This document shows positions 1-64,000 of a stretch of DNA of 64,000 nt, in pieces. Position 1 is the first letter of the stretch. The number at the start of each line of letters is the position of its first letter. Origin of the DNA: Bacillota bacterium. GTDB taxonomy: Bacteria > Bacillota > Clostridia > Acetivibrionales > DTU013. A model generated the notes under the pieces. That model had not been told where the DNA came from and ran no database searches. It saw nothing but the letters and a program-made list of their open reading frames with translations. The position numbers were made by a program, and so were the translations under genes. The DNA lies in NCBI GenBank assembly GCA_023409735.1, contig JAEYRB010000007.1, positions 20,376-84,375 of the forward strand, in the 5' to 3' direction.

Positions 1-186
1 TTATTCCTATTTGCTAATTTTGTCAAATTCATTGCCATAATACTCCTTTTGTTAATAATTATTCTCATTCAAGGTAGTATTATACATATATTTTTATTGC
101 CAGCTTGATCAATGAAGATAAGTAAAAACAAATATAGGGAGCCGCGCTATCTGCAAGCCCCCTTATAAAATAGGTTCCAGTGATCT

Positions 187-672
187 TTACATACCACTCA
201 TAGGGTTGAATTGACTCATAAAAGGCATAGATCCCATATTGGGCATATTACCCATGCTCGGCATAGATCCCATATTAGGCATACTACCCATATTTGGCAT
301 AGTACCCATATTTGGCATAGTACCAAGCATACCATTTGCGCCCGCCGCTGGAAGAGAATTATTAGCGACAGCAGGGCTTATACCACTATACATCATGTTA
401 TTCATTGTACCAGCGCCCATTACATTTTGCCCATACATCATAGGGCACTGCATGTTCATCAGGTATGGACAACACATCATAGGCACCATCATTGGCGCTG
501 CAGTCATTGCTGGCATAGTTTCCATATTAGGTTGAACAGGCATCATATTAGGATTGGCTTGAATAGGCATTGTATTAGGGTTAGCCTGCATTTGCTGCAT
601 AGCTCCTGCTTGCTGCGTGTTTGTAAACTGTTCGCTGTTTACTTTTTCCTTCATTTTGATATCATCTCTCAT
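187..672 (-). CDS. Met/Asn/Pro-rich low-complexity protein with C-terminal MGxMPN hexapeptide repeats (function unknown)
   Basis: ORF 187..678. GGAGG (682-686) lies 9 nt from the second ATG (672). I count 38 Met in 163 residues. There are 6-7 tandem MG(T/S/N)MP(N/S) units. No family recognised. Confidence 0.5.
   Translation of the reverse strand: MRDDIKMKEKVNSEQFTNTQQAGAMQQMQANPNTMPIQANPNMMPVQPNMETMPAMTAAPMMVPMMCCPYLMNMQCPMMYGQNVMGAGTMNNMMYSGISPAVANNSLPAAGANGMLGTMPNMGTMPNMGSMPNMGSMPSMGNMPNMGSMPFMSQFNPMSGM
220..327 (-). repeat. 18-nt in-frame tandem repeat encoding the MGxMPN units
   Basis: Repeated catagatcccatattgggcat / catagtacccatatttggcat-type units are visible on the + strand. The periodicity leaves both strands free of stop codons. 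Confidence 0.7.
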
Positions 673-751
673 ATACATATTCCTCCGGTATTCCTTTAGT
701 ACAGTATATGATTTATGACATAATTGGTGAATTATTTCTTATGTTACTCCT

Positions 752-1453
752 TCAATACCTGCTCATATTTTGTATTATGAGCTCATCTCTAATATCAGAG
801 TAGCCTATTTTTACATAAACTAAATTTTCGCCCTCATTAAACCAGCTAAATGAGTTGTCTGACTTTTCCGAAAGCTTGATTGCAAGCCTGGCTGCAAGGT
901 ATATCTCACCGTTTTCCAATCCTCTCTGATTATCAAGCTTCACTTCGAGGACTTCAATTTTGGGGGCAGCGTTCTTCATTGCTTGCGTATACTCATCGAT
1001 GTTGGTGGTCCTGTTCTTAATAAGGACTCCAGCAAACTCCAGTTCATACGCCTTTGCATAATCTTCCTGATTTAAGGCCGCCACATAATCCGCAAATGGT
1101 TTTGATATCGCTTCAGTATTCAGGAACTGCTTTATATTATTAACAAAATCAGTCCTGTTAATCAGCTCCTCACGCACTCCATCCTTCTCTGCATTTGCCG
1201 AGTCCACAGCCTTGTTCAGCCTCTCATTTTCCTTCTTTATTTGGTCGAGCTCATTAAGCAGAGTTCTGTTCTCCTCCTCAAGGGAGCTGATTTCCCTTTT
1301 TTGAGCGCTGATATTGGAACTATTGCTGGCACTCACATTTTCAAGATTCTTTATGGCCTGCTCCTTGCTTTCTCTATCCAGTAGAAGATAATTAAAGCCA
1401 ATCAGCAACGCGGTAAGAAGAACAAAAACCATTACAAGGGTCAGTTTTTTCAT
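752..1453 (-). CDS. Membrane-anchored coiled-coil protein, function unknown
   Basis: N-terminal hydrophobic helix (LTLVMVFVLLTALLIGFNYLLL), followed by a heptad-like E/K/L/N-rich segment. No motif recognised. Confidence 0.6.
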   Translation of the reverse strand: MKKLTLVMVFVLLTALLIGFNYLLLDRESKEQAIKNLENVSASNSSNISAQKREISSLEEENRTLLNELDQIKKENERLNKAVDSANAEKDGVREELINRTDFVNNIKQFLNTEAISKPFADYVAALNQEDYAKAYELEFAGVLIKNRTTNIDEYTQAMKNAAPKIEVLEVKLDNQRGLENGEIYLAARLAIKLSEKSDNSFSWFNEGENLVYVKIGYSDIRDELIIQNMSRY

Positions 1454-1495
1454 AACACACCACCTTAATGACGGTAGAATACCGATACTATAAGC

Positions 1496-2263
1496 TTATT
1501 CTATTCTGAAAAGTCTCTTAGCATTTGATGTTGTGATCTGTTCAATATACTCAGTGGGTCTAGCCCTCAACTCCGCTATTTTTTTAGCTACCAGGCCTAT
1601 ATAAGCCGATTCATTTCTATGTCCTCTATGGGGCTCAGGTGTCATATACGGGCAATCCGTTTCTATAAGCAGCATATCGTCCGGAACATATTTTGCGACC
1701 TCCAAGAGCCTTTTGGCATTCTTAAATGTGACAGCTCCGCCGATTGATATTAGTAAATTATTATTCATTGCTTCCCTTGCCATTTCAATACTTCCAGAAA
1801 AGCAATGGAGTACACCGCCGATTGATTTTACATTTTCTTCCTTAACAATCGACATAATATCCTCATGTGAGTCCCTATCATGGATAATAACAGGCAGCTT
1901 CATACTCTTGGCTACCTCTATCTGCTTTTTAAACCATAGCTTCTGCACTTCCCGCGGGGTATTTTCATAATGATAATCGAGGCCTATCTCTCCAATAGCA
2001 ACAACCTTTGAATAAGTGGCGAAATCCGTTAAAGCTGATATTACATTATTATTCATATCAATTGTACCGTTAGGATGAACCCCGACAGAAGCATATATAA
2101 AATCATATTCCTGGGAAAGTGAAACGCTTTCTACTGAAGAAGCAACATCAAATGATGCTGATATTATATATTCAACTCCGGCCTTTTTGGCACGATCTAT
2201 AGACTCTTTACGATCTGAGTCAAACTGTGAATCATTAAAATGCGCATGCGTATCAAACAGCAT
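1496..2263 (-). CDS. TatD family metal-dependent hydrolase (YabD-like)
   Basis: N-terminal MLFDTHAHFND motif, plus GEIGLDY and IHDRD motifs and a C-terminal ETDCPY motif. Located downstream of metG, as yabD is in B. subtilis. Confidence 0.9.
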   Translation of the reverse strand: MLFDTHAHFNDSQFDSDRKESIDRAKKAGVEYIISASFDVASSVESVSLSQEYDFIYASVGVHPNGTIDMNNNVISALTDFATYSKVVAIGEIGLDYHYENTPREVQKLWFKKQIEVAKSMKLPVIIHDRDSHEDIMSIVKEENVKSIGGVLHCFSGSIEMAREAMNNNLLISIGGAVTFKNAKRLLEVAKYVPDDMLLIETDCPYMTPEPHRGHRNESAYIGLVAKKIAELRARPTEYIEQITTSNAKRLFRIE

Positions 2264-2361
2264 TTTTTACCTCTCGCATTCTGTATATTATTGATGTTAC
2301 ATATCATTATAACACTTTAGTTCAAAGAAAATTTACTCAAGCTTTGTAATATAATCAGGCC

Positions 2362-3294
2362 TTATAGCTCGAAAACTTCGCCATTATAATTTGTTACGAT
2401 GACCTTGAAGCTATATTCCGGATAACTATTTTTTTCCATAGGTGCTCCCGTTGTCGCATGAGGTATCTTGATCATATAGCTCCCCGTTTCTATTCCCTTT
2501 TCATCAACAAAAGTAGGACCATACTCAGCTTCCGGAACGTCTGACGATATATTAGTCTCGCCTGAGGCAATCATTACATTAATCCTATCTCTGGTCTTTG
2601 CATTAGCTATATTAAGGTCTGTTACATCCTTTGAAAATACCTCTTTGTCTTCCAAGAAGGCCTTAATTACAACACTTTTTATTTTTAAGGCTGCCTGACC
2701 GAAGGTCATGTTATTAATTACAACAGAATAATTAGTTCCTTCCGCTCCACTTTCTGTACCGTTCTCCATCATTCTTATTCTATTCTCATAGTCATTCTTC
2801 ATATTGCCGGAATAAAAATCCGTATTGAGTTTTTTTCGGCTTCTATCAGCTGATTCCTGATATACATTGAAGATATAATTATATTTATAGGGAAGTGTAA
2901 GCTCGCAAGTATAATTTAGGCCATTTTCAGATATGCACTCGATATCAGTTGCTTCTGTGTTGTTTTCATCAGTCGCATTAAGGTAAACTCTTGACCCGCT
3001 GTCCGCCTGTTTAAGTGTTAATTTAACCAATGCTTTTATCGACTTGGTTTCAGTATCTATGCCCGTATAGGTTAGGCTAAAATCGGTAACCAAATTATTC
3101 TGCTGGTTTAAAAGCCACTCTACTCTGTCTGAAATAGAGTTGCTTAAATTGTTCATGTCAGACCTGGCTATTGAAATATCAGCTTTTAAAGCACTGATTT
3201 CTTCCTTAAATTTAACATTTTGGTAAAAAATCAGTATAGCAATAGCTACAATTCCAATAATAATAGTATTATACTTCCATCGGTATTCCTGCAT
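2362..3294 (-). CDS. Membrane-anchored hypothetical protein
   Basis: Single N-terminal TM segment (IIIGIVAIAILIFY) and a short coiled coil. The rest is unrecognised. Confidence 0.6.
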   Translation of the reverse strand: MQEYRWKYNTIIIGIVAIAILIFYQNVKFKEEISALKADISIARSDMNNLSNSISDRVEWLLNQQNNLVTDFSLTYTGIDTETKSIKALVKLTLKQADSGSRVYLNATDENNTEATDIECISENGLNYTCELTLPYKYNYIFNVYQESADRSRKKLNTDFYSGNMKNDYENRIRMMENGTESGAEGTNYSVVINNMTFGQAALKIKSVVIKAFLEDKEVFSKDVTDLNIANAKTRDRINVMIASGETNISSDVPEAEYGPTFVDEKGIETGSYMIKIPHATTGAPMEKNSYPEYSFKVIVTNYNGEVFEL

Positions 3295-3498
3295 AAGCTA
3301 CCACCTATTATTAATATTGGTCTTCTTCTCAATATAGATTATTCTCTACTACCATTGTACTGCCAGTAAAATCCAGCCGCACAAGAATATTATACATCGA
3401 TAATACTCATTAGCAAGCATTAGTATATAGCGTAATCACACTTTGGTTCAGGCTCAAAGTTATTTAAGGCATATTGCGTATGAATTGCCAGCCTGTAA

Positions 3499-5481
3499 TT
3501 ACCGTACCTTAGAGCCGCTGTCAATAGTACCGTCAAGCGTTGCAACTACCAGGCCGGCATCATTGGATGCGGCAAGAATCATACCCTGAGACTCTATACC
3601 TTTTAGCTTAACAGGCTTTAAGTTAGCAACCAATATTACAGATTTGCCCACAAGGCTCTCAGGTGAATAATACTTGGCAATGCCAGATACGACCTGCCTC
3701 TTTTCACCGCCCATTTCTACGCATAGCTTAAGCAGCTTATCCGAGCCCTCTACCTTGGATGCCTCTAAAACCTTCACTACACGAAGATCAAGCTTTGCAA
3801 AGTCATCAATGGTTATGAGCCCTGCATCAGCTTCCTTACAGGAATCATTCTTAGACGAATTCGATGCCTTTGCGGCAGCCGCCGGTGCTTCTGTCTTCTT
3901 CGCTGATACAGGATTAAGCTTTTCCAGCTCTTCCATTTCTTTTTTCATATCTATTCTTGGGAATATTACTTCACCCTTAACAACAGCTGCACCTTCAGGG
4001 TAGATACCCCATTTCTTTGAGCTCTCCCAACCAAGTACGGTGCTTTCGGATATACCAAGCTGACTCCATATCTTTTCCGGAGTCATCGGCATAAATGGCT
4101 GCAGCAGTATTGATATTACCCTAAGGCTTTCTGCCAGATGGTACATTACGCCGGCAAGTCTTCCCTTATTTTCTTCTGACTTGGCGAGCACCCATGGCAT
4201 AGTTTCATCAATATATTTATTCGTTCTGGAAATGACCTTCCATATTTCAGTAAGCGCCGAGCTGAACTGCAGCTTATCCAAAAGCTCCTCGACCTTTTCA
4301 GGCAACTGACCTACAGCACTTTCAAGCTCACTGTCAAAGTCGCCTGAAGTTCTGTCTGATGGAATAACTCCTCTAAAATACTTATCTATCATAGCAACAG
4401 TTCTGCTTACAAGGTTACCCAAGTCATTGGCAAGATCTGAGTTTATTCTCTGTATAAGAGCTTCATTTGAGAAAACTCCGTCAGATCCGAACGGGACCTC
4501 TCTTAACAGGAAGTACCTCACCGCATCTACTCCGTACTTATTGATAAGCACGACCGGGTCAACAACATTTCCCTTGGATTTGGACATTTTGCCACCCTCA
4601 AGCAGAAGCCATCCATGTCCGAATACCTGCTTTGGAAGCGGCAGACCTAATGCCATCAGCATTGCAGGCCATATAATAGTATGGAAACGTACTATCTCCT
4701 TACCAACAAGATGCACATCAGCAGGCCAGTATTTCTTGTAATCCGATTCATCATCAGAAAGGTAGCCTAGTGCGGAAATGTAGTTGGACAGAGCATCTAT
4801 CCAAACATATACAACATGTTTATCATCAAACGTAACAGGTATGCCCCAGTTGAAGGTAGTCCTTGAAACACATAGGTCTTCAAGACCGGGCTTAAGGAAG
4901 TTATTTATCATCTCGTTCTGTCTCGAAACAGGCTGAATGAACTCAGGATTGTCCTCAATATGCTTAATGATCCTGCCCTGATATTTTGAAAGCTTAAAGA
5001 AATAGCTTTCCTCCCTTGTGATCTCAACCTCGCCGCCACAGTCCGGACATTTGCCGTCTACAAGCTGTGTCTTGGTCCAGAAGGATTCGCAAGGAGTACA
5101 GTACCAGCCCTCATACTCACTTTTATATATATCACCATTATCATACAGCTTCTTAAATATCTTCTGTACTGCTTCCTGATGCTGTTTATCAGTAGTCCTG
5201 ATAAACCTGTCGTTTGAAATCTCCATCAGCTTCCACAGGTCTTTGATACCTGCTACGATATCATCTACATACTGCTGAGGCGTAACGCCCTTAGCTTCAG
5301 CCTTTCTTTGTATTTTAAGGCCATGCTCATCAGTACCTGTAAGGAACATAACATCAAAGCCCGTAAGTCTCTTATATCTTGAAATAGCATCAGCAGCTAC
5401 TGTTGTATATGAATGCCCTATGTGCAGTTTATCACTTGGATAATAAATAGGTGTAGTAATATAAAAGGTTTTCTTCTCCAT
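3499..5481 (-). CDS. metG: Methionine--tRNA ligase with C-terminal tRNA-binding (Trbp111/EMAP-like) domain
   Basis: HIGH motif (KLHIGHSY), KMSKS motif (GKMSKSKGN), a Zn knuckle (CTPCESF...CPDCGG) and a C-terminal LDLRVVKVLEA...GIESQGMILAA domain. The start is moved to Met14, because GGAGG lies 6 nt upstream of the ATG at 5481. Confidence 0.95.
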   Translation of the reverse strand: MEKKTFYITTPIYYPSDKLHIGHSYTTVAADAISRYKRLTGFDVMFLTGTDEHGLKIQRKAEAKGVTPQQYVDDIVAGIKDLWKLMEISNDRFIRTTDKQHQEAVQKIFKKLYDNGDIYKSEYEGWYCTPCESFWTKTQLVDGKCPDCGGEVEITREESYFFKLSKYQGRIIKHIEDNPEFIQPVSRQNEMINNFLKPGLEDLCVSRTTFNWGIPVTFDDKHVVYVWIDALSNYISALGYLSDDESDYKKYWPADVHLVGKEIVRFHTIIWPAMLMALGLPLPKQVFGHGWLLLEGGKMSKSKGNVVDPVVLINKYGVDAVRYFLLREVPFGSDGVFSNEALIQRINSDLANDLGNLVSRTVAMIDKYFRGVIPSDRTSGDFDSELESAVGQLPEKVEELLDKLQFSSALTEIWKVISRTNKYIDETMPWVLAKSEENKGRLAGVMYHLAESLRVISILLQPFMPMTPEKIWSQLGISESTVLGWESSKKWGIYPEGAAVVKGEVIFPRIDMKKEMEELEKLNPVSAKKTEAPAAAAKASNSSKNDSCKEADAGLITIDDFAKLDLRVVKVLEASKVEGSDKLLKLCVEMGGEKRQVVSGIAKYYSPESLVGKSVILVANLKPVKLKGIESQGMILAASNDAGLVVATLDGTIDSGSKVR

Positions 5482-5550
5482 TTGATGCCTCCAGCAATTT
5501 GTTAAGTAAAGTTTTCCCAAAAAACGGCATGATTATTGATATCTCTTATT

Positions 5551-5579
5551 AATATACCTTTATAATCAAACTTTTTCAA
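5551..5579 (-). promoter_or_regulatory. Candidate sigma-A promoter of metG (TTGAAA-17-TATATT)
   Basis: Read on the minus strand: TTGAAA (5579-5574), a 17-nt spacer, then TATATT (5556-5551), about 70 nt upstream of the metG ATG. The -35 element lies inside the 27-bp repeat copy 1. Confidence 0.4.
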
Positions 5580-5594
5580 GAAGAACTTGGACAG
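5568..5594. repeat. 27-bp perfect direct repeat, copy 1 (AAACTTTTTCAAGAAGAACTTGGACAG)
   Basis: Identical 27-mer found again at 7191-7217. Confidence 0.9.
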
Positions 5595-5712
5595 AGGCGG
5601 GGGATTTTACCTTTACAAGGTATTATCACCTTTTTGCATCAGTCAACAGGGTAGGAACGTCAGCGCCATTTATTCCGATTATGTTTCCAAACACCGACCG
5701 AAGTGCTACATC

Positions 5713-6228
5713 ATGGATGCAGCTGAAAAGCAATATTTTTATAGTGAAAATGAGAATAGATCTTCTAAAGAAAATAATTGTCAAGATAGTGACATTTCTA
5801 TTCAAAATGCCGGAGCAGATGATGTAAAGCTTCTAGCTGCTATGAATCGGGAATTGATTCACGATGAAGGCAGTGAAAATCCCATGAGTCCAGAGCAGCT
5901 GGAGGAACGGATGAAAGGCTTTTTACTTACAGAGTACAAAGCTGTTCTGATTTTACTTGGCAATGAAATAGCAGGGTATTGTCTCTACAGAATGGATAAT
6001 CAAAAAGGCGAAACAAGCTTCGACATATATGTACGTCAATACTATATCAAACCGGTATTCAGACGGAAGGGTTTAGGGAAAAGAGCTTTCAGCATGCTTT
6101 TAGAAAGCACCTTTAGAAATGCAGCTTATGTAAAGCTGGACGTATTAATATCTAACCCCGGAGGGAAAGCCTTCTGGGCGAAGATTGGGTTTGAGACTTA
6201 TTGCCACAGCTTAAGAATAAAACCATAG
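5713..6228 (+). CDS. GNAT family N-acetyltransferase
   Basis: Acetyl-CoA binding signature (YYIKPVFRRKGLGKRAF) and the typical GNAT C-terminal FWAKIGF. The first ATG in the ORF is at 5713; the track's 5587 start is a TTG inside the repeat. Confidence 0.75.
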   Translation: MDAAEKQYFYSENENRSSKENNCQDSDISIQNAGADDVKLLAAMNRELIHDEGSENPMSPEQLEERMKGFLLTEYKAVLILLGNEIAGYCLYRMDNQKGETSFDIYVRQYYIKPVFRRKGLGKRAFSMLLESTFRNAAYVKLDVLISNPGGKAFWAKIGFETYCHSLRIKP

Positions 6229-6340
6229 GAGGCCGCTGTACCTACTTCGCCGAATAATCCATTTGAAGAATAGTTGTTAAACCTCCGTCTCCCTGTAAAG
6301 ATTTACTGACACATCCAGCTAATTCAAGTGAAAGTAAAGT

Positions 6341-6739
6341 GGCAGTAATATTAATATTTTGACAAAAATTCTGCCGGTGTTAATATTTCTGGATGGTCAA
6401 TATCAACTGCAGCAAAATCTTTATCCCCTGTTATGAGTACGTCAACATCTTCCAATATTGCTGTTGCAAGAATAGGATAATCATAAGCATCTCGTATTGC
6501 TGGAACTTATCCTTTTCAATAAAGGCAGGGGTATAAACAAACTCATAAGGTAATTCTGTCAGAAACTCATCTAACTCCTTTAATTTATGAGCAAATTTGC
6601 GTTTTACAACCCTATTAAGCTCCTCCATAATATGAGAACATAATACTATTGTATGCCTCTTACAAAGCTTTGCTTTGAGCTCGTTCATCTGTACTGATGG
6701 AAAGAAGATAATTGAAATCAGGACATTGGTATCAATCAT
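6341..6739 (-). pseudogene. PIN-domain (VapC-like) toxin, frameshifted
   Basis: The N-terminus MIDTNVLIS... is read in one frame up to ...IEKDK. The remaining PIN sequence, VPAIRDAYDYPILATAILEDVDVLITGDKDFAAVDIDHPEILTPAEFLSKY*, continues in a different frame, with stop codons immediately upstream of it in that frame. A 1-nt indel near 6499-6506 is implied. Confidence 0.75.
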
Positions 6740-6745
6740 TATTCG

Positions 6746-7006
6746 CTATCGCTCTTCCCACATTTCTTTTCTTATTTCTTTCACAAATTCATTCATTTCT
6801 TCTGGTGAATTATATCCTGCTTTTTGTGCTTCTCCTGCCATTGCATCCTGTATCCTATTAAACGCCAATAATTCAGCGTTTTCAAAATATATTCTGCCAT
6901 CTTGTTCTAAAAATATTACCTTATCGCCTTCTTTTAAATTAAGCTTTTTTCTGATTTCAATCGGTATTGTAATTTGACCTTTTGTTGTAACTCTTGCGAC
7001 TTCCAT
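6746..7006 (-). CDS. AbrB/MazE/SpoVT-type antitoxin (VapB-like)
   Basis: The N-terminal VTTKGQITIPIEIRKKLNLKEGDKV swapped-hairpin motif is present. It lies 6 nt upstream of the PIN gene, the classic antitoxin-toxin order. Confidence 0.8.
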   Translation of the reverse strand: MEVARVTTKGQITIPIEIRKKLNLKEGDKVIFLEQDGRIYFENAELLAFNRIQDAMAGEAQKAGYNSPEEMNEFVKEIRKEMWEER

Positions 7007-7190
7007 ATTTAAACTCCCTTCTTACTTTTATGTCTGTTCTTACATTCCTTACTTAATTATATTATATGATTTATATATGAAAATATCAATCAGATATAGA
7101 AAATGGAAACAGTATATATATTATTTAAGTTTTGTTTAGCTACTGTCAACCAGCGGAACCGTCCCCTTGGCTTTGCCCTTGGTTTTCATG

Positions 7191-7217
7191 AAACTTTTTC
7201 AAGAAGAACTTGGACAG
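7191..7217. repeat. 27-bp perfect direct repeat, copy 2
   Basis: Identical to 5568-5594. The flanking sequence on both sides is unrelated. Confidence 0.9.
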
Positions 7218-7280
7218 GTTAACACGGTATATACGAGAATTCAATGCTTTACACTTTTTATAAAACCATGGAAATTAGAG

Positions 7281-8186
7281 TTACGCCAATAATATTTCTG
7301 ATTGGAAGGCAACTATTGCTTTGCCTGAAATCTTAACTTCATAAGGCTCTTCGTTTTTTATTTTTACCTGAACGTCCATCGTTCCGGTTCGGTGAATCGC
7401 CTCACCCTGCATCGCACGAAAGTTGAACTGAGAACCAGTACTATTTACCTTTCTATAATAAACCAGATAAGCACCTAAAGGCCCGTTAGCATTGCCAGTA
7501 ACAGGATCTTCAGTAATCCCTATGGCAGGTGCGAACATCCTTCCATGCACCAAAATGTCGCTGTTAGTGTCTATTGTAAACACATAATATCCATTGCACT
7601 GAATGTCTTTGCTTATTTCAGCCAGACGACTGCTGTCCGGCAGAAGACGATTCAAATTTTCTCGGCTCTTGATGCCGATCAAGACTTTTGAATGACCGGT
7701 TGAAACAATTTGAACTGAATAGTTTTCAAGCAAATCCTTATGCCGCAACTTCAAAGCAGATAAAGTTGAATCCAAAGTCTCACCAGCTAAAATTTCCCCA
7801 AATTCAATTTTGCCCTGTGTCATAATTATTCGATAATCGTCGTTTTCTTTAAGAATATCAACAGGCAAGATTCCGGCACCGGTTTTCTGATAAATTCTTG
7901 TAGTTCCCATGTCCTTTTCGATTGCACGGGCATAATGCGCTGCAATCGTTGCATGTCCGCATACTGGGACTTCTTTTATTGGAGTGAAAAACCGGACTTC
8001 TACGTCGTATGTATTCTCCGAAGATGAAAAAATAAAGGCTGTTTCCGAATTGTTCAACTCTCTGGCTATTTTTTGCATTTCCTCAGCGTTAAGTCCGTCG
8101 GCATTTGTAATCACTCCTGCTGGATTGCCGGAAAATTTCTCTTTTGTAAAGGAATCGATTTGATAATAGCGATATTTTCTTGTCAT
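7281..8186 (-). CDS. PhzF family isomerase
   Basis: N-terminal YQIDSFT..F.GNPAGV, SETAFI, and C-terminal FAPAIGI.EDPVTGNANG, all typical of PhzF/YddE proteins. Confidence 0.85.
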   Translation of the reverse strand: MTRKYRYYQIDSFTKEKFSGNPAGVITNADGLNAEEMQKIARELNNSETAFIFSSSENTYDVEVRFFTPIKEVPVCGHATIAAHYARAIEKDMGTTRIYQKTGAGILPVDILKENDDYRIIMTQGKIEFGEILAGETLDSTLSALKLRHKDLLENYSVQIVSTGHSKVLIGIKSRENLNRLLPDSSRLAEISKDIQCNGYYVFTIDTNSDILVHGRMFAPAIGITEDPVTGNANGPLGAYLVYYRKVNSTGSQFNFRAMQGEAIHRTGTMDVQVKIKNEEPYEVKISGKAIVAFQSEILLA

Positions 8187-8310
8187 GTTGGCCCCCTGTG
8201 AACTAGTGTCTGTTGCTTCGTATTATAACAGGGATTATAATACAAGTGAAAGCATCGGACAATAATGCACTTTTTTATCAGATACTTACCATTTTGTTAG
8301 AAGGATCTAT

Positions 8311-8673
8311 ATGCAGAAGGTTGAATTGAAGGGATTCCATGATCTTGAAAAACGCCAAAAAGATTTTAACTGCTCTATTGGATTTGCAATGACTGTAATT
8401 GGAAGTAAGTGGCGGGCAATTATACTTTGGCATATCTTAAAACAAACTCCCATACGATATGGCCAGCTAAAGATTCAGATTCCTCATATCAGTCATAAAA
8501 TTCTGTCACAAGAATTGAAGTATCTTGAAATGGATGGATTGATTCAGAGAATTCCATACCCATCCATCCCTCCTAAAGTGGAATATATCTCCACAGAGAA
8601 GGGAAAATCCTTAGAACATATTTTGTCAGAGCTATGCGAGTGGGGCAAGAAATATATGAAATCGGATGTGTAG
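8311..8673 (+). CDS. HxlR family transcriptional regulator
   Basis: CSIGFAMTVIGSKWRAIILWHL...RYGQL...IS.K.LSQELK.LE.DGLI.R..Y...PPKVEY is the canonical HxlR winged helix. Divergent from the PhzF gene. Confidence 0.85.
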   Translation: MQKVELKGFHDLEKRQKDFNCSIGFAMTVIGSKWRAIILWHILKQTPIRYGQLKIQIPHISHKILSQELKYLEMDGLIQRIPYPSIPPKVEYISTEKGKSLEHILSELCEWGKKYMKSDV

Positions 8674-8739
8674 TATCATTTTGGCATACTTATTATTATC
8701 AAACTGATAACAGGACATAAGGCAGCAGCAAAATAGTGC

Positions 8740-9243
8740 TCAGCGCACAGCAATTTTCTGAAAGGCCAGCCTTTCAGAGCCATCTTTCAAATAAATTATT
8801 CCGCAGTAAGAGAAGCCCATTTTTTTCAGCAGACCCTGCATGGGAATATTATCACGATGTGTATCTATTCTCAGATTCCCGCAATCAGCAAGGCACCAGC
8901 TCAGACAATAGGATGCCACGCCTCTCTTATTGGCAGCTGATGCTATCCTGTGTACTACGCCATAGGGCTCGCTGTTCAGCCATTCGCCTTCATATATTTT
9001 CTCATAGGTGGGTTCTATTCCCCTTATGTATGCAAAAACTCCTGCAATACTTCCATCAAGTATACATACATAGCTGTTATTGTCAGCAATATCACCTGCA
9101 ACCTCCTCATAACCGGGGTAACCGTTAATCCACTGGTGCATATTCCCATTTTCCCGCATATACTCCCGTGCAATACTGTAAATTTTCATAACCTCATCTA
9201 TCTCTTCAAGCCTAGCATGCCTTATCTCCATCAGTCTTTTCAC
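8740..9243 (-). CDS. GNAT family N-acetyltransferase
   Basis: GNAT-like layout: IRHARLEEIDEV..., then HRIASAANKRGVAS in the acetyl-CoA loop position, then a C-terminal KKMGF. Confidence 0.8.
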   Translation of the reverse strand: MKRLMEIRHARLEEIDEVMKIYSIAREYMRENGNMHQWINGYPGYEEVAGDIADNNSYVCILDGSIAGVFAYIRGIEPTYEKIYEGEWLNSEPYGVVHRIASAANKRGVASYCLSWCLADCGNLRIDTHRDNIPMQGLLKKMGFSYCGIIYLKDGSERLAFQKIAVR

Positions 9244-9452
9244 TCCTTATTTTATTATGTCTGATCTACCATGTATATTATCCTGAACTATCCTTCAGTA
9301 GAGTAGGACTAAGAACGGTTCGATACCCTATTTTCATCTGTTCTTATATGTGGCTCACGGTATGGGTGCTCCTGTGTCTTGTCTAAAGATGCCACCGAGT
9401 TTACAGCTACCCCTTCATTCTTCATCTTGCACCCTCACATTCAACTTCCCTT

Positions 9453-10661
9453 TCACCGCTGTGACTTCTCCGTCCCCCTACCCAGTGAATCCCTGTACTT
9501 CTTTGGTGCAGTGCTCATCTGCTTTATAAACTGTCTCGTCATATAGCTCTGGTCATTAAAGCCCGTCATATTGCATATGTCGGCGATACTGTAATCGGAA
9601 TACTTTAACAAATTTGCAGCCTCTGTGACCCTTTTCTTTATCTGAAACTGCTTAACGCTCAATCCTGTCTGCTTTTTAAATAGCTTAAACAGCTGGCTCT
9701 CACTAAGATGTACACTTTCAGCAAGCTCCTTTATGGGTATGACTTCGTAATAATGCTTGTTGATATAATCAATTACCGTATATACTGGACTTGTGTACTT
9801 TAGCCTATGCGCTCTTTCAACCAGTTCCATAAAGGAATTGAACATGCTTATAAAAAGCTCGGTAACCTCCTCATAGGAGCGTATCTCCTCAACGTCCTGT
9901 ATAAACGTATCACTGAGCGTATATGCACTTTCAGAATCAACACCTCCGTCTATTGCTGCCTTGGTGGTATAGCTTACAGTTACGATAAAAAGATTCTGAT
10001 ATGATCTTAACGGATTGTTCCTGCAAAGTATCCCCTCCGGCCCGTCTCCGGGAGTATAAAGCAGGTCAACGAGCCGTTTTCTGTCACCATTCTTTATTGC
10101 CTCGATCATCAGTGCATCCTTGTTAATACTGTGATGGTACCGCTGTGTCTCAACTATTTGAGCCTTTTCCTCCTCAAGCTTATCCTCAAACAGTTCGCCC
10201 GGCTTTAATAAAGACAAATCCGGTTCACTGCCGCAAAGCAAATATCTGAGCAGGGGCTCAGTACTTCTGAGAGTTGCTGACGTATGCCTGGGCAAGCTGC
10301 GAAGATATGCCTCCAGCACACTGTAATCGGCAACCCTCAGACGCTTGTCCACACCTATGGCAGCCACTTGCTTTTTGTCAGGTATCCTATCAGTAGAAGG
10401 TCCTGCAATAAGCTTATACTCATTACCGTTGTATGAAAATCTGAAGGCGTAGTAGTGACCGCTTAAATCATCAGTATAGTACATTGTTTCATGAGCCAGA
10501 TCCAGTAGCTGCCGTTCATAAGCCTCAAAGGGTATGACAGATGGCATAAGCTGAGTTGCCAGCACATGAGACATGATAAGAGAATTACCTGCGTCATAAA
10601 GGCGAAGAGGTATGTTTGTTGCAATATAAAACAGCTTAAGCTTCAGCAATAGTTCTTCCAT
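9453..10661 (-). CDS. AraC family transcriptional regulator
   Basis: C-terminal double HTH (IKELAESVHLSESQLFKLFKKQTG...IADICNMTGFNDQSYMTRQFIKQMSTAPKKYR). Divergent from the GH3 gene. Confidence 0.8.
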   Translation of the reverse strand: MEELLLKLKLFYIATNIPLRLYDAGNSLIMSHVLATQLMPSVIPFEAYERQLLDLAHETMYYTDDLSGHYYAFRFSYNGNEYKLIAGPSTDRIPDKKQVAAIGVDKRLRVADYSVLEAYLRSLPRHTSATLRSTEPLLRYLLCGSEPDLSLLKPGELFEDKLEEEKAQIVETQRYHHSINKDALMIEAIKNGDRKRLVDLLYTPGDGPEGILCRNNPLRSYQNLFIVTVSYTTKAAIDGGVDSESAYTLSDTFIQDVEEIRSYEEVTELFISMFNSFMELVERAHRLKYTSPVYTVIDYINKHYYEVIPIKELAESVHLSESQLFKLFKKQTGLSVKQFQIKKRVTEAANLLKYSDYSIADICNMTGFNDQSYMTRQFIKQMSTAPKKYRDSLGRGTEKSQR

Positions 10662-10831
10662 ACGCTCACCAAAATTACTGATTTGTTATAAAAATAACCG
10701 AATTACACAATAAGCTTATTATAGTTTTGAATATTATGCAAGTATAGACTAAATGATATCTGCACTGCAATTTAATGGCTGAGTGGTTAAATATTCTATT
10801 TTTGTAAATACTTCTTAAGAGGTGTGTATAT

Positions 10832-13072
10832 ATGAACAATATTACCGGCAAGCTTAAGCTTTTGAATGGAAAGGACTTCTGGACTACCTACGGATACAAA
10901 GAGTATGGTATAAAGGAGCTTGTTTTTTCAGACGGGCCCACAGGTCTTAGATTCCAGCCAGGAGAAAACAATCATCTCGGACTTAATGAAAGCTGCAAGG
11001 CGACCTGTTTCCCTACTCCCTCGGCATTAGCCTGCAGCTGGGATACAGGGCTCATATACGACGTAGCTTCATGTATTGCACACGAAGCGGCTGATATGGA
11101 TGTTGATGTAGTCCTAGCCCCAGGCATAAACATCAAAAGGAGCCCATTATGCGGAAGAAATTTTGAATACCTTTCCGAGGATCCATATCTCACCGGAAAG
11201 CTGGGGGCCGCGTATGTTAAAGGCCTTCAGGATAACGGCATCGGTTCATGCATAAAGCACTTCGCTGCAAACAATCAGGAAGCATACAGAATGTCTATAA
11301 ATGTACTTGCTGACAAAAGAGCTCTATTTGAAATATACCTTAAAGCGTTTAAAATGATAATAGACGAGGCAAGGCCATGGACCATCATGAGCGCCTATAA
11401 CAGGCTTCTTGGCGATTACTGTTCCGAGAACGAGTGGCTTCTTTCCGACCTTCTCAGGAACAAATGGGGGTATGACGGCCTGGTTGTTTCCGACTGGTCA
11501 GCAGTAAATGACATAGTCAAAAGCATCAATAGTGGCCTGGATCTGGAAATGCCCTCCATGGGCAGTTTGAGCCTTGGTCTGCTTGAAAAGGAGTATGCTG
11601 ACGGCAGCCTTTCGAAAGCCGCTGTTGACAGAGCTGTTGAAAACCTTAAAAGGCTTTCACAGCGCTGTACCAATAGCCGGAAAAACCATGTCAGATCAGA
11701 TTTGACAAAGCATCATCAAATAGCCCATAAGGCTGCTGCCGAATCCTTTGTGCTTTTGAAGAATGAGAAAAATGCCCTTCCTCTTAGTAAGAGTGAAAGG
11801 CTGCTCTTTGTGGGAGAGCTTATGAACAGCCCAATAATACAAGGACATGGCTCTTCAAGAGTGAATGCGGCTATAGTCGATTCCATTCCCGCAGAGCTTA
11901 CAAGCTGCGGCCTGAATTATGTATTTGAGCCGGGTTATACACTTAATAGCCCAATGGTAGACCCAGTACTTCAGGAAAGAGCCCTCGCTGCGGCAAGTAA
12001 AATAGATAAAATCATAGTCTTTGCAGGACTCTTCGACAATTCAGAAGCCGAAAGCTATGACAGAGAAAGCCTAAGACTGCCGCAGTGTCAGAACGAGCTT
12101 ATCTTCCATTTGGCTGAGCTGGGAAAGCAGCTGATAGTTGTGCTTCAAACAGGCTCAGCAGTGGAAATGCCATGGATCGATCATGTTGATTCGGTGCTGC
12201 AGATGCATCTTTCCGGACAGGGAGGCGGTAAAGCTTTGCCTGAAATATTAAGCGGAAGGAGCAATCCATGCGGAAAGCTTACTGAGTCCTATCCTCTGAA
12301 GCTATCCCACACCCCATCATATTTATTCAGCGGCAGCAGCACACAGGTGGCTTACAGTGAATCCATATTTGTGGGCTACAGATACTATGATAAAAAGGAT
12401 ATGGAGGTACTGTTCCCCTTCGGGCATGGACTGTCCTATACCAGCTTCGCCTATGACAGCTTTAAGGTGGAGGAAACAAATGACGGCATCAATATATCTG
12501 TTAGGATAACAAACACAGGCTCTTATGAAGGCAAGGAAATTGTTCAGCTTTACACCTGTCTGAACAACAAAATTGCTATACAGCCCGGAAGACAGCTCGC
12601 CGCTTTTAAGAAAGTGGCGCTGAAGCCCGGTGAAAGTACCGAGGTGCTATTTACACTTAGAAGCAACGATTTCATGTATTATGATGAGGTTCAAAAAGAC
12701 TTCGTTTACGCCACAGGAAAAAATGCCGTTGAAATGGGCCGTTCCTCCAGAAGCATAGAATTCAGGCACACAATAGAAATAAAGGAGAACAACAGGAAAT
12801 ACCCAAGGATCACTTCAGCTACTACCATTGGCGAGCTTCAAAGCATTCCACCCCTTAAGGAGCCTGTGGAAGCGTGGCTTGGTGCGTTGCTGGAACAGGC
12901 CGGGTTAAACAGCATTGAGGCTATAAATGTCAAGGAGATTGAAAAATCAACCTTTTATATGCCTTTAAGAAGTGCTGTGCAAATTTCATGTGGAGAATTT
13001 TCATTCTCTGAGCTTGACAACCTCATTGCCATCCTAAATCATATACTTGAAGAAAATGGGCTGTTATTATGA
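10832..13072 (+). CDS. Glycoside hydrolase family 3 beta-glucosidase-like enzyme
   Basis: GH3 N-domain motifs (GINIKRSPLCGRNFEY, KHFAANNQE, nucleophile region GLVVSDW), an alpha/beta sandwich domain and a C-terminal FnIII-like domain (GKEIVQLY). Confidence 0.9.
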   Translation: MNNITGKLKLLNGKDFWTTYGYKEYGIKELVFSDGPTGLRFQPGENNHLGLNESCKATCFPTPSALACSWDTGLIYDVASCIAHEAADMDVDVVLAPGINIKRSPLCGRNFEYLSEDPYLTGKLGAAYVKGLQDNGIGSCIKHFAANNQEAYRMSINVLADKRALFEIYLKAFKMIIDEARPWTIMSAYNRLLGDYCSENEWLLSDLLRNKWGYDGLVVSDWSAVNDIVKSINSGLDLEMPSMGSLSLGLLEKEYADGSLSKAAVDRAVENLKRLSQRCTNSRKNHVRSDLTKHHQIAHKAAAESFVLLKNEKNALPLSKSERLLFVGELMNSPIIQGHGSSRVNAAIVDSIPAELTSCGLNYVFEPGYTLNSPMVDPVLQERALAAASKIDKIIVFAGLFDNSEAESYDRESLRLPQCQNELIFHLAELGKQLIVVLQTGSAVEMPWIDHVDSVLQMHLSGQGGGKALPEILSGRSNPCGKLTESYPLKLSHTPSYLFSGSSTQVAYSESIFVGYRYYDKKDMEVLFPFGHGLSYTSFAYDSFKVEETNDGINISVRITNTGSYEGKEIVQLYTCLNNKIAIQPGRQLAAFKKVALKPGESTEVLFTLRSNDFMYYDEVQKDFVYATGKNAVEMGRSSRSIEFRHTIEIKENNRKYPRITSATTIGELQSIPPLKEPVEAWLGALLEQAGLNSIEAINVKEIEKSTFYMPLRSAVQISCGEFSFSELDNLIAILNHILEENGLLL

Positions 13073-13081
13073 TTGGAGCTA

Positions 13082-13108
13082 TTTAGGCAATAAATAAAAT
13101 TGCCTAAA
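13082..13108. terminator. Bidirectional hairpin between the GH3 and YeiH-like genes
   Basis: TTTAGGCAAT-aaataaa-ATTGCCTAAA, a perfect 10-bp stem. The 3' arm overlaps the stop codon of the minus-strand gene. Confidence 0.55.
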
Positions 13109-14120
13109 ATCTTCCTGTTACTATCTGAACACCTATGGATACAAAAACTACTAGAGTATCTACAATAAATCCGAGAAGCATTGGCTTAAACCCAATATTT
13201 CTGATATCCCCGAAGCTTGTTTTAAGTCCGATATCTGATAAAGCCATTACCATGCAATATTTTGAGGTTTTTGAAAGAGCAGGTATTAAAATGTTAGGTA
13301 TAATACCTGTACTACGAAGGGCTACAACAACAAGAAATAATATAATGAAGAAACGGAAAATTTTCTTGAAGTTAATAGGTGTGCGCCCATGTACAGTCTC
13401 TGATTTTGCTTCCAGCCTTTCTGTTATAACTGAGAATATTAACACGTATGGTATTATAAACAATGTTCTCGTGAGTTTTACAATAACTGCTGTATTCCCT
13501 GCAAGCTCAGAGAAAGCATAGCCTGCTGCTACAACTGATGATGTATCATTAACAGCAGTGCCCACCCACAAACCATAACCCATATTAGACATACCTAGGG
13601 CAATACCAATCCATGGAATTGCTACAACCGTAAGAATATCAAATATGTATGTTGAGGAAATCGCATATGCTACATCTTCATCCTTTGCTTTGATAACAGA
13701 TCCAACAGCAGCTACAGCGGAACCACCACATATTGCTGTACTGACTGCTAATAGATTAGTAAGCTTCCAGTTCATTCCGAACATTTTGCCTATTAAGTTT
13801 CCCGCGCCAAATGCGGTTACCATAGTAAAGATCATCACAAAAAGTGAGTATTTCCCTACATTTAACACTTCAAAAAAATTCATATTGATACCCATAAGTA
13901 TGATACCAATACGAAGAACAATCTTTCCTGTGTAGCTTACTCCTGCATTAAATTGCTTATATCTATTTAAAACAGGATTCAATGCCATTCCAACAAGAAG
14001 AGCCATAACAGTTGCCCCTATAATATCGCCCGGAATAAGACTACTTAGAAGAATTGCAATAATTCCAACACAGGCACTAAGCAGCAACCCGGGTGCTATG
14101 TTGAATAATTTTTTTAACAC
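13104..14120 (-). CDS. YeiH/UPF0324 family putative sulfate-exporter-type membrane protein
   Basis: About 10 predicted TM helices with the family-like pattern (LLSACVGIIAILL..., GGSAVAAV, GTAVNDTSSVVAAG). GTG start with GGAGG 6 nt upstream. Confidence 0.75.
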   Translation of the reverse strand: MLKKLFNIAPGLLLSACVGIIAILLSSLIPGDIIGATVMALLVGMALNPVLNRYKQFNAGVSYTGKIVLRIGIILMGINMNFFEVLNVGKYSLFVMIFTMVTAFGAGNLIGKMFGMNWKLTNLLAVSTAICGGSAVAAVGSVIKAKDEDVAYAISSTYIFDILTVVAIPWIGIALGMSNMGYGLWVGTAVNDTSSVVAAGYAFSELAGNTAVIVKLTRTLFIIPYVLIFSVITERLEAKSETVHGRTPINFKKIFRFFIILFLVVVALRSTGIIPNILIPALSKTSKYCMVMALSDIGLKTSFGDIRNIGFKPMLLGFIVDTLVVFVSIGVQIVTGRF

Positions 14121-14134
14121 AATATACCTCCAAA

Positions 14135-14464
14135 GATCTTATTCTGCGCGAACCGGGCAGTGGAACCCGTGATATTCTAGTACAAGCATTGTACAATCAA
14201 AATCTTAGTATTAACGACTTTAAAAGAAAGATTGAAATTGGTAATATGAACGCTATTAAAGAATTGTGTCATCAAAATATTGGTATTACTTTTATGTACA
14301 AGGAAGCTGTAAAAAAAGAGCTATCTCAAGGATACCTTAAAGAAATTCCAATACGAAATTTCAACATTAGTCATCCCTTTAGTTTTGTTTTTTTAAAAAA
14401 TTCTCCTGACAAATCTCAAATAGAACACTGGTTTGAAAGAATAATCCATTTGAGGAATAGTTAA
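14135..14464 (+). pseudogene. LysR-family regulator remnant (only the C-terminal ~110 aa of the effector-binding domain)
   Basis: The in-frame translation starts with DLILREPGSGTRDIL..., the conserved mid-domain LysR substrate-domain motif, and runs to the stop at 14464. The HTH and first subdomain are absent. The fragment begins about 15 nt from the YeiH-like start codon. Confidence 0.7.
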
Positions 14465-14652
14465 CGCTTGCCTTATACACATACCGGGGCTAGAGCCAAG
14501 CTGAAAGATTTACTTTTTGTTCCTACCTTGAAGCTCAGTGTTCTCAACGCTTTCACAGTCTCACTTTTTTCGTTTGAGCAGAGCAGTGGGAATTCCACTG
14601 CCCCCTCATCAAACCGCGCAATGGTTTTCCCGTATACGGCTTTTCGTTAACT

Positions 14653-14919
14653 TTACTTAAATGAGTCAAAAAATTCCTTTAAACCCTCTTTCGATTCACT
14701 ACTTAAATTATGCCACCTAATTCCTTGAACCGCTCCCTCAAGCCCATAAAGAGAATTTAAGCAGGCATCTCCATAATGCAATTTCAGCATAATAAAAGCT
14801 TCTCTACTTCCGATTTTCTTTAATGCTTCAGTGTCATTAATACCTATCGCACTAAGCCGTTTTTCCATTATCTTGCCTATATTAGGCAATTCACTTAAAC
14901 TTCCCACATTACACCTCAT
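14653..14919 (-). CDS. TfoX C-terminal domain protein
   Basis: LSELPNIGKIMEKRL..IGI.....LKKIGSREAF..LK........CLN.LY.LEGA..G..W..L matches the HhH-type TfoX_C pattern. The start is assigned to Met17 (ATG 14919), which overlaps the upstream stop by 11 nt. Confidence 0.65.
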   Translation of the reverse strand: MRCNVGSLSELPNIGKIMEKRLSAIGINDTEALKKIGSREAFIMLKLHYGDACLNSLYGLEGAVQGIRWHNLSSESKEGLKEFFDSFK

Positions 14920-15226
14920 CAAAAGCAGCCAAAGCGATTGGTAAGGATTTGACCACCTTATTCCCAACTGCCGGAAGGCCTAGTAGTATAGCACTTTTAA
15001 TTTCATCCCTTCTGGCACCTAACTTTTTTGCATTTTTTACATGAAAATGCAACCCACTTTCAAGTCCAACTGCTGCCATAACTGCAATATACGCAATTTC
15101 TTCTGTTTTCTTATCTAGGCTACTCGCTGCATCAAGTTTTTGGACAGCCTCCATCCATGCTTTTGAATATTCCGGAGCTTCATTTAAGAAAACCTGAAAT
15201 GAGTTGCTTACAATAATGTTATCCAT
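14909..15226 (-). CDS. Carboxymuconolactone decarboxylase (AhpD-like) family protein
   Basis: A small (~105 aa) helical protein carrying EEIAYIAVMAAVGLESGLHFHVKNAKKLGARRDEI, typical of the CMD family. Confidence 0.75.
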   Translation of the reverse strand: MDNIIVSNSFQVFLNEAPEYSKAWMEAVQKLDAASSLDKKTEEIAYIAVMAAVGLESGLHFHVKNAKKLGARRDEIKSAILLGLPAVGNKVVKSLPIALAAFDEV

Positions 15227-15253
15227 AATAATAAACCTCCATTATAGGAATAC

Positions 15254-15493
15254 CTAGCATTTCTTCCATGCAGGCAACTTTGCCATTATACCCTTGGCTG
15301 CACTTCTTGCCGCACCCTCATCTAAACCTTGAGTTCTGATAATAAATCCTGTCATATCCTTAAGTTTTTCTTCATAGTTTTGCATTGAACCGTCCGATCT
15401 CGTACAGTATTTACAGTAATCCTTACTTTCATCTTCCAAAGCAAAATCCTCTTTAGTTTTCATAGGCATTCCACATGCAATACATGTTTTCAA
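15254..15493 (-). CDS. Putative zinc-ribbon domain protein
   Basis: CIACGMP...DYCKYC Cys4 arrangement at the N-terminus, with a short helical tail. Confidence 0.6.
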   Translation of the reverse strand: MKTCIACGMPMKTKEDFALEDESKDYCKYCTRSDGSMQNYEEKLKDMTGFIIRTQGLDEGAARSAAKGIMAKLPAWKKC

Positions 15494-15494
15494 A

Positions 15495-16130
15495 TTAATT
15501 CACCTCCTTCTCTCTGATAGAAATCAAATTCATATAATGATTGATCAATTGCTGCCCATATCTTGAAATAACAGATTCTCCTGGTGCAAATATGTCTCTG
15601 TTCATTAAGTAATAATTTATAAGTCCAATCCAAGTATTAAACATAAGGCTTAACGGCATTCTCATTATTCTCGATTCACTCATTTCACGTTCAGCTACTC
15701 GAATAAGGTGAAATGATATTGCAGATTGAATTCCTATCAGCGTATTACGAGCACTTTCCGGAAGTAAAGGAGCTTCGGATATTAATCTTGAATAAAATAA
15801 TTCATTTTCTTGTATGCCTTTTAAATGTGCTATAAGGAGCCCTTCCAATTCACAATTATCTTCTACTGATTCATGTAATTTTCTTGTAACTCGCAACCCG
15901 AATTCTTCAATAGTTGCTTCCAATAAAGCCTCTCTTGTTGGGAAATGCGCAAATATGCTTCCGTGTGATAGATTTGCCGAAGTGGCAATTTCAGAAGTTC
16001 TTGTTGATAGCAGGCCATCTTTTGCAAACTGATTTAACGCTATGTCAATTATTAATTTCCTTGTCTTGGCTTTTTGTTCTTGTCGCTTTTTCAACTTTAT
16101 TGACTCCTTGCTCATTGAGTTTGTACTCAT
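15495..16130 (-). CDS. TetR/AcrR family transcriptional regulator
   Basis: N-terminal HTH (IIDIALNQFAKDGLLSTRTSEIATSANLSHGSIFAHFPTREALL). First gene of a tightly packed four-gene operon (15495-16130, 15254-15493, 14909-15226, 14653-14919). Confidence 0.85.
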   Translation of the reverse strand: MSTNSMSKESIKLKKRQEQKAKTRKLIIDIALNQFAKDGLLSTRTSEIATSANLSHGSIFAHFPTREALLEATIEEFGLRVTRKLHESVEDNCELEGLLIAHLKGIQENELFYSRLISEAPLLPESARNTLIGIQSAISFHLIRVAEREMSESRIMRMPLSLMFNTWIGLINYYLMNRDIFAPGESVISRYGQQLINHYMNLISIREKEVN

Positions 16131-16440
16131 TATAATTCAAGATAATTTTATTGTCAAAAATATTTTTTTACAAAGACAAAACGCCAACAATAAAAAGTCA
16201 CTCAATCCCCCTTGATAGTTTTTGTATATCCTCTTTACTACCATTTGATATTTCTTATCTATGCGAAAATTTTTCTCAAAAGGATTTTGAAGACGGGATA
16301 GTCCATATTCAATATAAAAAATTGCATCAGACAGTCTGTACTGTTGACACGAAAACTACTCTTGTCCTCATAATAGCTCGCGATACTGAATAAACATAAT
16401 CATACCAATATAGTATGGCAAGTTTATGGAGGTATCGGTT

Positions 16441-17877
16441 ATGGAGCAACTGGAATATTGGATTTGGCTGCTGAAGTTCTGTACAAAAGTGCTGCCGGAA
16501 ATGAAAAGACAGTCTGAAGAGACATTTAAAGAAAAAAACGTGATCATGCCGGATTCAAAGCTCCGTCTAAGAAAAGATGTAAAAGCACAAGCTCTCCCTC
16601 CTGACACACGCAGGCCCTCAAAGCTCCGCCTGAGAAGACAAAATGAAAACGCACCGATCTCTGTCTCTGATACAGGAGACACCGGACGAAATGAAGAAAC
16701 AGAAACCTCGGAGCCTGACACATCTACACACTCAAAAAGAAACCACGGGCAAAATGAAAAAGAACATAGCTCCAAGCCTGCTACACTCACCCCCTCAAAG
16801 GGGAACAGCGGGCATAATAAAAAAGCGCAAGCCCTTAAGCCTGACACATCTACACCTCTAAATAAAAGCTGCCGGCAATATGAAAAAATAAAGATCTTTA
16901 CACCAGGTACATACAGACTTGGCAGAGCATTGTGGGCATCATGTCCAGATAGCCGCAGAGAGGATTATATCACCTTTATACTTTCCTTTTGTTCTTTAAC
17001 AGAAATGCTGGAAGCCTGCTGTTCAAGTTCAGATATCCATAGTGATGGGTACAGTCGAAGACTATACAGTATATTATCCTCAGCCGTTGATCTATCTACG
17101 CCTATGAATTCCGAACAGTGGCAGTATCTTTGCAATACCGGTCTAAGAGGAGAAACTGCTGTATCACTGGCAAAGTTATGCAACCAATGCCGTTCGGGAA
17201 TGTCGATGCTTCCTTCCTATTGGGAGGCAGCTCCAAGGATTAAAAAATACCTGCAGCTATATATAGATTTTCAAACCTATAAGAATTATCCTAATCAAAT
17301 GCGCGAAGAATATCTCTCTACCTGGAGCGGCTATTATACGAAAAAATATGATGGAATATGCTGGTGGGAATTCTGTGCCGCCTCAGATTCTCTTCTTGGA
17401 ATAATTGCAATGTGTTATGCAGCAGCAGACGCACATATATCAACTGAAGAGATTTCGCTCATCGACGAGGCGTGCTTTCCGTGGCTGTGTGGCTTGGAAT
17501 CATTACTGCGATCATACATAGCAAATAGAATGCCGCATAAGAATGATACATTTGATTACACTCTTTATTATGATAATCTCAAAGTATTTGAGGAAAGGCT
17601 CGTATATGTGGCTTCTAAAGCAGAAGCTTCATTTTCTAAGCTGAAAGATAAGAATTATTTCAGCTTTATTTTGAAGGCCATGACAGGCTTATATTTATCC
17701 GATCCGCAAGCAAGCTTTGGAATGCATCATCTCTCGACCGACAGCTTCTTATCAGAATTTCCATCAGTAAAGCCTTATTATAGCATCTGCAAGCTAATGC
17801 GTCAGTTTCATTTCATAAAAGCAGATGATTCTGATACACAGTCGCCTTCCAAATATCAGGGCACATACCCATGCTGA
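16441..17877 (+). CDS. DUF2600/YtpB (tetraprenyl-beta-curcumene synthase)-like protein, degenerate, with an N-proximal 21-aa repeat insertion
   Basis: The C-terminal ~300 aa resemble YtpB as I remember it: WWEFCAASDSLLGIIAMCYAA versus W.EFSA.AGS.LG, and ...TGLYLSD. GGAGG lies 8 nt before the ATG at 16441. The acidic motifs appear to be replaced (see findings). Confidence 0.5.
   Translation: MEQLEYWIWLLKFCTKVLPEMKRQSEETFKEKNVIMPDSKLRLRKDVKAQALPPDTRRPSKLRLRRQNENAPISVSDTGDTGRNEETETSEPDTSTHSKRNHGQNEKEHSSKPATLTPSKGNSGHNKKAQALKPDTSTPLNKSCRQYEKIKIFTPGTYRLGRALWASCPDSRREDYITFILSFCSLTEMLEACCSSSDIHSDGYSRRLYSILSSAVDLSTPMNSEQWQYLCNTGLRGETAVSLAKLCNQCRSGMSMLPSYWEAAPRIKKYLQLYIDFQTYKNYPNQMREEYLSTWSGYYTKKYDGICWWEFCAASDSLLGIIAMCYAAADAHISTEEISLIDEACFPWLCGLESLLRSYIANRMPHKNDTFDYTLYYDNLKVFEERLVYVASKAEASFSKLKDKNYFSFILKAMTGLYLSDPQASFGMHHLSTDSFLSEFPSVKPYYSICKLMRQFHFIKADDSDTQSPSKYQGTYPC
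16555..16893 (+). repeat. Degenerate 63-nt (21-codon) tandem repeat, about 5 units, inside the YtpB-like gene
   Basis: Units start at 16555, 16618 (this one carries a 51-nt insertion), 16732 and 16795, with a partial fifth. The consensus is TCAAAG...AATGAAAA...GC...CCTGACACA.... Confidence 0.75.
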
Positions 17878-18007
17878 TGCTCCGTTACCTTTCGAATACC
17901 AGAGCATATACTTATACTGATGCCCGTTACCTTCCAAAAATCAGGGCACACACCCATGCTAATGCCCGTCACCTTCCAAATATCAGGGCACATACCCATG
18001 CTGATGC
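17842..18007. repeat. 42-43-bp tandem repeat x ~4, derived from the 3' end of spmB
   Basis: The copies lie at 17842-17880, 17881-17923, 17924-17965 and 17966-18007. Copies 1 and 4 share an identical 36-nt core, CCTTCCAAATATCAGGGCACATACCCATGCTGATGC. Copy 4 encodes the last 12 codons and the stop of spmB. Confidence 0.85.
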
Positions 18008-18487
18008 CAGTACGCTTGCTCCATCTGCTATAAGAGCCGCGACAAGTGTATATCTGATATTTTTTATCCCTACCGAGCCGAAATACACAGTCAACGTGTA
18101 AAAAATAGTCTCTGTTGATCCCATCATAGTCGAGGCAACCCTACCTATATAGGAATCGGCTCCGTATTTTTTTATAATGTCCGCCACAAGTGCCAAAGAA
18201 GCGCTCCCTGAAACAGGTCTCAAAAGTGCAAGTGGCATTGTCTCAACAGGTATGCCCAGAAGCCTTGCTATAGGCTCAAGAAGAAATATTATGAAATCAA
18301 GTGCACCTGATGCTCTGAAAACAGCAACCGCGGTCATTAGCCCAACCAGTGGCGGCAGTATCTTCAGCACAGTCGTCACTCCATCCTTAGCACCTTCAAC
18401 AAAGGCATCATAGACCTTTACCTTCTTGAGCACCCCGACAATAAGTATCAATATGAATAAAACAGGTATTACATATATTGAGATCAT
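17969..18487 (-). CDS. spmB: Spore maturation protein B
   Basis: Full-length similarity to the SpmB pattern (nucleoside-recognition/Gate-type membrane protein: LRPVSGSASLALV, STETIFYT) and pairing with spmA. Confidence 0.85.
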   Translation of the reverse strand: MISIYVIPVLFILILIVGVLKKVKVYDAFVEGAKDGVTTVLKILPPLVGLMTAVAVFRASGALDFIIFLLEPIARLLGIPVETMPLALLRPVSGSASLALVADIIKKYGADSYIGRVASTMMGSTETIFYTLTVYFGSVGIKNIRYTLVAALIADGASVLASAWVCALIFGR

Positions 18488-18616
18488 GACTTCTTATTAA
18501 GCCGCCTTTGCATTTTATTTAATGATGATGAGGCATGTACGTTGTATCACAGATATGTTCCGAGGTATATGTGCTACAAATTTTGTTAATCGAAAGTCAG
18601 TCTGCTGTATCTCAAA

Positions 18617-19204
18617 TCAATGTGACATTGTAGATGTCTTTGATAAAATAAAGGCACTGATCACACCTGCAATGGTGGCACAGACCGATGCAGCCCACAC
18701 ACATGATGTAATCTCTGATGGAGCAGTAGAGCCTGCATTGCTCCTGATTGCAATTATTGTAGTGGGTATAAGCTGAATTGCTGATGTATTAAGTATAAGG
18801 AACATACACATCGAATCTGAAGCTGTATCCTTTTTTGTGTTCACTTTCTGCAGCTCACCCATAGCCCTTATTCCAAGCGGAGTTGCTGCATTGCCCAATC
18901 CGAGGAAATTGGCTGCAAGATTCATTACAACCGCTCCCATCGCACGATCATTTTTTGCAATCTGCGGGAACAAAATTTTAAGAACAGGTCTGGCCAGCCT
19001 GGCTACCGTTTTTATCATGCCGCTTTTCTGAGCAATGTTCATAAGTCCTGACCACAGACATATTATTCCGGCCAGACCTATACTCAGCTCTACGGCGCCC
19101 TGTGATGATGATAATGCCGCTTGAACAGTTTGGTCCAGCCTCCCGTTCAAAATCGATATTAAAAAACCGACAACCAGCATAAGCATCCATACATAATTAA
19201 GCAT
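18617..19204 (-). CDS. spmA: Spore maturation protein A
   Basis: MLNYVWMLM..VG......GR......A...S...AVELSIGLAG...LW.GLM.IA..SG. AGGAGG lies upstream of the ATG at 19204 (Met12 of the track ORF). Confidence 0.85.
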   Translation of the reverse strand: MLNYVWMLMLVVGFLISILNGRLDQTVQAALSSSQGAVELSIGLAGIICLWSGLMNIAQKSGMIKTVARLARPVLKILFPQIAKNDRAMGAVVMNLAANFLGLGNAATPLGIRAMGELQKVNTKKDTASDSMCMFLILNTSAIQLIPTTIIAIRSNAGSTAPSEITSCVWAASVCATIAGVISAFILSKTSTMSH

Positions 19205-19326
19205 ACAAGTCCCCTCCTGATAATTTATATGAAACAAACAGGGGATTATTGCAGCAAACCTGTTTAAATAATTGAAAATGTAGCAATAATAATTTCTTAG
19301 GATGCTTTATGAACGAGTGAATATTT

Positions 19327-19333
19327 TGTCGAA
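19327..19333 (+). promoter_or_regulatory. Spo0A box (TGTCGAA), distal
   Basis: Perfect match to the 0A-box heptamer in the spmA/abrB divergent intergenic region. Confidence 0.4.
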
Positions 19334-19543
19334 TTTTATACTTTTTGTGTAAAATATTTTCCAGTTAATTTTTAACTTTTCTACATATATTTTTTACAAC
19401 TGGGCAAGCTAAAGATATAAGATTATGTATTTGAATATTCGTGTATGCCTTTAATCAAGCCGTATTTGGGCTGCTTGTGAAACGCTTAGAAATATCTTCC
19501 ATATTATGTCATAGCAATAATTTCAATTTCTTTAAATTAATTG

Positions 19544-19572
19544 TTGACGGATAATGGAATTTATGATACTAT
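19544..19572 (+). promoter_or_regulatory. Candidate sigma-A promoter of abrB (TTGACG-17-TACTAT)
   Basis: -35 at 19544-19549, a 17-nt spacer, and -10 at 19567-19572, about 50 nt upstream of the abrB ATG. Confidence 0.45.
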
Positions 19573-19587
19573 TATAGCACAAAAGTT

Positions 19588-19594
19588 TGTCGAA
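19588..19594 (+). promoter_or_regulatory. Spo0A box (TGTCGAA), promoter-proximal, just downstream of the predicted abrB transcription start
   Basis: Perfect 0A-box heptamer about 16 nt downstream of the -10 element. This is the same arrangement by which Spo0A-P represses abrB in B. subtilis. Confidence 0.5.
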
Positions 19595-19620
19595 TAATGT
19601 TTAGCGGGAGGTAAATCGTA

Positions 19621-19860
19621 ATGAAATCTACTGGTATAGTAAGAAAAGTTGATGAATTAGGCCGAGTAGTTCTTCCTATAGAGTTAAGAAGGACACTTGA
19701 CATCGCAGAAAAGGACGCTCTAGAGATCTATGTTGATGGGTCTACTATCATATTGAAAAAATATGAACCCGCCTGCATCTTCTGCGGAGACGCCAAGGAT
19801 GTTATCGTGTACAAAGGCAAGAATATATGCCCCAATTGCATGAAAGAATTAAAAAAATAA
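19621..19860 (+). CDS. abrB: AbrB-family transition-state regulator with C-terminal CxxC...CxxC tail
   Basis: MKSTGIVRKVDELGRVVLPIELRRTLDIAEKDALEIYVDG is the near-canonical AbrB N-domain. The C-terminus carries CIFCG...CPNC. RBS GGGAGG is upstream. Confidence 0.9.
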   Translation: MKSTGIVRKVDELGRVVLPIELRRTLDIAEKDALEIYVDGSTIILKKYEPACIFCGDAKDVIVYKGKNICPNCMKELKK

Positions 19861-19873
19861 TTATTTTATCTGT

Positions 19874-19907
19874 AAAAAATAAGAGCGTCGACAGGCTCTT
19901 ATTTTTT
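19874..19907. terminator. Rho-independent terminator downstream of abrB (A-tract / hairpin / T-tract, potentially bidirectional)
   Basis: AATAAGAGC-gtcgacag-GCTCTTATT followed by TTTT; preceded by AAAAAA. Confidence 0.75.
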
Positions 19908-19961
19908 ATGCAATTTTTCGAAGAAATCATGTCTAAGCCAGTGCTTTTTCCGCTTAGAAAG

Positions 19962-20810
19962 CTATTTCTCCAACAGGCTATTATAAACCTCTCTTTTGCT
20001 TATACCCCTATCACCGGCTACCCTCTTGAGAGCTTCCTTTCTATCCATACCCTTGTCAGTATAATATTTTAAATGTTCTTCAAGGCTTATTTCATTCCAG
20101 CTTGTAATTTTAGCTTCCTCTACAGCCTCCTGATCTTCACCTTCGAGAACAAGAACATATTCTCCCTTTGGCGCTTGAGCCTCGTATTTTTCTATGGCCT
20201 CGTCAAGGGTACACCTTATGACCTCTTCATGGATCTTCGTGAGTTCCCTGGCCATAGAAATTCGTCTGTTTCCCATTACCTCTCTTAAATCTCTCAGCGT
20301 ATGTATGAGTTTGTGAGGAGCTTCATAAAAGACTAGAGTCCTTGTGTCATTCTTAATTGATCTGAGTCTTTCCATCCTAACCCTTTTATTCACAGGAAGA
20401 AAACCTTCAAAGCTGAATCTTCCTGACGGCAGCCCTGACAACACCACACCCGTAATGACTGCGGCAGGCCCCGGGAGCATGGTAACAGTAATGCCTTCCT
20501 TTGCAGCTAACTTGACAAGGTCTTCTCCGGGATCGGAAATTCCCGGGCAGCCTGCATCTGAAACAAGAGCGATATTCTTACCCCCAAGGAGCTCCTGAAT
20601 CAGCTGAGATCCCTTTTCACTTTTATTGTGTTCATGATAGCTGACCAATGTATTTTTTATTTCAAAACGATTTAGCAGCTTAATAGTCTGTCTAGTATCT
20701 TCAGCGGCGATAATGTCGACCTCTTTTAAAGCCCTCAGAGCTCGCAGAGTTATATCCTCAAGGTTTCCAATGGGGGTAGCTACTAAATAAAGCGTTCCTT
20801 TTTCACTCAA
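19962..20810 (-). CDS. rsmI: 16S rRNA (cytidine1402-2'-O)-methyltransferase
   Basis: GTLYLVATPIGNLEDITLRALRALKEVDIIAAEDTR is the tetrapyrrole-methylase-fold RsmI signature. Syntenic with B. subtilis yabC. Confidence 0.9.
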   Translation of the reverse strand: MSEKGTLYLVATPIGNLEDITLRALRALKEVDIIAAEDTRQTIKLLNRFEIKNTLVSYHEHNKSEKGSQLIQELLGGKNIALVSDAGCPGISDPGEDLVKLAAKEGITVTMLPGPAAVITGVVLSGLPSGRFSFEGFLPVNKRVRMERLRSIKNDTRTLVFYEAPHKLIHTLRDLREVMGNRRISMARELTKIHEEVIRCTLDEAIEKYEAQAPKGEYVLVLEGEDQEAVEEAKITSWNEISLEEHLKYYTDKGMDRKEALKRVAGDRGISKREVYNSLLEK

Positions 20811-20860
20811 AGCTGCTTCTCCCTTTCATTCCTAATAACTTATCCATTTAATGAGAACGT

Positions 20861-21604
20861 TTAATTTGTCCTATTGTAGATAAAATTTATCTCTTCAGAG
20901 TATTGACCGTTCTCGTCATATATATAAAGCGGCTCCTGAACCGTCAACTCAGGATTTCCATTCTTCGTTCCACTGATCAACAGGAGATTGGGCTTTCTCC
21001 CCGGAGATGGCTGAACGAATCGCAGCCATTTAGGTTCTATAGAGTATTTTCTCATAAAAAAGATAATATCCGCCAGCCTTTGTGGTCTATGAACCATGGA
21101 GAACTTTCCCCCAGGACGTAAAAGACCTGCTGCTGCTGAAATAACATCCTCTATGGTACATAATATTTCATGTCTTGAAATCGCCTTGGTATCCTGCGGA
21201 TTAACAAGTCCATTCCCCTTTCCCATATAAGGTGGGTTTGATACTACAGCGTCAAAGCTTGATGCTCCAAAAAGACTGACTGCGGCTTTAATATCACCAT
21301 GTACTATCTCAACTACACTTTCAAGCTTATTAAGAGTGACACTCCTTGAAGCCATTTCCGCCATTTCCTCTTGTATCTCAAGCCCTATCACACTGCTTGG
21401 TTCTTTTTTGGCAGCAAGCAGTAGTGCAATAATTCCTGTTCCTGTTCCCAGATCAATAACCCTGCTCTTTTTTGATACCTGTGCAAAGTGTGAAAGTAGT
21501 ACTGCATCAACACCGAAACAAAAGCCATCCTTTTTTTGAATCAGTCTAAGTCCTTTATATTGCAGATCATCAAGTCTTTCATTTTCAAAAATACAGTTTT
21601 CCAC
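20861..21604 (-). CDS. tRNA (adenine-N6)-methyltransferase, TrmN6/YfiC/YabB-like
   Basis: SAM motif VIDLGTGTGIIAL and catalytic VVSNPPYM. Syntenic with B. subtilis yabB. Confidence 0.8.
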   Translation of the reverse strand: MENCIFENERLDDLQYKGLRLIQKKDGFCFGVDAVLLSHFAQVSKKSRVIDLGTGTGIIALLLAAKKEPSSVIGLEIQEEMAEMASRSVTLNKLESVVEIVHGDIKAAVSLFGASSFDAVVSNPPYMGKGNGLVNPQDTKAISRHEILCTIEDVISAAAGLLRPGGKFSMVHRPQRLADIIFFMRKYSIEPKWLRFVQPSPGRKPNLLLISGTKNGNPELTVQEPLYIYDENGQYSEEINFIYNRTN

Positions 21605-21766
21605 GCAGTTCCGTCCTTCACAAAGTAAAGATATTTAAAAACATTTAATTCCAGTTATTATAAGTGTTTCAATGAGGCTGGGACAATTTTCGCCCGGTAA
21701 TAAAACAAGGAGTCATGCCACGACAAAATGCCGATGCCTGACCCCCCTAACGCTTGTCCAATATTT

Positions 21767-21937
21767 TTACTCCGGCTTTGGAGCATCAACAGGACACACA
21801 TTTGCACATGAACCACAATCTATACATGCGCCTGCATCAATCTCATATTTGCCATCGCCTTCGGAAATACATGATACGGGACACTCAGCCGCACATGCTC
21901 CGCAGCTTATGCAATCATCACTTATCTTATATGCCAT
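21767..21937 (-). CDS. Clostridial-type 2x[4Fe-4S] ferredoxin (56 aa); not in the supplied ORF track
   Basis: Manual translation gives MAYKISDDCISCGACAAECPVSCISEGDGKYEIDAGACIDCGSCANVCPVDAPKPE*. It has two CxxCxxCxxxCP motifs and GGAGG 9 nt upstream of the ATG. It replaces the two spurious + strand ORFs 21672..21998 and 21754..21993. Confidence 0.85.
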   Translation of the reverse strand: MAYKISDDCISCGACAAECPVSCISEGDGKYEIDAGACIDCGSCANVCPVDAPKPE

Positions 21938-22127
21938 CAGGATACACCTCCTATATTATAATTCTACAAATTGCACTACTATTCTATCACTAAAGTGACG
22001 TATTGAAAACACCTATTTATGAATATGCCACCACTATTTGTCTGATGCTATTCGTCCGGGCTTGTTTATCAGCCTTTTGTACGTCTATTTCTAGTATGAC
22101 TATCTGTTTGGTCTAAAGCTGTGATAA

Positions 22128-22997
22128 TCAGTCCTCAAGTGCCTTAAGCGCCTCAATATCCACATCGTTATCATCTTTAACGGAAACATCCTTTATGACC
22201 TTAACATCATTCATTTTATATGATAAAAGATCAGCTTCATTTCCCTTATCAAGCCTTACCTTTACCGTTTCTTTTATAAGGAAGGTCTCAACTACGACGC
22301 CTTGCCCGTCGGGTGTTTCCACAATAGCGCCGACCTTTGGAGCCTTTTTGATAATCTGTTCATATGCGTCCTGCTCATATTTAAGACAGCACATAAGCCT
22401 GCCGCACGTACCTGATATTTTTGTAGGGTTAAGTGAAAGGCCTTGTTCCTTTGCCATCTTTATGGATACAGGCTGGAATTCTCCAAGATATGAACTGCAG
22501 CATAGTACCCTTCCGCACACCCCAATACCGCCCATCATTTTGGATTCGTCCCTGACGCCTATTTGTCTTAGCTCTATTCGCGTTTTAAATATTGCAGCAA
22601 GATCCTTAACTAATTCACGGAAGTCAACCCTTCCGTCAGCAGTAAAATAAAAAAGTATCTTGTTATTGTCAAATGTATATTCAACATCTATAAGCTTCAT
22701 ATCAAGTTTATGATCGCTTATTTTCTTAAGGCATGTATTGAAAGCCTCTTTTTCCTTAACTGAGTTTTCCTGAGCATGGTTTTTATCCTCTTCTGTGGCT
22801 ACGCGCATAACCTTCTTCAGGGGTGCAACTATTTCATCATCCGGCACCTCACGCACAGGAATGACAGCTTCTCCGAACTCTATACCTCTAATTGTCTCTA
22901 CTATAACATTCGTGCCTGCCTCTATATTAAACTGATCAGGGTCAAAGTAATACACCTTGCCAGCTTTCTTAAATCTTACTCCAACCACCTTTACCAT
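22128..22997 (-). CDS. ricT: PSP1-domain regulatory iron-sulfur protein RicT (YaaT, stage 0 sporulation)
   Basis: VVGVRFKKAGKVYYFDP...CGRLMCCLKYE Cys cluster. Directly follows holB with a 1-nt overlap, as in B. subtilis. Confidence 0.85.
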   Translation of the reverse strand: MVKVVGVRFKKAGKVYYFDPDQFNIEAGTNVIVETIRGIEFGEAVIPVREVPDDEIVAPLKKVMRVATEEDKNHAQENSVKEKEAFNTCLKKISDHKLDMKLIDVEYTFDNNKILFYFTADGRVDFRELVKDLAAIFKTRIELRQIGVRDESKMMGGIGVCGRVLCCSSYLGEFQPVSIKMAKEQGLSLNPTKISGTCGRLMCCLKYEQDAYEQIIKKAPKVGAIVETPDGQGVVVETFLIKETVKVRLDKGNEADLLSYKMNDVKVIKDVSVKDDNDVDIEALKALED

Positions 22998-23983
22998 TAA
23001 GTATCCTCCCGAAGCTTAATTAGCAGCTTATCAATTAGAAGTTGATAGTTCGCATTCTGTTTTACTGCTCTGCGGATTTCCTCCACAACCGCTATATTGC
23101 TTATGATTCTGCGGTTTGAGTACATCCTGACATTAGTTAATATCATATCCTTTTTGTCGGAATTAATCAATATCTTTTCATTTCCAGTTTCACATACAAC
23201 CAAAAGATCCCTGTAGTATAGAAGCAAAATATCAAGAATAAGCCCTATGCTGTCCTTATTCTCATCCATAAATGCTTCAAATTTTAAAATCTTGTCTATA
23301 TCTCCTCTGGCTGCACCTGTAACCAGCTCCAGTGTCTTGTCTCTAAGCTGCGATAACTCACCTGAGCCTGCCAATTCAAGTGCAACTCCAATATTACCGT
23401 CAGCATAAGAGACCGCAAGCTCTACCTGCTTCACTTCTCCTCCATATTTTTGCATTACTGCCTGATAAACCTGCTCGTACGTATATTTATTGAAGTTAAT
23501 GCGCTGTGCTCTCGAACGTATTGTCTCAAGTAAAGCATCATAATTATTTGAAAGTAAAATTACAACGACATATGGCGGCGGCTCTTCAAAAGTCTTGAGG
23601 AGGCAATTCTGTGCCTGATCAGTCATTTTTGTAGCATCCTCAATAACATAAACCTTATGTTTTGAGTACATTGGCTTAATAGCAACATCACTCTGAATTT
23701 GCCTTATTAGGTCAACGCCGATACTTGCTTCATCAGAAATTACAGCATTATAATCGGGGTTAGAGCCGTTCTCATACATTCGGCATGGCATACAGCTTCC
23801 GCATACAGCACCATCCTTTGGAGCTTCACACAGCAAAAGTCCTGCAAAAATTCTTGCTATAGTCTTCTTTCCAATTCCGTCTGGCCCTGTAAAAATATAA
23901 GCATGCCCTACTCTATTCTCAGTCAGGGCTCTTTTAAGGCTTCCTATGACCTTGCCTTGACCAATGATATCGTTGAAATTCAT
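22997..23983 (-). CDS. holB: DNA polymerase III subunit delta'
   Basis: HAYIFTGPDGIGKKT P-loop-like motif, a Zn module (C..CGSCMPC) and the SRAQ (SRC-type) motif. Confidence 0.85.
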   Translation of the reverse strand: MNFNDIIGQGKVIGSLKRALTENRVGHAYIFTGPDGIGKKTIARIFAGLLLCEAPKDGAVCGSCMPCRMYENGSNPDYNAVISDEASIGVDLIRQIQSDVAIKPMYSKHKVYVIEDATKMTDQAQNCLLKTFEEPPPYVVVILLSNNYDALLETIRSRAQRINFNKYTYEQVYQAVMQKYGGEVKQVELAVSYADGNIGVALELAGSGELSQLRDKTLELVTGAARGDIDKILKFEAFMDENKDSIGLILDILLLYYRDLLVVCETGNEKILINSDKKDMILTNVRMYSNRRIISNIAVVEEIRRAVKQNANYQLLIDKLLIKLREDT

Positions 23984-24012
23984 TATGTCCTCCGCAAAAT
24001 GTAGAAGTGTAA

Positions 24013-24465
24013 CTATGTAAACAAATCCAGAATTAATCCCCTGATATCATCTAATCTTTGGAGAAGGCTGATATTATCCTTTTCTCCATTCAAGACATCC
24101 TGCGTAAGCAACTCCAACTCTTCATCAATGCTCTTTATAATAGCATATACCTTATGTCTTCCTCGCCTATCAAGCAGACTCTTTTTTGAATATTTTTTAG
24201 AAGACCAGACTGCAGCTTCAATAAATTCAGATATAAGCTTTTTGTATATTCTGAGTTCTCTGACATCAATGTGGCTGGCAAGGTTCTCACCTTGTTTGGT
24301 AATATTACTTGCAAGCTTTTCCAATTGCTGCGTATCTGACATATCGCGCGCTATTGACAGCTGACTGCCAAAATCCACACCGGTATCCAGTCTGGCCTTA
24401 ACACCATCTTTTATTGGCAGGTCCTTCAAGCCTGCAGGATTATTAAGCGAATCACTTACTTTCAA
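24013..24465 (-). CDS. YaaR (DUF327) family protein
   Basis: The size (~150 aa), helical composition and position between darA and holB match B. subtilis yaaR. TTG start with a GGGAGG RBS. Confidence 0.65.
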   Translation of the reverse strand: MKVSDSLNNPAGLKDLPIKDGVKARLDTGVDFGSQLSIARDMSDTQQLEKLASNITKQGENLASHIDVRELRIYKKLISEFIEAAVWSSKKYSKKSLLDRRGRHKVYAIIKSIDEELELLTQDVLNGEKDNISLLQRLDDIRGLILDLFT

Positions 24466-24496
24466 GCTTTACCTCCCGCAATACCGGTATCATTAT

Positions 24497-24543
24497 AACC
24501 TTTAATAAAAGTCTCGAGGACGTAGAGCCCTCTCGCCTTTTTA
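24497..24543. repeat. Dispersed ~48-nt hairpin-type repeat, copy 1
   Basis: AAAAGTCTCGAGG-N5-GAGCCCTC-...-CTTTTTACTG.AG.CCTT. About 79% identical to 34446-34493. Confidence 0.6.
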
Positions 24544-24576
24544 CTGTAGCCCTTTGGACAACGCCAAATATGCGTT

Positions 24577-24906
24577 TTACGTTTTTTCGAAACGTTCTAC
24601 ATCAATTACGAATATTGTCGCTCCCCCTACAACCACCTCAACCGGATACGGGATAAACATTCCTCCCATTCCATTGGGCGTCATACTGGAATTGATGACC
24701 TGCTTTCTGCTTTTTGACCTTTTTCTTATAATACCAAGGACATCTTCAAGCTTTTCCTCATCAACACCCACTAATAATGTGGTATTGCCGGCTTTAAGAA
24801 AACCGCCTGTAGAACATAGCTTTGTTACACTGAATCCGCCTTTATTAAGCTCCTCCATGACCTTTGGGCCATCTTCATCATGTACAATAGCAAATACCAG
24901 TTTCAT
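24577..24906 (-). CDS. darA: Cyclic-di-AMP receptor, PII-like protein DarA (YaaQ)
   Basis: MKLVFAIVHDEDGPKVMEELNKGGFSVTKLCSTGGFLKAGNTTLLVGV is the typical YaaQ sequence. ATG at 24906 with GGGAGG upstream. Confidence 0.8.
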   Translation of the reverse strand: MKLVFAIVHDEDGPKVMEELNKGGFSVTKLCSTGGFLKAGNTTLLVGVDEEKLEDVLGIIRKRSKSRKQVINSSMTPNGMGGMFIPYPVEVVVGGATIFVIDVERFEKT

Positions 24907-24940
24907 ACGGTTCAACCTCCCCATATTAATAATATACCTT

Positions 24941-25588
24941 CTATACTAATTTTATGAAGCCAAGTGCCATATCAAGCTGTCTTCGCACATTAAGCCAAAT
25001 TTCCTCAGGTGATTTTGATGCATCAATAATTTTAATTCTTTGAGGGTTTGATCTTGCAATCTCCTTATAACCCTCATAAACTTTTTTGTGAAAATCCAGA
25101 ACCTCATTTTCTATCCTATCGCTCTGGGACGCCGCAAAACGTCTCATTAAGGCTGCCTCAGGAGCTAGGTCGAAGAAAAAAGTGATATCCGGCATTATAC
25201 CGTTTATGGCCATCTCAGTAATTCTTTTAAGACGATCAATATCCAATCCCCTTCCGAAGCCCTGATAAGCATAAAACGAATCAACATAGCGGTCACAAAT
25301 AACAACAGTACCTTTTTCTATGGAGGGTTTAATTTGCTGCTCTACCAATTGTGCCCTTGCTGCTGAGTAAAGCATAAGCTCGGCAGTATCTGTCATTTCA
25401 GTATATTCCGGATTTAAAATAACAGACCTTATACTTTCACTTATCCTGGTCCCCCCGGGCTCGCGTGTCAGGAGTATTTCACAGCCCATTGAGGAAAGGT
25501 ATTCCTGCATATTTTTGATCTGTGTAGTCTTCCCACTGCCGTCCATTCCTTCAGCTGTAATAAAAAAGCCACGTTTCAATAAAGTCAT
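24941..25588 (-). CDS. tmk: Thymidylate kinase
   Basis: FITAEGMDGSGKTT P-loop, the TREPGGT motif and the DRY motif. Confidence 0.9.
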   Translation of the reverse strand: MTLLKRGFFITAEGMDGSGKTTQIKNMQEYLSSMGCEILLTREPGGTRISESIRSVILNPEYTEMTDTAELMLYSAARAQLVEQQIKPSIEKGTVVICDRYVDSFYAYQGFGRGLDIDRLKRITEMAINGIMPDITFFFDLAPEAALMRRFAASQSDRIENEVLDFHKKVYEGYKEIARSNPQRIKIIDASKSPEEIWLNVRRQLDMALGFIKLV

Positions 25589-25746
25589 TCCAAGCGCCTC
25601 ATAATATTCGTTTTAACAATAAGCCCTGTAGGGATCGTTTCACTTATGCTCTTATATTATACATTGCCGTAATCGTATTGTATATGGGATTATAAAAGTC
25701 CATAGCAGTGCCTAATTATAGTAGAATCACTGTCAGGCAGCGGGAA

Positions 25747-26553
25747 TCAGCGTTCATTAACTTCCTGTGCGCTTTTGTTCTTTTCATATATTATTCTCAG
25801 GCCTTCTAGCGTCAAGCGTCCATTGACTTCGTCTATGGACTCCGTCTCAGGCGCAATAAACTTTGCCAGTCCTCCTGTTGCTATCACACGAGTATTTTCT
25901 TCTTTCATTTCAGCCTTTATCCTGTTTACAAGATAGTTGACCGTTCCCACATAGCCAAAAAATACTCCTGACTGCATACTCACAGAAGTGCTTCTGCCAA
26001 TAACCTCGTCATGCTTAGTCAGATCTATTCTAGGTAGCTTTGCTGTCCTTTGATATAGCGCCTCGGCTGAAATTTTTATTCCCGGACATATGGCTCCTCC
26101 CAGGAACTCACCTTTAGAAGATATGGCATTAAAGGTCGTAGCTGTACCAAAGTCCACTACTATGACAGGCCCTCCATATATTTCATATGCAGCCACAGCG
26201 CTGGCTATTCTATCAGCTCCAAGCTCACGCGGGTTATCATACTTAACGTTAATACCTGTTTTTAAGCCGGGTCCGATCAATATCGGCTTCCTCTTTAAGT
26301 ACTTTTCAATGGCATGCTCGAACGAATACATGATGGGGGGAACAACTGAAGCTACAATTACCGCTTCTATATCGGATATATTTAATTTTTCATAATTAAA
26401 AAACTGCACAAAATACAATCCAAACTCATCTGATGTCCATTCTCTGTTTGTTGCGAGCTTCCAATGAGCTATAAGCTTTTTTTGCTGGTATACGCCAATT
26501 CTGATGTTAGTATTACCAATATTAATTGCTAAAAGCACTAATCCAACCTCCAA
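25747..26553 (-). CDS. coaX: Type III pantothenate kinase
   Basis: LLAINIGNTNIRIGV, VVDFGTATT and ATGGLA motifs of the CoaX/ASKHA fold. Confidence 0.9.
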   Translation of the reverse strand: MEVGLVLLAINIGNTNIRIGVYQQKKLIAHWKLATNREWTSDEFGLYFVQFFNYEKLNISDIEAVIVASVVPPIMYSFEHAIEKYLKRKPILIGPGLKTGINVKYDNPRELGADRIASAVAAYEIYGGPVIVVDFGTATTFNAISSKGEFLGGAICPGIKISAEALYQRTAKLPRIDLTKHDEVIGRSTSVSMQSGVFFGYVGTVNYLVNRIKAEMKEENTRVIATGGLAKFIAPETESIDEVNGRLTLEGLRIIYEKNKSAQEVNER

Positions 26554-26652
26554 GCGGGACTTACAAAATTAATGAGGCGAAAGCTGTCCCCTATTCGAAA
26601 CATTTCTATGACCTGCACGTTATAATCCGCAATTGTCCAATCAAAGTCAAAT

Positions 26653-27084
26653 CTATAATTTCATGCTTCTGATCTCTTTTATTTCAAGATCAATTTCTTT
26701 TTCCAGCCTTACAATATCTTCTTTAATATCATCTATTGTTTCGTCTGCTCTGTTCCTTACCGAACTGAACCTATCATTATTTTTGTCTCGATAATACCTT
26801 CCATGTCCTTCGTGCTTTTCCGGCATGGTTCTCGATGCTTGAGAAACATTTCTCGGCTGAGACTGATGTGGCTGGCTCTGCCTTGGCTGAGCCGGATTAT
26901 GAGCCTGTCCTTCCCTTGGGCTTTGAGCTGTACCCGAATAATTACCCTGAACACGTGACTGATTAGACGTATGCTGGTTACGTGAACGGTTACGAGCCTG
27001 CTGATCAGATTTCTGAGGTCTGTTTTGCGGCCTGTCAGTGTTTTTATTCTCACTGTTTTGATTTTCTTCCTGGTTATTAACCAT
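26653..27084 (-). CDS. Intrinsically disordered Q/N/R/P/S-rich protein with C-terminal coiled-coil, function unknown
   Basis: GGAGG lies 6 nt upstream of the ATG at 27084. About 110 aa of low-complexity polar sequence, then IDDIKEDIVRLEKEIDLEIKEIRSMKL. Confidence 0.5.
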   Translation of the reverse strand: MVNNQEENQNSENKNTDRPQNRPQKSDQQARNRSRNQHTSNQSRVQGNYSGTAQSPREGQAHNPAQPRQSQPHQSQPRNVSQASRTMPEKHEGHGRYYRDKNNDRFSSVRNRADETIDDIKEDIVRLEKEIDLEIKEIRSMKL

Positions 27085-27152
27085 CTTATACCTCCATTAA
27101 AGCCCATTTACTTAAAAAAATAACTCTTTCCTATTTTATTTTAAAACAGACA

Positions 27153-27944
27153 TCAAGTCAACCCTAGCAAGTTCGCGGCATTTCCGCCCAATATTGCACT
27201 CATTTCTTCTGGCGGCAGCTTAACTTTATTCAACAATTCCAAATCCTCCGTCTGATCTCCCCATGGTGAGTCCGTACCAAAAAGCACCTTCTTGAAACCA
27301 TGATTTTTTACCATCCTTATAAATTGATCTTCCTTAAGCCTTGGCATACTAAAGGATGTATCAAAATACAGGTCCTCTCCTACAAGATACTCTTCAACCT
27401 CATTCCAGCGATCATATCCACCCATGTGTGCAGCGACAATCTTAGCACCCTTAAAATCCCTTACCATATGTCTCATTCTGTCCGGCATACAGTGGTACGG
27501 CGGCTGAAAGCCTACGTCCGCGCCTGCATGGAATATCATTATCAAGCCAAGCTCGGCCGCTCTTTCATAAATAGGATACATTCTAGGATCATCTATAAAA
27601 AACTCCTGATATTCAGGATGAAATTTAATGCCCTTAACTCCTGAAGCACATATTTCCGAAAGCTCATTTTTCCAGTTGTCAGAATCCGGATGAATGCTTC
27701 CAAACGCTATAATACTGTCACTTTGTATCATTGATGCCCATTGCGTGATTTTTGACGCTTGCTGCGGTTTTGTCGCTATACTCAGGACAACAGATTTATT
27801 TATATTTGCTTTCTTCATTGATTCCTTTATACCCGATACTGTACCATCTGTTTTTGGCTGTAAGCCTGATAATCCGGAAAGTGTCGCTAAAGCCCGCGGC
27901 GCCAGCTCATCGATAAAGCAATGTACGTGAAAATCTATTATCAC
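27153..27944 (-). CDS. Amidohydrolase-2 type TIM-barrel metal-dependent hydrolase
   Basis: MIIDFHVHCF N-terminal HxH metal motif, with later His (HAGAD, AAHMGG) and Asp (GTDSPW) ligand positions. Confidence 0.75.
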   Translation of the reverse strand: MIIDFHVHCFIDELAPRALATLSGLSGLQPKTDGTVSGIKESMKKANINKSVVLSIATKPQQASKITQWASMIQSDSIIAFGSIHPDSDNWKNELSEICASGVKGIKFHPEYQEFFIDDPRMYPIYERAAELGLIMIFHAGADVGFQPPYHCMPDRMRHMVRDFKGAKIVAAHMGGYDRWNEVEEYLVGEDLYFDTSFSMPRLKEDQFIRMVKNHGFKKVLFGTDSPWGDQTEDLELLNKVKLPPEEMSAILGGNAANLLGLT

Positions 27945-28154
27945 TGTCTTCCTCCGTGTATGGGCATTTGTGATGTTCCATTTTTGAAGTACCGCAGCAC
28001 GATAAAATGTGAATGTGACAGCAGCAAGTCACCATATATCATACTGCTATATTATTTAAAGGTTGCATCGCAAGAGCCTTGTGTAATGAAACTCATTTAA
28101 GTAATTTTTGACCTAATGACCATATAACATTAATATTTTACCTATGTCCCTGTC

Positions 28155-28781
28155 CTAATAACTATCCATATCAGGAATTCTCAGTGTGTATACCTGTCCT
28201 GTTCTATTATCGTTAAATACGGCAAGCCCGCTTGCCTCATCCTCCACATTGTCAACCTTTCCGTCCTGACACAACCTCTTTAACAGATGATACAGAATCG
28301 TGTCATTGAAATTCTCATGTTCATCTCTGAAGCATTCGATTATATTGCTGAAATAGAGCTCCTGCGAATTATCATATAAAACTGGTGTATCAAGCCTTTT
28401 ACTCAGTAAGTTGATCTGCTCACCAATAACAGTGCTGGTAATAAGGCACTCTGGAAGCCTATATTTACCAAATGTATACTGTTCAATAGGTATTATCGAC
28501 CTTTGGTATAACTCCATGACGCAGCTGTTGGATCTTCCCGCCTCATACAAAAGGCTGTCGGCAACGAAACAATATTTAGGCTGCACCTCAAGCTTAAGGC
28601 ATCTATATTCCGTTGAAATGTATTTATTATAATCATCCCTTGGATTAAGTAATGCCGAAATACATTTTTTTATTTCCCCGCCCAATTCCACTTCTCTACT
28701 ATACCACTTTGAAAGCTTAATACCACATTCTATGGCATCCTCCGCCAAGTTGGCCGGCACATAGAAATAGGCCTCTACCAT
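28155..28781 (-). CDS. Hypothetical protein (208 aa), no recognisable family
   Basis: AGGAGGAGG lies 7 nt upstream of the ATG at 28781. Clean ORF with non-repetitive composition. Confidence 0.55.
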   Translation of the reverse strand: MVEAYFYVPANLAEDAIECGIKLSKWYSREVELGGEIKKCISALLNPRDDYNKYISTEYRCLKLEVQPKYCFVADSLLYEAGRSNSCVMELYQRSIIPIEQYTFGKYRLPECLITSTVIGEQINLLSKRLDTPVLYDNSQELYFSNIIECFRDEHENFNDTILYHLLKRLCQDGKVDNVEDEASGLAVFNDNRTGQVYTLRIPDMDSY

Positions 28782-28898
28782 AGCGCTACCTCCTCCTTGA
28801 GCCATAATGGCAGTTTCTTGTTACCTAGCAATTATAACACATCAATTCACGGAATATTTTTCGGCTGTAGAAAAATATTCTCACTGCAGCCGTGTTTC

Positions 28899-28923
28899 AA
28901 TGAGGCTTGTGACAAGCCTCATT
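28899..28923. promoter_or_regulatory. Perfect 25-bp palindrome (11-3-11) in a divergent promoter region; candidate operator
   Basis: AATGAGGCTTG-TGA-CAAGCCTCATT, between the divergent starts at 28781 (-) and 29067 (+). There is no downstream T-tract on either strand, so it is not a canonical terminator. Confidence 0.35.
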
Positions 28924-29066
28924 ATAACAAAAAAAGCTTCCTTTTACTATATAAAATAGGTCTCTTTATTTCCCCCTACTTCTTGAATATACAGTCATTA
29001 TTAAATATAATTATCTCATATAGATTATTATAATTTCTATTATAACCGGATTAAGGAGGCTTTAAT

Positions 29067-29540
29067 ATGGCATTTTTGGAGAATTTGGGTAAAAGAGTGG
29101 GCGAAGCCGCACAGGCAGCCGCCAAAAAGTCAAGTGAGATTGTCGAAGTAACAAAGCTCAATGCCAACATAAGTTCGGAAGAGGAGAAGATACAAAAGCT
29201 ATACATCCAGATAGGCAAGGCTGTATATGGAGAATTCATATCACCGGGAGATATGAAAGAGGATATCAAATCACTTTGTAATCAAATCAGTGAGCATGAA
29301 CAGAGTATTAAGGGCTTGAAGGAAAAAATTGCAGAAGTAAAGGGAACCAGACAATGTGTAAGCTGTGGTGCCGAATTGGATAGAGCACAGGTCTTCTGTT
29401 CAAAATGCGGCTCAAAGAATGAGGCCGCACCTTCTGTCGAAGAGCCACCACAGCCCGCTGCTGTATTTTGTCCCGGATGCGGTTGTTCACTAGATCAAAA
29501 TGCACTTTTCTGTACAAACTGCGGCACAAAAGTCCGCTGA
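29067..29540 (+). CDS. Double zinc-ribbon domain protein with N-terminal helical region
   Basis: CVSCGAEL...FCSKCG and FCPGCGCSL...FCTNCG Cys4 pairs. RBS AAGGAGG upstream. Confidence 0.7.
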   Translation: MAFLENLGKRVGEAAQAAAKKSSEIVEVTKLNANISSEEEKIQKLYIQIGKAVYGEFISPGDMKEDIKSLCNQISEHEQSIKGLKEKIAEVKGTRQCVSCGAELDRAQVFCSKCGSKNEAAPSVEEPPQPAAVFCPGCGCSLDQNALFCTNCGTKVR

Positions 29541-29673
29541 TGAGTCACTATAATATAGGTTGGTATTTCAAAAATGGCCCTATCTTACCGATGTGGATAA
29601 ATATATGTGCTTTTACCATATACACTACATTTATAAGGTAACTAGGCGCCCTGGTAGCATGTATTCAATGTAC

Positions 29674-29712
29674 AAAAAGAGACCACAGCAATACTGTCTG
29701 GTCTCTTTTTTA
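29674..29712. terminator. Bidirectional rho-independent terminator between the Zn-ribbon gene and cphA
   Basis: AAAAAGAGACCA-(13-nt loop)-TGGTCTCTTTTTT: a 9-bp stem flanked by an A-tract and a T-tract. Confidence 0.7.
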
Positions 29713-29765
29713 TTTAAAGCTGAAGCTGTACAGCAGCATGCTGGCTCAGCCATATTGCTATGCTA

Positions 29766-32408
29766 TTAGCCTGCATCAGAAGCCTGTATACATTCTTGAG
29801 TACCTATCAATTTGAGGCGGCATTTCTCAATAATCTCCAGTGATGACTCCAGTTCTTCGAAGAACATAATTACAAGTTCACCTTGCTGAGCGTCCATTAT
29901 AGCTGTTTCCAGAGCCATTTCTTCCGAGTATATAATTGAGATATTTCTTGTATCTATACCTGCCTCAACAGCTGCATTATATAGCAGATCTGCTACCTCG
30001 CCTGCATTTCTTCCTCTGAGGTCACTGTCCTCCTTGATGTAAAGCTTTGTAAAGAAGCTTCCGCAAATGCGGCCTACCTCTCTGATATCCTCGTCACTCC
30101 TGTCACCAGGCATTCCAATCACAGCTGTATATGCTCCTGCCTCCATCTTGCTTATAGTATCTATAACTGCACGATACCCCGCCTTGTTATGCCCATAATC
30201 GAGCATTACAGTAAAGCTGCCGATCTGGAACATATTAAACCTTCCGGGATTAATAGCAGTATCAGGTTTAAAGCCTGTCAATCCGTCTCTGATAACTTTT
30301 GAGCTTACTCCAAGCGCAGCAAGTGCGCAAGATGCAGCTAATGAATTTTCAACATTGCACATGGATCTGCCCTCAAGGGTAATAGGAATGTCAGAGATTT
30401 CAGCAATTATCTGCTCCTTTCCATTACTTAAATAGCAGATCGAGTCTTCCTTCATATACATTGCGGCTCCACCATTTGCTGCATGTGCTGTAATAAGACT
30501 ATTGCTGCAATTCCTCGAGAAGAGCATTACCCTGCAGCTTGCTCTGCTTATGAAAAACGGCGTCATTTCATCATCAGCATTCAAAACAGCAAACCCATCA
30601 GACTTAATCGCTTCAACAACGAGAGCTTTTACATTTGCCAGCTGTTCTATAGTACTGATTCCATCCAATCCAAGATGGTCATCGCTTATATTGACAATAA
30701 CTCCTACATCAGCTAAATCATAGCCCAAGCCTCTTTTTATTATACCGCCTCTTGCAGTTTCAAGCACAGCAGCATCAACGCTCTTATCACTAAGTACTCT
30801 TTCAGCGCTTAAGGCACCGGTATTGTCTCCCTTCATTACACAACTGCCCCCAATATATATGCCCGATGTGCATGTCATTCCCACATTTTTTCCGCTAAGT
30901 CCCAGGGTATATGCGATCATTCTCGTTACTGTGGTTTTACCGTTGGTTCCCGTGACAGAAACAATTGGAATGCTGTATTCCTTGCTATCAGGATACATGT
31001 GCTCCAGTATATCTCCGGCAACATTTCTCGGCGTCCCTTCTGATGGATATAGATGCATACGAAGCCCCGGTGCTGCATTTATCTCAATAATTGCACCGTT
31101 TTCAGAAGTTAATGGCTTTGATATATCCCGGCATGTAATATCAACACCTGCAATATCAAGCCCAAGCAGTTCAACAGCCCTCGTGGCCACCTCAACATTA
31201 TATGGATGCACCTCATCAGTACAATCCCTTGCTGTCCCTCCTGTGCTTAAATTTCCATTTGAACGAAGAAGTACCTTAGCTCCCGGAGCCGGGATGTTTT
31301 CCTCTGAATATCCATATTTCGCAAGTACATAATGAGCCGTATCATCAAGCTTGATTTTTGTAAGAGGCTTTTCATGATTAGACCCCCTCAGAGGATTTGT
31401 ATTTTCCATTTCTACAAGCTGCTTTACAGTATGAATACCATCACCTAATATGAACGGTGGTCTCCTCTCTGCAGCAGCAGCAAGCTTGCCTCCAATTATC
31501 AAGAGCCGATAGTCATTTCCCGGTATATACTTTTCAACAATAGCCGCATTGCTAAAACCAATAGCTTTGTGGAAGGCAGTTACAAGTTCACTGTTCTCAG
31601 TGATGTTTACGGATACTCCCTTCCCCTGGTTTGCATCAGAGGGCTTTACTACTACAGGGTTACCTATAGCCTGTGCTGCAGCCAAAGCAGACCGGACAGT
31701 GAATGCAATGCTCCCCGTTGGTACAGGAATTCCTTCGCTTTGTAAAATTCTTTTGGTAAGCTGCTTATTGCTTGCCATATCAACGTTTATACATACAGGT
31801 CTGTCAGTTAGTGATGCCTCTATAAGGTGCATGTTCTTTCCATATCCAAGCTGTAGGATACATGAGTCATCATAGCATTTTACAGGAATGCCTCTTTTTT
31901 GTGCTTCCTCGAATATTGCCTTTGTACTTGGGCCCATATCTGTTTCCGCTGTAGTATTTTCCAGGTATTCAAGTATTTCATCAATACTAGGCGCATGTCC
32001 GGTAATTAATTCATTTACTATTCCTACAGCCGCCAGAAGGCACTCAATAGCTAAATGCTCATTTTTATACTCAAAAGCCATATAATAAATATTTGGTTTT
32101 ACAAGCTCTCTGCTTTTGCCATAATGCACATCATACCCAACAAGCTTCTGAAGCTCAAGCGTCATATGCTCTGTAACATGTGTCAAATAAGTTCCTTCAG
32201 TAAGCCTTTCAGCAAAACCTCCCTCATATCCGAGCGAGCAGCAATGTTTTTTCAGCCCCGGCAATATTTTTAGTAGCCGGTCATTAAAGTTTTCAATTTC
32301 ACATGTTGGCGTATCATACATGCTTCCCATGTCTATAATGGCCTTAATAATAGGTTTGTGACTATATATATTCTTTCCTTTGTATATTTGAATATCTATT
32401 ATGTCCAC
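29766..32408 (-). CDS. cphA: Cyanophycin synthetase
   Basis: 880 aa. N-domain, then an ATP-grasp domain (VVVKPSDANQGKGV), then a Mur-ligase-like domain with a P-loop (VTGTNGKTT). This is the canonical CphA architecture. Confidence 0.9.
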   Translation of the reverse strand: MDIIDIQIYKGKNIYSHKPIIKAIIDMGSMYDTPTCEIENFNDRLLKILPGLKKHCCSLGYEGGFAERLTEGTYLTHVTEHMTLELQKLVGYDVHYGKSRELVKPNIYYMAFEYKNEHLAIECLLAAVGIVNELITGHAPSIDEILEYLENTTAETDMGPSTKAIFEEAQKRGIPVKCYDDSCILQLGYGKNMHLIEASLTDRPVCINVDMASNKQLTKRILQSEGIPVPTGSIAFTVRSALAAAQAIGNPVVVKPSDANQGKGVSVNITENSELVTAFHKAIGFSNAAIVEKYIPGNDYRLLIIGGKLAAAAERRPPFILGDGIHTVKQLVEMENTNPLRGSNHEKPLTKIKLDDTAHYVLAKYGYSEENIPAPGAKVLLRSNGNLSTGGTARDCTDEVHPYNVEVATRAVELLGLDIAGVDITCRDISKPLTSENGAIIEINAAPGLRMHLYPSEGTPRNVAGDILEHMYPDSKEYSIPIVSVTGTNGKTTVTRMIAYTLGLSGKNVGMTCTSGIYIGGSCVMKGDNTGALSAERVLSDKSVDAAVLETARGGIIKRGLGYDLADVGVIVNISDDHLGLDGISTIEQLANVKALVVEAIKSDGFAVLNADDEMTPFFISRASCRVMLFSRNCSNSLITAHAANGGAAMYMKEDSICYLSNGKEQIIAEISDIPITLEGRSMCNVENSLAASCALAALGVSSKVIRDGLTGFKPDTAINPGRFNMFQIGSFTVMLDYGHNKAGYRAVIDTISKMEAGAYTAVIGMPGDRSDEDIREVGRICGSFFTKLYIKEDSDLRGRNAGEVADLLYNAAVEAGIDTRNISIIYSEEMALETAIMDAQQGELVIMFFEELESSLEIIEKCRLKLIGTQECIQASDAG

Positions 32409-32453
32409 TCATTTTCCTCCATAAAATTCAGGCTTTCATTTATTTCAAGCCTT

Positions 32454-33314
32454 TTAGTGAAGTCTTAGAACGCTTCTTGAAGCCATATCAAAACCATAAC
32501 CGGAAGGTAATACATGAAGAGTAATATTGGCAATGGCTAAAAGCTCATCAGGTTTAAGCTCAGAGACATTTGAACTTTTAATGTTTCTTCCGTCAACAAT
32601 GGTTACAGAGTTGCTGCCTAATACTGCAAAATGATTATCCGGATGGATTCTTATCGCAGTATCCTCATCAATTCCTACACCGAGTATTGACGGGTTTTCT
32701 GCTACCCCGCATAACAACCTTCCTATTCTGCCGCGTTGATCAAAATGCTGATCTATCAACACTGAGTCCAGCAAGCCAAGCCCGGGAGCCATTTTCAAGG
32801 TACATTTCCTCGCAGGCTCATTATTATTGCCGTCTACGACCATTGTACCGCTCATTACAGATGCTCCTGCGCTGGTTCCCGCAATAACTGTGCCATTCTC
32901 AAATGCTCTGTATAGCGCATCAAAAACCCTAGTTCCACCAAGTATACTTGTTATTCTTAACTGGTCGCCTCCTGTGAAAAAAATACCTGTTGCTTCAGAG
33001 GTATATTTTGTATTGTTTTCGTTATTCGCATCATCCCTTGAATTAATATTAAGAATATTAATGCTGTTGATTCCAAATCTTGCAAACACGGACTTATATT
33101 GGTCTCCAACCCCTTCAGGATCCTCAGTCGCACTGGTTATTATTACAAGACGGGCTTGTGATAGACCTGAAAGCTCCACAAATTCATTCAAAATTCTACA
33201 TTCTCCCGTCTTGTCCTCTGCTCCGCCAATAATTATCAGATTTCCCTTGCTCATATTATTTACCATCTCTATCATATAATTTTCTGCTCTAAACAAAGGT
33301 ACATTAAAGCTCAC
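32454..33314 (-). CDS. cphB: Cyanophycinase (peptidase S51)
   Basis: LIIIGGAEDK, FFTGGDQ and the nucleophile motif GTSAGASVM. The start is uncertain: GTG 33314 or one of the ATGs at 33275, 33266 or 33254, none with a strong SD. Confidence 0.85.
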   Translation of the reverse strand: MSFNVPLFRAENYMIEMVNNMSKGNLIIIGGAEDKTGECRILNEFVELSGLSQARLVIITSATEDPEGVGDQYKSVFARFGINSINILNINSRDDANNENNTKYTSEATGIFFTGGDQLRITSILGGTRVFDALYRAFENGTVIAGTSAGASVMSGTMVVDGNNNEPARKCTLKMAPGLGLLDSVLIDQHFDQRGRIGRLLCGVAENPSILGVGIDEDTAIRIHPDNHFAVLGSNSVTIVDGRNIKSSNVSELKPDELLAIANITLHVLPSGYGFDMASRSVLRLH

Positions 33315-33643
33315 TACTACACAGCTGTAACAAATAATTTTACACGCCTTAATTTTGTTACCTATTAATTATTAATCAATTTACTTCAAATTATTTATGT
33401 CTAAATTTACTAGCACAATTTATGGCTTTGAATTTTTATCTATAAGGGCTAATTATGTATTTTCACCATAATATAAAATCATATACACATAATAGTACTA
33501 ACAAATATACAAAATTCGTCACATTATCCAAGAATATTACTTCATTTTTACATTTATGCTAATTTCTGATTTGATTAATCTTATATAGTCTGATAAACTA
33601 TACATTATGTAAAGCAATTTAAGTACAAAGGGTGATTGATAAT

Positions 33644-34279
33644 ATGTCAGCAAATTTCAGCAGTCTAACAGCGAAGCAAAAGAAAGTATACTCAGTTATC
33701 GAATCATACATTAATACGAAAGGTATCCCACCAACGGTCCGAGAAATTGGCGAGTTGGTCGGCGAAAAGACTCCAGGTGCAGTTCAGGGTATTTTAAACA
33801 GGCTTGAGCAAAAGGGTGTAATAACTCGTCAGTTAGGGGCAGCAAGGTCGATTCAGCTTGTCTCACAGGACAATAAAATGTACGCAACGCCAGTCTTCGT
33901 ACCGGAAATAAAGAAGATCAGCAAGAGAAATATTAATGATTTTATTAATATTTATAACATTGAAAAATATCACCCATTATCTCCGGATATCGTTACTAGC
34001 GACGGTAAATACTTTATCATCGAAAGTCCAGATGATGGGCTTACTGAAAGCGGCTTCGGTTCAGCTGATATGATTATTGTAAATATGCAGTCGGAGCTAA
34101 AGGACGGCGACATCGTATTAATATTTTATGAGACCCGCATACTCCTTAGATACTATTACCGACAGGATGATGGAACTCTGACACTTAAGGCAGACTCAAG
34201 CATCATTAGCAAGGAAGATTTCACTCCGGACGAAGTAATAGTAATCGGTAAGGTAGAAGGCCGATATACAAAGTTGTAA
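33644..34279 (+). CDS. LexA-like repressor (winged HTH plus S24-like fold) lacking the cleavage site and catalytic dyad
   Basis: The N-terminus LTAKQKKVYSVIESYINTKGIPPTVREIGELVGEKTPGAVQGILNRLEQKGVITR is a clear LexA DNA-binding domain. The C-domain aligns to S24, but with DDGL in place of GDSM and LLRYY in place of TVKR. Confidence 0.8.
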   Translation: MSANFSSLTAKQKKVYSVIESYINTKGIPPTVREIGELVGEKTPGAVQGILNRLEQKGVITRQLGAARSIQLVSQDNKMYATPVFVPEIKKISKRNINDFINIYNIEKYHPLSPDIVTSDGKYFIIESPDDGLTESGFGSADMIIVNMQSELKDGDIVLIFYETRILLRYYYRQDDGTLTLKADSSIISKEDFTPDEVIVIGKVEGRYTKL

Positions 34280-34445
34280 TTATGACTATGTCATATTAAG
34301 CAAGTAAATAATAAAAGCCCTTATTACCAAACAAACTATTGGGCTTATATCATTGTGTAATGGCTTATTAAATGGGACTGTCTCAAAGCATGCCTAGAGA
34401 TAGTCCTCTTTTTATAGAGAAAATGCAAAAAGCATCTACCAACAA

Positions 34446-34493
34446 AAGTCTCGAGGTTTTCGAGCCCTCCTCGACTTTTTACTGCAGACCTTC
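34446..34493. repeat. Dispersed ~48-nt hairpin-type repeat, copy 2 (A-tract / stem / T-tract, terminator-like)
   Basis: AAAAGTC(TC)GAGG...CCTCGACTTTTT. About 165 nt downstream of the LexA-like gene. Confidence 0.6.
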
Positions 34494-34640
34494 AATCAAC
34501 ATCATAAATAGGACTGGCAGCAACCTGGATACTAACTATGTGGTCTGCAATAATATTAATACGGACCACAGGAATCAAGGATGTGTCTTTATAGTACTTT
34601 GAATAATCTGTAACAATGAAGTGCTGTAAAACACTAGATC

Positions 34641-34705
34641 ATCTGCTAGTAAGATAAATGAATATTTTATTTTGCTAGAGGCCTACCTCAATTATTGACA
34701 CAGAG
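34641..34705. repeat. Dispersed 65-nt intergenic repeat, copy A
   Basis: 56 of 65 positions are identical to 61169-61233, with the same length and no gaps. The core is TTTTATTTTGCTAGAGGCCT.CC.CAA.TATTGACACAGAG. Confidence 0.8.
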
Positions 34706-34726
34706 CCACTATTGATGCAGAATTGT

Positions 34727-34767
34727 AAAAAGCCCAGAACACTGTGATTAGCAGTGCTCTGGGCTTT
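34727..34767 (-). terminator. Rho-independent terminator of the peptide ABC operon
   Basis: A 16-bp stem (AAAGCCCAGAACACTG / CAGTGCTCTGGGCTTT, one mismatch) with a 7-nt loop. On the minus strand it is followed by TTTTT. Located 21 nt after the SBP stop. Confidence 0.8.
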
Positions 34768-34787
34768 ATCATACCCTATTGTCTGGT

Positions 34788-36380
34788 TTACTTAATAGTT
34801 GCATACTTGAAGTACTTAAATCCAAGCGGTGAAGACCAGAACCCGTCGATCTTTGTATTTTGCAGGTAGAGATCAACATAATAGTAGATTGGGCAGAGCA
34901 TGTTCTCATCAAAGATAATGTCCTCAGCTTCATGCATGAGTTTGAAACGTTCTTCCTTATCAGAGGAGGACTTAATTTTCTTTATGAGCTCGTCATACTG
35001 AGCGTTGCTCCACTGAGCATCGTTATTTCCGCCGCCTGTAACCCACATATCAAGCATGGATATTGGATCGTTATAGTCACTGAGCCAACCATTACGTGCT
35101 ATATAGTAATCTCCATTCTTACGTGTGTTAAGGAATGTACTCCATTCCTGAGAAACAAGAGATACATTAACACCTATCTTCTTCCACATATCCTGAAGAG
35201 CTTCACCGATTGCTTGGTTGCCTGTTCCTTCATTATAGAGATATTCTATATTCGGGAAGCCTTCTCCATTAGGATATCCTGCTTCAGCAAGCAGTGCCTT
35301 TGCTTTTTCAAGATTTCCTGTGTAATCCATCGGATCATAGTAATCTCCGCCAACCTCACGGAATTCCTTTGAAGCATCAGCATCACTGAGTCCTGTTGAT
35401 ACAAATGCGCCTGCAGGTTCTTGTCCGGATTTACCTATGTTCTTGCAGATGTAATCACGGTCTACAGCAAGAATAAGGGCTTGACGAACCTTCGGGTTAT
35501 CCAGTGGAGCCTTCTTTACATTGAATGAAACATAGTATGTTCCCAGCTGACCTTGCAGATGGAAGTCTTCCTTGTCTCTCCATGCATCAATTTCATCATT
35601 TGGCATCTGGTCAGCAAACAGAATTTCATTGTTTTTGTATGCACTCAGAATAGCATTGTCATCTTCCATGAGCACAAATTTGATTTTCTTGGTTCCGAGA
35701 TTTTTAAAATCCCAGTAATTTTCATTCTTTTCATAAAGTATGTGTGATCCCGGTACCCACTCTGTTACCTTGTATGGTCCGTTTCCAATGTAGGTTTCAG
35801 CTGAAACTGCCCAAGCATCACCATTTGCTTCGATTATATCCTGACGTACAGGCATATATGCAGGGAATGCAGTAAGTTCAAGGAAGTATGGTGTAGGAGT
35901 GTTCAAAGTAACAACAAGTGTCTTGTCGTCTTGTGCTACAACGTTCAAATTTTGATCAGCATAGCCCTCGATTACATCAAACATGTACTCGTAATCTGCT
36001 GCTGTTTCAGGATTAATGGCACGATTCCACGCATAAACAAAGTCACTTGCCTTCAGGTCTGTACCATCGCTCCATTTTAAGCCGTCGCGAAGATGGAATG
36101 TGTATACCCTTTCATCTTCACTCAGATCATAGGATTCAGCTTGACCAGGTACTGGAGCTCCACTCTTGTCCAAGGTCATAAGTCCTTCAAAAGCGTGCAG
36201 GATTAATGTACCTCCGTCTACAGCTGAGTTAAGTGCAGGGTCTATTGTGTCAGGATCCGGACCCACGCACACGTTCAACACGTTTTTGTCAATGCCGCCG
36301 CAACCTGTCAGAAGCATTGTACTTAACAATACTACTGTTAGCAAAATTGATACTACCTTTTTCATTTTACTCCTCCTCAT
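34788..36380 (-). CDS. Peptide ABC transporter substrate-binding lipoprotein (Opp/Dpp family 5 SBP)
   Basis: Lipobox LLTGCGG. Family-5 SBP motifs (DPA...., GLMTLD, GPYKV.EW). Confidence 0.85.
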   Translation of the reverse strand: MRRSKMKKVVSILLTVVLLSTMLLTGCGGIDKNVLNVCVGPDPDTIDPALNSAVDGGTLILHAFEGLMTLDKSGAPVPGQAESYDLSEDERVYTFHLRDGLKWSDGTDLKASDFVYAWNRAINPETAADYEYMFDVIEGYADQNLNVVAQDDKTLVVTLNTPTPYFLELTAFPAYMPVRQDIIEANGDAWAVSAETYIGNGPYKVTEWVPGSHILYEKNENYWDFKNLGTKKIKFVLMEDDNAILSAYKNNEILFADQMPNDEIDAWRDKEDFHLQGQLGTYYVSFNVKKAPLDNPKVRQALILAVDRDYICKNIGKSGQEPAGAFVSTGLSDADASKEFREVGGDYYDPMDYTGNLEKAKALLAEAGYPNGEGFPNIEYLYNEGTGNQAIGEALQDMWKKIGVNVSLVSQEWSTFLNTRKNGDYYIARNGWLSDYNDPISMLDMWVTGGGNNDAQWSNAQYDELIKKIKSSSDKEERFKLMHEAEDIIFDENMLCPIYYYVDLYLQNTKIDGFWSSPLGFKYFKYATIK

Positions 36381-36500
36381 AAAAATATTAGGATATATTT
36401 ATCATGCTCTTGTTCAACACTGGTTTATTCTGTTATGCCAAACAGAGCAAATGATTCCATATTGCCCTAGCGGTACTTAATGCACAAAAGGTGCTAGGGC

Positions 36501-37469
36501 TTAATTTACCTTGTCTATATTATGACATGCCGCAAAATGTCCAGGGGATACTTCCTTCATCTCAGGCTCCTGCTGGGCACAAAGCTCTGTTGCATACTTG
36601 CACCTTGTCCGGAAACGGCACCCTGTGGGTGGATTAAGCGGACTTGGCACATCACCCTCCAACACGATACGTTTGGAATTTCTGCTTGCTACCGGGTCTG
36701 CTATCGGAATTGCTGAAATAAGTGATTTTGTATACGGATGGACATTATGGAATGTCAATTCGTAGCTATCTGCCAGTTCTACAAGCTTTCCAAGATACAT
36801 TACGCCTATTCGGTTACTTATATGCTTAACAACACTGAGGTCATGGGCAATGAATAAGTATGTTAAGCCCATTTGCTGCTGTAATTCCTCAAACATATTT
36901 ATTACCTGAGCTTGAATTGAAACATCAAGAGCAGATATTGGCTCATCGCAAACAATGAATTCAGGATCAACGGAAAGTGCTCTGGCTATGCCTATGCGCT
37001 GACGCTGGCCTCCTGAGAATTCATGAGGGTAACGGTTTGCATGCTCGCTGTTTAGCCCAACACGTTCAAGCATGCTGATTATCTTTTCCTTACGCTCCTT
37101 TTTATTAGCGGCAAGCTTGTGAATATCAATAGCTTCGCCTACAATATCTCCGACTGTCATACGAGGATCAAGGCTGGCATAAGGATCCTGAAATACTATC
37201 TGCATTTTTCTGCGATAAGGTAACATATTAACCTTAGTAATGTCCTTACCGTCATATATGATCTGTCCGCTTGTAGGCTCATATAGCCTTATAAGCGTAC
37301 GTCCGGTAGTTGTCTTGCCACAACCGCTTTCACCAACAAGTCCAAGTGTTTCACCTTTATCTATAGTAAAGCTTACATCATCAACAGCCTTAACATATTG
37401 AGGATGCAGCATGCTGCCACCTACATTGAAATACTGCTTTAAATTTTTTGCTTCAACTAATGTACTCAT
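36501..37469 (-). CDS. Peptide ABC transporter ATP-binding protein (OppF/DppF-like)
   Basis: Walker [10 protein letters not shown], signature FSGGQRQR, Walker B FIVCDEP and the C-terminal oligopeptide TOBE-like extension. Confidence 0.85.
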
Positions 37470-38470
37470 AGCTGCCCTCCCCTTTCGTGCTCAAATGCTT
37501 CCTTTTGTAAAAGCCAGCATGCACTGAAATGATCCTCACAAATGTCAGTGTATTCAGGCATTTTTTTAAGGCATATCTTCATACAGCTATCACAACGAGG
37601 TGCAAACGGACAGCCTGCAGGAGGATTCAGCATATCAACCGGAGTTCCTTCTATTGGAACAAGCTTAGTATGTTCCTTCTGATTCAGCTTCGGAATACTG
37701 CGAAGCAGACCTTTTGTGTATTCATGCTTGGGGTTATAGAAAATCTCATCAACAGTACCATACTCAACTATCTTACCGCCATACATAACCGCTATCTTCT
37801 GGCACATGTTAGCCACGATCCCCAAATCGTGAGTGATCATAATTATGGACATGCCTATCTTGTCCTTAAGCTCTATCATCAGCTCTAGTATCTGAGCCTG
37901 TATTGTAACGTCAAGTGCTGTTGTAGGCTCATCGGCAATCAGAAGCTTAGGTTCACAGGCCAGTGCAATTGCTATCATTACTCTTTGCCGCATACCACCG
38001 GATAATTCATGAGGATATTGCTTAAGCCTTCTTTCAGGTTCATTTATTCCTACAAGTGATAAAAGCTCAATAGCTCTTTCCTGAGCCTGCTTCTTATTCT
38101 TATTAGTATGAAGCAGTATAACCTCTCTTATCTGGTTACCTATTGTATAAACAGGATTAAGGCTTGTCATTGGGTCCTGAAATATTATACTGACTTCATT
38201 TCCACGAATCTTACGCATCTCATCCTCGGTCATCTCGTTTATCCTGTGACCGTTAAAATCGATCGTACCGCCTATAATACGCCCTGGATATGCAGTCAAT
38301 CCCATTACCGAATAAGCAGTAACACTTTTACCGCTTCCGCTTTCTCCTACTATTCCGAGGACATCTCCCGGCTTCATGCTTATAGAAACATCGTTAAGCG
38401 CTTTTACCTCGCCGGCAGGTGTAAAGAAGGAGAGGCGTTCATTTTTAATATCTAGTAATAATTCACTCAT
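37466..38470 (-). CDS. Peptide ABC transporter ATP-binding protein (OppD/DppD-like)
   Basis: Walker A GESGSGKS, signature LSGGMRQR and Walker B LLIADEPTTALD. 4-nt overlap with the next gene. Confidence 0.85.
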   Translation of the reverse strand: MSELLLDIKNERLSFFTPAGEVKALNDVSISMKPGDVLGIVGESGSGKSVTAYSVMGLTAYPGRIIGGTIDFNGHRINEMTEDEMRKIRGNEVSIIFQDPMTSLNPVYTIGNQIREVILLHTNKNKKQAQERAIELLSLVGINEPERRLKQYPHELSGGMRQRVMIAIALACEPKLLIADEPTTALDVTIQAQILELMIELKDKIGMSIIMITHDLGIVANMCQKIAVMYGGKIVEYGTVDEIFYNPKHEYTKGLLRSIPKLNQKEHTKLVPIEGTPVDMLNPPAGCPFAPRCDSCMKICLKKMPEYTDICEDHFSACWLLQKEAFEHERGGQL

Positions 38471-38482
38471 AACATCTCACCT

Positions 38483-39529
38483 CTAGTTCTTTAATTTGGG
38501 ATCAAAAGCATCCCTTAAGCCATCGCCAATAAGATTAAATGACAGAATAATCAAGCTTATCATAATAGCAGGTGCCAGCAGTCGGTACGGATAGGAGGTT
38601 ATGCCGCCTATCGCCTGGGATGCCATGGAGCCAAGACTTGGCATTGGTGCAGCTACTCCTATTCCAATAAAGCTCAGAAAGCTCTCCGTAAATATCGAGG
38701 CAGGTATCTGCAGTGTTGTTGTAACTATCAGCGTTCCCATACAGTTTGTAAGCAAGTGCTTTCTTATAATACGGCCGCTACTTGCTCCAAGAGCCCTTGC
38801 AGCTGTAACGTACTCCTGCTCTTTAAGGCTAAGTATCTGGCTTCTGACTATACGTGCCATACCTACCCAGTAAAGTAGAGCAAATACTATAAAGATACAT
38901 ATAAGGCCGACACCAACAGTATTTATCCAACCGAATCCCTTAACATTATTGGCTAGATCCTGAAGCGGATACTTAAGAGTAACCATCAGTAGAATGATGA
39001 TCAGAATGTCCGGTACTGTATAGATAACATCAACAAGACGCATCATGATCATATCAGTCTTTCCACCAAAATACCCTGCTATAGCGCCGTAAATTGAACC
39101 TATGAGAAGTATCAGAACACTTGCTATAATACCTACCAGCAGTGAAACTCTGCTGCCTATCATAAGTCGTACCATCGTGTCTCGCCCAAGTGAATCAGTG
39201 CCTAAAAAATGAGGAAAAACGCTTGTTCCTTCAGCCTTTAAGGCCAATTCAGTTTCGGAATACTTCATCGGTGCCAGGTTTTCACTCCCACGTATCTGTT
39301 GCTCATATGAATAGGGATAAAAGGATGGCAGTATGAACGCAAATATTAATGTGAGTATAATTACAACAAGACTCACCATAGCTATTTTATTTTTTTTCAG
39401 CCTGCGAATTCCGTCCCTCCAGAAGTTTACGCTCTCGCGCATAACAACCAGACTTTGTTTCTCTTCCTTCTCTGCAGGCAAAAAATCAGATACATTAAGT
39501 TGAAAGCTTAAATGCTTTTTATCATTCAT
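38483..39529 (-). CDS. Peptide ABC transporter permease (OppC/DppC-like)
   Basis: BPD-transporter EAA-type loop (YVTAARALGASSGRIIRKHLLTN), about 6 TM helices and an N-terminal OppC extension. Confidence 0.85.
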   Translation of the reverse strand: MNDKKHLSFQLNVSDFLPAEKEEKQSLVVMRESVNFWRDGIRRLKKNKIAMVSLVVIILTLIFAFILPSFYPYSYEQQIRGSENLAPMKYSETELALKAEGTSVFPHFLGTDSLGRDTMVRLMIGSRVSLLVGIIASVLILLIGSIYGAIAGYFGGKTDMIMMRLVDVIYTVPDILIIILLMVTLKYPLQDLANNVKGFGWINTVGVGLICIFIVFALLYWVGMARIVRSQILSLKEQEYVTAARALGASSGRIIRKHLLTNCMGTLIVTTTLQIPASIFTESFLSFIGIGVAAPMPSLGSMASQAIGGITSYPYRLLAPAIMISLIILSFNLIGDGLRDAFDPKLKN

Positions 39530-39545
39530 TGCTCACTATCTCTCC

Positions 39546-40463
39546 CTATCTAAGTTTAATTCGTGGGTCAACAAGCTTGTATACAATATCAACCAGTAAA
39601 TTCATTGCTATAATAAGTGCAGCAAGGAAAATAGTGGTACCCATAATCATTGTGTAATCACGATTTACAATCGAACTTATAAACTCGCTGCCAAGTCCCG
39701 GTATTGTAAATATCTTCTCAACAACAAAGCTTCCTGTTAGTGTATATGCAAGTAAAGGACCAAGATATGTGACAACAGGCAAAATAGCATTACGCAGTGC
39801 ATGTTTGAACAACATTTTAAAGCTTGAAAGACCTTTTGCCTTTGCAGTGCGCATGTAATCCTGTCCGAGAACCTCCAGCATGCTTGAGCGCATAAGTCTG
39901 GATATGTAAGCCGTAGGATAAAATGACAGTGCCATAACAGGCATGATGTAATGAAGAGGAGATGTCAATCCATATGTCGGAAGCAAGCCCAGCTTTACAC
40001 TAAAAATCAGCATTAGAACAGTAGATACAACAAAGCCCGGCACAGCAATTCCACAGGTTGAAATTACAATAATCAGATTGTCGACAAATTTCCCCCTGTT
40101 TAAAGCTGCAATACTGCCTAATGGTACACCGATAATAACTGCAAGCAGAATTGATATCCCTCCGATACGGGCTGAAACCTTGAATCCGGTTTTTACTATC
40201 TGATTTACCGTACGGCCTCTCTGTTTAATTGAAACTCCCATATCACCTTGAACAAATTTAACCATATAATTCTTATATTGAACTATTTTAGGTTGATCTA
40301 GTCCGTATTTTTGATTTAGGGCTTTTAAAGTTGCTTCAGAAGGAGCCTTCTCAGCAAGAAATGGTCCACCCGGAACCAGAAACATCAAGCCGAAGGTTAA
40401 TGTTGCAACAATCCAAAGAGTAACTATAGAAATCAGTACCCTCTTTATAATGTACTTCCCCAT
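39546..40463 (-). CDS. Peptide ABC transporter permease (OppB/DppB-like)
   Basis: MGKYIIKRVL... canonical N-terminus and the EAA loop DYMRTAKAKGLS. AGAGGAG RBS before the ATG at 40463 (Met20 of the track ORF). Confidence 0.85.
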   Translation of the reverse strand: MGKYIIKRVLISIVTLWIVATLTFGLMFLVPGGPFLAEKAPSEATLKALNQKYGLDQPKIVQYKNYMVKFVQGDMGVSIKQRGRTVNQIVKTGFKVSARIGGISILLAVIIGVPLGSIAALNRGKFVDNLIIVISTCGIAVPGFVVSTVLMLIFSVKLGLLPTYGLTSPLHYIMPVMALSFYPTAYISRLMRSSMLEVLGQDYMRTAKAKGLSSFKMLFKHALRNAILPVVTYLGPLLAYTLTGSFVVEKIFTIPGLGSEFISSIVNRDYTMIMGTTIFLAALIIAMNLLVDIVYKLVDPRIKLR

Positions 40464-41147
40464 GAAGAATTCTCCTCTTTCGATATAAAGTAATAATTTC
40501 CGCGTAATATTATATAACATAATACAACTTTAACATCTATTCTTCAAGTAGCAATATTTACTTACATAGATTCTTGAAGCGCCGATACTACCTTTATTCA
40601 AGCATATTATTACATACTGTTGCATAATTATAAGAGGAGCTTCTCCTAAACATTATGCAATATTTTGTTCCGTTATGTATACATTATATGTTTTCATACA
40701 TAAAATTTATTACCAATTTAGTATAATAAATCTAATTTAAATGTACGATTTGTGCATTTTTGACATAAATGAGAATGCAATTAGAATGGCTGACCGACGT
40801 GTATTGAATTTATATTTATTCAGTATATATGTATATAACTAATTTGTAAATATATCTTAAAAAATACTCCGAAACTTCAAATTACTCATAAAAATAAATG
40901 TAGGTTTTCATTTAATCGGCTGCTATATCCATTGTTGTCTTCCACTTTGTGTACTATTTAGTTCGTTAAGGGTCTCAATTACATCAATTATGAGGCCCAA
41001 TATGGATTTCAGTCCACATTTCTTTAGTTTAATGTGATTTTTCATACCATCCGGCAATTTATTTTAATGCAGGTTTGCTTCAACAGGTTATTCAATCCAA
41101 TATGGAGCTCATTCTAGGGTTATTTAAGCCAATACAGGTTTTGCATC

Positions 41148-42227
41148 TTACATGCCTCTTATTTCCTCACAAATCAGCCTTCCCATTTCGTCAGTTCCAA
41201 CGGTTTTTTCTCCTGGCAGTGCAAGATCAGCCGTACGATATCCCCTTCCAAGCACTTTACTCACAGCTTCCTCAATACACTTTCCGGCTTTTTCCTGCAC
41301 CAGCGAATATTTCAACAGCATAGCCACAGATAGGATCGCAGCAATTGGATTTGCTTTATTCTGACCGGCAATATCCGGTGCTGAGCCATGTACTGGTTCA
41401 TAAAGTCCGCGCTGTCCACTTCCGAGACTTGCAGATGGCAGCATGCCAATAGATCCTGTGATCATTGACGCTTCATCCGAAAGAATGTCCCCAAACATAT
41501 TCGAAGTAACAATTACATCAAACTGACCTGGGTTCCTTACAAGCTGCATTGCTGCATTGTCAACATACAAATGGTTCAGGGTGACCTGAGGGTATTGCCT
41601 TGATACTCCGATAACTACCTCTCTCCATAAGCGCGAGCTTTCAAGAATATTAGCCTTATCAACCGACGTAACAAGTTTACGACGCTTCAAAGCAGTTTCG
41701 AAAGCAAGCCTTGCTATTCTCTCCACTTCAGCTATGCTGTACTTTTCTGTGTCATATGCGGTTTCATCAGGCGTGCCCTGTCCGCTTCTGCCTCTTTCAC
41801 CAAAATATATTCCTCCCGTCAACTCACGCACGACCAATATATCAATGCCATTGATTATTTCCGGTTTAAGAGGAGATGCCTGTTTAAGCGCATCATATAT
41901 TACTGCAGGTCTTAGGTTAGCAAAAAGCCCTAATCCGGATCTTATACCCAAAAGCCCTGCTTCCGGAGTTTTGTTTCCCGGCAAGCCCTCCCATTTAGGG
42001 CCACCTACTGCACCAAGAAGTACAGCATCACTCTCTCTGCATGTTTTCAGCGTTGACTCCGGCAGCGGTACTCCATACTTATCTATAGCGCAGCCTCCCA
42101 TAAGCTCCTCTTGAAGCTCAAGCTGAAAAGCGAATTTTTCTCCTGCCGTCTTCAGCGCCAATATAGCTTGATCGACCACCTCAGGGCCGATTCCATCACC
42201 TTTCAGTACTGTTATTTTATATTTCAT
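41148..42227 (-). CDS. leuB: 3-isopropylmalate dehydrogenase
   Basis: [12 protein letters not shown]-terminus, and the NLFGDILSD-type motif ([26 protein letters not shown]). Confidence 0.9.
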
Positions 42228-42575
42228 ACAAATCCTCCTAAAACGATAGATAACTCATAAGATGGCTTTTGACAGCTTCTGATGAATTCTGACATGATAC
42301 ATTTGCTATGCATCCTCCACTTTATCACCGCAATGAAATATTACCGTTTGAATGACTTCAAATCATCATAACACTTCAGTTCATACATAAATTTCGGTTG
42401 CAGGATTCTTACCGCTGCGAGTTAAAAAGATTGGAGATATGCCTTTGTATATATTGTTAAGGTCAGCAACTTACTCTGCATTATTAATACCTGATACTGA
42501 TTAGGTACTTCAGCACTAATCGCAATCATTAATATACTCAAAGCTGTATTATATGCCTAAGTAAAGCGTAAAAAC

Positions 42576-43076
42576 TTATTCCTGCTTTGCTATGTTCTGC
42601 TTGATATATCCTATAAGTCCATCAGCACTTATAATCTGCTGCATGAATTCAGGAAAAGCAGCTCCCTGATATTCACATCCGGTCGTCAGATTGGTTACCA
42701 TTCCGTTATCAAAATCAACCTCCAGGTTATCGCCCTCAGAAATGGCTCTTACTGCAGCCGGACATTCAATTATTGGAAGCCCAATATTTATTGCATTGCG
42801 ATAAAAGATCCTGGCATAGGTCTCTGCAATTATACAGGATATTCCCGATGCCTTTATAGCTATAGGAGCATGTTCTCTTGATGATCCGCAGCCGAAGTTG
42901 CTGCCCGCAACAATTATGTCACCCTTTTGGACTCTGTGGGCAAAGCTGCCGTCCAGGTCCTCCATGCAATGTAATGCCAGTTCAGATGGCTCAGATGTGT
43001 TAAGATATCTTGCAGGAATGATTACATCCGTGTCAACATTGTCTCCATATTTTATAACCTTACCATTTACTTTCAT
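42576..43076 (-). CDS. leuD: 3-isopropylmalate dehydratase small subunit
   Basis: [25 protein letters not shown] and [23 protein letters not shown] before the ATG at 43076 (Met28 of the track ORF). Confidence 0.9.
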
Positions 43077-43265
43077 TTGACAGCCTCCCTTATTAACAAA
43101 GGTATAATTGGGGATCGCAGTACTTACCTGCATTTGTTGTAGCAATATTTGCTGCAACTGTGCTCTTTACTCTGTTTTTCTGTTATACAAATATTTATTC
43201 ATCTTGCTTATACTTTTTACTTCCATACTTTTTACTTTGATTTCTTTTTGTCTTCAGGCTTTCAC

Positions 43266-44540
43266 TTACAGCTCATCAGGAGATGCTATTCTGCCTGCAA
43301 CAGCGGAAGCTGCCGCAATGGCCGGACTAGCCAGGTATACTTCGCTTTCGGGGTGTCCCATTCTTCCAATAAAGTTCCTGTTTGTAGTAGCAACGGCCCT
43401 TTCGCCCTTGGCAAGGATACCCATGTGTCCACCAAGACATGGCCCACAGGTTGGTGTACTTACTGCTGCGCCTGCTTCTATAAATATGTCGAAGAGACCT
43501 TCCTCCATTGACTGCTTCCAGATCTTTTGAGTAGCAGGTATTATGATGCATCTTACATTAGGATGTACGCTCCTGCCTTTTAAAATCTGAGCTGCCATCC
43601 TCATGTCCTCCATTCTTCCATTGGTACATGAGCCTATTACAACCTGATCTATCTTTATATCACCTACATTATCTATTGTCCTTGCCTTATCCGGCAGAGG
43701 AGGGAATGCAACAGTCGGCTTTACTCCAGCTAGATCCACCTCATACTCACAGCAATATTCCGCATCCTCATCAGGGGTATATATCTTGTACTCTCGTAAG
43801 GAGTGCTCCTTAACATATTGTATTGTCTTTTCATCCACTTCAAATATACCGTTTTTTGCACCGGCCTCAATAGCCATGTTTGCCATGGAAAAACGGTCAT
43901 CCATGGAAAGCTGTGAAAGCCCTTCCCCGGTAAACTCCATAGACTTATATAAAGCACCGTCTACGCCAATCTTTCCGATTATGTGCAGTATTACATCCTT
44001 GCCACTTACCCACCTTCCGGGCTTGCCTTTAAGCACGAATCGTATAGCCTCCGGTACCTTAAACCACGCTTCACCGGTAGCCATACCTGCGGCCATATCG
44101 GTGCTGCCTACACCTGTTGAGAATGCTCCCAGAGCACCATAGGTGCAGGTATGAGAATCTGCACCGATAACTGCATCTCCCGGTACTACAAGTCCCTTTT
44201 CCGGAAGCAGCGCGTGCTCAACGCCCATACGCCCGATCTCGAAGTAATTAACTATCCCCATTTTATGAGCAAATTCTCTGATCATCTTAGCTTGTTCAGC
44301 TGACTTTATGTCTTTATTAGGTGTGAAATGATCCGGAACGATTGCAATCTTATTTCTATCAAAGACTTTATCGGCTCCAATTTTGTAGAACTCCTTCACA
44401 GCCACAGGAGCAGTAATGTCATTGCCCAATACCATGTCAAGCTTTGCCTTAATAAGCTGGCCAGCCTCAACTTTTTCAATTCCTGCATGAGCTGCAAGGA
44501 TCTTTTGTGTCATAGTCATACCCGGTTTTTTATAAGCCAT
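43266..44540 (-). CDS. leuC: 3-isopropylmalate dehydratase large subunit
   Basis: Aconitase-family motifs ([28 protein letters not shown]). Confidence 0.9.
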
Positions 44541-44741
44541 ATATGCCGCCTCCCTATTATAGAGATTATACTGTTAGGCAAAAACGGATTCTTCCCGTTA
44601 ATTATTGTTATGATCAATTAATATTAACGTTTATTGTTACAGTTAAAACGGCTTTATTCATAACTAATTTTTATCATTTGTAGAAAAGATTAATTAAATC
44701 GGAAGAGTTTCAACAATCATAGAATGAATTTTTAGTTTGCT

Positions 44742-44798
44742 GAAAAGCTGATTACATCAGCGGAGTTTAACGGGGCAGGGAATATCCCCTGCCCCGTT
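44742..44798 (-). terminator. Tandem hairpins downstream of the AraC-family gene
   Basis: AACGGGGCAGGG-aatatc-CCCTGCCCCGTT (12-bp GC-rich stem, 44769-44798). It is followed on the minus strand by GCTGAT-gta-ATCAGC plus TTTT (44742-44761). Confidence 0.6.
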
Positions 44799-44804
44799 AC
44801 TCTT

Positions 44805-45725
44805 TTAATACTTTGCGGCTGTCTTTTTTCTATATTGAAGCGGTGTAAGCTTTACATATTTTTTAAACATTTCATTGAAACGCTGCTGATTTGAAAAGCC
44901 CACACTTAGAGCTATATCGCTTATTTTGAGTCCCGTATCGGTCAAAAGCTCCTTAGCCCTCTCAATACGTACTTTTAGTAAGTAGCTTATTGGGCTCATG
45001 CCTGTTTCTTCCTTAAATGCCCTTGTAAAATAGCTTGGGCTAAGAAAAACGAATCTTGAGATATCACCTAATGAAATATCCCTTTCAAAGTTTGTGTGAA
45101 TAAAGTTTATTGAAATATTTATAAGTTCTTTTAATTTGGGGCTTTTAGTCTTTATGCTGTTTTCCCATTCCATTTTAAGGGCGCGCGACAACAGTACAAA
45201 TAACTCCATTACAAGCAGATAATTGAGAAATTCGCTTCCCGGCTCATCACTTTCCCGTTCCTTGAGAATCCTGTTCATGAGAACAACTATCTCATTCTTG
45301 GGACTGACCTTTAGGGTAATATAAGGACCTGTTTCCTTACTACTGACAAAGTTTAAGAAATCCTCCAAAGGAATCTCAGAGTATTTCCCGTTTATCCTAT
45401 TTTCAAATTTAAAATTGAGAACAATAAATTCACAGCCTCCCTCGGATTTAACGATAAACTTATGGTACTGAAGAGGCTTGATGATTATTATGTCGTTAGG
45501 ACCAAGCGATACCGGCTGCCCGGATATTTCAAACACCGCAAGACCCCTTTTCATATAAACCAGTTCATAATTTTCATGTATGTTGGGTTCCATAGACCAT
45601 GTAATATCCTGGACCCTTTCGATTGTCTTTACTATGACAGGCAGAAAATCTGATGAATTCAAAAGGCCTGCCCAAGCCTTGGGCAGCAAATCTCCCACAA
45701 AACCACCTCGGCTTTCTTTCTCCAT
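44805..45725 (-). CDS. AraC family transcriptional regulator (cupin sensor plus double HTH)
   Basis: The N-terminal cupin-like region has HENYELVYM..G. The C-terminus reads ISLGDISRFVFLSPSYFTRAFKEETGMSPISYL...IALSVGFSNQQRFNEMFKKYVKLTPLQYRK. Confidence 0.8.
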   Translation of the reverse strand: MEKESRGGFVGDLLPKAWAGLLNSSDFLPVIVKTIERVQDITWSMEPNIHENYELVYMKRGLAVFEISGQPVSLGPNDIIIIKPLQYHKFIVKSEGGCEFIVLNFKFENRINGKYSEIPLEDFLNFVSSKETGPYITLKVSPKNEIVVLMNRILKERESDEPGSEFLNYLLVMELFVLLSRALKMEWENSIKTKSPKLKELINISINFIHTNFERDISLGDISRFVFLSPSYFTRAFKEETGMSPISYLLKVRIERAKELLTDTGLKISDIALSVGFSNQQRFNEMFKKYVKLTPLQYRKKTAAKY

Positions 45726-45919
45726 GTGTGTTTCGGCTTTACCGAAATCATCGCAAATTGCACTTCAAATCTCAATATGCTTCCCGCCTTGATTATACCC
45801 TAAAGAGAGGCATTTGTCACATAAATTATCAAGAATGAACAAAGGACCGGAGCTGGTATTATTATACCGGAACCGATCCCCTGAGACTGCTTATTAGCTG
45901 TCAGCTAAATGCGATTTCA

Positions 45920-46153
45920 CTATTCCATATCATCTAGATCGATCGTATCAAGCAGCTTTTTTAGTTCCTCTACTTCTCCCTTGTTAAGTGTCACACCCTT
46001 CCCCATTTTTTCATGAGTTTCGTCCCAATCCCTGATATCCAGTTTAGGTTTCCTGTCATTCCAGCTTACAAGGTTTACCTCTTTCTTCCACCCCTTTGTT
46101 CCTTCACCGATGATTCCAATAGATTTTGTTATTTCATACTTAAGCTCTGCCAT
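45920..46153 (-). CDS. YdbC-like / PC4 (p15 coactivator fold) single-stranded nucleic-acid-binding family protein
   Basis: GWKKEVNLVSWNDRKPKLDIRDWDETHEKMGKGVTL matches the bacterial YdbC/PC4-like pattern. GGAGG lies 7 nt before the ATG at 46153. Confidence 0.6.
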   Translation of the reverse strand: MAELKYEITKSIGIIGEGTKGWKKEVNLVSWNDRKPKLDIRDWDETHEKMGKGVTLNKGEVEELKKLLDTIDLDDME

Positions 46154-46451
46154 ACACAATCCTCCAATTCAGGTTTTATTTTAATTTAGCTAAAAATTTT
46201 ACCTTTTTAATCAACCTTACCCGATTGAACTGCTTATTTGATTTTAGTTACTTCTCAATAAATGGTTAATGAACTGTCTAAGTCATAACCGTTTAAGTTT
46301 TAAATATTGCTACATTAGATATTGGATCAACAGTAGTCGTAGTTTATTTCGCATGTTCTCCTTCAACAGGTTCTTTAGGAATGTTTTATGATTTTATATT
46401 AAGTTCTCAATTTATGCAATAATGCTTCACTTACATAGGTTATGCTGTTTA

Positions 46452-47396
46452 TTATTCTTGCTCGGGAATACCTGCAAGCTCTATTTTCCCATTATATTTT
46501 ACATATGCTAAAAAAACAGCTTCCTTTTCCGTGACCTCAAATGATATGTATTGCGGTTTAACTAATTCCTTCTTTTCTTCGCGCTTGCCGTCTTCTCCTA
46601 TAATTCCTGCCACTCTAATGGCTTTAAGGACCTTTGTTTCTGTGAAGCTCATATATTCTTCCATTGCAGACTCTTTCACAGATGAATTACCGTTTGGTGT
46701 ATCTCCCGAGGGTGCCCGCCTAGACTCCAATCCTCCCGATGATTCAGAGTTAGCTGTAGTTTTTCCCGTAGATACCAATCCGACTTCAGCTATTTCAGAA
46801 GATATGGGATTTACTCCTTCCTCTCCTTTATATTGTGACAGATCTGCCGGATTGGCTGCTGCATCTCCTGCATATATTGGGCTAGCTGCTTTTCCTACAT
46901 CAGATGCCGGAATTTCTTCCGCTGCTCTGTTATTTGCATCCAATGTATATATACACCCCTGTTGCTCGCTACTATTTGGAATGCAGATCAGGTCAACAAG
47001 CTGTCCTTCTTCCAGCTGCCAGCCATTAGTCTGATCAGTTTCAAATCTTATCGAAAACAGTCTGTTACTTTTATCCGCTACTTCAATAACGTCACTTTCC
47101 CCGTTTTGAAGCTTAGCCTTCAGCATCATCTCACCAGCTTCAATTTTCATGGCGGACACTTTTGCCTCTGCCTCTTCAATGCTTCTGACAGTTCCCTGCG
47201 TCACCAGGTCTGAGGCAATTTCTCTAATCTCCAGCATATCCCTTGTTATCATATTGCCCTCATCGATACTTACTTTGGCAAATACAACTTCCTCCCTGGT
47301 TTCATAGTTGGCAGCTTTACTAATAATCATGAGCTCAATTACTAAAACAATCACAGTAATAGTAGCAGTTCCGATAATCCAACCAAGCCTTTTCAT
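46452..47396 (-). CDS. CpaB/RcpC-like Flp pilus assembly protein (SAF domain) with a long low-complexity insertion
   Basis: An N-terminal TM anchor, then a SAF-type segment (VVFAKVSIDEGNMITRDMLEIREI...GTVRSIEEAEAKVSAMKIEAGEMMLKAKL). A central A/S/G/E/P-rich stretch of about 95 aa follows. Confidence 0.65.
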   Translation of the reverse strand: MKRLGWIIGTATITVIVLVIELMIISKAANYETREEVVFAKVSIDEGNMITRDMLEIREIASDLVTQGTVRSIEEAEAKVSAMKIEAGEMMLKAKLQNGESDVIEVADKSNRLFSIRFETDQTNGWQLEEGQLVDLICIPNSSEQQGCIYTLDANNRAAEEIPASDVGKAASPIYAGDAAANPADLSQYKGEEGVNPISSEIAEVGLVSTGKTTANSESSGGLESRRAPSGDTPNGNSSVKESAMEEYMSFTETKVLKAIRVAGIIGEDGKREEKKELVKPQYISFEVTEKEAVFLAYVKYNGKIELAGIPEQE

Positions 47397-47426
47397 ATCA
47401 TTTCACCAGCATCTCGTAATATAATT

Positions 47427-47954
47427 TTAGTTGTTTAGAGGTATTTCCGAGTCAACGTGCACTTTAACAATAATAGTATCCCGGCCCAGCAGCTTCAAAA
47501 CCACACCCGAGTATAGAGAAGGTTTAATAGGTATACAAATACAGCTATGCACAGACGGTCTTTCTATCAAGGTTTCATCCGGACACCTTGCAGGCAGATC
47601 CTTGCAGTAGATCTCAAGTGAATTGATTATTACCTGTCCTTCGGCGATAGAACCGTCTTTCGGCTTCAACTCCTCATCCAGTCTGAGATTATCTGAAAGC
47701 AGCTCCCTGAATAAACCAAGCATCTCCTCCCGATTGAAGCTTACTGCAACTCTTCCTAAGTTTTCTGCATTTAAAGCATTGTACACAGAAATATTAGCCA
47801 TATCCGCCGCATCCCTGATGATTTTAGCTTTTCCTGTCAATATAAACTTCTCAATCACTACGGAAAACACAGGTAGAATAACAAGCAGAACCATTGCTGC
47901 AGCTATCACTACTGCCGTGACAGCACTGCCCTTTTCGCTGCGGACATGCATCAA
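47427..47954 (-). CDS. TadE/TadG-like pseudopilin
   Basis: The N-terminus RSEKGSAVTAVVIAAAMVLLVILPVFSVV resembles the TadE signature (ERGSA.VEFAL.LPVLL). 4-nt overlap with the upstream gene. Confidence 0.55.
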   Translation of the reverse strand: MMHVRSEKGSAVTAVVIAAAMVLLVILPVFSVVIEKFILTGKAKIIRDAADMANISVYNALNAENLGRVAVSFNREEMLGLFRELLSDNLRLDEELKPKDGSIAEGQVIINSLEIYCKDLPARCPDETLIERPSVHSCICIPIKPSLYSGVVLKLLGRDTIIVKVHVDSEIPLNN

Positions 47955-48328
47955 TTAACCACCCTTCTTGATATAGCTGTCTTATCATATACCATGCGAA
48001 ATGAGGTATCTTCTCTCTTCATTGGGGAAACAAGCTTGCTGTATGTATAGACTGCCTCAACCCTAAGTGTCAGTTTTCCACCCTGAATAGCATTTTCAGT
48101 AGCAGTAACATTTATATCCGTCAATCCCAATTCCTTAAGCTTGTCACAAAGCTCCTCAGCCCTGTCTTCACTTAGTCCTCCCGCGTTTTCCATCTCAAGC
48201 ATTACTTCTCTGCAGGCCATGTCAAGATCAGCTTTTATTGAAAGAGGCAAAAAGAACTCGATGCAAAAGACAAGAATTGACACCATAAAAATCAGTGCTA
48301 TTGCGAAAACAGCAATCTTAGCCGCCAT
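47951..48328 (-). CDS. DUF4320-like small membrane-anchored Tad-locus protein
   Basis: An N-terminal TM helix followed by SIKADLDMACREVMLEMENAGGLS. The architecture and position are typical of the DUF4320 proteins of Firmicute Tad loci (from memory). Confidence 0.5.
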   Translation of the reverse strand: MAAKIAVFAIALIFMVSILVFCIEFFLPLSIKADLDMACREVMLEMENAGGLSEDRAEELCDKLKELGLTDINVTATENAIQGGKLTLRVEAVYTYSKLVSPMKREDTSFRMVYDKTAISRRVVN

Positions 48329-48339
48329 AGCTTATTCCT

Positions 48340-48645
48340 CTAGCTCACGCCTGTTTTGAAGAGACTATTTTTCACGGTAGTTGTCCACCAAGAAGACAGC
48401 CCTTCCATAATGGTCTTTGAGAAACTACTCAACTGCGGTATAACAATAAAGGCTGCAATAATAAGTGTAGCTGCAATACCTAAAATTTCATTCATACCAA
48501 ACCCATCCTGCCGGGATAACCTCACTTTTAACCTTGAACAGCACTGCTTAATATGGATTGATGCCTCACCTTTAAGCGAATAATAATGTCCTGCCTTTAG
48601 ATTTACAAAATTGATCAGCCTGTTTTTCACTCTAATCCCTCCCAT
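48340..48645 (-). CDS. Flp-type (type IVb/c) pilin candidate; true start uncertain
   Basis: ...RQDG/FGMNEILGIAATLIIAAFIVIP fits the Flp G/XXXXE(Y/I) processing motif followed by a hydrophobic helix. The mature part would be about 50 aa. The ORF has an unusually long 48-aa leader if translated from ATG 48645. In-frame GTG alternatives exist: codon 6, preceded by GGGAGGG, and the GTG of ...KVRLSRQDG. Confidence 0.55.
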   Translation of the reverse strand: MGGIRVKNRLINFVNLKAGHYYSLKGEASIHIKQCCSRLKVRLSRQDGFGMNEILGIAATLIIAAFIVIPQLSSFSKTIMEGLSSWWTTTVKNSLFKTGVS

Positions 48646-48648
48646 TTA

Positions 48649-49554
48649 TTAATTTATAAAAATCTTACCAATAGCCTCGCTCACATCGTTTATCATCGGT
48701 ACTATTATCATCACCGAGATAACAGCCACAAATACCGCAACCGCCGCCACACTTCTGTTCCTGCAGCTATCTGTTTCAGCCTGTACATAGTTAAAATACT
48801 TTTTAAACATCATATCCTCCTGCCGTGCTAATAGCTCCTTATTGTCACCTGTTTCGATGCCCTGCTTAAGAGCAAGGCAAAGCGTATCCGCCTCATGGGC
48901 GTCAAAGTTGGACCTGAATTCCTCTAAGGCCGAGTCTATATCAAGTGTAAGCTCGTATCTGGCAGCAAGCCTTATAAGTATAGCCTTCAGCTCGTAATCT
49001 TCAACCACCTCATATACCGAGCAGACCGCATCTGTAGGCTTAACGCCGGAGGAGATCTGGTTATATAAATATTTATATATTTTGTATATGTGTTTCTGAA
49101 ATCTCATATTGAAGCTGCGCCTTTTTGAGGCCAATAACAATTCCATTGATGAATTTATAAGCATCGCTGACGCCACAGGCCTGATAACATCAGGATAATT
49201 AATTATGAATGTAAGAATAAAAACGATCGGTGTAGCAGCAAACCTTACCCCAAGGTATACTAGTGCTGCATATTCACCTTTATAGCCTGCCTTCTTCACC
49301 CTACTTCTTGCTCTTATATAGATGCTGCCCTTTTCAAAGCGTCTTCCCCAGGCTGACATACCGGCAGCCGCAAGTCTTCTGCACCTAAAATAAAGCGATA
49401 AGCCGGTGCTCCTTGAGCCAAGCGCCTCTGTAACTCTTCCTGATGACGGAATATACAGAAGCCTTATGATACATATCCCTAATATTATATCAGCCGCACA
49501 TATCACCACAAAAAGCACTGTGCTTTTATTAAAAATTATTAGCATAAATTCCAT
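48649..49554 (-). CDS. TadC-like type II secretion system F-family membrane protein
   Basis: Polytopic membrane protein with one T2SSF-like helical cytoplasmic domain (LDIDSALEEFRSNFDAHEADTLCLALKQGIETGDNKELL) and a C-terminal TM. Positioned after the TadB-like gene. Confidence 0.7.
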   Translation of the reverse strand: MEFMLIIFNKSTVLFVVICAADIILGICIIRLLYIPSSGRVTEALGSRSTGLSLYFRCRRLAAAGMSAWGRRFEKGSIYIRARSRVKKAGYKGEYAALVYLGVRFAATPIVFILTFIINYPDVIRPVASAMLINSSMELLLASKRRSFNMRFQKHIYKIYKYLYNQISSGVKPTDAVCSVYEVVEDYELKAILIRLAARYELTLDIDSALEEFRSNFDAHEADTLCLALKQGIETGDNKELLARQEDMMFKKYFNYVQAETDSCRNRSVAAVAVFVAVISVMIIVPMINDVSEAIGKIFIN

Positions 49555-49571
49555 AGCTCTACTTCCTGCTT

Positions 49572-50576
49572 TCAGTATTTAAATCTGGTAATACCAATTG
49601 TGAGATAGAAGCCTAAAGCATACATACCGCAAAATATCATAAGCAGCAGCTTTCCCACCAGGGTACCCATATAAAACGCCTCAATTTTAGGCGCAGACCT
49701 GATAAACAAATAAGCTACAATAATAACGCCAAACATTACAAGGTATATGGTCATCCTATCCTTATAGGTTGAAATTCTACGCCTGTTATACTCTTCATCA
49801 ATCTTATAAAACTGTTCCTCAAGATTTGTCAGGAGTTTAATTATATCGCCTCTGTTTTTGATACTCTGCTTTACATTTATTATGAAATCTCCAAACTGAG
49901 GGTTATCTACCTTAAGCTGCAGCATGTCCAGAGCATCTGAGGTATCCATACCTCTGTTAACTTGTACAACCATATCTCTGATAAATGTGTGCAGCGGTTC
50001 ACCAATACCGGAATCCAGCGATTTTTCAAATGCATATATTATGTCTTCCTTAACTGAGCACCACCTGTTCAGTACAGAAATGTATTCAGAAAGCATTTTT
50101 CTGACAACATCTGCATTATATCTTGAAAGCAGGTCAAGGACGAATATCGGTATCAAAGAAACCACAGCGCTTATTAGCATGGATGACGGAATAAAACCAA
50201 GAATGCTGTTAATCGGCTTAAAGGATATTATAAAGATAATAAACATTATTATAATAAGAACATGAGCATTCATAAATGGTACATAGTGCCTGATATTTGA
50301 CTTCTCTATATACATTATCTCTATCTTCTCCAAAAGCTTCAGCTTCTTAAGCTTGGACAAGCGGGAAATATCCATCATTTTCAGCTTTTTATCATTGGAG
50401 GTCCAGTATTTCCTGAGCCACGAAGACAGCTGCAGGATATCCTTTTTTATATCAAGTTTTCCGGTGATGGCTAATGCAAGTGCCACATTACAGATCACCA
50501 GCAATATGGAGTTAAGTATCAGCAGCACCGTTTTCACCCTTCCCTTCCGATCAACCTTACATTGATCTTTTCTCAT
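49572..50576 (-). CDS. TadB-like type II secretion system F-family membrane protein
   Basis: TM-rich, with a T2SSF-like domain (GEPLHTFIRDMVVQVNRGMDTSDALDML...DFIINVKQSIKNRGDI). Positioned after the CpaF gene. Confidence 0.7.
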   Translation of the reverse strand: MRKDQCKVDRKGRVKTVLLILNSILLVICNVALALAITGKLDIKKDILQLSSWLRKYWTSNDKKLKMMDISRLSKLKKLKLLEKIEIMYIEKSNIRHYVPFMNAHVLIIIMFIIFIISFKPINSILGFIPSSMLISAVVSLIPIFVLDLLSRYNADVVRKMLSEYISVLNRWCSVKEDIIYAFEKSLDSGIGEPLHTFIRDMVVQVNRGMDTSDALDMLQLKVDNPQFGDFIINVKQSIKNRGDIIKLLTNLEEQFYKIDEEYNRRRISTYKDRMTIYLVMFGVIIVAYLFIRSAPKIEAFYMGTLVGKLLLMIFCGMYALGFYLTIGITRFKY

Positions 50577-50609
50577 GTCTCTTGCGATTATTTAGTCTAA
50601 CTCACAACC

Positions 50610-51812
50610 TTATACTAAACTCATCTGATCTGCTTCAGAAAACAGTCTTGTATACTCAAACCTGTCTTCAGCACTGTTAAAACCGCTTACCTTCAGAACA
50701 TCCACAACTTTAAAATCCTTTAAATACAAAATATAGTTAATGCTTCTTCCCAATATAGTTTTTATAGTATTTTCACTTTCAGATATATTTGCTCCCTTGC
50801 TTAGGGTAAGAAGTCTCAAGAGTGCATCCTCAGCACTTTCAGAATGAGTCGTGGCGATACTTCTGTGACCCGAATAAGCTGCCTTAACAAATTCCCATGC
50901 CTCATCTCCTGTTATCTCTCCTACACAATAAGTATCTAGTGACATTGTTAGTCCATCTCTGACCAGGTCCTTTAATGTGACCGGCCTGCCGCCTTCATTT
51001 TGCTTCTTAAGCTTCTGCTCTATACAGTAGGGCTTGTCCGGGAATATCTCTGCATCTGACTCTGCTATGAGAACTCTCTCCATCTCAGGTAATACATTCA
51101 CAAATGCTCTGAGTAAGGTTGTCTTTCCGGCCGCTCCCTTTCCACAGAAAAGGATAGATGAATCGCTCTCAGCGAGCCTTTTTAGAAGAAGCACATGTTC
51201 GTCCTGCAGCATACCTAGCCTTTGCAGATCTTCAAGAGTATAACTATTTCTTCTATGTTTTCGTATACTGATTGCAGAGCCGGTAATATTCCTCGGTTTT
51301 ATTGAAACGTTTATTCTAAGCCTGTACTTTTCATCAGTTACCCTGCAGTGACTGTCGTTTTCATTTAGTATTCCGCCATTTCTTACGGCTACCAGCTTAC
51401 AGTAGGTATCGAAAATTTTTTCACTGCCGAAATTTACAGGTATCTTACTCCGTACTCCATGCCTCTTTATAACAAACTGATTAAATCTAGTTCCATCTAT
51501 GTCTGTAATATCATCCTCCTCAATATACCTTTGAAGCTCACCATAACCAAACATGAAGTCAAATACCTTGCGTATCAGTTCATCTCTATAAACGCCACAG
51601 TGATACTTGTGAATATCTATATCCTTTATCACTGCTATTTCTAATGCAGATTTATCACTTCGGCCTCCTGCTACATCTGCCACTAGCTCCGGCCATTCCT
51701 TAAGTATGTCCTTGGTTATGTCTGAAACCACTATATTAGTCTCCGCTTCAACCTTTTCAGCTGGGTTACCTTCCTCATAAAAAAGCGTATGATGGGATTT
51801 TACAACCGGCAT
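50610..51812 (-). CDS. CpaF/TadA family pilus assembly ATPase
   Basis: Walker A CGKGAAGKTT, Asp box, Walker B YCVGEITGDEA and His box SGHRSIATTHS. Three consecutive ATGs (51818, 51815, 51812) follow GAGGAGG; the third has the best spacing. Confidence 0.85.
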   Translation of the reverse strand: MPVVKSHHTLFYEEGNPAEKVEAETNIVVSDITKDILKEWPELVADVAGGRSDKSALEIAVIKDIDIHKYHCGVYRDELIRKVFDFMFGYGELQRYIEEDDITDIDGTRFNQFVIKRHGVRSKIPVNFGSEKIFDTYCKLVAVRNGGILNENDSHCRVTDEKYRLRINVSIKPRNITGSAISIRKHRRNSYTLEDLQRLGMLQDEHVLLLKRLAESDSSILFCGKGAAGKTTLLRAFVNVLPEMERVLIAESDAEIFPDKPYCIEQKLKKQNEGGRPVTLKDLVRDGLTMSLDTYCVGEITGDEAWEFVKAAYSGHRSIATTHSESAEDALLRLLTLSKGANISESENTIKTILGRSINYILYLKDFKVVDVLKVSGFNSAEDRFEYTRLFSEADQMSLV

Positions 51813-51825
51813 CATCATTCCTCCT

Positions 51826-53517
51826 CTACCTTGCAGCAAGCTGCCTGATCATCTTAAGGTGTCCACCTGTGCCCCTAAGTTTGTGCATCAAGCCGAGATC
51901 AGACAATATTCCGATGCCCTTGAGTACCCGATAATATTCGGCCAGCATTTCTTTTTCGATATGTAATACATAAGTATCCTTTTTGTTTCTGCATTCAGAA
52001 CGTTTACGACTAAATGATATTCTTCCTATAAAATTTCCCTGTGTCGCCTCTACAGCTTCACTGGCAGAAATGTCATTTTCCCTGTCGTATTCAAAGAAAA
52101 CGAATTTGGTCGCTGAAAGAGGCAGGTTTTGCTTCTCCTTCAAAAATGCTATATAAGAGTTAAATTCACGAAGCAACACTATATCACCCTTGATTGCTGC
52201 AATATTAATATCTGATCTAAGCAGTGCAGCAAGTGTAAAGGCATCGTATATAGATCTATTTACAAGAAGGATTGTTATATCAAATAGGCGGTAGCATTTA
52301 TCTATAAGCTTTGGGACACTATCTTCGGTATAATATTCGTAATTGTCCAAGCGATAGCTACCTGTCAATATATGCAGATTCTTTAGCTCCTTACGTGAAA
52401 CTGAAGATTGAAGCAGCAGCTCTTTAGTAAGAGAGGCTTTACCAATGGCGCTCATAACAATATCCAGTCCTGAATGACCAAGAATTTCAGTATGCATGTT
52501 TTTCGATGGATATTTTTTAACATTAAGGATAATGTCTGCCTTAGGTGCCAAAAGATCCAAGTCCGCCAGTAGCACCTCGCTATTTGTAAATTTTGCGATT
52601 AAATATGCAAGCTCGCACCCAAATTCAGCGTTATCCCAGATAGTTATCACTGCTTTTTTAACGCTCATTGCCCCTGTAAGTACAGGCGGATATTCTTTAT
52701 TTATATTGCTTTCTGAACTATCTCCATGCACATTAGCTGCCTCATAAAGAGGAGTTAATGCAGCAAGCAGCTCTGAAGCACTCTGGTAACGCTCCGATGG
52801 ATTTTCTTTTGTGCATTTGATTATTATTTGCTCAAATTCCGCTGAAAGCATTCTATCATAATATCCAACCGGCTTAAAACCATCCAACAATTCGGCAGGC
52901 TTCTTCCCTGTAACAAGATGATGCAGCGTAGCACCAAGGCTATATATGTCCGAAGCAGCACTTGTCTGTCCGGTGCCATATTGCTCCGGCGCCGCATAGC
53001 CACGTGTACCTATGTACACGGTGTCCGTATCTGATAAAGGTTTATATTCTCTCGCTATTCCAAAGTCGATAAGCTTAAGAGTGCCTCTTTCTGTAAGTAT
53101 TATATTTGAGGGCTTAATATCTCTGTAGATTATAGGATTTGGTTTAAGCGTATGAAGGTAATCCAGGGCTCTACACAACTGAACTGCCCAGTCGATAGCA
53201 AGCTCTTCCTCAATTTTACCCTCGGCTTCAAGTTTTTTATCCAAAGCTATCCCATTAATATAATCTGATATTATAAACATCTTGTCTTCAGTTTCCAGGA
53301 TATCGAACAATCTTGGAAGCGCAGGATGCTCCAGTCTTTTCAGCAGGGTGGGTTCTGCAAGAAGATCAACTCCACTTGCTCCGTCTTTATTTATCTCCTT
53401 AATAGCCCAATAGGTATCTGTATTAATATTTCTCGCAAGGTATACGGTACCCATTCCTCCACGGCCAAGTTCGCGCTCGATGATGTACCTGCCATCGAAA
53501 AAATCACCAATCTGCAT
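51826..53517 (-). CDS. Fusion protein: N-terminal Hanks-type Ser/Thr protein kinase plus C-terminal TadZ/CpaE-like (ParA/MinD-fold) domain with degenerate P-loop
   Basis: Kinase motifs: G-loop LGRGGMGTVY, AIKEI lysine, YRDIKPSNIIL catalytic loop, DFGIAR, GYAAPE. No TM segment. Residues ~285-563 follow the MinD/ParA strand-helix pattern (VITIW-DNAEFGCELAYLIA / VLLADLDLL / HILTGS / FDITILLVNRS / INIAAIKGD), but KGGxGK(T/S) is replaced by DNAEFGCE. Confidence 0.8.
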   Translation of the reverse strand: MQIGDFFDGRYIIERELGRGGMGTVYLARNINTDTYWAIKEINKDGASGVDLLAEPTLLKRLEHPALPRLFDILETEDKMFIISDYINGIALDKKLEAEGKIEEELAIDWAVQLCRALDYLHTLKPNPIIYRDIKPSNIILTERGTLKLIDFGIAREYKPLSDTDTVYIGTRGYAAPEQYGTGQTSAASDIYSLGATLHHLVTGKKPAELLDGFKPVGYYDRMLSAEFEQIIIKCTKENPSERYQSASELLAALTPLYEAANVHGDSSESNINKEYPPVLTGAMSVKKAVITIWDNAEFGCELAYLIAKFTNSEVLLADLDLLAPKADIILNVKKYPSKNMHTEILGHSGLDIVMSAIGKASLTKELLLQSSVSRKELKNLHILTGSYRLDNYEYYTEDSVPKLIDKCYRLFDITILLVNRSIYDAFTLAALLRSDINIAAIKGDIVLLREFNSYIAFLKEKQNLPLSATKFVFFEYDRENDISASEAVEATQGNFIGRISFSRKRSECRNKKDTYVLHIEKEMLAEYYRVLKGIGILSDLGLMHKLRGTGGHLKMIRQLAAR

Positions 53518-53736
53518 TCTCGCACCTCATTCAAAACAAAATACTAAATATTTGTATTATTTTTACCTTTTATGTCCCCCTCTGCGTTTTGTGTTTCCTA
53601 TTATATCATTTTATTCCATAATTTACCATACTTTTTTAAAAAATTTTCCCCTTCTTTTTTATTTGACTTTACTTATACAAATATTAGTGGAAAATCTCTT
53701 ATATAGTCACTTTTTCAATTAACCTCAGACATTTTT

Positions 53737-54624
53737 CTATTCCTGATTAAAATCAGGGATGTATTTTTCCGAGGCAGAGGTACGCCCTTGTACATATCCA
53801 TTTAATCCAAGCTTCACAAATTTTTTTTCTACCTTTTCATACTCATATCTTGTCAAATGCCTATCGAGAACAGTATGTCCACAAGCCTTGTAGCAAGGAG
53901 TAAACTGGCTCATAAGGCTTACATATATATCACCGGGCATATTCTTAGATAACCAGTTTAGTACACCCATAGTGTTATCAATATGCCCGGGAAGTACAAG
54001 ATGACGTATTATAACACCACTTTTCATTATACCGTCAGCGTCAAACTCAGGGCCACCGACTTGCCTGTACATTTCAGTTACAGCAGCTGAAGCTACATCA
54101 AAATAATCCTCAGCGCAGGAATAGCTCTTAGCAATATCAGACTTAATATATTTAAAGTCAGGAAGGTATATATCTATCATTCCCTCCAGCTTTCTAAGCT
54201 CATCTATGCTGTCATATCCGCCGGAATTATATACTATCGGAATATCCAGCGGATGAGAGCTGAAGCTGCTGCTTTTTGCCATCTCTAATGCACTTCGGAT
54301 CTGAGCTGTAAAATGTGATGGTGTAACAAGGTTTATATTATGTGCACCCTTGTCTCTCAAAGAAAGAAATATCCCTGCAAGCTCCTCCTGTGTATATTCT
54401 CTGCCGAGCCCTTCATGGCTGATCTCATGATTTTGACAAAATATGCATTTGAGATTGCAGCCGGAAAAGAATACAGTGCCTGAGCCTCTACTTCCGCTTA
54501 TGCACGGCTCCTCCCACATATGAAGATATGCTTTGGCAACAACAACCGCTTCACCCATGCCGCAGAAGCCTTTACTAAGTTTTCTAACTGCACCGCACAT
54601 TCTAGGGCAATTATTGCATCTCAT
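53737..54624 (-). CDS. Radical SAM protein (PflX-like putative activase)
   Basis: CNLKCIFCQN CxxxCxxC cluster motif and an N-terminal Cys-rich segment (CNNCPRMCG...C). Size and layout match the YjjW/PflX group. Confidence 0.8.
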   Translation of the reverse strand: MRCNNCPRMCGAVRKLSKGFCGMGEAVVVAKAYLHMWEEPCISGSRGSGTVFFSGCNLKCIFCQNHEISHEGLGREYTQEELAGIFLSLRDKGAHNINLVTPSHFTAQIRSALEMAKSSSFSSHPLDIPIVYNSGGYDSIDELRKLEGMIDIYLPDFKYIKSDIAKSYSCAEDYFDVASAAVTEMYRQVGGPEFDADGIMKSGVIIRHLVLPGHIDNTMGVLNWLSKNMPGDIYVSLMSQFTPCYKACGHTVLDRHLTRYEYEKVEKKFVKLGLNGYVQGRTSASEKYIPDFNQE

Positions 54625-54797
54625 TTTTTGCCTCCTTCGACAAATTTACAGTAACATATTTAATAATTGACATATCCTTTACAATAGATATAAATAAAAA
54701 TATAATAATGTTATTCAGTGGTCAAGTTATTATTTATGATAACGCAAGGCAGCTTAGGAAAAAACAATGCATTATCAATATCCTGGAGGCACAATTT

Positions 54798-55751
54798 ATG
54801 AGAATAAGCGGAGTTAGCTGCACTGTTAGGAAATCACATACCTCAAGGAATGTTGTATTAGTGGTAATCATACTACTCCTGCTTGCCATTCTCACAATTA
54901 CTGTTCTTTCATCTTATAAAGGCTGGCTTCTTCTTCACCCCGTAAAGAAGCCCATAGAGACTTTTACGTCTAATATTGTACCTGAGTACAGAGATATAAG
55001 CTTTAAGGGCAGCGATACCTCTATTATTCTCAGAGGCTGGCTTTTTCAGGCAAAAAACAGCGATCGGGCGGTAATAATGGTGCATTCATATGGCAGCAAC
55101 AGACTTGAGTTCGGCGTTGAAACAGTTGATCTGATCAAGGGCTTTCTGAGCAAAGGTTATAATGTATTTACCTTTGATTTGCGCAACTCCGGGAATTCTG
55201 ACGGTAAAGATACAACCTTTGGTTATTATGAAAAGGATGATGTACTTGCAGCTATTAAGTACATGAATTCACAAGGATCAAAACACATAACGCTTGTGGG
55301 ATTTTCTACAGGTGCTTCAGCAAGCATATTGGCTGCCGCTGAAAACAACACTGTAGATGCAGTTATTGCAGACAGTCCATATTCCGATATGAAAGGATAC
55401 TTTCAAGCGAATATAAATAAATGGTCAAATCTTCCTTCGTTTCCATTTAACAGAATAATTACACTGGCAACAGAACTGGCAGGCGATATAGATATGGACA
55501 AAGCAAGTCCAATAAACACCTTAACTGCAGAAAATCCACCGCATTTGCTTTTGATACACAACAAAAGTGACAATATTATACCTGTGGAGGACAGCATAGA
55601 GCTATATCAGAAATATTCTGCACTCAATCCATCAGGCGCAGAATTCTGGATGACAGAAACAGAAGGACATGCCCGCAGCTACGAAAAAAACAAAGACAAA
55701 TACATGGAAAGAGTATTTGCCTTTATTGACAAGGTTTATTCACAAGAGTAA
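54798..55751 (+). CDS. Membrane-anchored alpha/beta hydrolase
   Basis: N-terminal TM (VVLVVIILLLLAILTITVL), nucleophile elbow GFSTGA, and downstream Asp/His (HNKSDNIIP, EGHA). GGAGG lies 7 nt before the ATG at 54798. Confidence 0.75.
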   Translation: MRISGVSCTVRKSHTSRNVVLVVIILLLLAILTITVLSSYKGWLLLHPVKKPIETFTSNIVPEYRDISFKGSDTSIILRGWLFQAKNSDRAVIMVHSYGSNRLEFGVETVDLIKGFLSKGYNVFTFDLRNSGNSDGKDTTFGYYEKDDVLAAIKYMNSQGSKHITLVGFSTGASASILAAAENNTVDAVIADSPYSDMKGYFQANINKWSNLPSFPFNRIITLATELAGDIDMDKASPINTLTAENPPHLLLIHNKSDNIIPVEDSIELYQKYSALNPSGAEFWMTETEGHARSYEKNKDKYMERVFAFIDKVYSQE

Positions 55752-55881
55752 CTCATTATAATACAGAACAGCAGCCACTTGGTCTCAGCATCCTTGAGCG
55801 ATGAGCATCGATTATTGTCTGATACATAGCAGTTCAATTAAGTCGTTAAGCTTTAAATCATAACCTCCCCACAGCGCCGTT

Positions 55882-56373
55882 CTACTTTTTCTTATCTATA
55901 AAATAGGACGGAACGCTCGTTTGAATTGGTTTATATGCCAGATTAGCTCTTTTGTTCTGATTAATCTTCCTAATCTCTGCTCCAAAATGATTTAATAGAT
56001 TATTGCTTTTTTCGCCATTAGCCTTCTCTAATACAACTATGCTGTTGACGATATCCATAACTTCTGCAGTTATACTTTTGAGTTTTCCGGCACCTTCCGC
56101 AGAACTGATATCAAGCTTTGTCATGTCCAGTTCACTCAGCTTTGATACACCCAAGGCAGACTTGAGTCTGGCAAAATATATTTCAAATTCACCATCAAGC
56201 TCAATAAGCTGATCGATTTTAAGCTGTTTTTCATCAATAAGATTTTTAAGTCTATCCAATGAATCCTCTGCAATTGTATCGGTCTGAGCTTTAGTTATGG
56301 CTAATATCTCCATAAGTATATTCTTCTTGGTTAACTGAAGCTCATTCAACCTGGAAAAATATTTTTCGGTCAT
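55882..56373 (-). CDS. Flagellar-locus helical protein, FlgN/FliT-like putative export chaperone
   Basis: All-helical 163 aa, located immediately downstream of fliS (3-nt gap). No strong motif, so the call is positional. Confidence 0.45.
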   Translation of the reverse strand: MTEKYFSRLNELQLTKKNILMEILAITKAQTDTIAEDSLDRLKNLIDEKQLKIDQLIELDGEFEIYFARLKSALGVSKLSELDMTKLDISSAEGAGKLKSITAEVMDIVNSIVVLEKANGEKSNNLLNHFGAEIRKINQNKRANLAYKPIQTSVPSYFIDKKK

Positions 56374-56376
56374 TTC

Positions 56377-56781
56377 CTACTCCTCTTTGATAAGACGTGG
56401 CTGCTGTGGATGTTTTGCAAGTTTCATTGCCTGAGCCCAGGTATCTCTTAACTCCTTTGATATTCCAAGAACTTCTTCAAGTATTTGCAGATCTTTCTTA
56501 ACGTTGGCATCCACAAGCCTTCTGAAAATATATTCATATAACTGGTCAAGCCCTTCTGATACCTCATACTTCATATCTAGTGTTTTGCGAAAGTTTAGTA
56601 TAATATTCTGTGCTTTAATAATTGAGTTTGATGCCTTTTCAATACTTTTGTCATTAATACTATATTGTGCTTGCATAATAAACTTCACCAATCCATTATA
56701 CAACATTAATGTAAGTTCTTCAGGAGTTGATGTATAGATAGAATTTTGCTTATACTGGTCATATGCCTTATTTACTGCCAT
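56377..56781 (-). CDS. fliS: Flagellar export chaperone FliS
   Basis: Y.QN.I.T.TPEELTLMLY.G..KF...A is the canonical FliS N-terminus. 134 aa. Confidence 0.9.
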   Translation of the reverse strand: MAVNKAYDQYKQNSIYTSTPEELTLMLYNGLVKFIMQAQYSINDKSIEKASNSIIKAQNIILNFRKTLDMKYEVSEGLDQLYEYIFRRLVDANVKKDLQILEEVLGISKELRDTWAQAMKLAKHPQQPRLIKEE

Positions 56782-56824
56782 TAGTCATTCCTCCAAAAAG
56801 TTAATCTAAAGAGAGCTTTTCACA

Positions 56825-58735
56825 TCAGGATTGCCCGCTGAACATCGAGGTTATGTATGAACTTTGGGAATTCATTTGGTTAATATACGTTTCTAGGTTC
56901 GTAAACTTGGAATAGTAATATTGTTCTTTATTATTGAGCTTAGTGATCAGCTCCTTAATATCATCCTCATAATCGTCTATTTGATCAAACAATGTGTTTT
57001 CATACTGAGTTGTATCTCCCTCCATGCCTGCTTTTTGAAGAAGTATACCTTTTCCGTTGGTTGTCCTGATGTAATCCTCAAGTATGTCTGATATCCTGTT
57101 ACCAAGTCCCTCTGTACTGTATCGCTCTCTTCTCTGTGCAGTTGTAGTACACTCAGTATATGATAGATTTGATTTCTTTGTAAATAATTCAGCTACATTG
57201 TCAGGGTCTGATTGTATAGCTGCCTTCAGCTTGTTTTCGTCAATAATCAGCTTTCCTTTGTCGGTATATACACTTGTGGTAATCCCTATTGATGTTAGAT
57301 CCTTGGATATACCGGTTATAGAGTCCGAAAGGGCCGTTCTCATACTATACAGCATTTCCTGGAGCATTGAATCATGACGAAGAAGTCCTGTTTTGGCTTT
57401 TTCCTCCCATTTTTTGACCTCATCCTCAGAAAGCTCCTCCTTCTGTTCATCAGTAAGAGGCGCAAAATCACGATCATATTTTTCACTGATAGTAGTGTTT
57501 ATCTCATCTATAAGCTTGTTATAGTCGTCAACAAAAGCTTTTATGTTATTAAATACCGAATCTGTATCCGTTGTAAGTGAAACTGTTTCACTCTGGTTTA
57601 CAGGATCAGTATGCGCCTTGTTCAATGTATATATAGTATTGTTCACCGTAAATGAATTGGTACTTCTTGTAACAAGGACTCCGTCAATCATAGCTGAAGC
57701 GTCTTTGCCTTCTTCATAATTATTCATATTAAGTCCAAAGGTATTGATAAAATCAATATCACCCTGTGTTGTACCAAAGACGATATTGCTTCCCGCACCG
57801 GTTTGCTTAGAAGTTAGCAGGAATCTGTCCGATGTTTCATCATATCTCATGTTTACGTTAGCTGTCTTATCTGAATTGATCGTATTCATCATACTTGATA
57901 AGGATGTATCAACACTGAAAGTAAATTTTTTTGAATTGATAGTAAATGAAACATTACCATCTTCATCAAACTTAAGATCAGAGGCAAAACTACTTGCAAG
58001 ATATCCGAGCGGCCTTGCCGTGTTAAGCCTGTTTGATGCCCCAATACCAAAGCCAAGAGATGTCAAGGCACCGCTTTGATCGGCATTCGACAGGGTTATC
58101 CTTCCTGCACCTCCTGTAGCTTCAAATGACAGATTATCTGTACTCACATCAAAACTCACGGAGATCTTTCCTGCGCCGAAGGCTTTATCTACTAAATCCT
58201 GCAGGCCGGTGCCCTGCTTGTTAACAATTTCATCCGTACCGGCAGTGTAATTATCAAGAACTATTTCCTTTGTCACTCCATCTAATGTTAGTGCAATTTT
58301 TTGTCCAGATAAGCTGAAATTTAATACTTTCCCCTGCAATGCATCGGTCACACCGGCAGTACCTTTGATCTTAGCTTCAGTTGCAAGGCTAATAACTGAT
58401 ACAGTATGTGAACCTACAGCTGAATCTGCATTGCCGGATATAGTAACATAGCTGTCATTAGTAGAGGAACCCAAGAACTTCTTAAAGCTTGATTTTGAGG
58501 TAACATTACTAGCCATATTAGTAGTATTAAAATAGGACGTCTTAAATTTATTAAGCTTACTGATTATGTCTCTATATTCCTCCTGTTTCCATTCAGCCAG
58601 CTGCTTTTTCTGATAAAGCTTATTAAGTGGGACCTTTTCAGCCCTCATTAGCTGTTCTACTATAGAGTCAGTATCCAGGCCGCTTGCAAGGCCTGATAAC
58701 CTTGACATTGAAGTGCTTCTAATTCCTGTCATCAT
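56825..58735 (-). CDS. fliD: Flagellar filament capping protein FliD (HAP2)
   Basis: N-terminal SGLASGLDTDSIVEQLMRAEKVPL and the C-terminal FliD domain (...RFTNLETYINQMNSQSS). Confidence 0.9.
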   Translation of the reverse strand: MMTGIRSTSMSRLSGLASGLDTDSIVEQLMRAEKVPLNKLYQKKQLAEWKQEEYRDIISKLNKFKTSYFNTTNMASNVTSKSSFKKFLGSSTNDSYVTISGNADSAVGSHTVSVISLATEAKIKGTAGVTDALQGKVLNFSLSGQKIALTLDGVTKEIVLDNYTAGTDEIVNKQGTGLQDLVDKAFGAGKISVSFDVSTDNLSFEATGGAGRITLSNADQSGALTSLGFGIGASNRLNTARPLGYLASSFASDLKFDEDGNVSFTINSKKFTFSVDTSLSSMMNTINSDKTANVNMRYDETSDRFLLTSKQTGAGSNIVFGTTQGDIDFINTFGLNMNNYEEGKDASAMIDGVLVTRSTNSFTVNNTIYTLNKAHTDPVNQSETVSLTTDTDSVFNNIKAFVDDYNKLIDEINTTISEKYDRDFAPLTDEQKEELSEDEVKKWEEKAKTGLLRHDSMLQEMLYSMRTALSDSITGISKDLTSIGITTSVYTDKGKLIIDENKLKAAIQSDPDNVAELFTKKSNLSYTECTTTAQRRERYSTEGLGNRISDILEDYIRTTNGKGILLQKAGMEGDTTQYENTLFDQIDDYEDDIKELITKLNNKEQYYYSKFTNLETYINQMNSQSSYITSMFSGQS

Positions 58736-58742
58736 ATATCAT

Positions 58743-59147
58743 TCACCTTCTTTCATCAACTAGGATACCGGCCATTTCCCACATTTTGGCTACCATGTCC
58801 AATATTTTCTCCGGCGGTATCTCGCGTATAACTTCATCTGTTTGCGAATCAATAACCTTTATCATTATCTCTTTTGTTTCCTCATGTATTGAGTACTCGA
58901 ATTTTCTGTTAGAAATGGATAAAGCATCATTGGCACGCTCAATTGCATCAATGACGGCTTTGTCCGAAATTGACAGATTTTTCTTGTCAAATTCCGATTT
59001 CCTTATGTTATCACATGCAGTAGTATTATCTGGCTTATAACCCGGTTTTTCAGTGAAGTTCTTAGCCTGGGTTGAGGTAATATCCTGGTTCACTGATCTT
59101 ATTGCCTGCTGTCCTGTTTTAAGAGCATCCGTGCCCTCTATTCTCAT
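58743..59147 (-). CDS. flaG: Flagellar protein FlaG
   Basis: The C-terminus F.IHEETKEIMIKVID..T.EVIREIPPEKILDM is the FlaG signature. ATG at 59147 with GGAGGTG upstream. Confidence 0.8.
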   Translation of the reverse strand: MRIEGTDALKTGQQAIRSVNQDITSTQAKNFTEKPGYKPDNTTACDNIRKSEFDKKNLSISDKAVIDAIERANDALSISNRKFEYSIHEETKEIMIKVIDSQTDEVIREIPPEKILDMVAKMWEMAGILVDERR

Positions 59148-59260
59148 AAAAGCACCTCCATCCATGAATTTTCCTATATAATAAAATATCTGCCTATACT
59201 GTTGTTGTATTTTAAAGGGAGCCGAGAGCCGTACAAATCAAAGCTCACCCTTCATTATAT

Positions 59261-59287
59261 TTATCGGAATATTTTTTATTTTATTTA
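59261..59287 (-). promoter_or_regulatory. SigD (sigma-28)-type promoter for flaG-fliD-fliS
   Basis: The minus strand reads TAAA-N15-TCCGATAA, against the consensus TAAA-N15-GCCGATAT. About 115 nt upstream of the flaG start. Confidence 0.55.
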
Positions 59288-59380
59288 ATCAAATAATTTA
59301 CAAAAGTAAAAATTAGAATTCATCCTGCAGCGACTACAAGATTCTTTGCTTAATATATCATTGGTTACATTCTAACGATA

Positions 59381-59416
59381 TTGAAGAAAAGGCCGGAGGT
59401 TGTCCCTCCGGCCTTT
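59381..59416 (-). terminator. Rho-independent terminator of fliC
   Basis: AAAGGCCGGAGG-ttgtc-CCTCCGGCCTTT, a 12-bp perfect stem followed on the minus strand by TTTTCTTC. 26 nt after the fliC stop. Confidence 0.85.
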
Positions 59417-59441
59417 AAAACTGCATATTTTTGAACTACTA

Positions 59442-60836
59442 TTATTGTAACAGCTGAAGAACTCCCTGAGGCTGCTGATTTGCCTGTGCAAGCATTGCAG
59501 TAGCTGCCTGAGTGAGGATGTTGTTCTTTGTGTAGTTCATCATTTCCTTAGCCATATCAACGTCACGAATACGAGACTCAGCAGCAGTAAGGTTTTCAGA
59601 TGAAGTACCCAGGTTATTAATAGTGTGTTCGAGTCTGTTCTGGTAAGCACCGAGCTTTGAACGCTCTGCAGAAACTCTCTTAATAGCGTTATCTACAGTA
59701 GTTATAGCATCTTCAGCGCCTGCCTGGCTTGTGAGATCAAGATTATTTACTCCAAGATCTGACGAAAGCATGCTTGAAATACTGACGCTCATTGTCTGAC
59801 CTTCATTCGCGCCAATATGCATTGTAATATTATTCTTTGTTACCTGAACGCTGTCCTTTGTTCCCGCAGCAGCCTCAGCAGCAGCATCAGTAAGAGTTAC
59901 CATAAGACCAATTGAGTCTCCTGCTGTAGAGGTAAGAGTCTTTCCATTTCCTGTCGCAGCCTGACCGTTTATAGTACCTGCAACATCAACACCTATGTCA
60001 CTTACATCAGCAGCTGTTGTTAGTCCCAATAAACGTGAAGCAGAGTTAGCACCGCCATCTGCTACTGTAATGGATTCGGATGCACCATATCCGTCGGAAT
60101 TCAGTGTAATTGCATTTGTGGTCGCGTCGGCTGATGCAATAATACCAATACCTGCAGTATTTACTGCATTTACAAAATTAGCTACTGTAGCTGCAGCATC
60201 TCCAGCAACAGAATTGAAATTAATTGCAAAACCGTTTATTGATACAGTTTTTGGTGTAGAATCTATAACAGAAGCATCGGTTACTGCAGCACCTGCTATT
60301 GTTGCGCGCTCAGCTGCCGTTGTAGTTTCGATTTCATATGTCCCAGCCTGGATACCATCATTAATAGTAGTAGCTGATTCTACATTTGTGTTTGTACCAT
60401 ACACAACCTTGCTTCCTGCATCGCCGTTGAGGAGCTTCTTAGTGTTGAATTCAGTTGTATTTCCTATTCTGTCGATTTCGGATGTAAGCTGATCAATCTC
60501 CTTCTGGATCTCTGCTCTGTCATCTACTGTATTGGTATCATTTGCAGCCTGAACAGCAAGCTCTCTCATTCTTTGCAGTATGCTGTGAGTCTCACTGAGT
60601 GCGCCTTCAGCTGTCTGGATGAGTGAAATACTGTCCTGAGCATTCGTTGAAGCCTGATCAAGGCCTCTGATCTGGCCTCTCATCTTTTCACTGATTGCAA
60701 GACCTGCTGCGTTGTCGCCTGCACGGTTTATAGCAAGACCTGAAGACAACTTTTCCAGTGATTTGGATGTAGCGCCTGTATTAGCTGATAATTGACGATA
60801 AGTGTTAAGTGATGCGATATTGTGATTAATTCTCAT
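59442..60836 (-). CDS. fliC: Flagellin
   Basis: MRINHNIASLNTYRQL N-terminus and C-terminal ...TQAATAMLAQANQQPQGVLQLLQ, with an A/T/G-rich variable central domain. GGAGG lies 8 nt before the ATG at 60836 (Met20 of the track ORF). Confidence 0.9.
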   Translation of the reverse strand: MRINHNIASLNTYRQLSANTGATSKSLEKLSSGLAINRAGDNAAGLAISEKMRGQIRGLDQASTNAQDSISLIQTAEGALSETHSILQRMRELAVQAANDTNTVDDRAEIQKEIDQLTSEIDRIGNTTEFNTKKLLNGDAGSKVVYGTNTNVESATTINDGIQAGTYEIETTTAAERATIAGAAVTDASVIDSTPKTVSINGFAINFNSVAGDAAATVANFVNAVNTAGIGIIASADATTNAITLNSDGYGASESITVADGGANSASRLLGLTTAADVSDIGVDVAGTINGQAATGNGKTLTSTAGDSIGLMVTLTDAAAEAAAGTKDSVQVTKNNITMHIGANEGQTMSVSISSMLSSDLGVNNLDLTSQAGAEDAITTVDNAIKRVSAERSKLGAYQNRLEHTINNLGTSSENLTAAESRIRDVDMAKEMMNYTKNNILTQAATAMLAQANQQPQGVLQLLQ

Positions 60837-60844
60837 AATAAATA

Positions 60845-60886
60845 CCTCCATGTATTTTTTTATTTTTGGTAGAGCATCCTTGCTCT
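60845..60886 (-). promoter_or_regulatory. Two candidate CsrA binding sites in the fliC 5' leader (hairpin-loop AGGA plus SD GGAGG)
   Basis: On the minus strand, AGAGCA-AGGA-TGCTCT (60886-60871) presents AGGA in a 4-nt loop. A second GGA lies in the Shine-Dalgarno sequence (60849-60845). Confidence 0.55.
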
Positions 60887-60920
60887 CCAACATTTTTTGA
60901 ATCCTATTAAATACTTCTCC

Positions 60921-60948
60921 ACTCGGCCGATGAGGAAAAACTATTTAA
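60921..60948 (-). promoter_or_regulatory. SigD (sigma-28)-type promoter of fliC
   Basis: The minus strand reads TAAA (60948-60945), N16, then GCCGAGTG (60928-60921). About 85 nt upstream of the fliC ATG. Confidence 0.45.
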
Positions 60949-61168
60949 TTTCGTTCTCAATAAATATATCGAATTTTTTTTGATCTTACTTAACAACAAT
61001 TTATATAATTTTTATTTTTTTTAACATATGGATAGACTCTATTAAATATGCTTCTATTTAAAAACATATACTTTTATATAAAGGCAGAACTAGCAGCAGT
61101 AACAGTTCAGACTCTGCTTGATACACATATGAAATAAAACTGGCAGTAACCTATTTACTTACGAGATT

Positions 61169-61233
61169 ATCTGCCAGAAAAATATATAAATTTTTTATTT
61201 TGCTAGAGGCCTGCCCCAACTATTGACACAGAG
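61169..61233. repeat. Dispersed 65-nt intergenic repeat, copy B
   Basis: See copy A. On the minus strand, both copies lie immediately 3' of a rho-independent terminator. Confidence 0.8.
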
Positions 61234-61240
61234 ATGATAT

Positions 61241-61284
61241 AAAAAGGTGCAACTATTGGCTGAATGTTCAGCAATAATAGCACC
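61241..61284 (-). terminator. Rho-independent terminator of csrA
   Basis: A long imperfect hairpin (GGTGC...GCTGAA-ca-TTCAGC...GCACC) followed on the minus strand by TTTTT. 24 nt after the csrA stop. Confidence 0.7.
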
Positions 61285-61307
61285 TAGCAAATTACCCTAC
61301 GTCTAAT

Positions 61308-61535
61308 TCACTCAAGACTCTTCCTAAGAAGCCCTTCAATAGATACATTTCCTATTTCTGAAGCCTTTTTATTCTCCTGCTGTATTTCCAGGTATACCTC
61401 TTTTCTATGTATTGATACGCTGCGGGGAGCATTTATTCCTATCCGTACCTGGTCTCCCTGAATGTCCAGCACAGTTATCTCAATATTATCATTTATTACG
61501 ATGGCCTGATCCTTTTTTCTCGTCAGTACAAGCAC
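61308..61535 (-). CDS. csrA: Carbon storage regulator CsrA (flagellar type)
   Basis: (M)[40 protein letters not shown]. The GTG at 61535 lies 9 nt after AGGAGG; the track's GTG at 61541 is only 3 nt from the SD. Confidence 0.9.
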
Positions 61536-61986
61536 CTGCACCAGCCTCCTGTCTTCGGAGTTCTTCTAATATATAGTGTCTCACAGTGTACTTATCGGTG
61601 TCAAGGATAACTTGCACTCCTCTTTTATTGCGTATGTTGATGATTATAGGAGCCTTGAGGTTCATACTCATCCTTTCAAGCTGCTGCGGAACAACTATTA
61701 CAGAATATACTGCAACATCTTCAGCATTTTCTATAGACAGTCTTTGTACATCGTCCTCACTTAACTCGAAGTCATAATCCTTTACGATAAGAAATGGATT
61801 TGCCACAGCGAAGGCAATTTCCGGGTTATCTAATGATTGAAGCCACTTAAAAGGAGAGTTCTCCTCCGAGCTGTCAAATATCGCAAACCTATGCATTTGT
61901 TCAAAGCCAGGTAAACCGGCAGCAAATTCTATACATTTTTCTTCCGGGACATCAATTTCCCCAAAATGTTTTGTCTTAAGAAACAT
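61489..61986 (-). CDS. fliW: Flagellar assembly factor FliW
   Basis: [29 protein letters not shown]....F and NLKAPIIIN are FliW signatures. ATG at 61986 with GGAGG 8 nt upstream. The 3' end overlaps csrA by 47 nt. Confidence 0.85.
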
Positions 61987-62005
61987 TATCATTTCCTCCA
62001 CTATA

Positions 62006-62578
62006 CTAAATCAGTACATCTAATTTTCTCTCATATTTTATATCAACCGACGGATACCTACTTACATATACATCGACCCTTGCAGGTTCAAAGTCAGTTT
62101 TCAGGCGCGCAGGCGTGTACTCACCATCTACTCCGCCCATAGCGACATTTTGAGGGATCTCCCACTGTACCTCAACCTTCCCTGTAACCTTTATCTCAGG
62201 CAGTGATTTCGGTATAAAGCCCAGAACAAATTCATTTGTTTTTAGCGCATCTCTGACAGCTATATGAGCTATTGTATTACCGCCATTTTGAATTGCAGCC
62301 AGCATCTCGCCGTCATTGGCTGTTTTGCCTATATACTGCATTACCTTTTTATAACCGCGTGATGCCGCTTCCCGTGCAAATTCAGAATTGTTTTTTATAC
62401 CGGCCTCAGAGAAGCATTTGGACTGGTCTATTTTTACCTCCGGTTTCTGGGTTTCTATCCTCATCTTGTTTTGATTTTGGTGAAACCTTAAAACGGCCAT
62501 TTCACTGCTCATCCGAAGCTTGCTTGGGGTCGTTTCTATTCCCAGTTGAATATCTGTAGTTTTAATACTTAGTCCCAT
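62006..62578 (-). CDS. YviE-like flagellar-locus protein (DUF6470-type), function unknown
   Basis: 190 aa. It occupies the position between flgL and fliW held by yviE in B. subtilis. No catalytic motif. Confidence 0.55.
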   Translation of the reverse strand: MGLSIKTTDIQLGIETTPSKLRMSSEMAVLRFHQNQNKMRIETQKPEVKIDQSKCFSEAGIKNNSEFAREAASRGYKKVMQYIGKTANDGEMLAAIQNGGNTIAHIAVRDALKTNEFVLGFIPKSLPEIKVTGKVEVQWEIPQNVAMGGVDGEYTPARLKTDFEPARVDVYVSRYPSVDIKYERKLDVLI

Positions 62579-62700
62579 AATAGATCACCTTTTATGCGGG
62601 TACCTTTGTACCATTTTTCAGCTCCGAAGTACAATATATTACATTATATTTACTAATATACTGCATAACAAAATTGTTTTAAGGTTACATCACAAACGTC

Positions 62701-63630
62701 TTATCTGAGAAAATCGATCAATGACGTCTGAATGATCCTTGCACCTCCTGCGAGAGATGCATTATATACATTCTGTTCATTTTGCAGATTTATTATAGTT
62801 TCTGCAATATCCACATCCTCATTATTGCTCATAAGCTTCGTGAAATTAACAATATCATTTTCCAGCCTATTAGCTGTAAGCTCAAGTCTGTTTGACCTTG
62901 CACCCACATCTGCCCTTATTCGCAGCACTGTATTAATATCCTCATCTATTTCATTTAACATATTTCCTACAGCTGTGGTATCGCCTGTCTCAAGTGCACT
63001 TATCAGCTCGTTCATGTGACTGATAACCATGCCTGTTTGGCCGGTTCCGGACACTTCGTCATACACGGCATCTCCGCCATTATTAAAAAGGTCCCCTCCT
63101 GTAACATTGATGTTGATATTGTCTCCAATACCTATCTCATATTTTATGTTTTCTCTGCTTGTAGAAACATCCATTGCAAAACTGCCATCATCATTCAGAA
63201 GTGGCTTATCTGTCTTGAAACCTGAGAATATATACCTTCCTGCATACGTTGTATTGCCCAGCTTTATCATCTGCTCCTTAAGCTGCTTTAACTCTGCGGC
63301 GATTTTTTCAGTTTCCTCTTGAGTGTTTGTACCTGTGCCTCCCTTGACAGTCAGCTCTCTTACTCTATGAAGCACGTCTCCCATATTTGACAGTGTTGTC
63401 TCCGTTATATCAAGCCAGGATTGTGCATCCTCCACATTACTCTTATACTGTTTCAGCTCAGACACATCAGTTCTAAGCTTTAGTGCTCTTGCCGCAACAA
63501 CAGGGTCATCTGACGGAACCTGTATTTTTTTACCTGTTGCCAGTTGACTCTGGTATTTACTAAGTCTTGTCAGATTATTTCCTATATAATTTACCATGTT
63601 ATTAATTAGCATGTTATTTGTAATTCTCAT
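62701..63630 (-). CDS. flgL: Flagellar hook-associated protein 3 FlgL
   Basis: MRITNNM...L...Q.QLATGKKI..PSDDPV.AARAL N-terminus and a flagellin-like C-terminus (...AGGARIIQTSLIDFLR). Confidence 0.9.
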   Translation of the reverse strand: MRITNNMLINNMVNYIGNNLTRLSKYQSQLATGKKIQVPSDDPVVAARALKLRTDVSELKQYKSNVEDAQSWLDITETTLSNMGDVLHRVRELTVKGGTGTNTQEETEKIAAELKQLKEQMIKLGNTTYAGRYIFSGFKTDKPLLNDDGSFAMDVSTSRENIKYEIGIGDNININVTGGDLFNNGGDAVYDEVSGTGQTGMVISHMNELISALETGDTTAVGNMLNEIDEDINTVLRIRADVGARSNRLELTANRLENDIVNFTKLMSNNEDVDIAETIINLQNEQNVYNASLAGGARIIQTSLIDFLR

Positions 63631-63722
63631 TTACTGATCCCTCCGTATTAAAGTCATTATCAGTTCTAACCGGTATATGATACCTTTACGAATAGATCAA
63701 GGCATTATCACAAATGCCAGGT

Positions 63723-64000
63723 CTATGTAAAAAGTCTATTTATAAGAGTATCGTATACTTCACCCATGGTCTGTATCATTTTTGCAGAGGCATTATATGC
63801 CTGCTGGAATTTAACCATATTGGTCATTTCTTCATTAAGGGATACACCCGATACAGAGATTCGGTTTCCTTCTATTTGATTTATAATTACCTTTTGGTTA
63901 GCCTGGTAATTGTCAGCCTGCTGCGAATCAACACCCAGTGTTGTAATGACGGATTTTATGAAATCCTCAGGGGCACCTTCCGAAAACATATCATCATTCT
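63723..64000 (-). CDS. flgK: Flagellar hook-associated protein 1 FlgK, C-terminal fragment (gene continues beyond the window)
   Basis: The C-terminus ...SGVSLNEEMTNMVKFQQAYNASAKMIQTMGEVYDTLINRL is the conserved FlgK terminal helix. The reading frame is open to the window edge. Confidence 0.8.
   Translation of the reverse strand, partial: NDDMFSEGAPEDFIKSVITTLGVDSQQADNYQANQKVIINQIEGNRISVSGVSLNEEMTNMVKFQQAYNASAKMIQTMGEVYDTLINRLFT

What the first reader, a model, noticed from the sequence alone, without database searches (positions are those of the whole stretch)
33644..34279. LexA-like repressor that has lost the Ala-Gly cleavage site and the Ser/Lys catalytic dyad, divergent from cphB-cphA
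Seen in sequence: the N-terminal 70 aa are an unmistakable LexA winged-HTH (PPTVREIGELVG...GAVQGILNRLEQKGVITR).

I aligned the rest by eye to B. subtilis LexA, recalled from memory:
- VTAG (cleavage site) corresponds to IKKI.
- GDSM (nucleophile Ser) corresponds to DDGL.
- TVKRF (general base Lys) corresponds to LLRYY.

Established knowledge: RecA-stimulated autocleavage needs all three elements.

Inference:
- This paralogue would be a non-cleavable, SOS-independent repressor using the S24 fold only for dimerisation or ligand sensing.
- I could not find a Cheo box (CGAAC-N4-GTTCG) in the 330-bp AT-rich region it shares with the cyanophycinase/cyanophycin synthetase operon.
- That region does contain an inverted repeat, GTAACAAA-N19-TTTGTTAC, at about 33325-33359.
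- A dedicated regulator of cyanophycin metabolism is one possibility.
Basis: partly seen in the sequence, partly recalled or inferred. Interest (0 to 1): 0.6.

Follow-up and report, generated by a model that had tools for sequence, protein, structure and literature searches.

The report
Catalytically dead LexA paralogue beside cyanophycin genes
This gene encodes a conserved second copy of the DNA-damage repressor LexA that has lost everything needed to cut itself; it sits next to nitrogen-storage (cyanophycin) genes in cellulose-degrading clostridia and most likely acts as an ordinary, damage-independent repressor whose signal and targets are still unknown.

Summary
The ORF at 33644-34279 (+) encodes a 211-aa protein with a LexA winged-HTH domain and an S24 fold. 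E. coli Ala84-Gly85 aligns to Lys94-Arg95, Ser119 to Gly132 and Lys156 to Arg169.

It is not a one-off. It belongs to a tight family, here called LexL:
- There are 316 homologues, and 80 species-level genomes were fetched, all clostridia of the Acetivibrio/Hungateiclostridiaceae type.
- The DNA-binding domain is almost invariant. Arg is fixed at both the Gly85 and Lys156 positions (120/120). The Ser119 position varies freely between Gly and Ser.
- Acetivibrio thermocellus carries LexL as well as a canonical SOS LexA (Clo1313_1449), so LexL is a paralogue.

In 55 of 65 genomes with enough flank, lexL is divergent from (iadA-)cphB-cphA. In 8 genomes the cph block is missing, folE abuts, and lexL persists.

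A conserved sigma-A-type promoter is followed by an invariant TTATGTAAA(G) element (window 33605-33613). This is the likely operator. There is no Cheo box.

Best reading: a non-cleavable, RecA-independent, autoregulated repressor. Control of cyanophycin genes is plausible but rests on position only. It is a new variant of a known kind, closest to the non-cleavable LexA of Synechocystis.

The parts
33644..34279 (+). lexL coding sequence: 211-aa LexA-like protein, N-terminal winged HTH plus C-terminal S24-fold domain without catalytic residues
   Evidence: AF2 model pLDDT 86; Foldseek top hits are all LexA
33644..33853 (+). LexA-type winged-HTH DNA-binding domain (residues 1-70). The recognition helix EKTPGAVQGIL is invariant in the family and differs from E. 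coli and B. subtilis LexA at base-contacting positions
   Evidence: PF01726 residues 6-68; invariant columns; alignment to 1jhf/1lea
33923..33928 (+). Lys94-Arg95, aligned to the E. coli Ala84-Gly85 scissile bond. Arg95 is invariant (120/120)
34037..34039 (+). Gly132 at the Ser119 nucleophile position. Across the family: Gly 64, Ser 50, other 6
34148..34150 (+). Arg169 at the Lys156 general-base position. Invariant (120/120)
33571..33599 (+). Predicted lexL promoter: TTGATT (33571-76), 17-nt spacer, TG-n-TAAACT extended -10 (33591-99). The same architecture appears in most relatives
   Evidence: comparative alignment of 58 upstream regions; below the threshold of the simple consensus scan
33605..33614 (+). 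TTATGTAAAG, candidate LexL operator O1, 5 nt downstream of the -10 and overlapping the expected transcription start
   Evidence: exact 9-mer in 65 of 80 loci upstream of lexL; 88 of 111 exact copies in 886 kb lie in the 400 bp upstream of lexL; also found by Gibbs sampling as TTATGTAAAGTAA
33547..33553 (-). Inverted copy of the motif core (TTTACAT on the + strand), 58 bp upstream of O1 and just upstream of the -35. Possible second operator O2
   Evidence: 12 of 60 loci have this inverted core 58-77 bp upstream of O1, with almost none at other distances
33452..33488 (-). Conserved divergent promoter-like blocks for the cph operon (minus strand: GTGTATAT, 13 nt, GGTGAAAATACATAAT). The same two blocks precede iadA in close relatives
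   Evidence: (upstream regions of iadA in 53 loci); read by eye, sigma-factor assignment not tested
33327..33361 (.). Present, but at chance level and not conserved
32454..33275 (-). cphB, cyanophycinase (Peptidase_S51)
29766..32408 (-). cphA, cyanophycin synthetase

Best explanation
LexL is a pseudo-protease member of the LexA family. Each step below is marked as shown or inferred.

- Inferred: it is a dimeric winged-HTH repressor that keeps the S24 beta-barrel as a dimerisation or sensor module.
- Inferred from sequence: it can no longer autocleave, so it is blind to RecA and the SOS signal.
- Shown for A. thermocellus: it coexists with a canonical SOS LexA.
- Inferred: it binds a conserved TTATGTAAA(G) element that overlaps the start site of its own sigma-A-type promoter. 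In about a fifth of genomes a second, inverted copy lies about 60-75 bp upstream. Through these sites it represses its own transcription.
- Inferred from position only: because the spacer is shared, it probably also modulates the divergent cyanophycin operon. That operon is iadA-x-cphB-cphA in most relatives and cphB-cphA here.
- Open: what relieves repression. A small-molecule or protein ligand at the former active-site cleft and cleavage loop is the leading guess. That region is the best-conserved part of the C-terminal domain (VPEIKKISKRNIDDL-NIYNI, with invariant R95, N96, Y104, N105 and R169).
For: Fold and domains.

Loss of all three cleavage determinants:
- Arg is fixed at two of the positions and Gly/Ser is free at the third.

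Strong purifying selection:
- 316 homologues, about 60 invariant residues, a near-invariant DNA-binding domain.
- A sharp similarity gap to canonical LexAs: 12 clusters at E<1e-30, then about 28-33% identity.

Paralogy with a working SOS LexA in A. thermocellus:
- together with PMC8457756.

Recognition helix:
- It differs from E. coli and B. subtilis LexA.
- There is no Cheo box. No AAC-N4-GTT core was found in the lexL spacer of A. thermocellus.

Promoter and motif:
- The conserved promoter and the TTATGTAAA motif are tied to lexL. The density of <=1-mismatch matches is 9-fold higher in the spacer than elsewhere.
- 88 of 111 exact copies lie within 400 bp upstream of lexL.
- The motif's distance and orientation relative to the promoter vary. 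This argues for a protein-binding DNA site rather than an RNA element.
- No Rfam hit and no stable leader structure were found.

Context:
- cphB-cphA lie divergently upstream in 55 of 65 genomes, 45 of them with iadA (TIGR01975, 425 bits).
Against: - No binding data exist. The motif is asymmetric, whereas LexA dimers normally read palindromes. Another factor could be the one that recognises it.
- The motif is absent (no match with <=1 mismatch) from 3 spacers, and about 15 loci lack an exact copy.
- No exact motif copy is systematically placed at the cph promoter.
- lexL survives in 8-10 genomes where the cph block is gone. Cyanophycin therefore cannot be its only business.
- About 40% of members keep a Ser at the nucleophile position. 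Residual or trans proteolysis cannot be formally excluded from sequence.
Confidence: 0.6

Rival explanations
1. LexL is a repressor that is still inactivated by proteolysis, but by a different route. A trans-acting protease would cut the invariant basic loop (KKISKRN), or the Ser-containing members would self-cleave weakly through a Ser/Arg pair. This would resemble the RecA-independent processing reported for the S. mutans LexA-like protein IrvR.
For: The former cleavage-site region is the most conserved stretch of the C-terminal half. About 40% of members retain Ser at the nucleophile position. RecA-independent processing of a LexA-like regulator has a precedent (abstract of PMC7101444).
Against: The window protein and 64 of 120 homologues have Gly at the Ser position, without any accompanying change elsewhere. 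The P1 and P1' residues are bulky and charged (Lys-Arg) instead of Ala-Gly. No partner protease is conserved in the neighbourhood.
Confidence: 0.12
2. LexL is a dedicated cyanophycin regulator. It represses iadA-cphB-cphA and is released by a cyanophycin-derived metabolite (beta-Asp-Arg, Arg or Asp) bound in the dead active site.
For: A divergent, shared spacer with the cph operon occurs in 85% of genomes, down to about 50% protein identity. The operon order is conserved in A. thermocellus. Invariant charged residues line the former catalytic cleft.
Against: lexL, its promoter and its motif persist where the cph block has been excised between folE and lexL. Synteny on the other side (leuB, AraC) is equally conserved, so adjacency may simply be inherited. 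The conserved motif is positioned on the lexL promoter, not the cph promoter. Other K-to-R LexA-like proteins sit in unrelated contexts.
Confidence: 0.2
3. LexL modulates the SOS system itself. For example, it could form mixed dimers with the canonical LexA, or compete as an uncleavable repressor at a subset of SOS promoters.
For: It has the same fold and coexists with canonical LexA in A. thermocellus (PMC8457756).
Against: It shares only about 27-31% identity with canonical LexA. The recognition helix is different and invariant. Its own promoter carries no SOS box. The published LexA_1449 target tables, as far as they are held, do not list the lexL/cph locus.
Confidence: 0.05
4. LexL is a decaying, functionless duplicate of lexA.
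For: The catalytic residues are lost, and it scores below the TIGR00498 cut-off.
Against: All homologues are full length with no frameshifts. About 60 columns are invariant across 30 sequences at 59-79% identity. The promoter and ribosome-binding site are conserved. The AF2 model is confident.
Confidence: 0.02

Closest known systems
Canonical SOS repressor LexA (E. coli LexA; B. subtilis LexA/DinR; A. thermocellus Clo1313_1449)
   Same: Same two-domain architecture: a LexA-type winged HTH plus an S24 beta-barrel. Similar length (about 205 aa). The gene is probably autoregulated from an operator at its own promoter. Full-length alignment and fold match.
   Different: No Ala-Gly, no Ser (in this clade) and no Lys. 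Below the equivalog cut-off. Different recognition helix. No Cheo or SOS box. It is a second copy beside a working LexA, and its neighbourhood is metabolic (cyanophycin, leucine genes) rather than yneA/SOS (PMC8457756).
Synechocystis sp. PCC 6803 LexA (Sll1626), the non-cleavable cyanobacterial LexA
   Same: A LexA-fold regulator in which the scissile bond (Gly-Gly) and the Ser nucleophile (Asp) are lost. It is thought to have left the SOS role for metabolic regulation (PMC3091678).
   Different: In Synechocystis it is described as the organism's LexA orthologue, not an extra paralogue (PMC3091678). The lineage and the substitutions differ. LexL additionally replaces the catalytic Lys with an invariant Arg. 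The DNA motif is different.
Other S24-fold regulators with altered induction (S. mutans IrvR; Bacteroidetes phage-like 'LexA'; HdiR)
   Same: They are S24-family repressors that depart from the textbook LexA and RecA scheme (PMC7101444, PMC8565304).
   Different: The Bacteroidetes repressors and HdiR are reported to keep the S24 cleavage determinants and to self-cleave (PMC8565304). The Bacteroidetes proteins are phage-repressor-like, not LexA homologues. IrvR is processed independently of RecA (abstract of PMC7101444). LexL keeps the LexA wHTH and has lost the catalytic set.

Membership tests
LexA SOS repressor (TIGR00498 equivalog) | N-terminal LexA-type winged-HTH DNA-binding domain | tested here: met
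   PF01726 63.3 bits, residues 6-68; NTD matches 1lea with target-normalised TM 0.87
LexA SOS repressor (TIGR00498 equivalog) | C-terminal Peptidase_S24 fold | tested here: met
   PF00717 45.7 bits; CTD matches LexA CTD structures with target-normalised TM 0.75-0.78
LexA SOS repressor (TIGR00498 equivalog) | Whole-protein score above the curated equivalog cut-off | tested here: not met
   104.5 bits against a cut-off of 110.95
LexA SOS repressor (TIGR00498 equivalog) | Ala-Gly scissile bond | tested here: not met
   Lys94-Arg95 in the HMMER alignments and in MAFFT with 120 homologues. No Ala-Gly in the alternative L-INS-i alignment either
LexA SOS repressor (TIGR00498 equivalog) | Ser nucleophile (E. 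coli S119) | tested here: not met
   Gly132 here; Gly 64 and Ser 50 across the family
LexA SOS repressor (TIGR00498 equivalog) | Lys general base (E. coli K156) | tested here: not met
   Arg169, invariant in 120/120
LexA SOS repressor (TIGR00498 equivalog) | SOS (Cheo) box at its own promoter | tested here: not met
   No GAAC-N4-GTTC in the window. No AAC-N4-GTT core in the A. thermocellus lexL spacer
LexA SOS repressor (TIGR00498 equivalog) | SOS genes in the regulon | not testable with these tools
   No genome-wide data for LexL; needs ChIP-seq, DAP-seq or RNA-seq
LexA SOS repressor (TIGR00498 equivalog) | RecA*-stimulated or alkaline autocleavage | not testable with these tools
   Needs a biochemical assay
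Non-cleavable LexA-like metabolic regulators (Synechocystis Sll1626 type; a functional class, not a clade) | LexA architecture with loss of the scissile bond and nucleophile | tested here: met
   compared with PMC3091678
Non-cleavable LexA-like metabolic regulators (Synechocystis Sll1626 type; a functional class, not a clade) | Regulates non-SOS genes | not testable with these tools
   Only positional evidence: divergent cph operon in 55 of 65 genomes
MEROPS S24 active peptidases | Ser/Lys catalytic dyad | tested here: not met
   Gly132/Arg169. It should be treated as a non-peptidase homologue, although some databases name members 'S24 family peptidase'

The most novel reading that the evidence does not exclude
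The dead S24 cleft of LexL, with its invariant Arg95/Asn96/Tyr104/Asn105/Arg169 set, has been rebuilt into a sensor. The ligand would be a nitrogen-storage metabolite such as beta-Asp-Arg, Arg or Asp. LexL would then be the missing transcriptional switch for cyanophycin turnover in cellulolytic, spore-forming clostridia. It would also be one example of a recurrent route from protease to ligand sensor in LexA-like proteins: 34 of the 128 nearest LexA-like clusters also carry Arg at the catalytic Lys position.
Probability: 0.15. Interest if true: 0.75.

Novelty: new variant of a known kind. Interest (0 to 1): 0.5.

Why it matters
- LexA is the textbook self-cleaving repressor. A well-conserved paralogue that keeps the fold but has fixed Arg at both the scissile and general-base positions is a clean natural example of a pseudo-protease transcription factor.
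- It occurs in Acetivibrio thermocellus, a genetically tractable biofuel organism, so its function can be tested directly.
- Databases currently label members 'repressor LexA', 'transcriptional repressor LexA' or 'S24 family peptidase'. This would mislead SOS-regulon reconstructions.
- If it controls cyanophycin genes, it would be the first regulator proposed for this nitrogen-storage pathway in Firmicutes. The literature searches made here found no such regulator.
- Many other LexA-like clusters carry the same Lys-to-Arg change. Non-cleavable LexA relatives may therefore be far more common than the single cyanobacterial example suggests.

Tried and rejected
rejected. 48% of randomised spacers have an equal one. 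It does not form a better hairpin than shuffles. It was not found by eye in the 10 relatives' spacers printed.
- **Second LexA in the window or in about 1 Mb of fetched loci:** none found. Paralogy was instead established through A. thermocellus (plus PMC8457756).
- **C. thermocellus LexA sequence from the DAP-seq supplement:** I tried to recover the Clo1313_1449 N-terminus from the peak files. The motif file gave no cluster of coordinates that identified the locus, so I abandoned this.
- **Palindromic operator:** no fixed-spacing inverted partner for TTATGTAAA. The exceptions are five loci with N6 spacing and the copy about 65 bp upstream. Gibbs sampling extended the motif only to TTATGTAAAGTAA.
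- **RNA element in the leader:** no Rfam hit and no significant fold.
- **Other TTATGTAAA copies in the window (810, 6126):** both lie inside ORFs and are at the chance expectation.
- **cph linkage of other K-to-R LexA-like proteins:** none. The Mitsuokella context is unrelated, and P0136 lies on a contig that looks phage-like (my reading of the gene list). The P. sordellii protein is not on record.
- **Literature:** searches for LexA with cyanophycin, thermocellum with cyanophycin, and LexA K156R gave nothing describing this family.
- **Simple promoter scan:** it did not flag the lexL promoter (8/12 consensus matches, below its threshold). The promoter call rests on conservation across loci instead.

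Full report
**1. What is at the coordinates**

The ORF at 33644-34279 (+) is real.
- It has a strong ribosome-binding site (AAAGGGTGA, 33627-35) 8 nt before the ATG.
- The alternative GTG at 33632 lies inside that site. All close homologues are 211 aa, so ATG 33644 is the start.
- The protein matches Pfam LexA_DNA_bind (1.8e-17) and Peptidase_S24 (6.3e-12).
- It matches NCBIfam TIGR00498 'lexA' over its full length with 104.5 bits, just under the 110.95 cut-off.
- It aligns end to end with solved LexA structures.
- An AlphaFold2 model built on 30 family members is confident (mean pLDDT 86). Its best PDB matches are exclusively LexA, then lambda/186 repressors and UmuD.

**2. The catalytic apparatus**

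The HMMER alignments to E. coli and T. maritima LexA and a MAFFT alignment with 120 homologues plus E. coli and B. subtilis LexA agree:

| E. coli residue | LexL residue |
|---|---|
| Ala84-Gly85 | Lys94-Arg95 |
| Ser119 | Gly132 |
| Lys156 | Arg169 |

- Across the family the Gly85 position is Arg in 120/120 and the Lys156 position is Arg in 120/120.
- The Ser119 position is Gly (64), Ser (50) or other (6).
- So the nucleophile position is free to vary, while two arginines are fixed. This is the pattern expected of a structural or binding role, not of catalysis.
- From established knowledge of S24 peptidases (Ser/Lys dyad, small P1/P1' residues; summarised in PMC8565304), autocleavage is very unlikely.

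**3. It is a family, and a paralogue**

- 316 proteins match at E<=1e-5. The best 120 are 59-100% identical and nearly all are 210-215 aa.
- In a 30-sequence alignment the DNA-binding domain is almost invariant, for example GIPPTVREIGE-VGEKTPGAVQGILNRLEQKG. The former cleavage-site region (VPEIKKISKRNIDDL-NIYNI) is the best-conserved part of the C-terminal half.
- An exhaustive HMMER search of 1.84 billion cluster representatives finds only 12 clusters at E<1e-30. Similarity then drops sharply to canonical LexAs at about 28-33% identity.
- A scan of one genome per species returned 89 relatives, of which 80 were kept. All are clostridia of the Acetivibrio/Hungateiclostridiaceae type. They include A. 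straminisolvens, A. mesophilus, Pseudobacteroides cellulosolvens, Anaerobacterium chartisolvens, Herbivorax and A. alkalicellulosi.
- The 90% cluster holding the A. straminisolvens and A. mesophilus proteins also holds A. thermocellus proteins. These are ADU75861.1 from DSM 1313 and ABN53410.1 from ATCC 27405. They are variously named 'LexA family', 'repressor LexA' and 'S24 family peptidase'.
- A published DAP-seq study shows that A. thermocellus DSM 1313 has a canonical LexA, Clo1313_1449. It matches TIGRFAM LexA. Its motif resembles that of B. subtilis (AAAC-N4-GTTC-like sites). It lies divergent from a LysM/yneA-like gene. Its regulon contains recA, uvrA/B and itself (PMC8457756).
- LexL is therefore an additional LexA-like protein, not the SOS repressor.

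**4. Genomic context**

- In the window, lexL is divergent from cphB (Peptidase_S51) and cphA (Cyanophycin_syn plus Mur ligase domains). It is convergent with an Opp-type peptide ABC transporter.
- Among 65 species-level loci with at least 4.5 kb of upstream flank, 55 have cphB-cphA divergently upstream.
  - 45 of these have an isoaspartyl dipeptidase gene (TIGR01975, 425 bits against a 331 cut-off) between cphB and lexL. A small membrane ORF accompanies it in the loci inspected.
  - 10, like the window, lack iadA.
- The window contains no iadA homologue at all.
- In A. thermocellus the order is folE-cphA-cphB-x-iadA | lexL-leuB-leuD-leuC-AraC.
- In 8 genomes only folE lies upstream, and in 2 neither does. 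Where the flanks were inspected, the flanking genes are retained. The whole iadA-cphB-cphA block therefore looks like an insertion or deletion between folE and lexL.
- lexL, its promoter and its motif persist in most of these cph-less loci.
- The association with cyanophycin genes is thus strong (85%) but not obligatory. Part of it may reflect inherited synteny, since leuB and AraC on the other side are just as conserved.

**5. Regulatory DNA**

- There is no Cheo box in the window.
- Comparing 78 upstream regions reveals a conserved sigma-A-type promoter, TTGAtt-N17-TGnTAAACT. In the window this is TTGATT at 33571-76 and TG-A-TAAACT at 33591-99.
- A 9-mer, TTATGTAAA, follows 5-20 nt downstream of the -10 (window 33605-13).
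- Exact copies occur upstream of lexL in 65 of 80 loci.
- Of 111 exact copies in 886 kb of fetched DNA, 88 lie in the 400 bp upstream of lexL.
- With one mismatch allowed, the density is 9-fold higher in the spacer than elsewhere.
- Gibbs sampling independently recovers it as TTATGTAAAGTAA.
- Its spacing from the -10 varies. Extra copies occur in either orientation.
- In 12 of 60 loci, the window included (TTTACAT at 33547-53), an inverted core sits 58-77 bp upstream, so that the promoter is bracketed.
- This positional flexibility, the lack of any Rfam match and the unstructured leader favour a protein operator over an RNA element.
- The family's recognition helix (TPGAVQGI) differs from E. 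coli (SPNAAEEH) and B. subtilis (SSSTVHGH) at base-contacting positions and is invariant. This matches an invariant, non-SOS DNA motif.
- That LexL is the protein binding this motif is an inference. The motif is asymmetric, which is unusual for LexA dimers.

**6. Mechanism**

- Most likely (confidence about 0.6 for the whole chain): LexL is a non-cleavable, RecA-independent LexA-fold repressor. It autoregulates at TTATGTAAA sites overlapping its transcription start. Sharing a 200-370-bp spacer, it probably influences the divergent cyanophycin operon.
- Confidence by step: higher for 'non-cleavable DNA-binding paralogue', about 0.5 for the operator assignment, and about 0.35-0.4 for cph control.
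- The inducing signal is unknown. The conserved former cleavage loop and cleft are the obvious candidates for a ligand or partner site.
- Rivals considered:
  - proteolysis by another route;
  - a strictly dedicated cyanophycin regulator with a metabolite ligand;
  - modulation of SOS through mixed dimers;
  - a decaying duplicate (effectively refuted by conservation).

**7. Comparison with known systems**

- The closest functional analogue is the Synechocystis PCC 6803 LexA. It has Gly-Gly instead of Ala-Gly and Asp instead of Ser, and it is considered non-cleavable and non-SOS (PMC3091678).
- LexL differs in three ways. It is a paralogue beside a working LexA. It also replaces the catalytic Lys. 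It comes from a different phylum and has a different motif.
- LexL fails the membership test for the LexA equivalog: score cut-off, scissile bond, Ser, Lys and SOS box are all not met. It clearly shares the fold.
- The literature searches for this family, for LexA together with cyanophycin, and for cyanophycin regulation in C. thermocellus found nothing.

**8. A wider pattern**

- Among the 128 full-length cluster representatives most similar to LexL, 34 have Arg at the Lys156 column, and nearly all of these lack Ala-Gly.
- Most of them are closer to canonical LexAs (35-47% identity) than to LexL (25-34%). This implies repeated independent loss.
- Examples include proteins annotated 'transcriptional repressor LexA' in Mitsuokella multacida and Paraclostridium sordellii. 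Their gene contexts are unrelated to cyanophycin.
- The sample is biased by the query, which itself carries Arg, so the true frequency needs an unbiased survey.

**9. Verdict**

- This is a new variant of a known kind: a conserved pseudo-protease LexA paralogue.
- Interest is moderate (0.5). It is directly testable in A. thermocellus.

Noticed in passing
window 33452-33488 (minus strand); L010, L013, L018, L029, L034 and others upstream of iadA: Two conserved blocks precede the cph/iadA operon in the window's clade: (A)TGTATAT, then 13-15 nt, then GG-AAAAATA-TATAT. From memory, this resembles forespore sigma-F/sigma-G promoter consensus more than sigma-A. Cyanophycin is described as a spore matrix material in the abstract of PMC5532821. 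The ATGTATA block is also one base away from the LexL motif core ATGTAAA.
   Followed up: partly
window 33276-33643 compared with L060 3805-5434 and L088 6152-7652: The window's clade lacks the isoaspartyl dipeptidase gene iadA and the roughly 90-aa membrane ORF that lie between cphB and lexL in the relatives inspected (45 of 65 loci carry iadA there). No iadA homologue exists anywhere in the 64-kb window. An Opp-type peptide ABC transporter (from 34788 onwards, minus strand) follows lexL in this clade instead of leuB.
   Followed up: partly
L065, L072, L076, L078, L080, L081, L083, L084 compared with L087/L088: In 8 species folE directly faces lexL. In A. thermocellus folE lies just beyond cphA. 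The iadA-x-cphB-cphA block therefore behaves as a clean insertion or deletion between folE and lexL.
   Followed up: partly
proteins P0140/P0276 (Mitsuokella multacida WP_304082290.1), P0143/P0290 (Paraclostridium sordellii WP_054632052.1), P0136 (L090) and about 30 other clusters: 34 of the 128 LexA-like cluster representatives nearest to LexL have Arg at the catalytic Lys position, and almost all of these lack Ala-Gly. Several are annotated 'transcriptional repressor LexA'. One (L090) lies on a contig that looks phage-like (Cpn60, thymidylate kinase, Pyr_excise). Non-cleavable LexA relatives may be common and recurrent.
   Followed up: partly
L088 7860-7995 (A. thermocellus), also L050, L054, L057: In the Acetivibrio group lexL has a 110-130-nt leader containing conserved hairpin-forming segments (for example CTTGTTTCCCTTC...GGAAGGGTATAACAAG). 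There is no Rfam match. The window's leader is short (about 38 nt) and unstructured.
   Followed up: partly
cluster of P0294-P0305: Members of one 90%-identity cluster carry contradictory database names: 'S24 family peptidase', 'repressor LexA', 'SOS-response repressor and protease LexA', 'LexA family protein'. The peptidase and SOS labels are not supported by the sequence.
   Followed up: yes
window 810-818 (-) and 6126-6134 (+): There are two further exact TTATGTAAA copies in the window. Both are inside ORFs and the total is within chance expectation (3 observed, 1.3 expected; 14 of 100 shuffles reach 3).
   Followed up: yes

Follow-up and report, generated by a model that had tools for sequence, protein, structure and literature searches.

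The window, that is, the whole 64,000-nucleotide stretch of DNA analysed here, carries eight intact open reading frames on its minus strand between positions 46452 and 53517, and their coordinates were checked. The gene order proposed in the first-pass annotation holds overall: a kinase–TadZ-like fusion (ORF1), a CpaF ATPase (ORF2), TadB (ORF3), TadC (ORF4), a small pilin (ORF5), a DUF4320-like protein (ORF6), a pseudopilin (ORF7) and a CpaB/SAF protein (ORF8). Five of the eight genes (CpaF/TadA, TadB, TadC, the SAF/CpaB-like gene and the kinase–ParA/MinD fusion) were backed by searches for family, solved structure or fold. Exact gene products for all nine proteins, including that of a PC4-like neighbour gene (described below), were found in a public protein collection.

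The likeliest start of ORF2 was placed at 51812 (MPVVK..., 400 aa) from comparative data and public gene calls, and with this start ORF1 and ORF2 are separated by a 13-nt gap, as against the 14-nt overlap first called. ORF5 starts with a GTG at 48630 (96 aa, as in the public gene call), preceded by the ribosome-binding site GGAGGG; the distance between ORF4 and ORF5 then becomes 18 nt, and the 3-nt gap earlier given at 48646–48648 was abandoned. The 4-nt overlap described at 47951–47954 was likewise replaced, by 1 nt between ORF6 and ORF7 (TGATG), since ORF7 (174 aa) begins with the ATG at 47951. The remaining gaps of the operon measured 33, 17, 11 and 30 nt, the 11-nt gap being the one previously reported at 48329–48339, which stands. 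With 7 terminator-like sites against 6.2 expected from shuffled sequence, the region showed no excess of sites that might split the operon, and no terminator signal in the DNA argues against a single transcript for the eight genes. ORF1 starts with the ATG at 53517, preceded by the ribosome-binding site GAGGTG. A candidate extended −10 promoter element (TGaTATAAT, 53600–53608, minus strand) was read upstream of ORF1; the element was not reported by the promoter scan because its −35 region is weak.

ORF2 (50610–51812, minus strand) encodes a CpaF/TadA-type secretion ATPase (T2SSE, 94.5 bits), with the TadA family as its best NCBIfam match, below the cut-off of that family. Its best solved relative is the Caulobacter CpaF (5e-27), which leads VirB11 and GspE2 (both 1e-12) by 15 orders of magnitude; FlaI followed at 1e-8. 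ORF3 (49572–50576, minus strand; 334 aa; about five hydrophobic segments) and ORF4 (48649–49554, minus strand; 301 aa; about four hydrophobic segments) encode polytopic, half-size platform proteins, TadB-like and TadC-like, with T2SSF scores of 28.3 and 36.6 bits (gathering threshold 25.2). Two separate platform proteins with one T2SSF domain (PF00482) each are a criterion of Tad systems, and ORF3 and ORF4 are such a pair. ORF8 (46452–47396, minus strand; 314 aa) encodes a CpaB/RcpC-like bitopic protein with one predicted transmembrane segment. The N-terminal transmembrane helix is followed by a SAF domain (22.1 bits, threshold 21), an insert of low complexity (about 100 aa) and a C-terminus resembling RcpC; the RcpC score (18.6 bits) and the TIGR03177 CpaB score (53.1 bits) lie below their thresholds of 28.8 and 71, and a sequence search of the PDB with ORF8 returned zero matches. 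CpaB is absent from Gram-positive tad loci according to Tomich et al., in the statement attributed to them in PMC8467076; in contrast to that statement, the locus in the window does hold a CpaB-like gene.

ORF5 (48340–48630, minus strand) encodes a 96-aa prepilin. Its basic leader is variable and about 43 aa long, and the predicted cleavage, G|FGMNEILGIAA..., gives a mature pilin of 53 aa with Phe at +1 and Glu at +5. When 32 homologues were aligned, the leaders differed in length and in sequence, and the conserved stretch started precisely at GFG(M/L)NE. The motif retains the Gly at −1 and the Glu at +5, with Leu or Ile, not Tyr, at +6. Neither ORF5 nor 31 of its homologues matched any Pfam pilin model, Flp and Flp1_like included. 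For the Flp family we take the defining features to be a match to PF04964 or Flp1_like and the motif G/XXXXEY; as read from its sequence, ORF5 is pilin-like by motif and size and not by family membership. ORF7 (47427–47951, minus strand; 174 aa) is a putative minor pilin (pseudopilin) with a 7-aa leader, MHVRSEKG|SAVTA... Among its homologues the Gly at −1 is invariant and the Ser at +1 nearly so, and position +5 is Asp or Glu in 34 of 42 and Ala in the window, for a signal consensus of KG|SAVxD/E. The AlphaFold2 model of ORF7 (pLDDT 85) has the lollipop shape of a pilin, a 56-residue N-terminal helix with a four-stranded sheet, and gave no significant Foldseek match against the PDB. Across ORF7 and 30–31 homologues no Pfam family was matched, including TadE (presumably PF07811). 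ORF6 (47951–48328, minus strand; 125 aa) is DUF4320-like (PF14208, 20.2 bits against a threshold of 25, E = 6.7e-4, aa 14–85) with one N-terminal hydrophobic helix, and is conserved in 34 loci; at alignment position 9 a Gly that is nearly invariant in the relatives is Ala in the window.

The profile searches proposed in the first-pass annotation therefore gave a divided result: T2SSE, T2SSF and SAF were matched, DUF4320 and RcpC stayed under their cut-offs, and ORF5 and ORF7 fell in no Pfam pilin family. That annotation had listed small ORFs outside the pilin and pseudopilin families as evidence against its reading, and in part this is what ORF5 and ORF7 are. The two labels were kept nevertheless because of the class III signal motifs, the single N-terminal hydrophobic helix in each protein (as in every protein from ORF5 to ORF8) and the pilin shape of the ORF7 model.

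ORF1 (51826–53517, minus strand; 563 aa) combines a PknB-type Hanks Ser/Thr kinase (aa 11–249) with a ParA/MinD-fold domain (aa ~276–563). The kinase matched Pfam Pkinase with 172 bits (E = 1.9e-50) and, among solved structures, was closest to PknB and StkP (1e-31). The Hanks catalytic core is complete (Gly-rich loop, VAIK Lys, αC Glu, (H/Y)RD, Asn, DFG and APE) and invariant across 120 homologues, as are K40, E55, D133, N138, D151 and the activation-loop residues T166 and T171. No transmembrane segment was predicted in ORF1, which on these features appears cytoplasmic with an active-looking kinase. It shares with the PknB/StkP-type kinases of Gram-positive bacteria the domain match, the intact catalytic motifs and the activation-loop threonines, and differs from them in having neither a transmembrane helix nor PASTA sensor domains; it is a soluble kinase, joined to a ParA-like scaffold and encoded inside a pilus operon. 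The PpkA–Fha1 system controls the H1-T6SS of Pseudomonas, and ArnC/ArnD controls the archaellum of Sulfolobus. The concept would be the same here, namely that Ser/Thr phosphorylation controls whether an envelope nanomachine is assembled or expressed. In those systems, however, the kinase is a separate protein that works through FHA-domain partners (for ppkA, see PMC3224232), whereas the ORF1 kinase is part of the same polypeptide as a structural hub; and, unlike them, the locus has no FHA-domain or PP2C phosphatase partner detectable in the operon with Pfam and NCBIfam.

The C-terminal domain of ORF1 (51826–52692, minus strand) was modelled with AlphaFold2 (pLDDT 84, pTM 0.83). Foldseek comparison of the model with the PDB retrieved ParA, MinD and Soj (E 1e-11 to 1e-8, TM 0.6–0.68); TadZ (e.g., 3FKQ) was not in the top 50 fold matches, a sequence-profile search of the PDB with the domain gave zero matches, and no sequence-level link to a solved TadZ was found. 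Weak CbiA/AAA_31 matches were seen in relatives. The place of the Walker A motif is taken by VWDNAEFGCE(L)AY, a motif that does not vary within the family. The loop that follows strand 1 has the sequence WDNAEFGCE and lacks Gly-Lys-Ser/Thr, the Lys being replaced by Cys and the Thr by Glu; the Walker B Asp position appears to be Asn in a manual alignment to MinD. Since the Gly-Lys-Thr of Walker A is lost and now reads Gly-Cys-Glu, the domain is probably a pseudo-ATPase, unable to bind or hydrolyse ATP.

TadZ is a localisation hub that consists of a receiver-like domain and an atypical ParA/MinD ATPase (PMC6668835, PMC8467076, PMC7979991). In common with TadZ/CpaE of Eubacterium rectale and Aggregatibacter, ORF1 has a ParA/MinD-superfamily domain, lies immediately upstream of tadA/cpaF (its gene ends 13 nt before cpaF), is cytoplasmic and has the same presumed role of hub or localisation factor. 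It differs in that the atypical N-terminal receiver domain is replaced by the Hanks kinase, and in that its Walker A, atypical but ATP-binding in TadZ/CpaE, looks unrecognisable. The label 'TadZ-like' is thus borne out for the fold, while the P-loop is beyond merely atypical; with no direct TadZ match, the label depends on the class of fold, the position of the gene and the domain-swapped relatives. In those relatives, loci L038 and L044, a homologous C-terminal domain with the same degenerate loop is joined at the same operon position to a non-kinase N-terminus. Such N-termini, whose fold is unassigned, were also found in 50 of 150 family representatives. The arrangement in which a kinase stands in place of the usual TadZ N-terminal domain was not found described in the literature and appears to be new, as does a ParA-like domain that carries, by its sequence, an invariant WDNAEFGCE in place of Walker A.

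The lack of a P-loop and of a sequence match to solved TadZ, together with the failure to find a phospho-binding (FHA) partner in the operon, would suit a general signalling kinase with a degenerate ParA-like domain that works outside the pilus machine. The gene neighbourhood makes such an incidental fusion unlikely. The family is very small, with 353 clusters among 1.84 billion representatives, and in all 49 loci examined a cpaF-type gene lies beside the family member, provided that the contig extends to the next gene; the pairing, at 13 nt in the window, is kept in all of the 40-plus loci that include that gene. It is kept even in three loci (L022, L023 and L026) that have a different filament-like cluster in place of the downstream genes, and the kinase-less proteins of L038 and L044 occupy the tadZ position as well.

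The order radSAM-kinZ-cpaF-tadB-tadC-flp-DUF4320-orf7-cpaB is kept in about 30 of the 49 related loci, with 40–79% protein identity and intact ORFs; the genomes, of uncultured Clostridia, number about 30 at species level. A decaying or silent remnant, which would have lost the peptidase from the operon and Walker A from the hub and in which the window's ORF6 and ORF7 have atypical residues at conserved positions, was considered very improbable in view of this conservation. For it speak the Ala at +5 in ORF7, the missing Gly in ORF6, the insertion sequence element found between tadC and flp in locus L036, and the lack of tadV in the window when the operon of L038 has one. The eight ORFs are nevertheless intact in the window and in those species, with many invariant residues, and the invariance of the degenerate loop WDNAEFGCE itself is a sign of selection, not of decay.

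No A24 peptidase was found in the 64 kb of the window, either in a six-frame scan for G.GD.K or by tblastn with a related in-operon TadV, which extends to the whole window the earlier statement that the locus has no TadV/CpaA gene. The homologous operon of L038 contains a Peptidase_A24 gene (PF01478, 55.6 bits), which suggests that pilins of this operon family are A24 substrates. The RcpA secretin was described as missing too, and no secretin was detected among the approximately 40 window ORFs, a subset, that were scanned against Pfam. Secretins are absent from monoderms. In bifidobacteria tadV is encoded away from the tad locus, and models of Tad systems treat it as a possible 'loner' (PMC7979991, PMC6668835). 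The emphasis first laid on both absences was therefore misplaced; they are ordinary for Gram-positive Tad loci, and an unlinked tadV also counts against the remnant.

The locus is a real and conserved operon, likely for a thin Tad-type (type IVc) surface pilus, in an uncultured Gram-positive member of the Clostridia, and the machine is of a known kind; the monoderm Tad/Flp reading of the first-pass annotation is upheld in this sense, and Tad systems do occur in Clostridia (PMC6668835, PMC8467076, PMC7979991). With Tad/Flp systems, such as Caulobacter Cpa, Aggregatibacter Tad and Bifidobacterium breve Tad, it shares the CpaF/TadA ATPase, the split TadB and TadC and a major pilin of only about 50 residues, predicted to be cut after Gly and to have Glu at +5. 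Also in common are a minor pilin whose N-terminus is of the TadE style, a SAF protein resembling CpaB/RcpC, and a protein of the ParA/MinD type encoded just upstream of the ATPase. The unlinked peptidase is as in bifidobacteria, and the missing secretin as in other monoderms. It departs from Tad/Flp systems in its pilins, both outside the Flp, Flp1_like and TadE profiles and the major one with Phe at +1 and without Tyr at +6, and in a hub protein that carries a kinase and not a receiver-like domain.

The operon is most likely chromosomal and vertically inherited, and its host a flagellated monoderm of the class Clostridia that is uncultured. Prepilin processing in this organism was assumed: an A24 peptidase encoded elsewhere would cut after the conserved Gly of the major (G|FGMNE) and minor (KG|SAV) pilins. 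A CpaF hexamer docked on TadB/TadC would polymerise the 53-residue pilin, with the ORF7 minor pilin as primer, and the CpaB-like and DUF4320-like proteins may form an envelope-spanning or alignment part of the machine. ORF1 is the distinctive protein of the operon. Its ParA/MinD-fold domain may serve as a scaffold or for localisation, docking on the ATPase and the platform, and its kinase may phosphorylate components of the machine, or itself, to turn pilus assembly on or off, a regulatory role that would be taken over from the receiver-like domain of ordinary TadZ.

Adhesion to surfaces or particles is the default role of Tad pili. Type IV filament machines are functionally versatile, and the Tad-like Kil pili of Myxococcus reportedly mediate predation (PMC12075869); the window pilins, which belong to no characterised family, could in principle serve contact-dependent killing, protein export or another use beyond adhesion and DNA uptake. 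Such a use is most improbable here, with no effector, toxin or immunity gene recognised in or beside the operon and nothing positive in its favour.

A DNA-related role had been raised as a speculation from the small gene downstream. This gene (45920–46153, minus strand; 77 aa), confirmed at the reported distance of about 300 bp (298 nt from ORF8), encodes a small PC4/YdbC-like protein, a putative single-stranded DNA binder (PF02229, 44.8 bits, threshold 25). Of 29 kinase-type loci, 26 have the gene next after the cpaB-like one, nine of these at 13–60 nt; it is often near enough for co-transcription, and in L036 the orthologue (46.1 bits) remains beside the operon despite a different downstream backbone. 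Tad/Flp assembly genes (CpaB, CpaE/TadZ) have been implicated in natural transformation of Micrococcus luteus (PMC8467076), and a competence-type or DNA-handling pilus comparable to the Flp pilus on which transformation depends in that species, with the Tad-like fibre capturing DNA and the PC4-like protein handling the incoming single strand, would accommodate both observations. This reading is unlikely. The whole radSAM-to-leuC block is syntenic among the related loci, and shared ancestry explains most of the adjacency; pc4 is gone from three kinase-type and all three non-kinase loci, and in the window it stands behind a promoter-like site. Neither ComEA, ComEC nor DprA occurred among the window ORFs scanned, and we know of no established function for bacterial PC4-like proteins. 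The conserved neighbour lends the speculation some support, and the functional link is unproven. The combined proposal is a long shot: in this clade of uncultured Clostridia the hub would have exchanged its receiver-like domain for a Hanks kinase and its ParA ATPase would have become a pseudo-enzyme, giving a self-contained, phosphorylation-gated pilus switch, and the machine, taken with the PC4-like gene, would be a kinase-controlled pilus for DNA uptake or handling and not an adhesin. As a conserved 3' follower of the kinase-type loci, the PC4-like gene appears to be new, and in the relatives it is possibly a ninth gene of the operon.

Eight head-to-tail ORFs (ORF1 to ORF8) were read from the sequence on the minus strand at 46452-53517, all of them present where the first-pass annotation had placed an eight-gene operon for a Tad-like pilus. 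The starts of ORF2, ORF5 and ORF7 were refined by comparison with relatives and by public gene calls that match exactly, and were set on the minus strand at 51812 (MPVVK..., 400 aa), at a GTG at 48630 (96 aa, with GGAGGG just 5') and at an ATG at 47951 (174 aa), respectively. The genes remained as tightly packed as that annotation had described; from ORF1 to ORF8 the junctions were, in order, gaps of 13, 33, 17, 18 and 11 nt, a 1-nt overlap (TGATG) and a gap of 30 nt. Terminator-like hairpins numbered seven, against 6.2 expected in shuffled sequence, and scans of the region with promoter and terminator consensus sequences did no better than in shuffled sequence. Reading the 219-nt stretch 5' of ORF1 by eye showed a GAGGTG ribosome-binding site and, at 53608-53600, a candidate extended -10 element (TGaTATAAT). 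Nothing argues against ORF1 to ORF8 forming one putative transcription unit. Rfam and tRNA scans across the window gave no match.

Gene identities were obtained from Pfam, NCBIfam and PDB sequence searches. ORF2 matched T2SSE (94.5 bits), and its nearest solved relative was Caulobacter CpaF (5e-27), far ahead of archaeal GspE2 and VirB11 (1e-12) and FlaI (1e-8). ORF3 and ORF4 are polytopic and each matched a single T2SSF domain (28.3 and 36.6 bits; GA 25.2); they represent the platform divided into TadB and TadC that Tad systems typically have. ORF8 matched SAF barely over threshold, and RcpC and the CpaB model TIGR03177 under threshold. DUF4320 was matched by ORF6 at 20.2 bits (GA 25), and ORF5 and ORF7 matched no Pfam or NCBIfam family at E <= 1. 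In ORF1 the N-terminal half matched Pkinase (172 bits; PknB and StkP nearest solved relatives, 1e-31) and the C-terminal half no family. Hydrophobic segments are absent from ORF1 and ORF2, and ORF5 to ORF8 have exactly one each, at the N-terminus. The earlier observation is confirmed and the reading given with it was essentially right, with ORF5 and ORF7 lying outside the Pfam pilin families and ORF6 under the cut-off; its emphasis, however, belongs elsewhere.

The kinase half of ORF1 contains all the expected motifs (Gly-rich loop, K40, E55, Y-R-D133, N138, D151-F-G and A-P-E), and the catalytic motifs and two activation-loop threonines were invariant in 120 homologues; the kinase is predicted to be catalytically intact. 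Unlike PknB and StkP, which have a transmembrane helix and PASTA domains, it has neither. For the C-terminal half (aa ~276-563), a profile search against PDB sequences gave chance matches only (E ~1.7), and phmmer with a relative lacking the kinase (P0123) was uninformative and missed the TadZ structure 3FKQ. The model of this half (pLDDT 84, pTM 0.83) matched the solved structures of ParA, MinD, Soj and FleN (E 1e-11 to 1e-8, TM 0.6-0.68). The Walker A loop of MinD is GKGGVGKT; at this site the ORF1 family has an invariant W-D-N-A-E-F-G-C-E, with equal loop length, Lys replaced by Cys and Thr by Glu. Aligning the family by hand to MinD puts an invariant Asn where the Walker B Asp belongs. From these losses we infer that the ParA-like domain is a putative pseudo-ATPase.

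A profile search recovered only 353 members of the C-terminal family among 1.84 billion cluster representatives. Among the best 150 of the 353, the N-terminus was a kinase in 54, another domain of ~140-300 aa in 50 and short or fragmentary in 46. The non-kinase forms share the degenerate loop of ORF1, and in two related loci (L038 and L044) they lie directly upstream of cpaF, in the equivalent position. By eye, their N-termini show an alternating beta/alpha pattern like that of the atypical receiver domain of TadZ; since ten such relatives matched no Pfam family, Response_reg included, that they are receiver-like can only be inferred. Whether the kinase was fused a single time was addressed with a crude and noisy NJ tree of the C-terminal domain, in which kinase and non-kinase forms were intermingled (~10 parsimony changes); at most, this hints at probable repeated swapping of the N-terminal module. 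TadZ itself is described as a receiver-like domain joined to an atypical ParA/MinD ATPase that has kept ATP binding, and as serving Tad components as a polar hub (PMC6668835, PMC8467076). ORF1 agrees with it in fold class and gene position, but of three membership features it appears to lack two, the atypical receiver N-terminus and the ATP-binding atypical Walker A. A literature search on kinase-TadZ, kinase-Tad and Hanks-Flp combinations, incomplete in its coverage, returned no description of a kinase-TadZ fusion. What is new is the apparent swap of the receiver for a kinase on a ParA hub predicted to be P-loop-less.

The three small proteins were compared with their homologues. For ORF5, stop-to-stop translations of 31 orthologues were aligned, and conservation started abruptly at (R/D/E/G)-G-F-G-(M/L)-N-E-(L/I)-L-G-I-A-A-A-L-I-I-A-A-F, preceded by basic leaders variable in length and sequence. 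Cleavage is predicted after the first Gly; this would place Phe at +1 and Glu at +5, as is canonical for type IV prepilins, and leave a Flp-sized mature pilin of 53 residues. Several orthologues have Leu at the apparent start Met of the window, so the coding region must reach further upstream. The resulting leader (48487-48630) is unusually long at ~43 aa, as in the three closest relatives (96-aa proteins); in many other orthologues it is ~17-25 aa. In 42 homologues of ORF7, a leader of 7-8 residues ends in an invariant Gly and is followed by Ser at +1; position +5 is Asp or Glu in 34 of them and Ala in the window and its closest relative. The signal is followed by VVIAAAMxVFVILPVFS, which we take to be closely similar to the TadE N-terminus. 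The AlphaFold model of ORF7 (42 sequences, pLDDT 85) has a 56-residue N-terminal helix against a small four-stranded sheet, the pilin lollipop; a Foldseek search with it found no significant match among solved structures. The profile searches for Flp, Flp1-like and TadE domains suggested in the first-pass annotation matched neither protein nor their homologues, and a Pfam scan of 63 ORF5 and ORF7 homologues gave no match to any pilin model. Only 53 clusters of the ORF7 family, all unnamed, were found among 5.8 billion proteins. We therefore call ORF5 and ORF7 pilin-like by mechanism, without assigning them to the Flp or TadE family. ORF6 begins directly with its hydrophobic helix (MP(V/A)K..VTG..), and position 9 is a nearly invariant Gly in relatives and Ala in the window; a literature search on DUF4320, with incomplete coverage, gave nothing relevant. 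The three families (major pilin, minor pilin and DUF4320-like) are new and are missed by current profiles, so that Tad systems in Clostridia are probably under-annotated.

Relatives of the locus were collected by searching one genome per species with the C-terminal half of ORF1 as profile. This gave 49 loci, of which nearly all come from MAGs of uncultured Clostridia (labelled, among others, Acetivibrionales, Hungateiclostridiaceae, Oscillospiraceae and Clostridiaceae; one carries the label Calditrichales), and the kinase-type variant is so far restricted to uncultured Clostridia. The gene order of the window (radical-SAM, kinase-ParA, cpaF, tadB, tadC, pilin, DUF4320-like, ORF7-like, cpaB-like, pc4, araC, leuC) was kept in ~30 of the 49. 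The operon therefore belongs to the core chromosome, has been inherited vertically and is not an island. The remaining content of the window (metG, tatD, holB, tmk, coaX, cyanophycin synthetase, cyanophycinase, an Opp-type transporter, leuBCD and late flagellar genes) and its flat GC content are consistent with that setting. Across the syntenic loci identity was 40-79% for the pilus proteins and 80-90% for the flanking housekeeping genes; the operon evolves faster than its neighbours, yet is intact.

The absence of a TadV/CpaA (A24) prepilin peptidase, noted earlier for the locus, extended to the whole 64-kb window, where none turned up in a six-frame scan for G.GD.K, in tblastn with the TadV of a relative or on going through every multi-TM ORF. 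Of the 49 loci only L038, a more distant relative whose hub protein has no kinase domain, has a peptidase within the locus (144 aa, L038:15291-15725; Peptidase_A24, TadV-like, 55.6 bits), between the ORF7-like and cpaB-like genes. This suggests that the pilins of the family are A24 substrates and that the clade of the window may encode its peptidase elsewhere. In bifidobacteria tadV lies outside the tad locus (PMC7979991), and one modelling scheme allows it to be a 'loner' used in common with other systems (PMC6668835); Tad systems are present in Clostridia, and the secretin was repeatedly lost in monoderms (PMC6668835). The 'missing' components are therefore expected: the absences stressed in the first-pass annotation hold, but are ordinary for Gram-positive Tad loci (PMC7979991, PMC6668835).

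A PC4-like gene (pc4, 45920-46153, minus strand) lies downstream of ORF8 at the distance of about 300 bp reported before (298 nt). Where the 3' end is complete, pc4 followed the cpaB-like gene in 26 of 29 kinase-type loci, and in nine of these the gap was 13-60 nt (L041, 13; L031, 16; L043, 17; L007, 28; L020, 34; L015, 36; L040, 37; L036, 55; L037, 58), space for little beyond a ribosome-binding site. In L036, pc4 still adjoins the operon though the genes beyond differ (IclR, sugar-phosphate isomerase-like). The conserved PC4 partner also appears to be a new feature of the operon, and its proximity and its retention in L036 would favour a DNA-related role. Such a role is nevertheless improbable: the whole region is syntenic, so that common descent accounts for most of the linkage; three kinase-type loci lack pc4, as do all three without the kinase; the 298-nt gap of the window holds a promoter-like site; and the window ORFs that were scanned included no competence genes. 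Adhesion is kept as the default output of the pilus. In several cpaB-pc4 spacers among L002, L013, L014, L009, L027, L029 and L032, a common short GC-rich hairpin (e.g. GACGGC...GCCGTT) runs into a promoter-like TTGACA-17-TAAAAC just upstream of pc4, an arrangement absent from the spacer of the window.

Tad pili serve in adhesion, biofilm formation, surface sensing and predation, and in DNA uptake in one actinobacterium; to our knowledge, little is known of how their assembly is switched on and positioned outside Proteobacteria. In the mechanism that we propose, an unlinked A24 peptidase would mature ORF5 and ORF7, and CpaF, acting on TadB/TadC, would polymerise the 53-residue pilin with ORF7 as primer. 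ORF8, which might cross the thick wall with its low-complexity spacer of ~100 residues, would help to align the machine together with ORF6. The ParA-like half of ORF1 would be a nucleotide-independent scaffold docked on the motor, and the kinase half would gate assembly by phosphorylating itself or machine components. If so, the kinase-bearing hub would be a compact, testable case of eukaryote-like phosphorylation wired into a type IV filament machine, and ORF1 a natural ParA/MinD ATPase turned pseudo-ATPase scaffold; the pc4 linkage offers a cheap DNA-handling hypothesis for cultivable relatives.

Several observations concern variants of the locus. In three related genomes (L022:12164-19874, L023:12063-20011 and L026:12086-20183), the radical-SAM, kinase-ParA and cpaF genes are followed by a different filament-like cluster in place of tadB to cpaB, encoding a SAF/CpaB-like protein, a second P-loop-less ParA-like protein (MKSLLIGVWSPFHGQTCNTSN...), a 600-685-aa ATPase (weak T2SSE match), a 685-aa membrane protein and three pilin-like ORFs with hydrophobic helices at their N-termini. 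An opposite-strand DDE transposase (IS240/IS66-like) lies between tadC and the pilin gene at L036:14325-15752, in an otherwise complete operon, and may be polar or inactivating. L041, L045 and L048 are all in one MAG, DAOSDD01 (isolate AMR_MDS_1840), and comprise two kinase-type paralogous loci and one without the kinase; multiple copies per genome therefore occur. The exact ORF1 protein was recorded on a separate public contig (200,492 bp), and the nearest public variant (P0001; Logan/ENA contig, 190,649 bp) differs by at least one residue (Phe versus Tyr in ...ATQGN(F/Y)IGR...), so that two near-identical strains were sampled.

Elsewhere in the window, a late flagellar cluster (flagellin, FlaG, FliD, FliS and FlgN; 55882-60893) lies 2.4 kb upstream of the pilus operon, and the organism is thus probably motile as well as piliated. 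Unrelated to the operon, 29766-33314 encodes a cyanophycin synthetase (880 aa) and an adjoining S51 peptidase (cyanophycinase-like), a nitrogen-storage polymer pair. ORFs of 233 and 310 aa at 752-1453 and 2362-3294 had no Pfam match at E <= 1e-5.

Follow-up and report, generated by a model that had tools for sequence, protein, structure and literature searches.

The window, by which we mean the whole 64-kb stretch of DNA that was analyzed, belongs to a monoderm Clostridia bacterium (Acetivibrionales/Hungateiclostridiaceae-like). It carries a collinear Tad-like operon headed by a gene in which a Hanks-type Ser/Thr kinase is fused to a MinD/TadZ-like domain without a P-loop (Table 1). The strand was not stated in the earlier note on this DNA; the open reading frame lies on the minus strand. 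Its start codon is an ATG preceded 6 nt upstream by a GAGGTG Shine-Dalgarno sequence, and independent contigs in ENA, NCBI and Logan encode exactly the same fusion protein.

Table 1. Features of the Tad-like operon and of the fusion protein, in the direction of transcription
Feature	Position in window	Strand	Basis
AT-rich intergenic region, 219 nt, presumed operon promoter; TGATATAAT at 53608-53600	53518..53736	minus	sequence
Fusion gene, Hanks kinase + P-loop-less MinD/TadZ-like, 563 aa	51826..53517 (including stop codon)	minus	ORF and translation
Ser/Thr protein kinase domain, residues 11-249	52771..53487	minus	Pfam Pkinase
Disordered linker, residues 250-287	52657..52770	minus	variable length, sequence not conserved, low pLDDT
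ParA/MinD-fold pseudo-ATPase domain (supported by modeling), residues 288-535	51913..52656	minus	AF2, Foldseek, hhalign
WDNAEFGCE at the former Walker A/P-loop position, residues 294-302	52612..52638	minus	model and family alignment
Basic, partly amphipathic C-terminal tail, residues 536-563	51829..51912	minus	ortholog tails
Coupling junction: TAG stop, AGGAGG Shine-Dalgarno, ATGATGATG CpaF starts	51810..51828	minus	read from sequence
CpaF/TadA-type pilus ATPase, 400-402 aa	50610..51818	minus	T2SSE 6.9e-27; NCBIfam TadA family 8.3e-34
TadB-like platform protein	49572..50576	minus	Pfam T2SSF 1.9e-6
TadC-like platform protein	48649..49554	minus	Pfam T2SSF 5.2e-9
Short type IV (Flp-size) prepilin, site G↓FGMNE (G-1, F+1, E+5)	48340..48630	minus	conserved motif
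125-aa small membrane protein, probably TadE-like (minor pilin candidate)	47951..48328	minus	DUF4320 6.7e-4, sub-threshold
175-aa operon protein, N-terminal hydrophobic segment (minor pilin or TadG-like candidate)	47427..47954	minus	synteny 39/51
CpaB/RcpC-like protein, SAF domain	46452..47396	minus	pilus_cpaB 2.6e-14 (below cut-off); Pfam SAF 2.2e-4

The TAG stop codon of the fusion gene (51828-51826) is directly followed by AGGAGG and then by ATGATGATG (51818-51810); counted from the last base of the stop codon, the possible CpaF start codons are thus 8, 11 and 14 nt away. The distance of 8-14 nt given earlier could be read directly from the letters. The gap between the two genes is small in almost all orthologous loci. 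Judged from this layout, the fusion gene is translationally coupled to CpaF.

That the fusion gene is the first of the operon, also proposed earlier, is well supported but only indirectly, by the 219-nt gap upstream of it and by a divergently transcribed hydrolase gene, which is the upstream neighbor in many orthologous loci. A scan for promoter and terminator consensus sequences returned 29 against a shuffled expectation of 30.5, i.e. not above it, and the promoter upstream of the fusion gene is therefore inferred only.

The genes downstream are those of a Tad system. Whether such fusions neighbor CpaF, TadB and TadC had been left as a point to be checked, and these genes were found in 50, 42 and 41, respectively, of the 51 kinase-type loci; the 125-aa and 175-aa proteins are encoded in 39 each and the CpaB-like protein in 36. 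The same Tad gene order occurs in a distant kinase clade. The prepilin motif G↓FG(M/L)NE(L/I)LGIAAAL is kept across loci, and the match to the NCBIfam prepilin N-terminal model is weak. The 175-aa protein has no family match in Pfam or NCBIfam. No prepilin peptidase gene was found in the 64-kb window.

The kinase domain

The N-terminal half matches Pfam Pkinase with E=1.9e-50 (score 172 bits, cut-off 31.7). All the motifs on which the earlier note had based its claim of a complete kinase core are present: LGRGGMGTVY at residues 17-26, AIKEI at 38-42 with K40, YRDIKPSN at 131-138, DFG at 151-153 and APE at 176-178. The sequence hallmarks of a Hanks kinase (G-loop, VAIK Lys, alphaC Glu, HRD-type catalytic loop, DFG, APE) are all present in the fusion protein. 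Analysis of 46 fused orthologs revealed at least 98% conservation of K40, E55, Y131-R132-D133, K135, N138, DFG (D151), T166, T171 and APE; the catalytic residues and the activation-loop threonines are also kept in the distant kinase clade. Overall, the kinase half looks catalytically competent, phosphotransfer itself being an inference from these residues.

The protein appears to be soluble. As had been stated previously, it has no transmembrane segment (maximum Kyte-Doolittle 19-residue mean 1.37), and neither Pfam nor NCBIfam detected a PASTA or other sensor domain. NCBIfam matches are confined to the kinase domain, including that to NF033483 (PknB/PASTA; 8e-53, score 180 against a cut-off of 450). 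The linker that follows ranges from 27 to 188 aa among orthologs, its sequence is not conserved, and pLDDT falls below 50 at the N-terminus of the C-terminal domain model, on the linker side.

A MinD-like domain without a P-loop

No Pfam or NCBIfam model, including CpaE, TadZ_N and AAA_31, recognizes the C-terminal domain of the fusion protein. Its AlphaFold (AF2) model has a pLDDT of 86.2 and a pTM of 0.85. Foldseek with this model returned MinD, ParA, Soj, FleN and BcsQ, with E down to 1.5e-11 (MinD 6riq) and TM scores of 0.7-0.8 to MinD/ParA-type structures (top 0.81, to 3ea0), and hhalign aligned the domain to MinD with E=1.9e-4. The predicted structure and these comparisons support a ParA/MinD fold. 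The earlier note had traced a MinD/ParA/TadZ pattern from about residue 285, and the motifs it quoted coincide with strands of the model: VITIW (290-294), VLLADLDLL (315-323), HILTGS (379-384) and FDITILLVNRS (412-422). Profile and structure comparison, which it had proposed as a check, thus supports the identity of each half. Matches to ToxT in residues 370-487 (ToxT_N E=0.0033; ToxT 3gbg E=0.029) were rejected as chance matches because this region is confidently modeled as the MinD-fold core.

The hhalign alignment also located the remains of the active site. The Switch I acidic motif after beta2 is present, DLDLLAPKAD aligning to DFDIGLRNLD of MinD, and D319 is at least 85% conserved among 101 diverse members; the Walker B Asp of MinD aligns to N420. 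In the model, beta1 (289-294) is followed by a two-residue loop and then by helix alpha1, and for this reason the Walker A position reads WDNAEFGCE. The sequence DNAEFGCE, previously assigned to this position, is contained in the motif, which is conserved across the whole family. The TadZ-type Walker A, [KR]GGxGx[ST], was found in none of 281 family members. A gap of six columns separates the family from the fringe member P0178, whose GTNGAGKS occupies exactly that position; P0178 and a second fringe member, P0176, score above the Pfam AAA_31 threshold, and P0178 passes CbiA as well. We conclude that the domain descended from AAA_31-type P-loop ATPases and lost its P-loop via a deletion of about six residues. 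Canonical ATP binding and hydrolysis are most likely not possible. The loss is a trait of the whole family, including the receiver-type members described below, and is not coupled to the gain of the kinase.

Conserved polar residues (E302, D319, D425) ring the former nucleotide site and could mean that another ligand is bound there.

Ortholog tails are basic (mean net charge +4.5) and their hydrophobic moment exceeds that of internal windows (p=1e-10), but their sequence conservation is poor and the modeled tail has a low pLDDT. A membrane- or partner-binding tail is possible.

Distribution and receiver-type relatives

Of 60 independent species-level genomes, about 47 have the fusion next to CpaF. 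When sequences are clustered at 90% identity, at least 120 clusters, from independent assemblies, contain it. Restriction to a single assembly, which would have spoken against the earlier proposal, is thereby excluded, and recurrence of the same fusion with the same neighbor indicates that the architecture is more than chance. An exhaustive search delimited a family of about 400 representatives, which stayed separate from canonical MinD/ParA. Only metagenome and MAG sources, and no cultured carrier, were found among the best 120 matches of the full-length search. The earlier note knew of no characterized example; likewise, we found no publication describing a kinase joined to a P-loop-less MinD domain in the searchable literature. 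The fusion is a real and widespread, as yet undescribed, TadZ variant.

Kinase-type copies are chromosomal and mostly adjoin late flagellar genes, with FliD-FliS-FlgN present in about 39 of 51 loci; chromosomal contexts other than flagellar are found at L056-L058 and L068. An AraC-family gene is conserved downstream of the operon, with an identity (72-85%) higher than that of the operon proteins themselves.

Sister proteins with the same P-loop-less domain have a receiver-like (βα)5 N-terminal domain instead of the kinase and occupy the same operon position. The receiver-type model matches Eubacterium rectale TadZ (3fkq) across both domains (423 columns, E=4e-9); CbiA, AAA_31 and Response_reg matches of these relatives are sub-threshold only. 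The replacement of the receiver module by a kinase, which had been put forward as an inference, is borne out by these sisters. Gram-positive conjugation genes adjoin all four receiver-type loci examined, and receiver-type operons end in an HD_5 (HD-GYP-like) gene, which is absent from the kinase-type operon in the window. A crude neighbor-joining tree interleaves the two types, with about ten changes, and identities in the kinase and in the C-terminal domain are only moderately correlated (rho=0.36). From such a tree, whether the fusion arose once or several times remains unresolved.

Proposed role of the fusion protein

It is still an open question what turns Tad pili on and off and which part TadZ/CpaE takes at the motor; this applies above all to Gram-positive bacteria, which have a minimal machine. 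On balance we hold it probable, though by no means secure, that the fusion protein takes the TadZ/CpaE position in a Tad-like (type IVc) pilus machine, where a pseudo-MinD dock carries an active kinase that gates the machine. Most likely unable to bind ATP in the canonical way, the C-terminal domain is therefore proposed to dock at the CpaF-TadB/TadC platform independently of nucleotide, much as CpaE is placed around CpaF. The N-terminal module is a Hanks Ser/Thr kinase, soluble and with its catalytic residues intact, which a flexible linker joins to the dock. Docking would concentrate kinase domains around the motor and may favor trans-autophosphorylation of the conserved activation-loop threonines T166 and T171. 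The activated kinase would then phosphorylate itself and/or components of the machine, so that pilus assembly or activity is gated, perhaps in coordination with the neighboring flagellar system. Docking at CpaF, kinase activity, substrates, physiological output and the part played in pilus assembly or localization are all inferred.

In the Caulobacter model, six CpaE dimers ring the CpaF hexamer, with REC-REC contacts, ATP-dependent dimerization and an amphipathic tail (PMC13170226). The analogy with this ring may not hold in detail because an ATP-sandwich dimer cannot form canonically without a P-loop. We also counted against our preferred explanation that the C-terminal domain is too diverged for the Pfam and NCBIfam CpaE/TadZ models, that no experimental data exist, and that all carriers found (best 120 matches) are uncultured.

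A comparison of kinase-type with receiver-type loci found no Ser/Thr specific to the former in CpaF, TadB, TadC, the CpaB-like protein or the two small proteins; at the sole CpaF column that emerged, the window CpaF has Ile. The same search inside the C-terminal domain yielded nothing. No substrate can be named. Neither a PP2C/PPM phosphatase nor an FHA protein was found in the 64-kb window.

A bolder version, which we offer tentatively and would not rely on, is that a ring of Hanks kinases on a pseudo-MinD scaffold around CpaF acts as an assembly-triggered phospho-switch gating extension or retraction of a Gram-positive Tad pilus, derived from a conjugative-element pilus module domesticated onto the chromosome beside flagellar genes. 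If true, this would be the first case of a eukaryotic-type kinase built into a type IV filament machine as one of its structural subunits.

Alternative explanations

The kinase could instead be mainly a structural stand-in for the receiver, providing dimer-dimer contacts, with catalysis limited to autophosphorylation or dispensable and without any substrate in the machine. We regard this as rather unlikely. PknB-type kinases form back-to-back N-lobe dimers, and for a domain deprived of ATP-sandwich dimerization another oligomerization module would be useful. The absence of a substrate signature among the operon partners and of a phosphatase or FHA partner nearby (64-kb window) agrees with such a role, as does the fact that REC domains mediate the inter-dimer contacts of CpaE in the Caulobacter model (PMC13170226). 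It is difficult to reconcile, however, with the conservation of K40, E55, D133, N138, D151 and the activation-loop threonines described above, both in the 46 orthologs and in the distant clade. Purely structural pseudokinases usually lose catalytic residues.

The targets of the kinase may also lie outside the pilus machine, among flagellar or adhesion regulators such as the downstream AraC-type protein; the pseudo-MinD domain would then only tether or activate the kinase at the pilus base, and the signal would be an output of the pilus (surface sensing) and not an input to it. The frequent proximity of FliD-FliS-FlgN, the AraC-family gene that is better conserved than the operon itself and the lack of a substrate signature within the operon all point this way. 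Nevertheless, the flagellar adjacency is not universal, and the tight translational coupling to CpaF suggests stoichiometric co-assembly. We consider outside targets unlikely as the main function, and the two readings are not mutually exclusive.

It is very unlikely, in our opinion, that the C-terminal domain is not a dead ATPase and that its conserved pocket binds some other ligand (a non-canonical nucleotide, a second messenger or a phospho-peptide) through which the kinase is allosterically regulated. W294, D295, N296, E302, D319, D321, D328, N420, Y424 and D425 are conserved and line the former active site, and the HD_5 gene of receiver-type operons could indicate that the family is linked to cyclic nucleotides; but the phosphate-binding loop is missing, the Walker B Asp is replaced by Asn, ligand-binding data are lacking and the kinase-type operon of the window has no HD_5 gene.

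Finally, an anti-phage defense kinase (PD-T4-6 or MADS-like) lying beside pilus genes by chance, or an assembly or annotation artefact, is effectively refuted by the strict synteny with Tad genes in about 50 genomes and by the many clusters from independent assemblies: the PADLOC matches to PD-T4-6 and mad6 (E down to 1e-62) were discounted because they do not extend beyond the generic kinase domain (residues 1-280), the C-terminal domain and CpaF match no PADLOC defense model, and the surroundings are housekeeping and flagellar genes with no defense island.

Implications

Our preferred explanation, a docked kinase in the TadZ/CpaE position, would mean that this TadZ variant wires phospho-signaling directly into the pilus machine, a function that remains inferred. 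The natural exchange of a receiver for an active-looking kinase, with the rest of the operon unchanged, suggests that the regulatory input enters through the N-terminal module. Loss of the P-loop throughout the family suggests that the MinD-like scaffold can work without ATP-driven dimerization, which bears on the model of a CpaE ring around CpaF. For annotation, the result adds a domain family, with about 400 representatives, that is absent from current libraries; hundreds of genes are labeled only 'serine/threonine protein kinase'. In evolutionary terms, Tad-like pili of conjugative elements are linked to chromosomal adhesion or motility loci in cellulolytic-type Clostridia.

Comparison with known systems

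TadZ/CpaE is required for pilus assembly and localizes the machine. Like TadZ/CpaE (3fkq; Caulobacter crescentus CpaE), the fusion has its gene immediately before that of the TadA/CpaF ATPase in a Tad locus, contains a C-terminal domain of the ParA/MinD fold and ends in a basic tail, and its relatives share the receiver-like plus MinD-like two-domain layout and match 3fkq. It differs in having an active-looking Hanks kinase in place of the N-terminal atypical receiver, in the deletion of K/RGGxGxS/T, which binds ATP for TadZ dimerization, in the substitution of Asn for the Walker B Asp, and in escaping detection by the Pfam/NCBIfam CpaE/AAA_31 models. The wider group of MinD/ParA deviant-Walker-A ATPases (AAA_31, CbiA; FleN/FlhG, BcsQ, Soj) has the same fold and the Switch I DxD, and fringe members of the fusion's family pass AAA_31, one of them keeping a P-loop; the family itself, in contrast, has neither P-loop nor signature lysine nor Walker B Asp.

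Among kinases, the PknB/PrkC/Stk1-type Hanks kinases of Gram-positive bacteria are nearest to the kinase domain (NF033483), sharing catalytic motifs and activation-loop threonines, but the fusion lacks their transmembrane helix, PASTA or extracellular sensor and has a pseudo-MinD domain as its partner. Secretion nanomachines are controlled by threonine phosphorylation in the T6SS (PpkA/Fha1/PppA; Agrobacterium TssL). T7SS variants carry kinase/phosphatase/FHA sets (PMC11217815). As in these systems, the gene of a Hanks kinase is linked to those of a membrane nanomachine whose assembly the kinase presumably gates; there, however, a separate membrane kinase works with FHA readers and a PPM phosphatase, whereas the fusion is soluble and joined to a structural component.

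Another natural re-wiring of TadZ is found in Bdellovibrio TadZA, a TadZ-TadA fusion without a receiver domain in which a Walker A-like motif is retained (bioRxiv 10.64898/2026.07.08.737194). In both cases the role of the lost receiver is taken by another module or partner, but TadZA keeps its Walker A-like motif, is joined to the ATPase and has no kinase. The archaeal Hanks kinases ArnC and ArnD regulate the archaellum by acting on the transcriptional regulators ArnA and ArnB. They resemble the fusion as eukaryotic-type kinases controlling a type IV filament system, and differ from it in not being fused to a component of the machine.

Kinase half and gene junctions

A GAGGTG ribosome-binding site lies in front of the fusion gene. 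The intergenic gap upstream of the gene contains an extended -10-like element, TGATATAAT, for which no good -35 is present in the gap; a consensus promoter scan, at chance level overall, did not call it. All kinase motifs quoted in the earlier note were found in the translation (Table). Pfam placed Pkinase at residues 11-249 (E=1.9e-50), and NCBIfam models of PknB/Stk1-type kinases matched the kinase domain alone (score 180; the family cut-off is 450). Neither a transmembrane segment (maximum hydropathy 1.37) nor a sensor domain was found in the protein, as the note had stated. Conservation in 46 fused orthologs is 98% or higher at K40, E55, Y131-R132-D133, K135, N138, DFG, T166, T171 and APE, and the linker between the kinase and the C-terminal half (C-domain) varies across orthologs from 27 to 188 aa.

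The TAG stop (51828-51826) directly adjoins AGGAGG, which is followed by the next gene's ATG codons, three in a row, in agreement with the 8-14 nt between stop and CpaF starts noted earlier. This arrangement implies that the two genes are translationally coupled.

Features of the fusion locus and of related loci (window coordinates unless residues or a related locus are indicated)
Feature	Position	Strand	Remarks
Fusion gene	51826..53517	minus	single 563-aa ORF, ATG start
Intergenic gap	upstream of fusion gene		219 nt, AT-rich, read from sequence
Extended -10-like element	53600-53608	minus	within the gap
G-loop LGRGGMGTVY	residues 17-26
AIKEI	Lys = K40
YRDIKPSN	residues 131-138
DFG	residues 151-153
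APE	residues 176-178
CpaF/TadA	downstream of fusion gene	minus	T2SSE 6.9e-27; TadA family 8.3e-34
Two T2SSF platform proteins	downstream of CpaF/TadA	minus
Short prepilin	downstream, operon	minus	conserved G|FG(M/L)NE site (G-1, F+1, E+5)
Two small conserved proteins	downstream, operon	minus
CpaB/SAF protein	downstream, operon	minus
PC4-type gene	45920-46159	minus	ssDNA-binding transcriptional coactivator-like, 77-79 aa
AraC-family regulator	44805-45725	minus	cupin + HTH_18; follows operon
Late flagellar block	55882-64000	minus	directly upstream of pilus locus
Cyanophycin synthetase	29766-33314	minus	880 aa
Receiver-type loci	L002 1-17323; L065 1-21356; L066 1-19568; L067 1-18126
HD_5 genes	L065 16965-17537; L066 16456-17007; L067 17166-17723

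Distribution of the fusion

Independent contigs of 190-200 kb from ENA, NCBI and Logan encode the identical protein. When genomes were scanned at one per species, 60 loci emerged, all from Clostridia-type MAGs (labeled Oscillospiraceae, Hungateiclostridiaceae or Acetivibrionales); about 47 encode a kinase plus C-domain protein of 552-726 aa, with a CpaF homolog directly downstream in almost all. Full-length searching returned no fewer than 120 clusters (90% identity, E<1e-180). Together these data exclude the mis-assembled junction against which the earlier note had cautioned. The clusters are named only 'serine/threonine protein kinase', and 'kinase/BcsQ' is one automated JGI label among the full-length matches. 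This widespread and conserved fusion is at present wrongly annotated as nothing more than a kinase. A distant all-kinase clade (32 representatives) likewise has no P-loop; a T2SSE ATPase gene is next downstream of P0120, its only member checked.

Fold of the C-domain and loss of the P-loop

Sequence models from Pfam, NCBIfam and the PDB all failed to recognise residues 275-563; at profile level the top PDB sequence matches were MinD (E=0.053). Homolog searching found 38 relatives, 30 of which served as the AlphaFold2 alignment. The resulting model, a confident one (pLDDT 86.2, pTM 0.85), consists of alternating beta-alpha elements and gave 171 Foldseek matches in the PDB at E<=1e-3. The best 50 of these were all of the ParA/MinD class, among them MinD 6riq (E=1.5e-11), the ParA-family protein 3ea0 (TM 0.81), Soj, FleN, FlhG, BcsQ and McdA. 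Alignment of the family by hhalign with E. coli MinD covered MinD residues 30-246 (E=1.9e-4); it paired Switch I (DLDLLAPKAD with DFDIGLRNLD) and an Asn with the Walker B Asp, and left out the beta1-P-loop-alpha1 segment. The fold inferred earlier from the sequence pattern was thus recovered.

The loss of Walker A noted earlier also held. In the model, beta1 (AVITIW) is joined to the following helix by a loop of two residues. The TadZ-type [KR]GGxGx[ST] motif occurs in none of 281 family members and a classical Walker A pattern in four, in three of which the match lies at another site and is fortuitous. The conserved substitute for the P-loop is WDNAEFGCE, present without change in 111 of 190 matched motifs. 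A fringe member, P0178 (275 aa), carries GTNGAGKS exactly at the homologous position (within residues 16-40), where the window protein has a gap of six columns in the alignment. P0178 exceeds Pfam thresholds for AAA_31 and CbiA, and another relative, P0176, that for AAA_31 from profile position 21 onward. These observations demonstrate that the C-domain is a ParA/MinD (AAA_31-type) derivative which lost its P-loop by deletion. P0178, the one member without a WDNAEFGCE-type replacement at this site, is likely to be an evolutionary intermediate, and would be a useful control in nucleotide-binding experiments.

Receiver-type relatives and the module swap

In exhaustive profile searching of 1.84 billion representatives, 406 proteins reached E<=1e-3 and 144 reached E<=1e-30; the family is discrete and stays separate from the canonical MinD/ParA proteins, which fill a very large sequence space. 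Among the family proteins analysed, 57 are kinase-fused (kinase-type), 53 have another N-terminal domain of >110 aa, and 68 are C-domain only or fragments. The non-kinase N-termini have a receiver-like appearance (receiver-type); the proteins that carry them gave only sub-threshold Pfam matches: CbiA in 14, AAA_31 in 8 and Response_reg in 5 of 25. The model of one, P0018 (pLDDT 86.9), places a (beta-alpha)5 domain ahead of a MinD-like domain, with a long, basic helix at the C-terminus. E. rectale TadZ 3fkq matched it over 423 aligned columns (E=4.1e-9), the sole match covering both domains among the top matches listed. It follows that the family has TadZ architecture and that the window protein represents a variant of it: as the earlier note had proposed, a kinase takes the place of the receiver module.

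Genomic context

The Tad pilus operon (CpaF, two T2SSF proteins, prepilin, two small conserved proteins, CpaB/SAF) keeps the same order in roughly 36-50 of 51 kinase-type loci. The AraC-family regulator is 72-85% identical across orthologous loci, against about 40-78% for pilus proteins; it might regulate transcription of the operon or be a target of the kinase. The PC4-type gene sits between it and the CpaB-like gene. An upstream flank of FliD-FliS-FlgN, a divergently transcribed hydrolase and often a radical-SAM gene was present in about 39 of 51 kinase-type and none of 12 receiver-type loci; three kinase-type loci that lack the flagellar genes upstream nevertheless lie on the chromosome. 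In the window the flagellar block comprises two flagellins, DUF6470, FliW, CsrA, FlaG, FliD, FliS and FlgN. The rest of the window is housekeeping, and no PP2C, FHA or prepilin peptidase gene is present in its 64 kb. A Peptidase_S51 (cyanophycinase-like) gene adjoins cyanophycin synthetase, with a LexA gene nearby; this region is ordinary chromosomal content unrelated to the fusion.

In all four receiver-type loci examined, the receiver-type gene heads a complete Tad-like operon directly downstream of a Gram-positive conjugation (T4SS) module (coupling protein, relaxase, TcpC/TcpE or PrgI/TrbL, VirB4-like ATPase, cell-wall hydrolase). This suggests that Clostridia conjugative elements carry a Tad-like 'mating' pilus, of which no description was found in the literature searched. 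Two of the four have their own prepilin peptidase. Three end with an HD_5/HD-domain gene, possibly encoding an HD-GYP-like cyclic-dinucleotide phosphodiesterase; the window's operon has none. L002 and L053, both on JAJGRE010000001.1, are titled 'Calditrichales bacterium MX18-03' despite Tcp-type conjugation genes, SLH-domain proteins and a Clostridia-like Tad operon; horizontal transfer or a wrong taxonomic label may account for this.

Possible role of the kinase

In Caulobacter, six CpaE dimers ring the CpaF hexamer in situ; dimerization is ATP-dependent via the deviant Walker A, REC-REC contacts join the dimers, and a C-terminal amphipathic helix rests on the membrane (PMC13170226). By analogy, the P-loop-less C-domain may serve as a docking module that needs no nucleotide; its tail, basic and amphipathic, fits with binding to the membrane or to a partner. 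With docking inferred in this way, the kinase domains, placed in the usual position of the receiver, would gather around the motor. For Hanks kinases such clustering is a recognised route to trans-autophosphorylation, established for PknB-type enzymes. The expected sites would be the conserved T166 and T171, and the activated kinase could gate assembly or motor activity. The architecture is demonstrated; kinase activity and substrates are, like docking, inferred, and no substrate signature was found. Alternatively, the role of the kinase may be mainly structural, it may signal outward to flagellar or AraC-type regulators, or the remodelled C-domain pocket may hold a new ligand. A defence kinase was rejected because PADLOC matches were confined to the kinase domain.

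Comparison with known systems

The earlier observation is confirmed and its interpretation supported, with docking, activity and substrates remaining inferences. Neither a kinase-TadZ fusion, of which the earlier note knew no characterised example, nor a P-loop-less TadZ family was found in the searchable literature; other literature is not excluded. The kinase-type TadZ offers a clear, testable hypothesis on phospho-control of Tad pili. Its appeal is limited in that it has neither a cultured host nor an identified substrate. Kinase-FHA-phosphatase control is known in T6SS. It has also been proposed for T7SS variants (PMC11217815). Bdellovibrio TadZA is another re-wired TadZ, itself without a receiver domain. 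The closest family is TadZ/CpaE: locus position and MinD fold are present in the window protein and the two-domain plan in its relatives, whereas the window protein lacks a Walker A-like motif and a receiver domain and escapes curated models. It is therefore inferred to work like TadZ, yet it is not to be filed as a canonical member.
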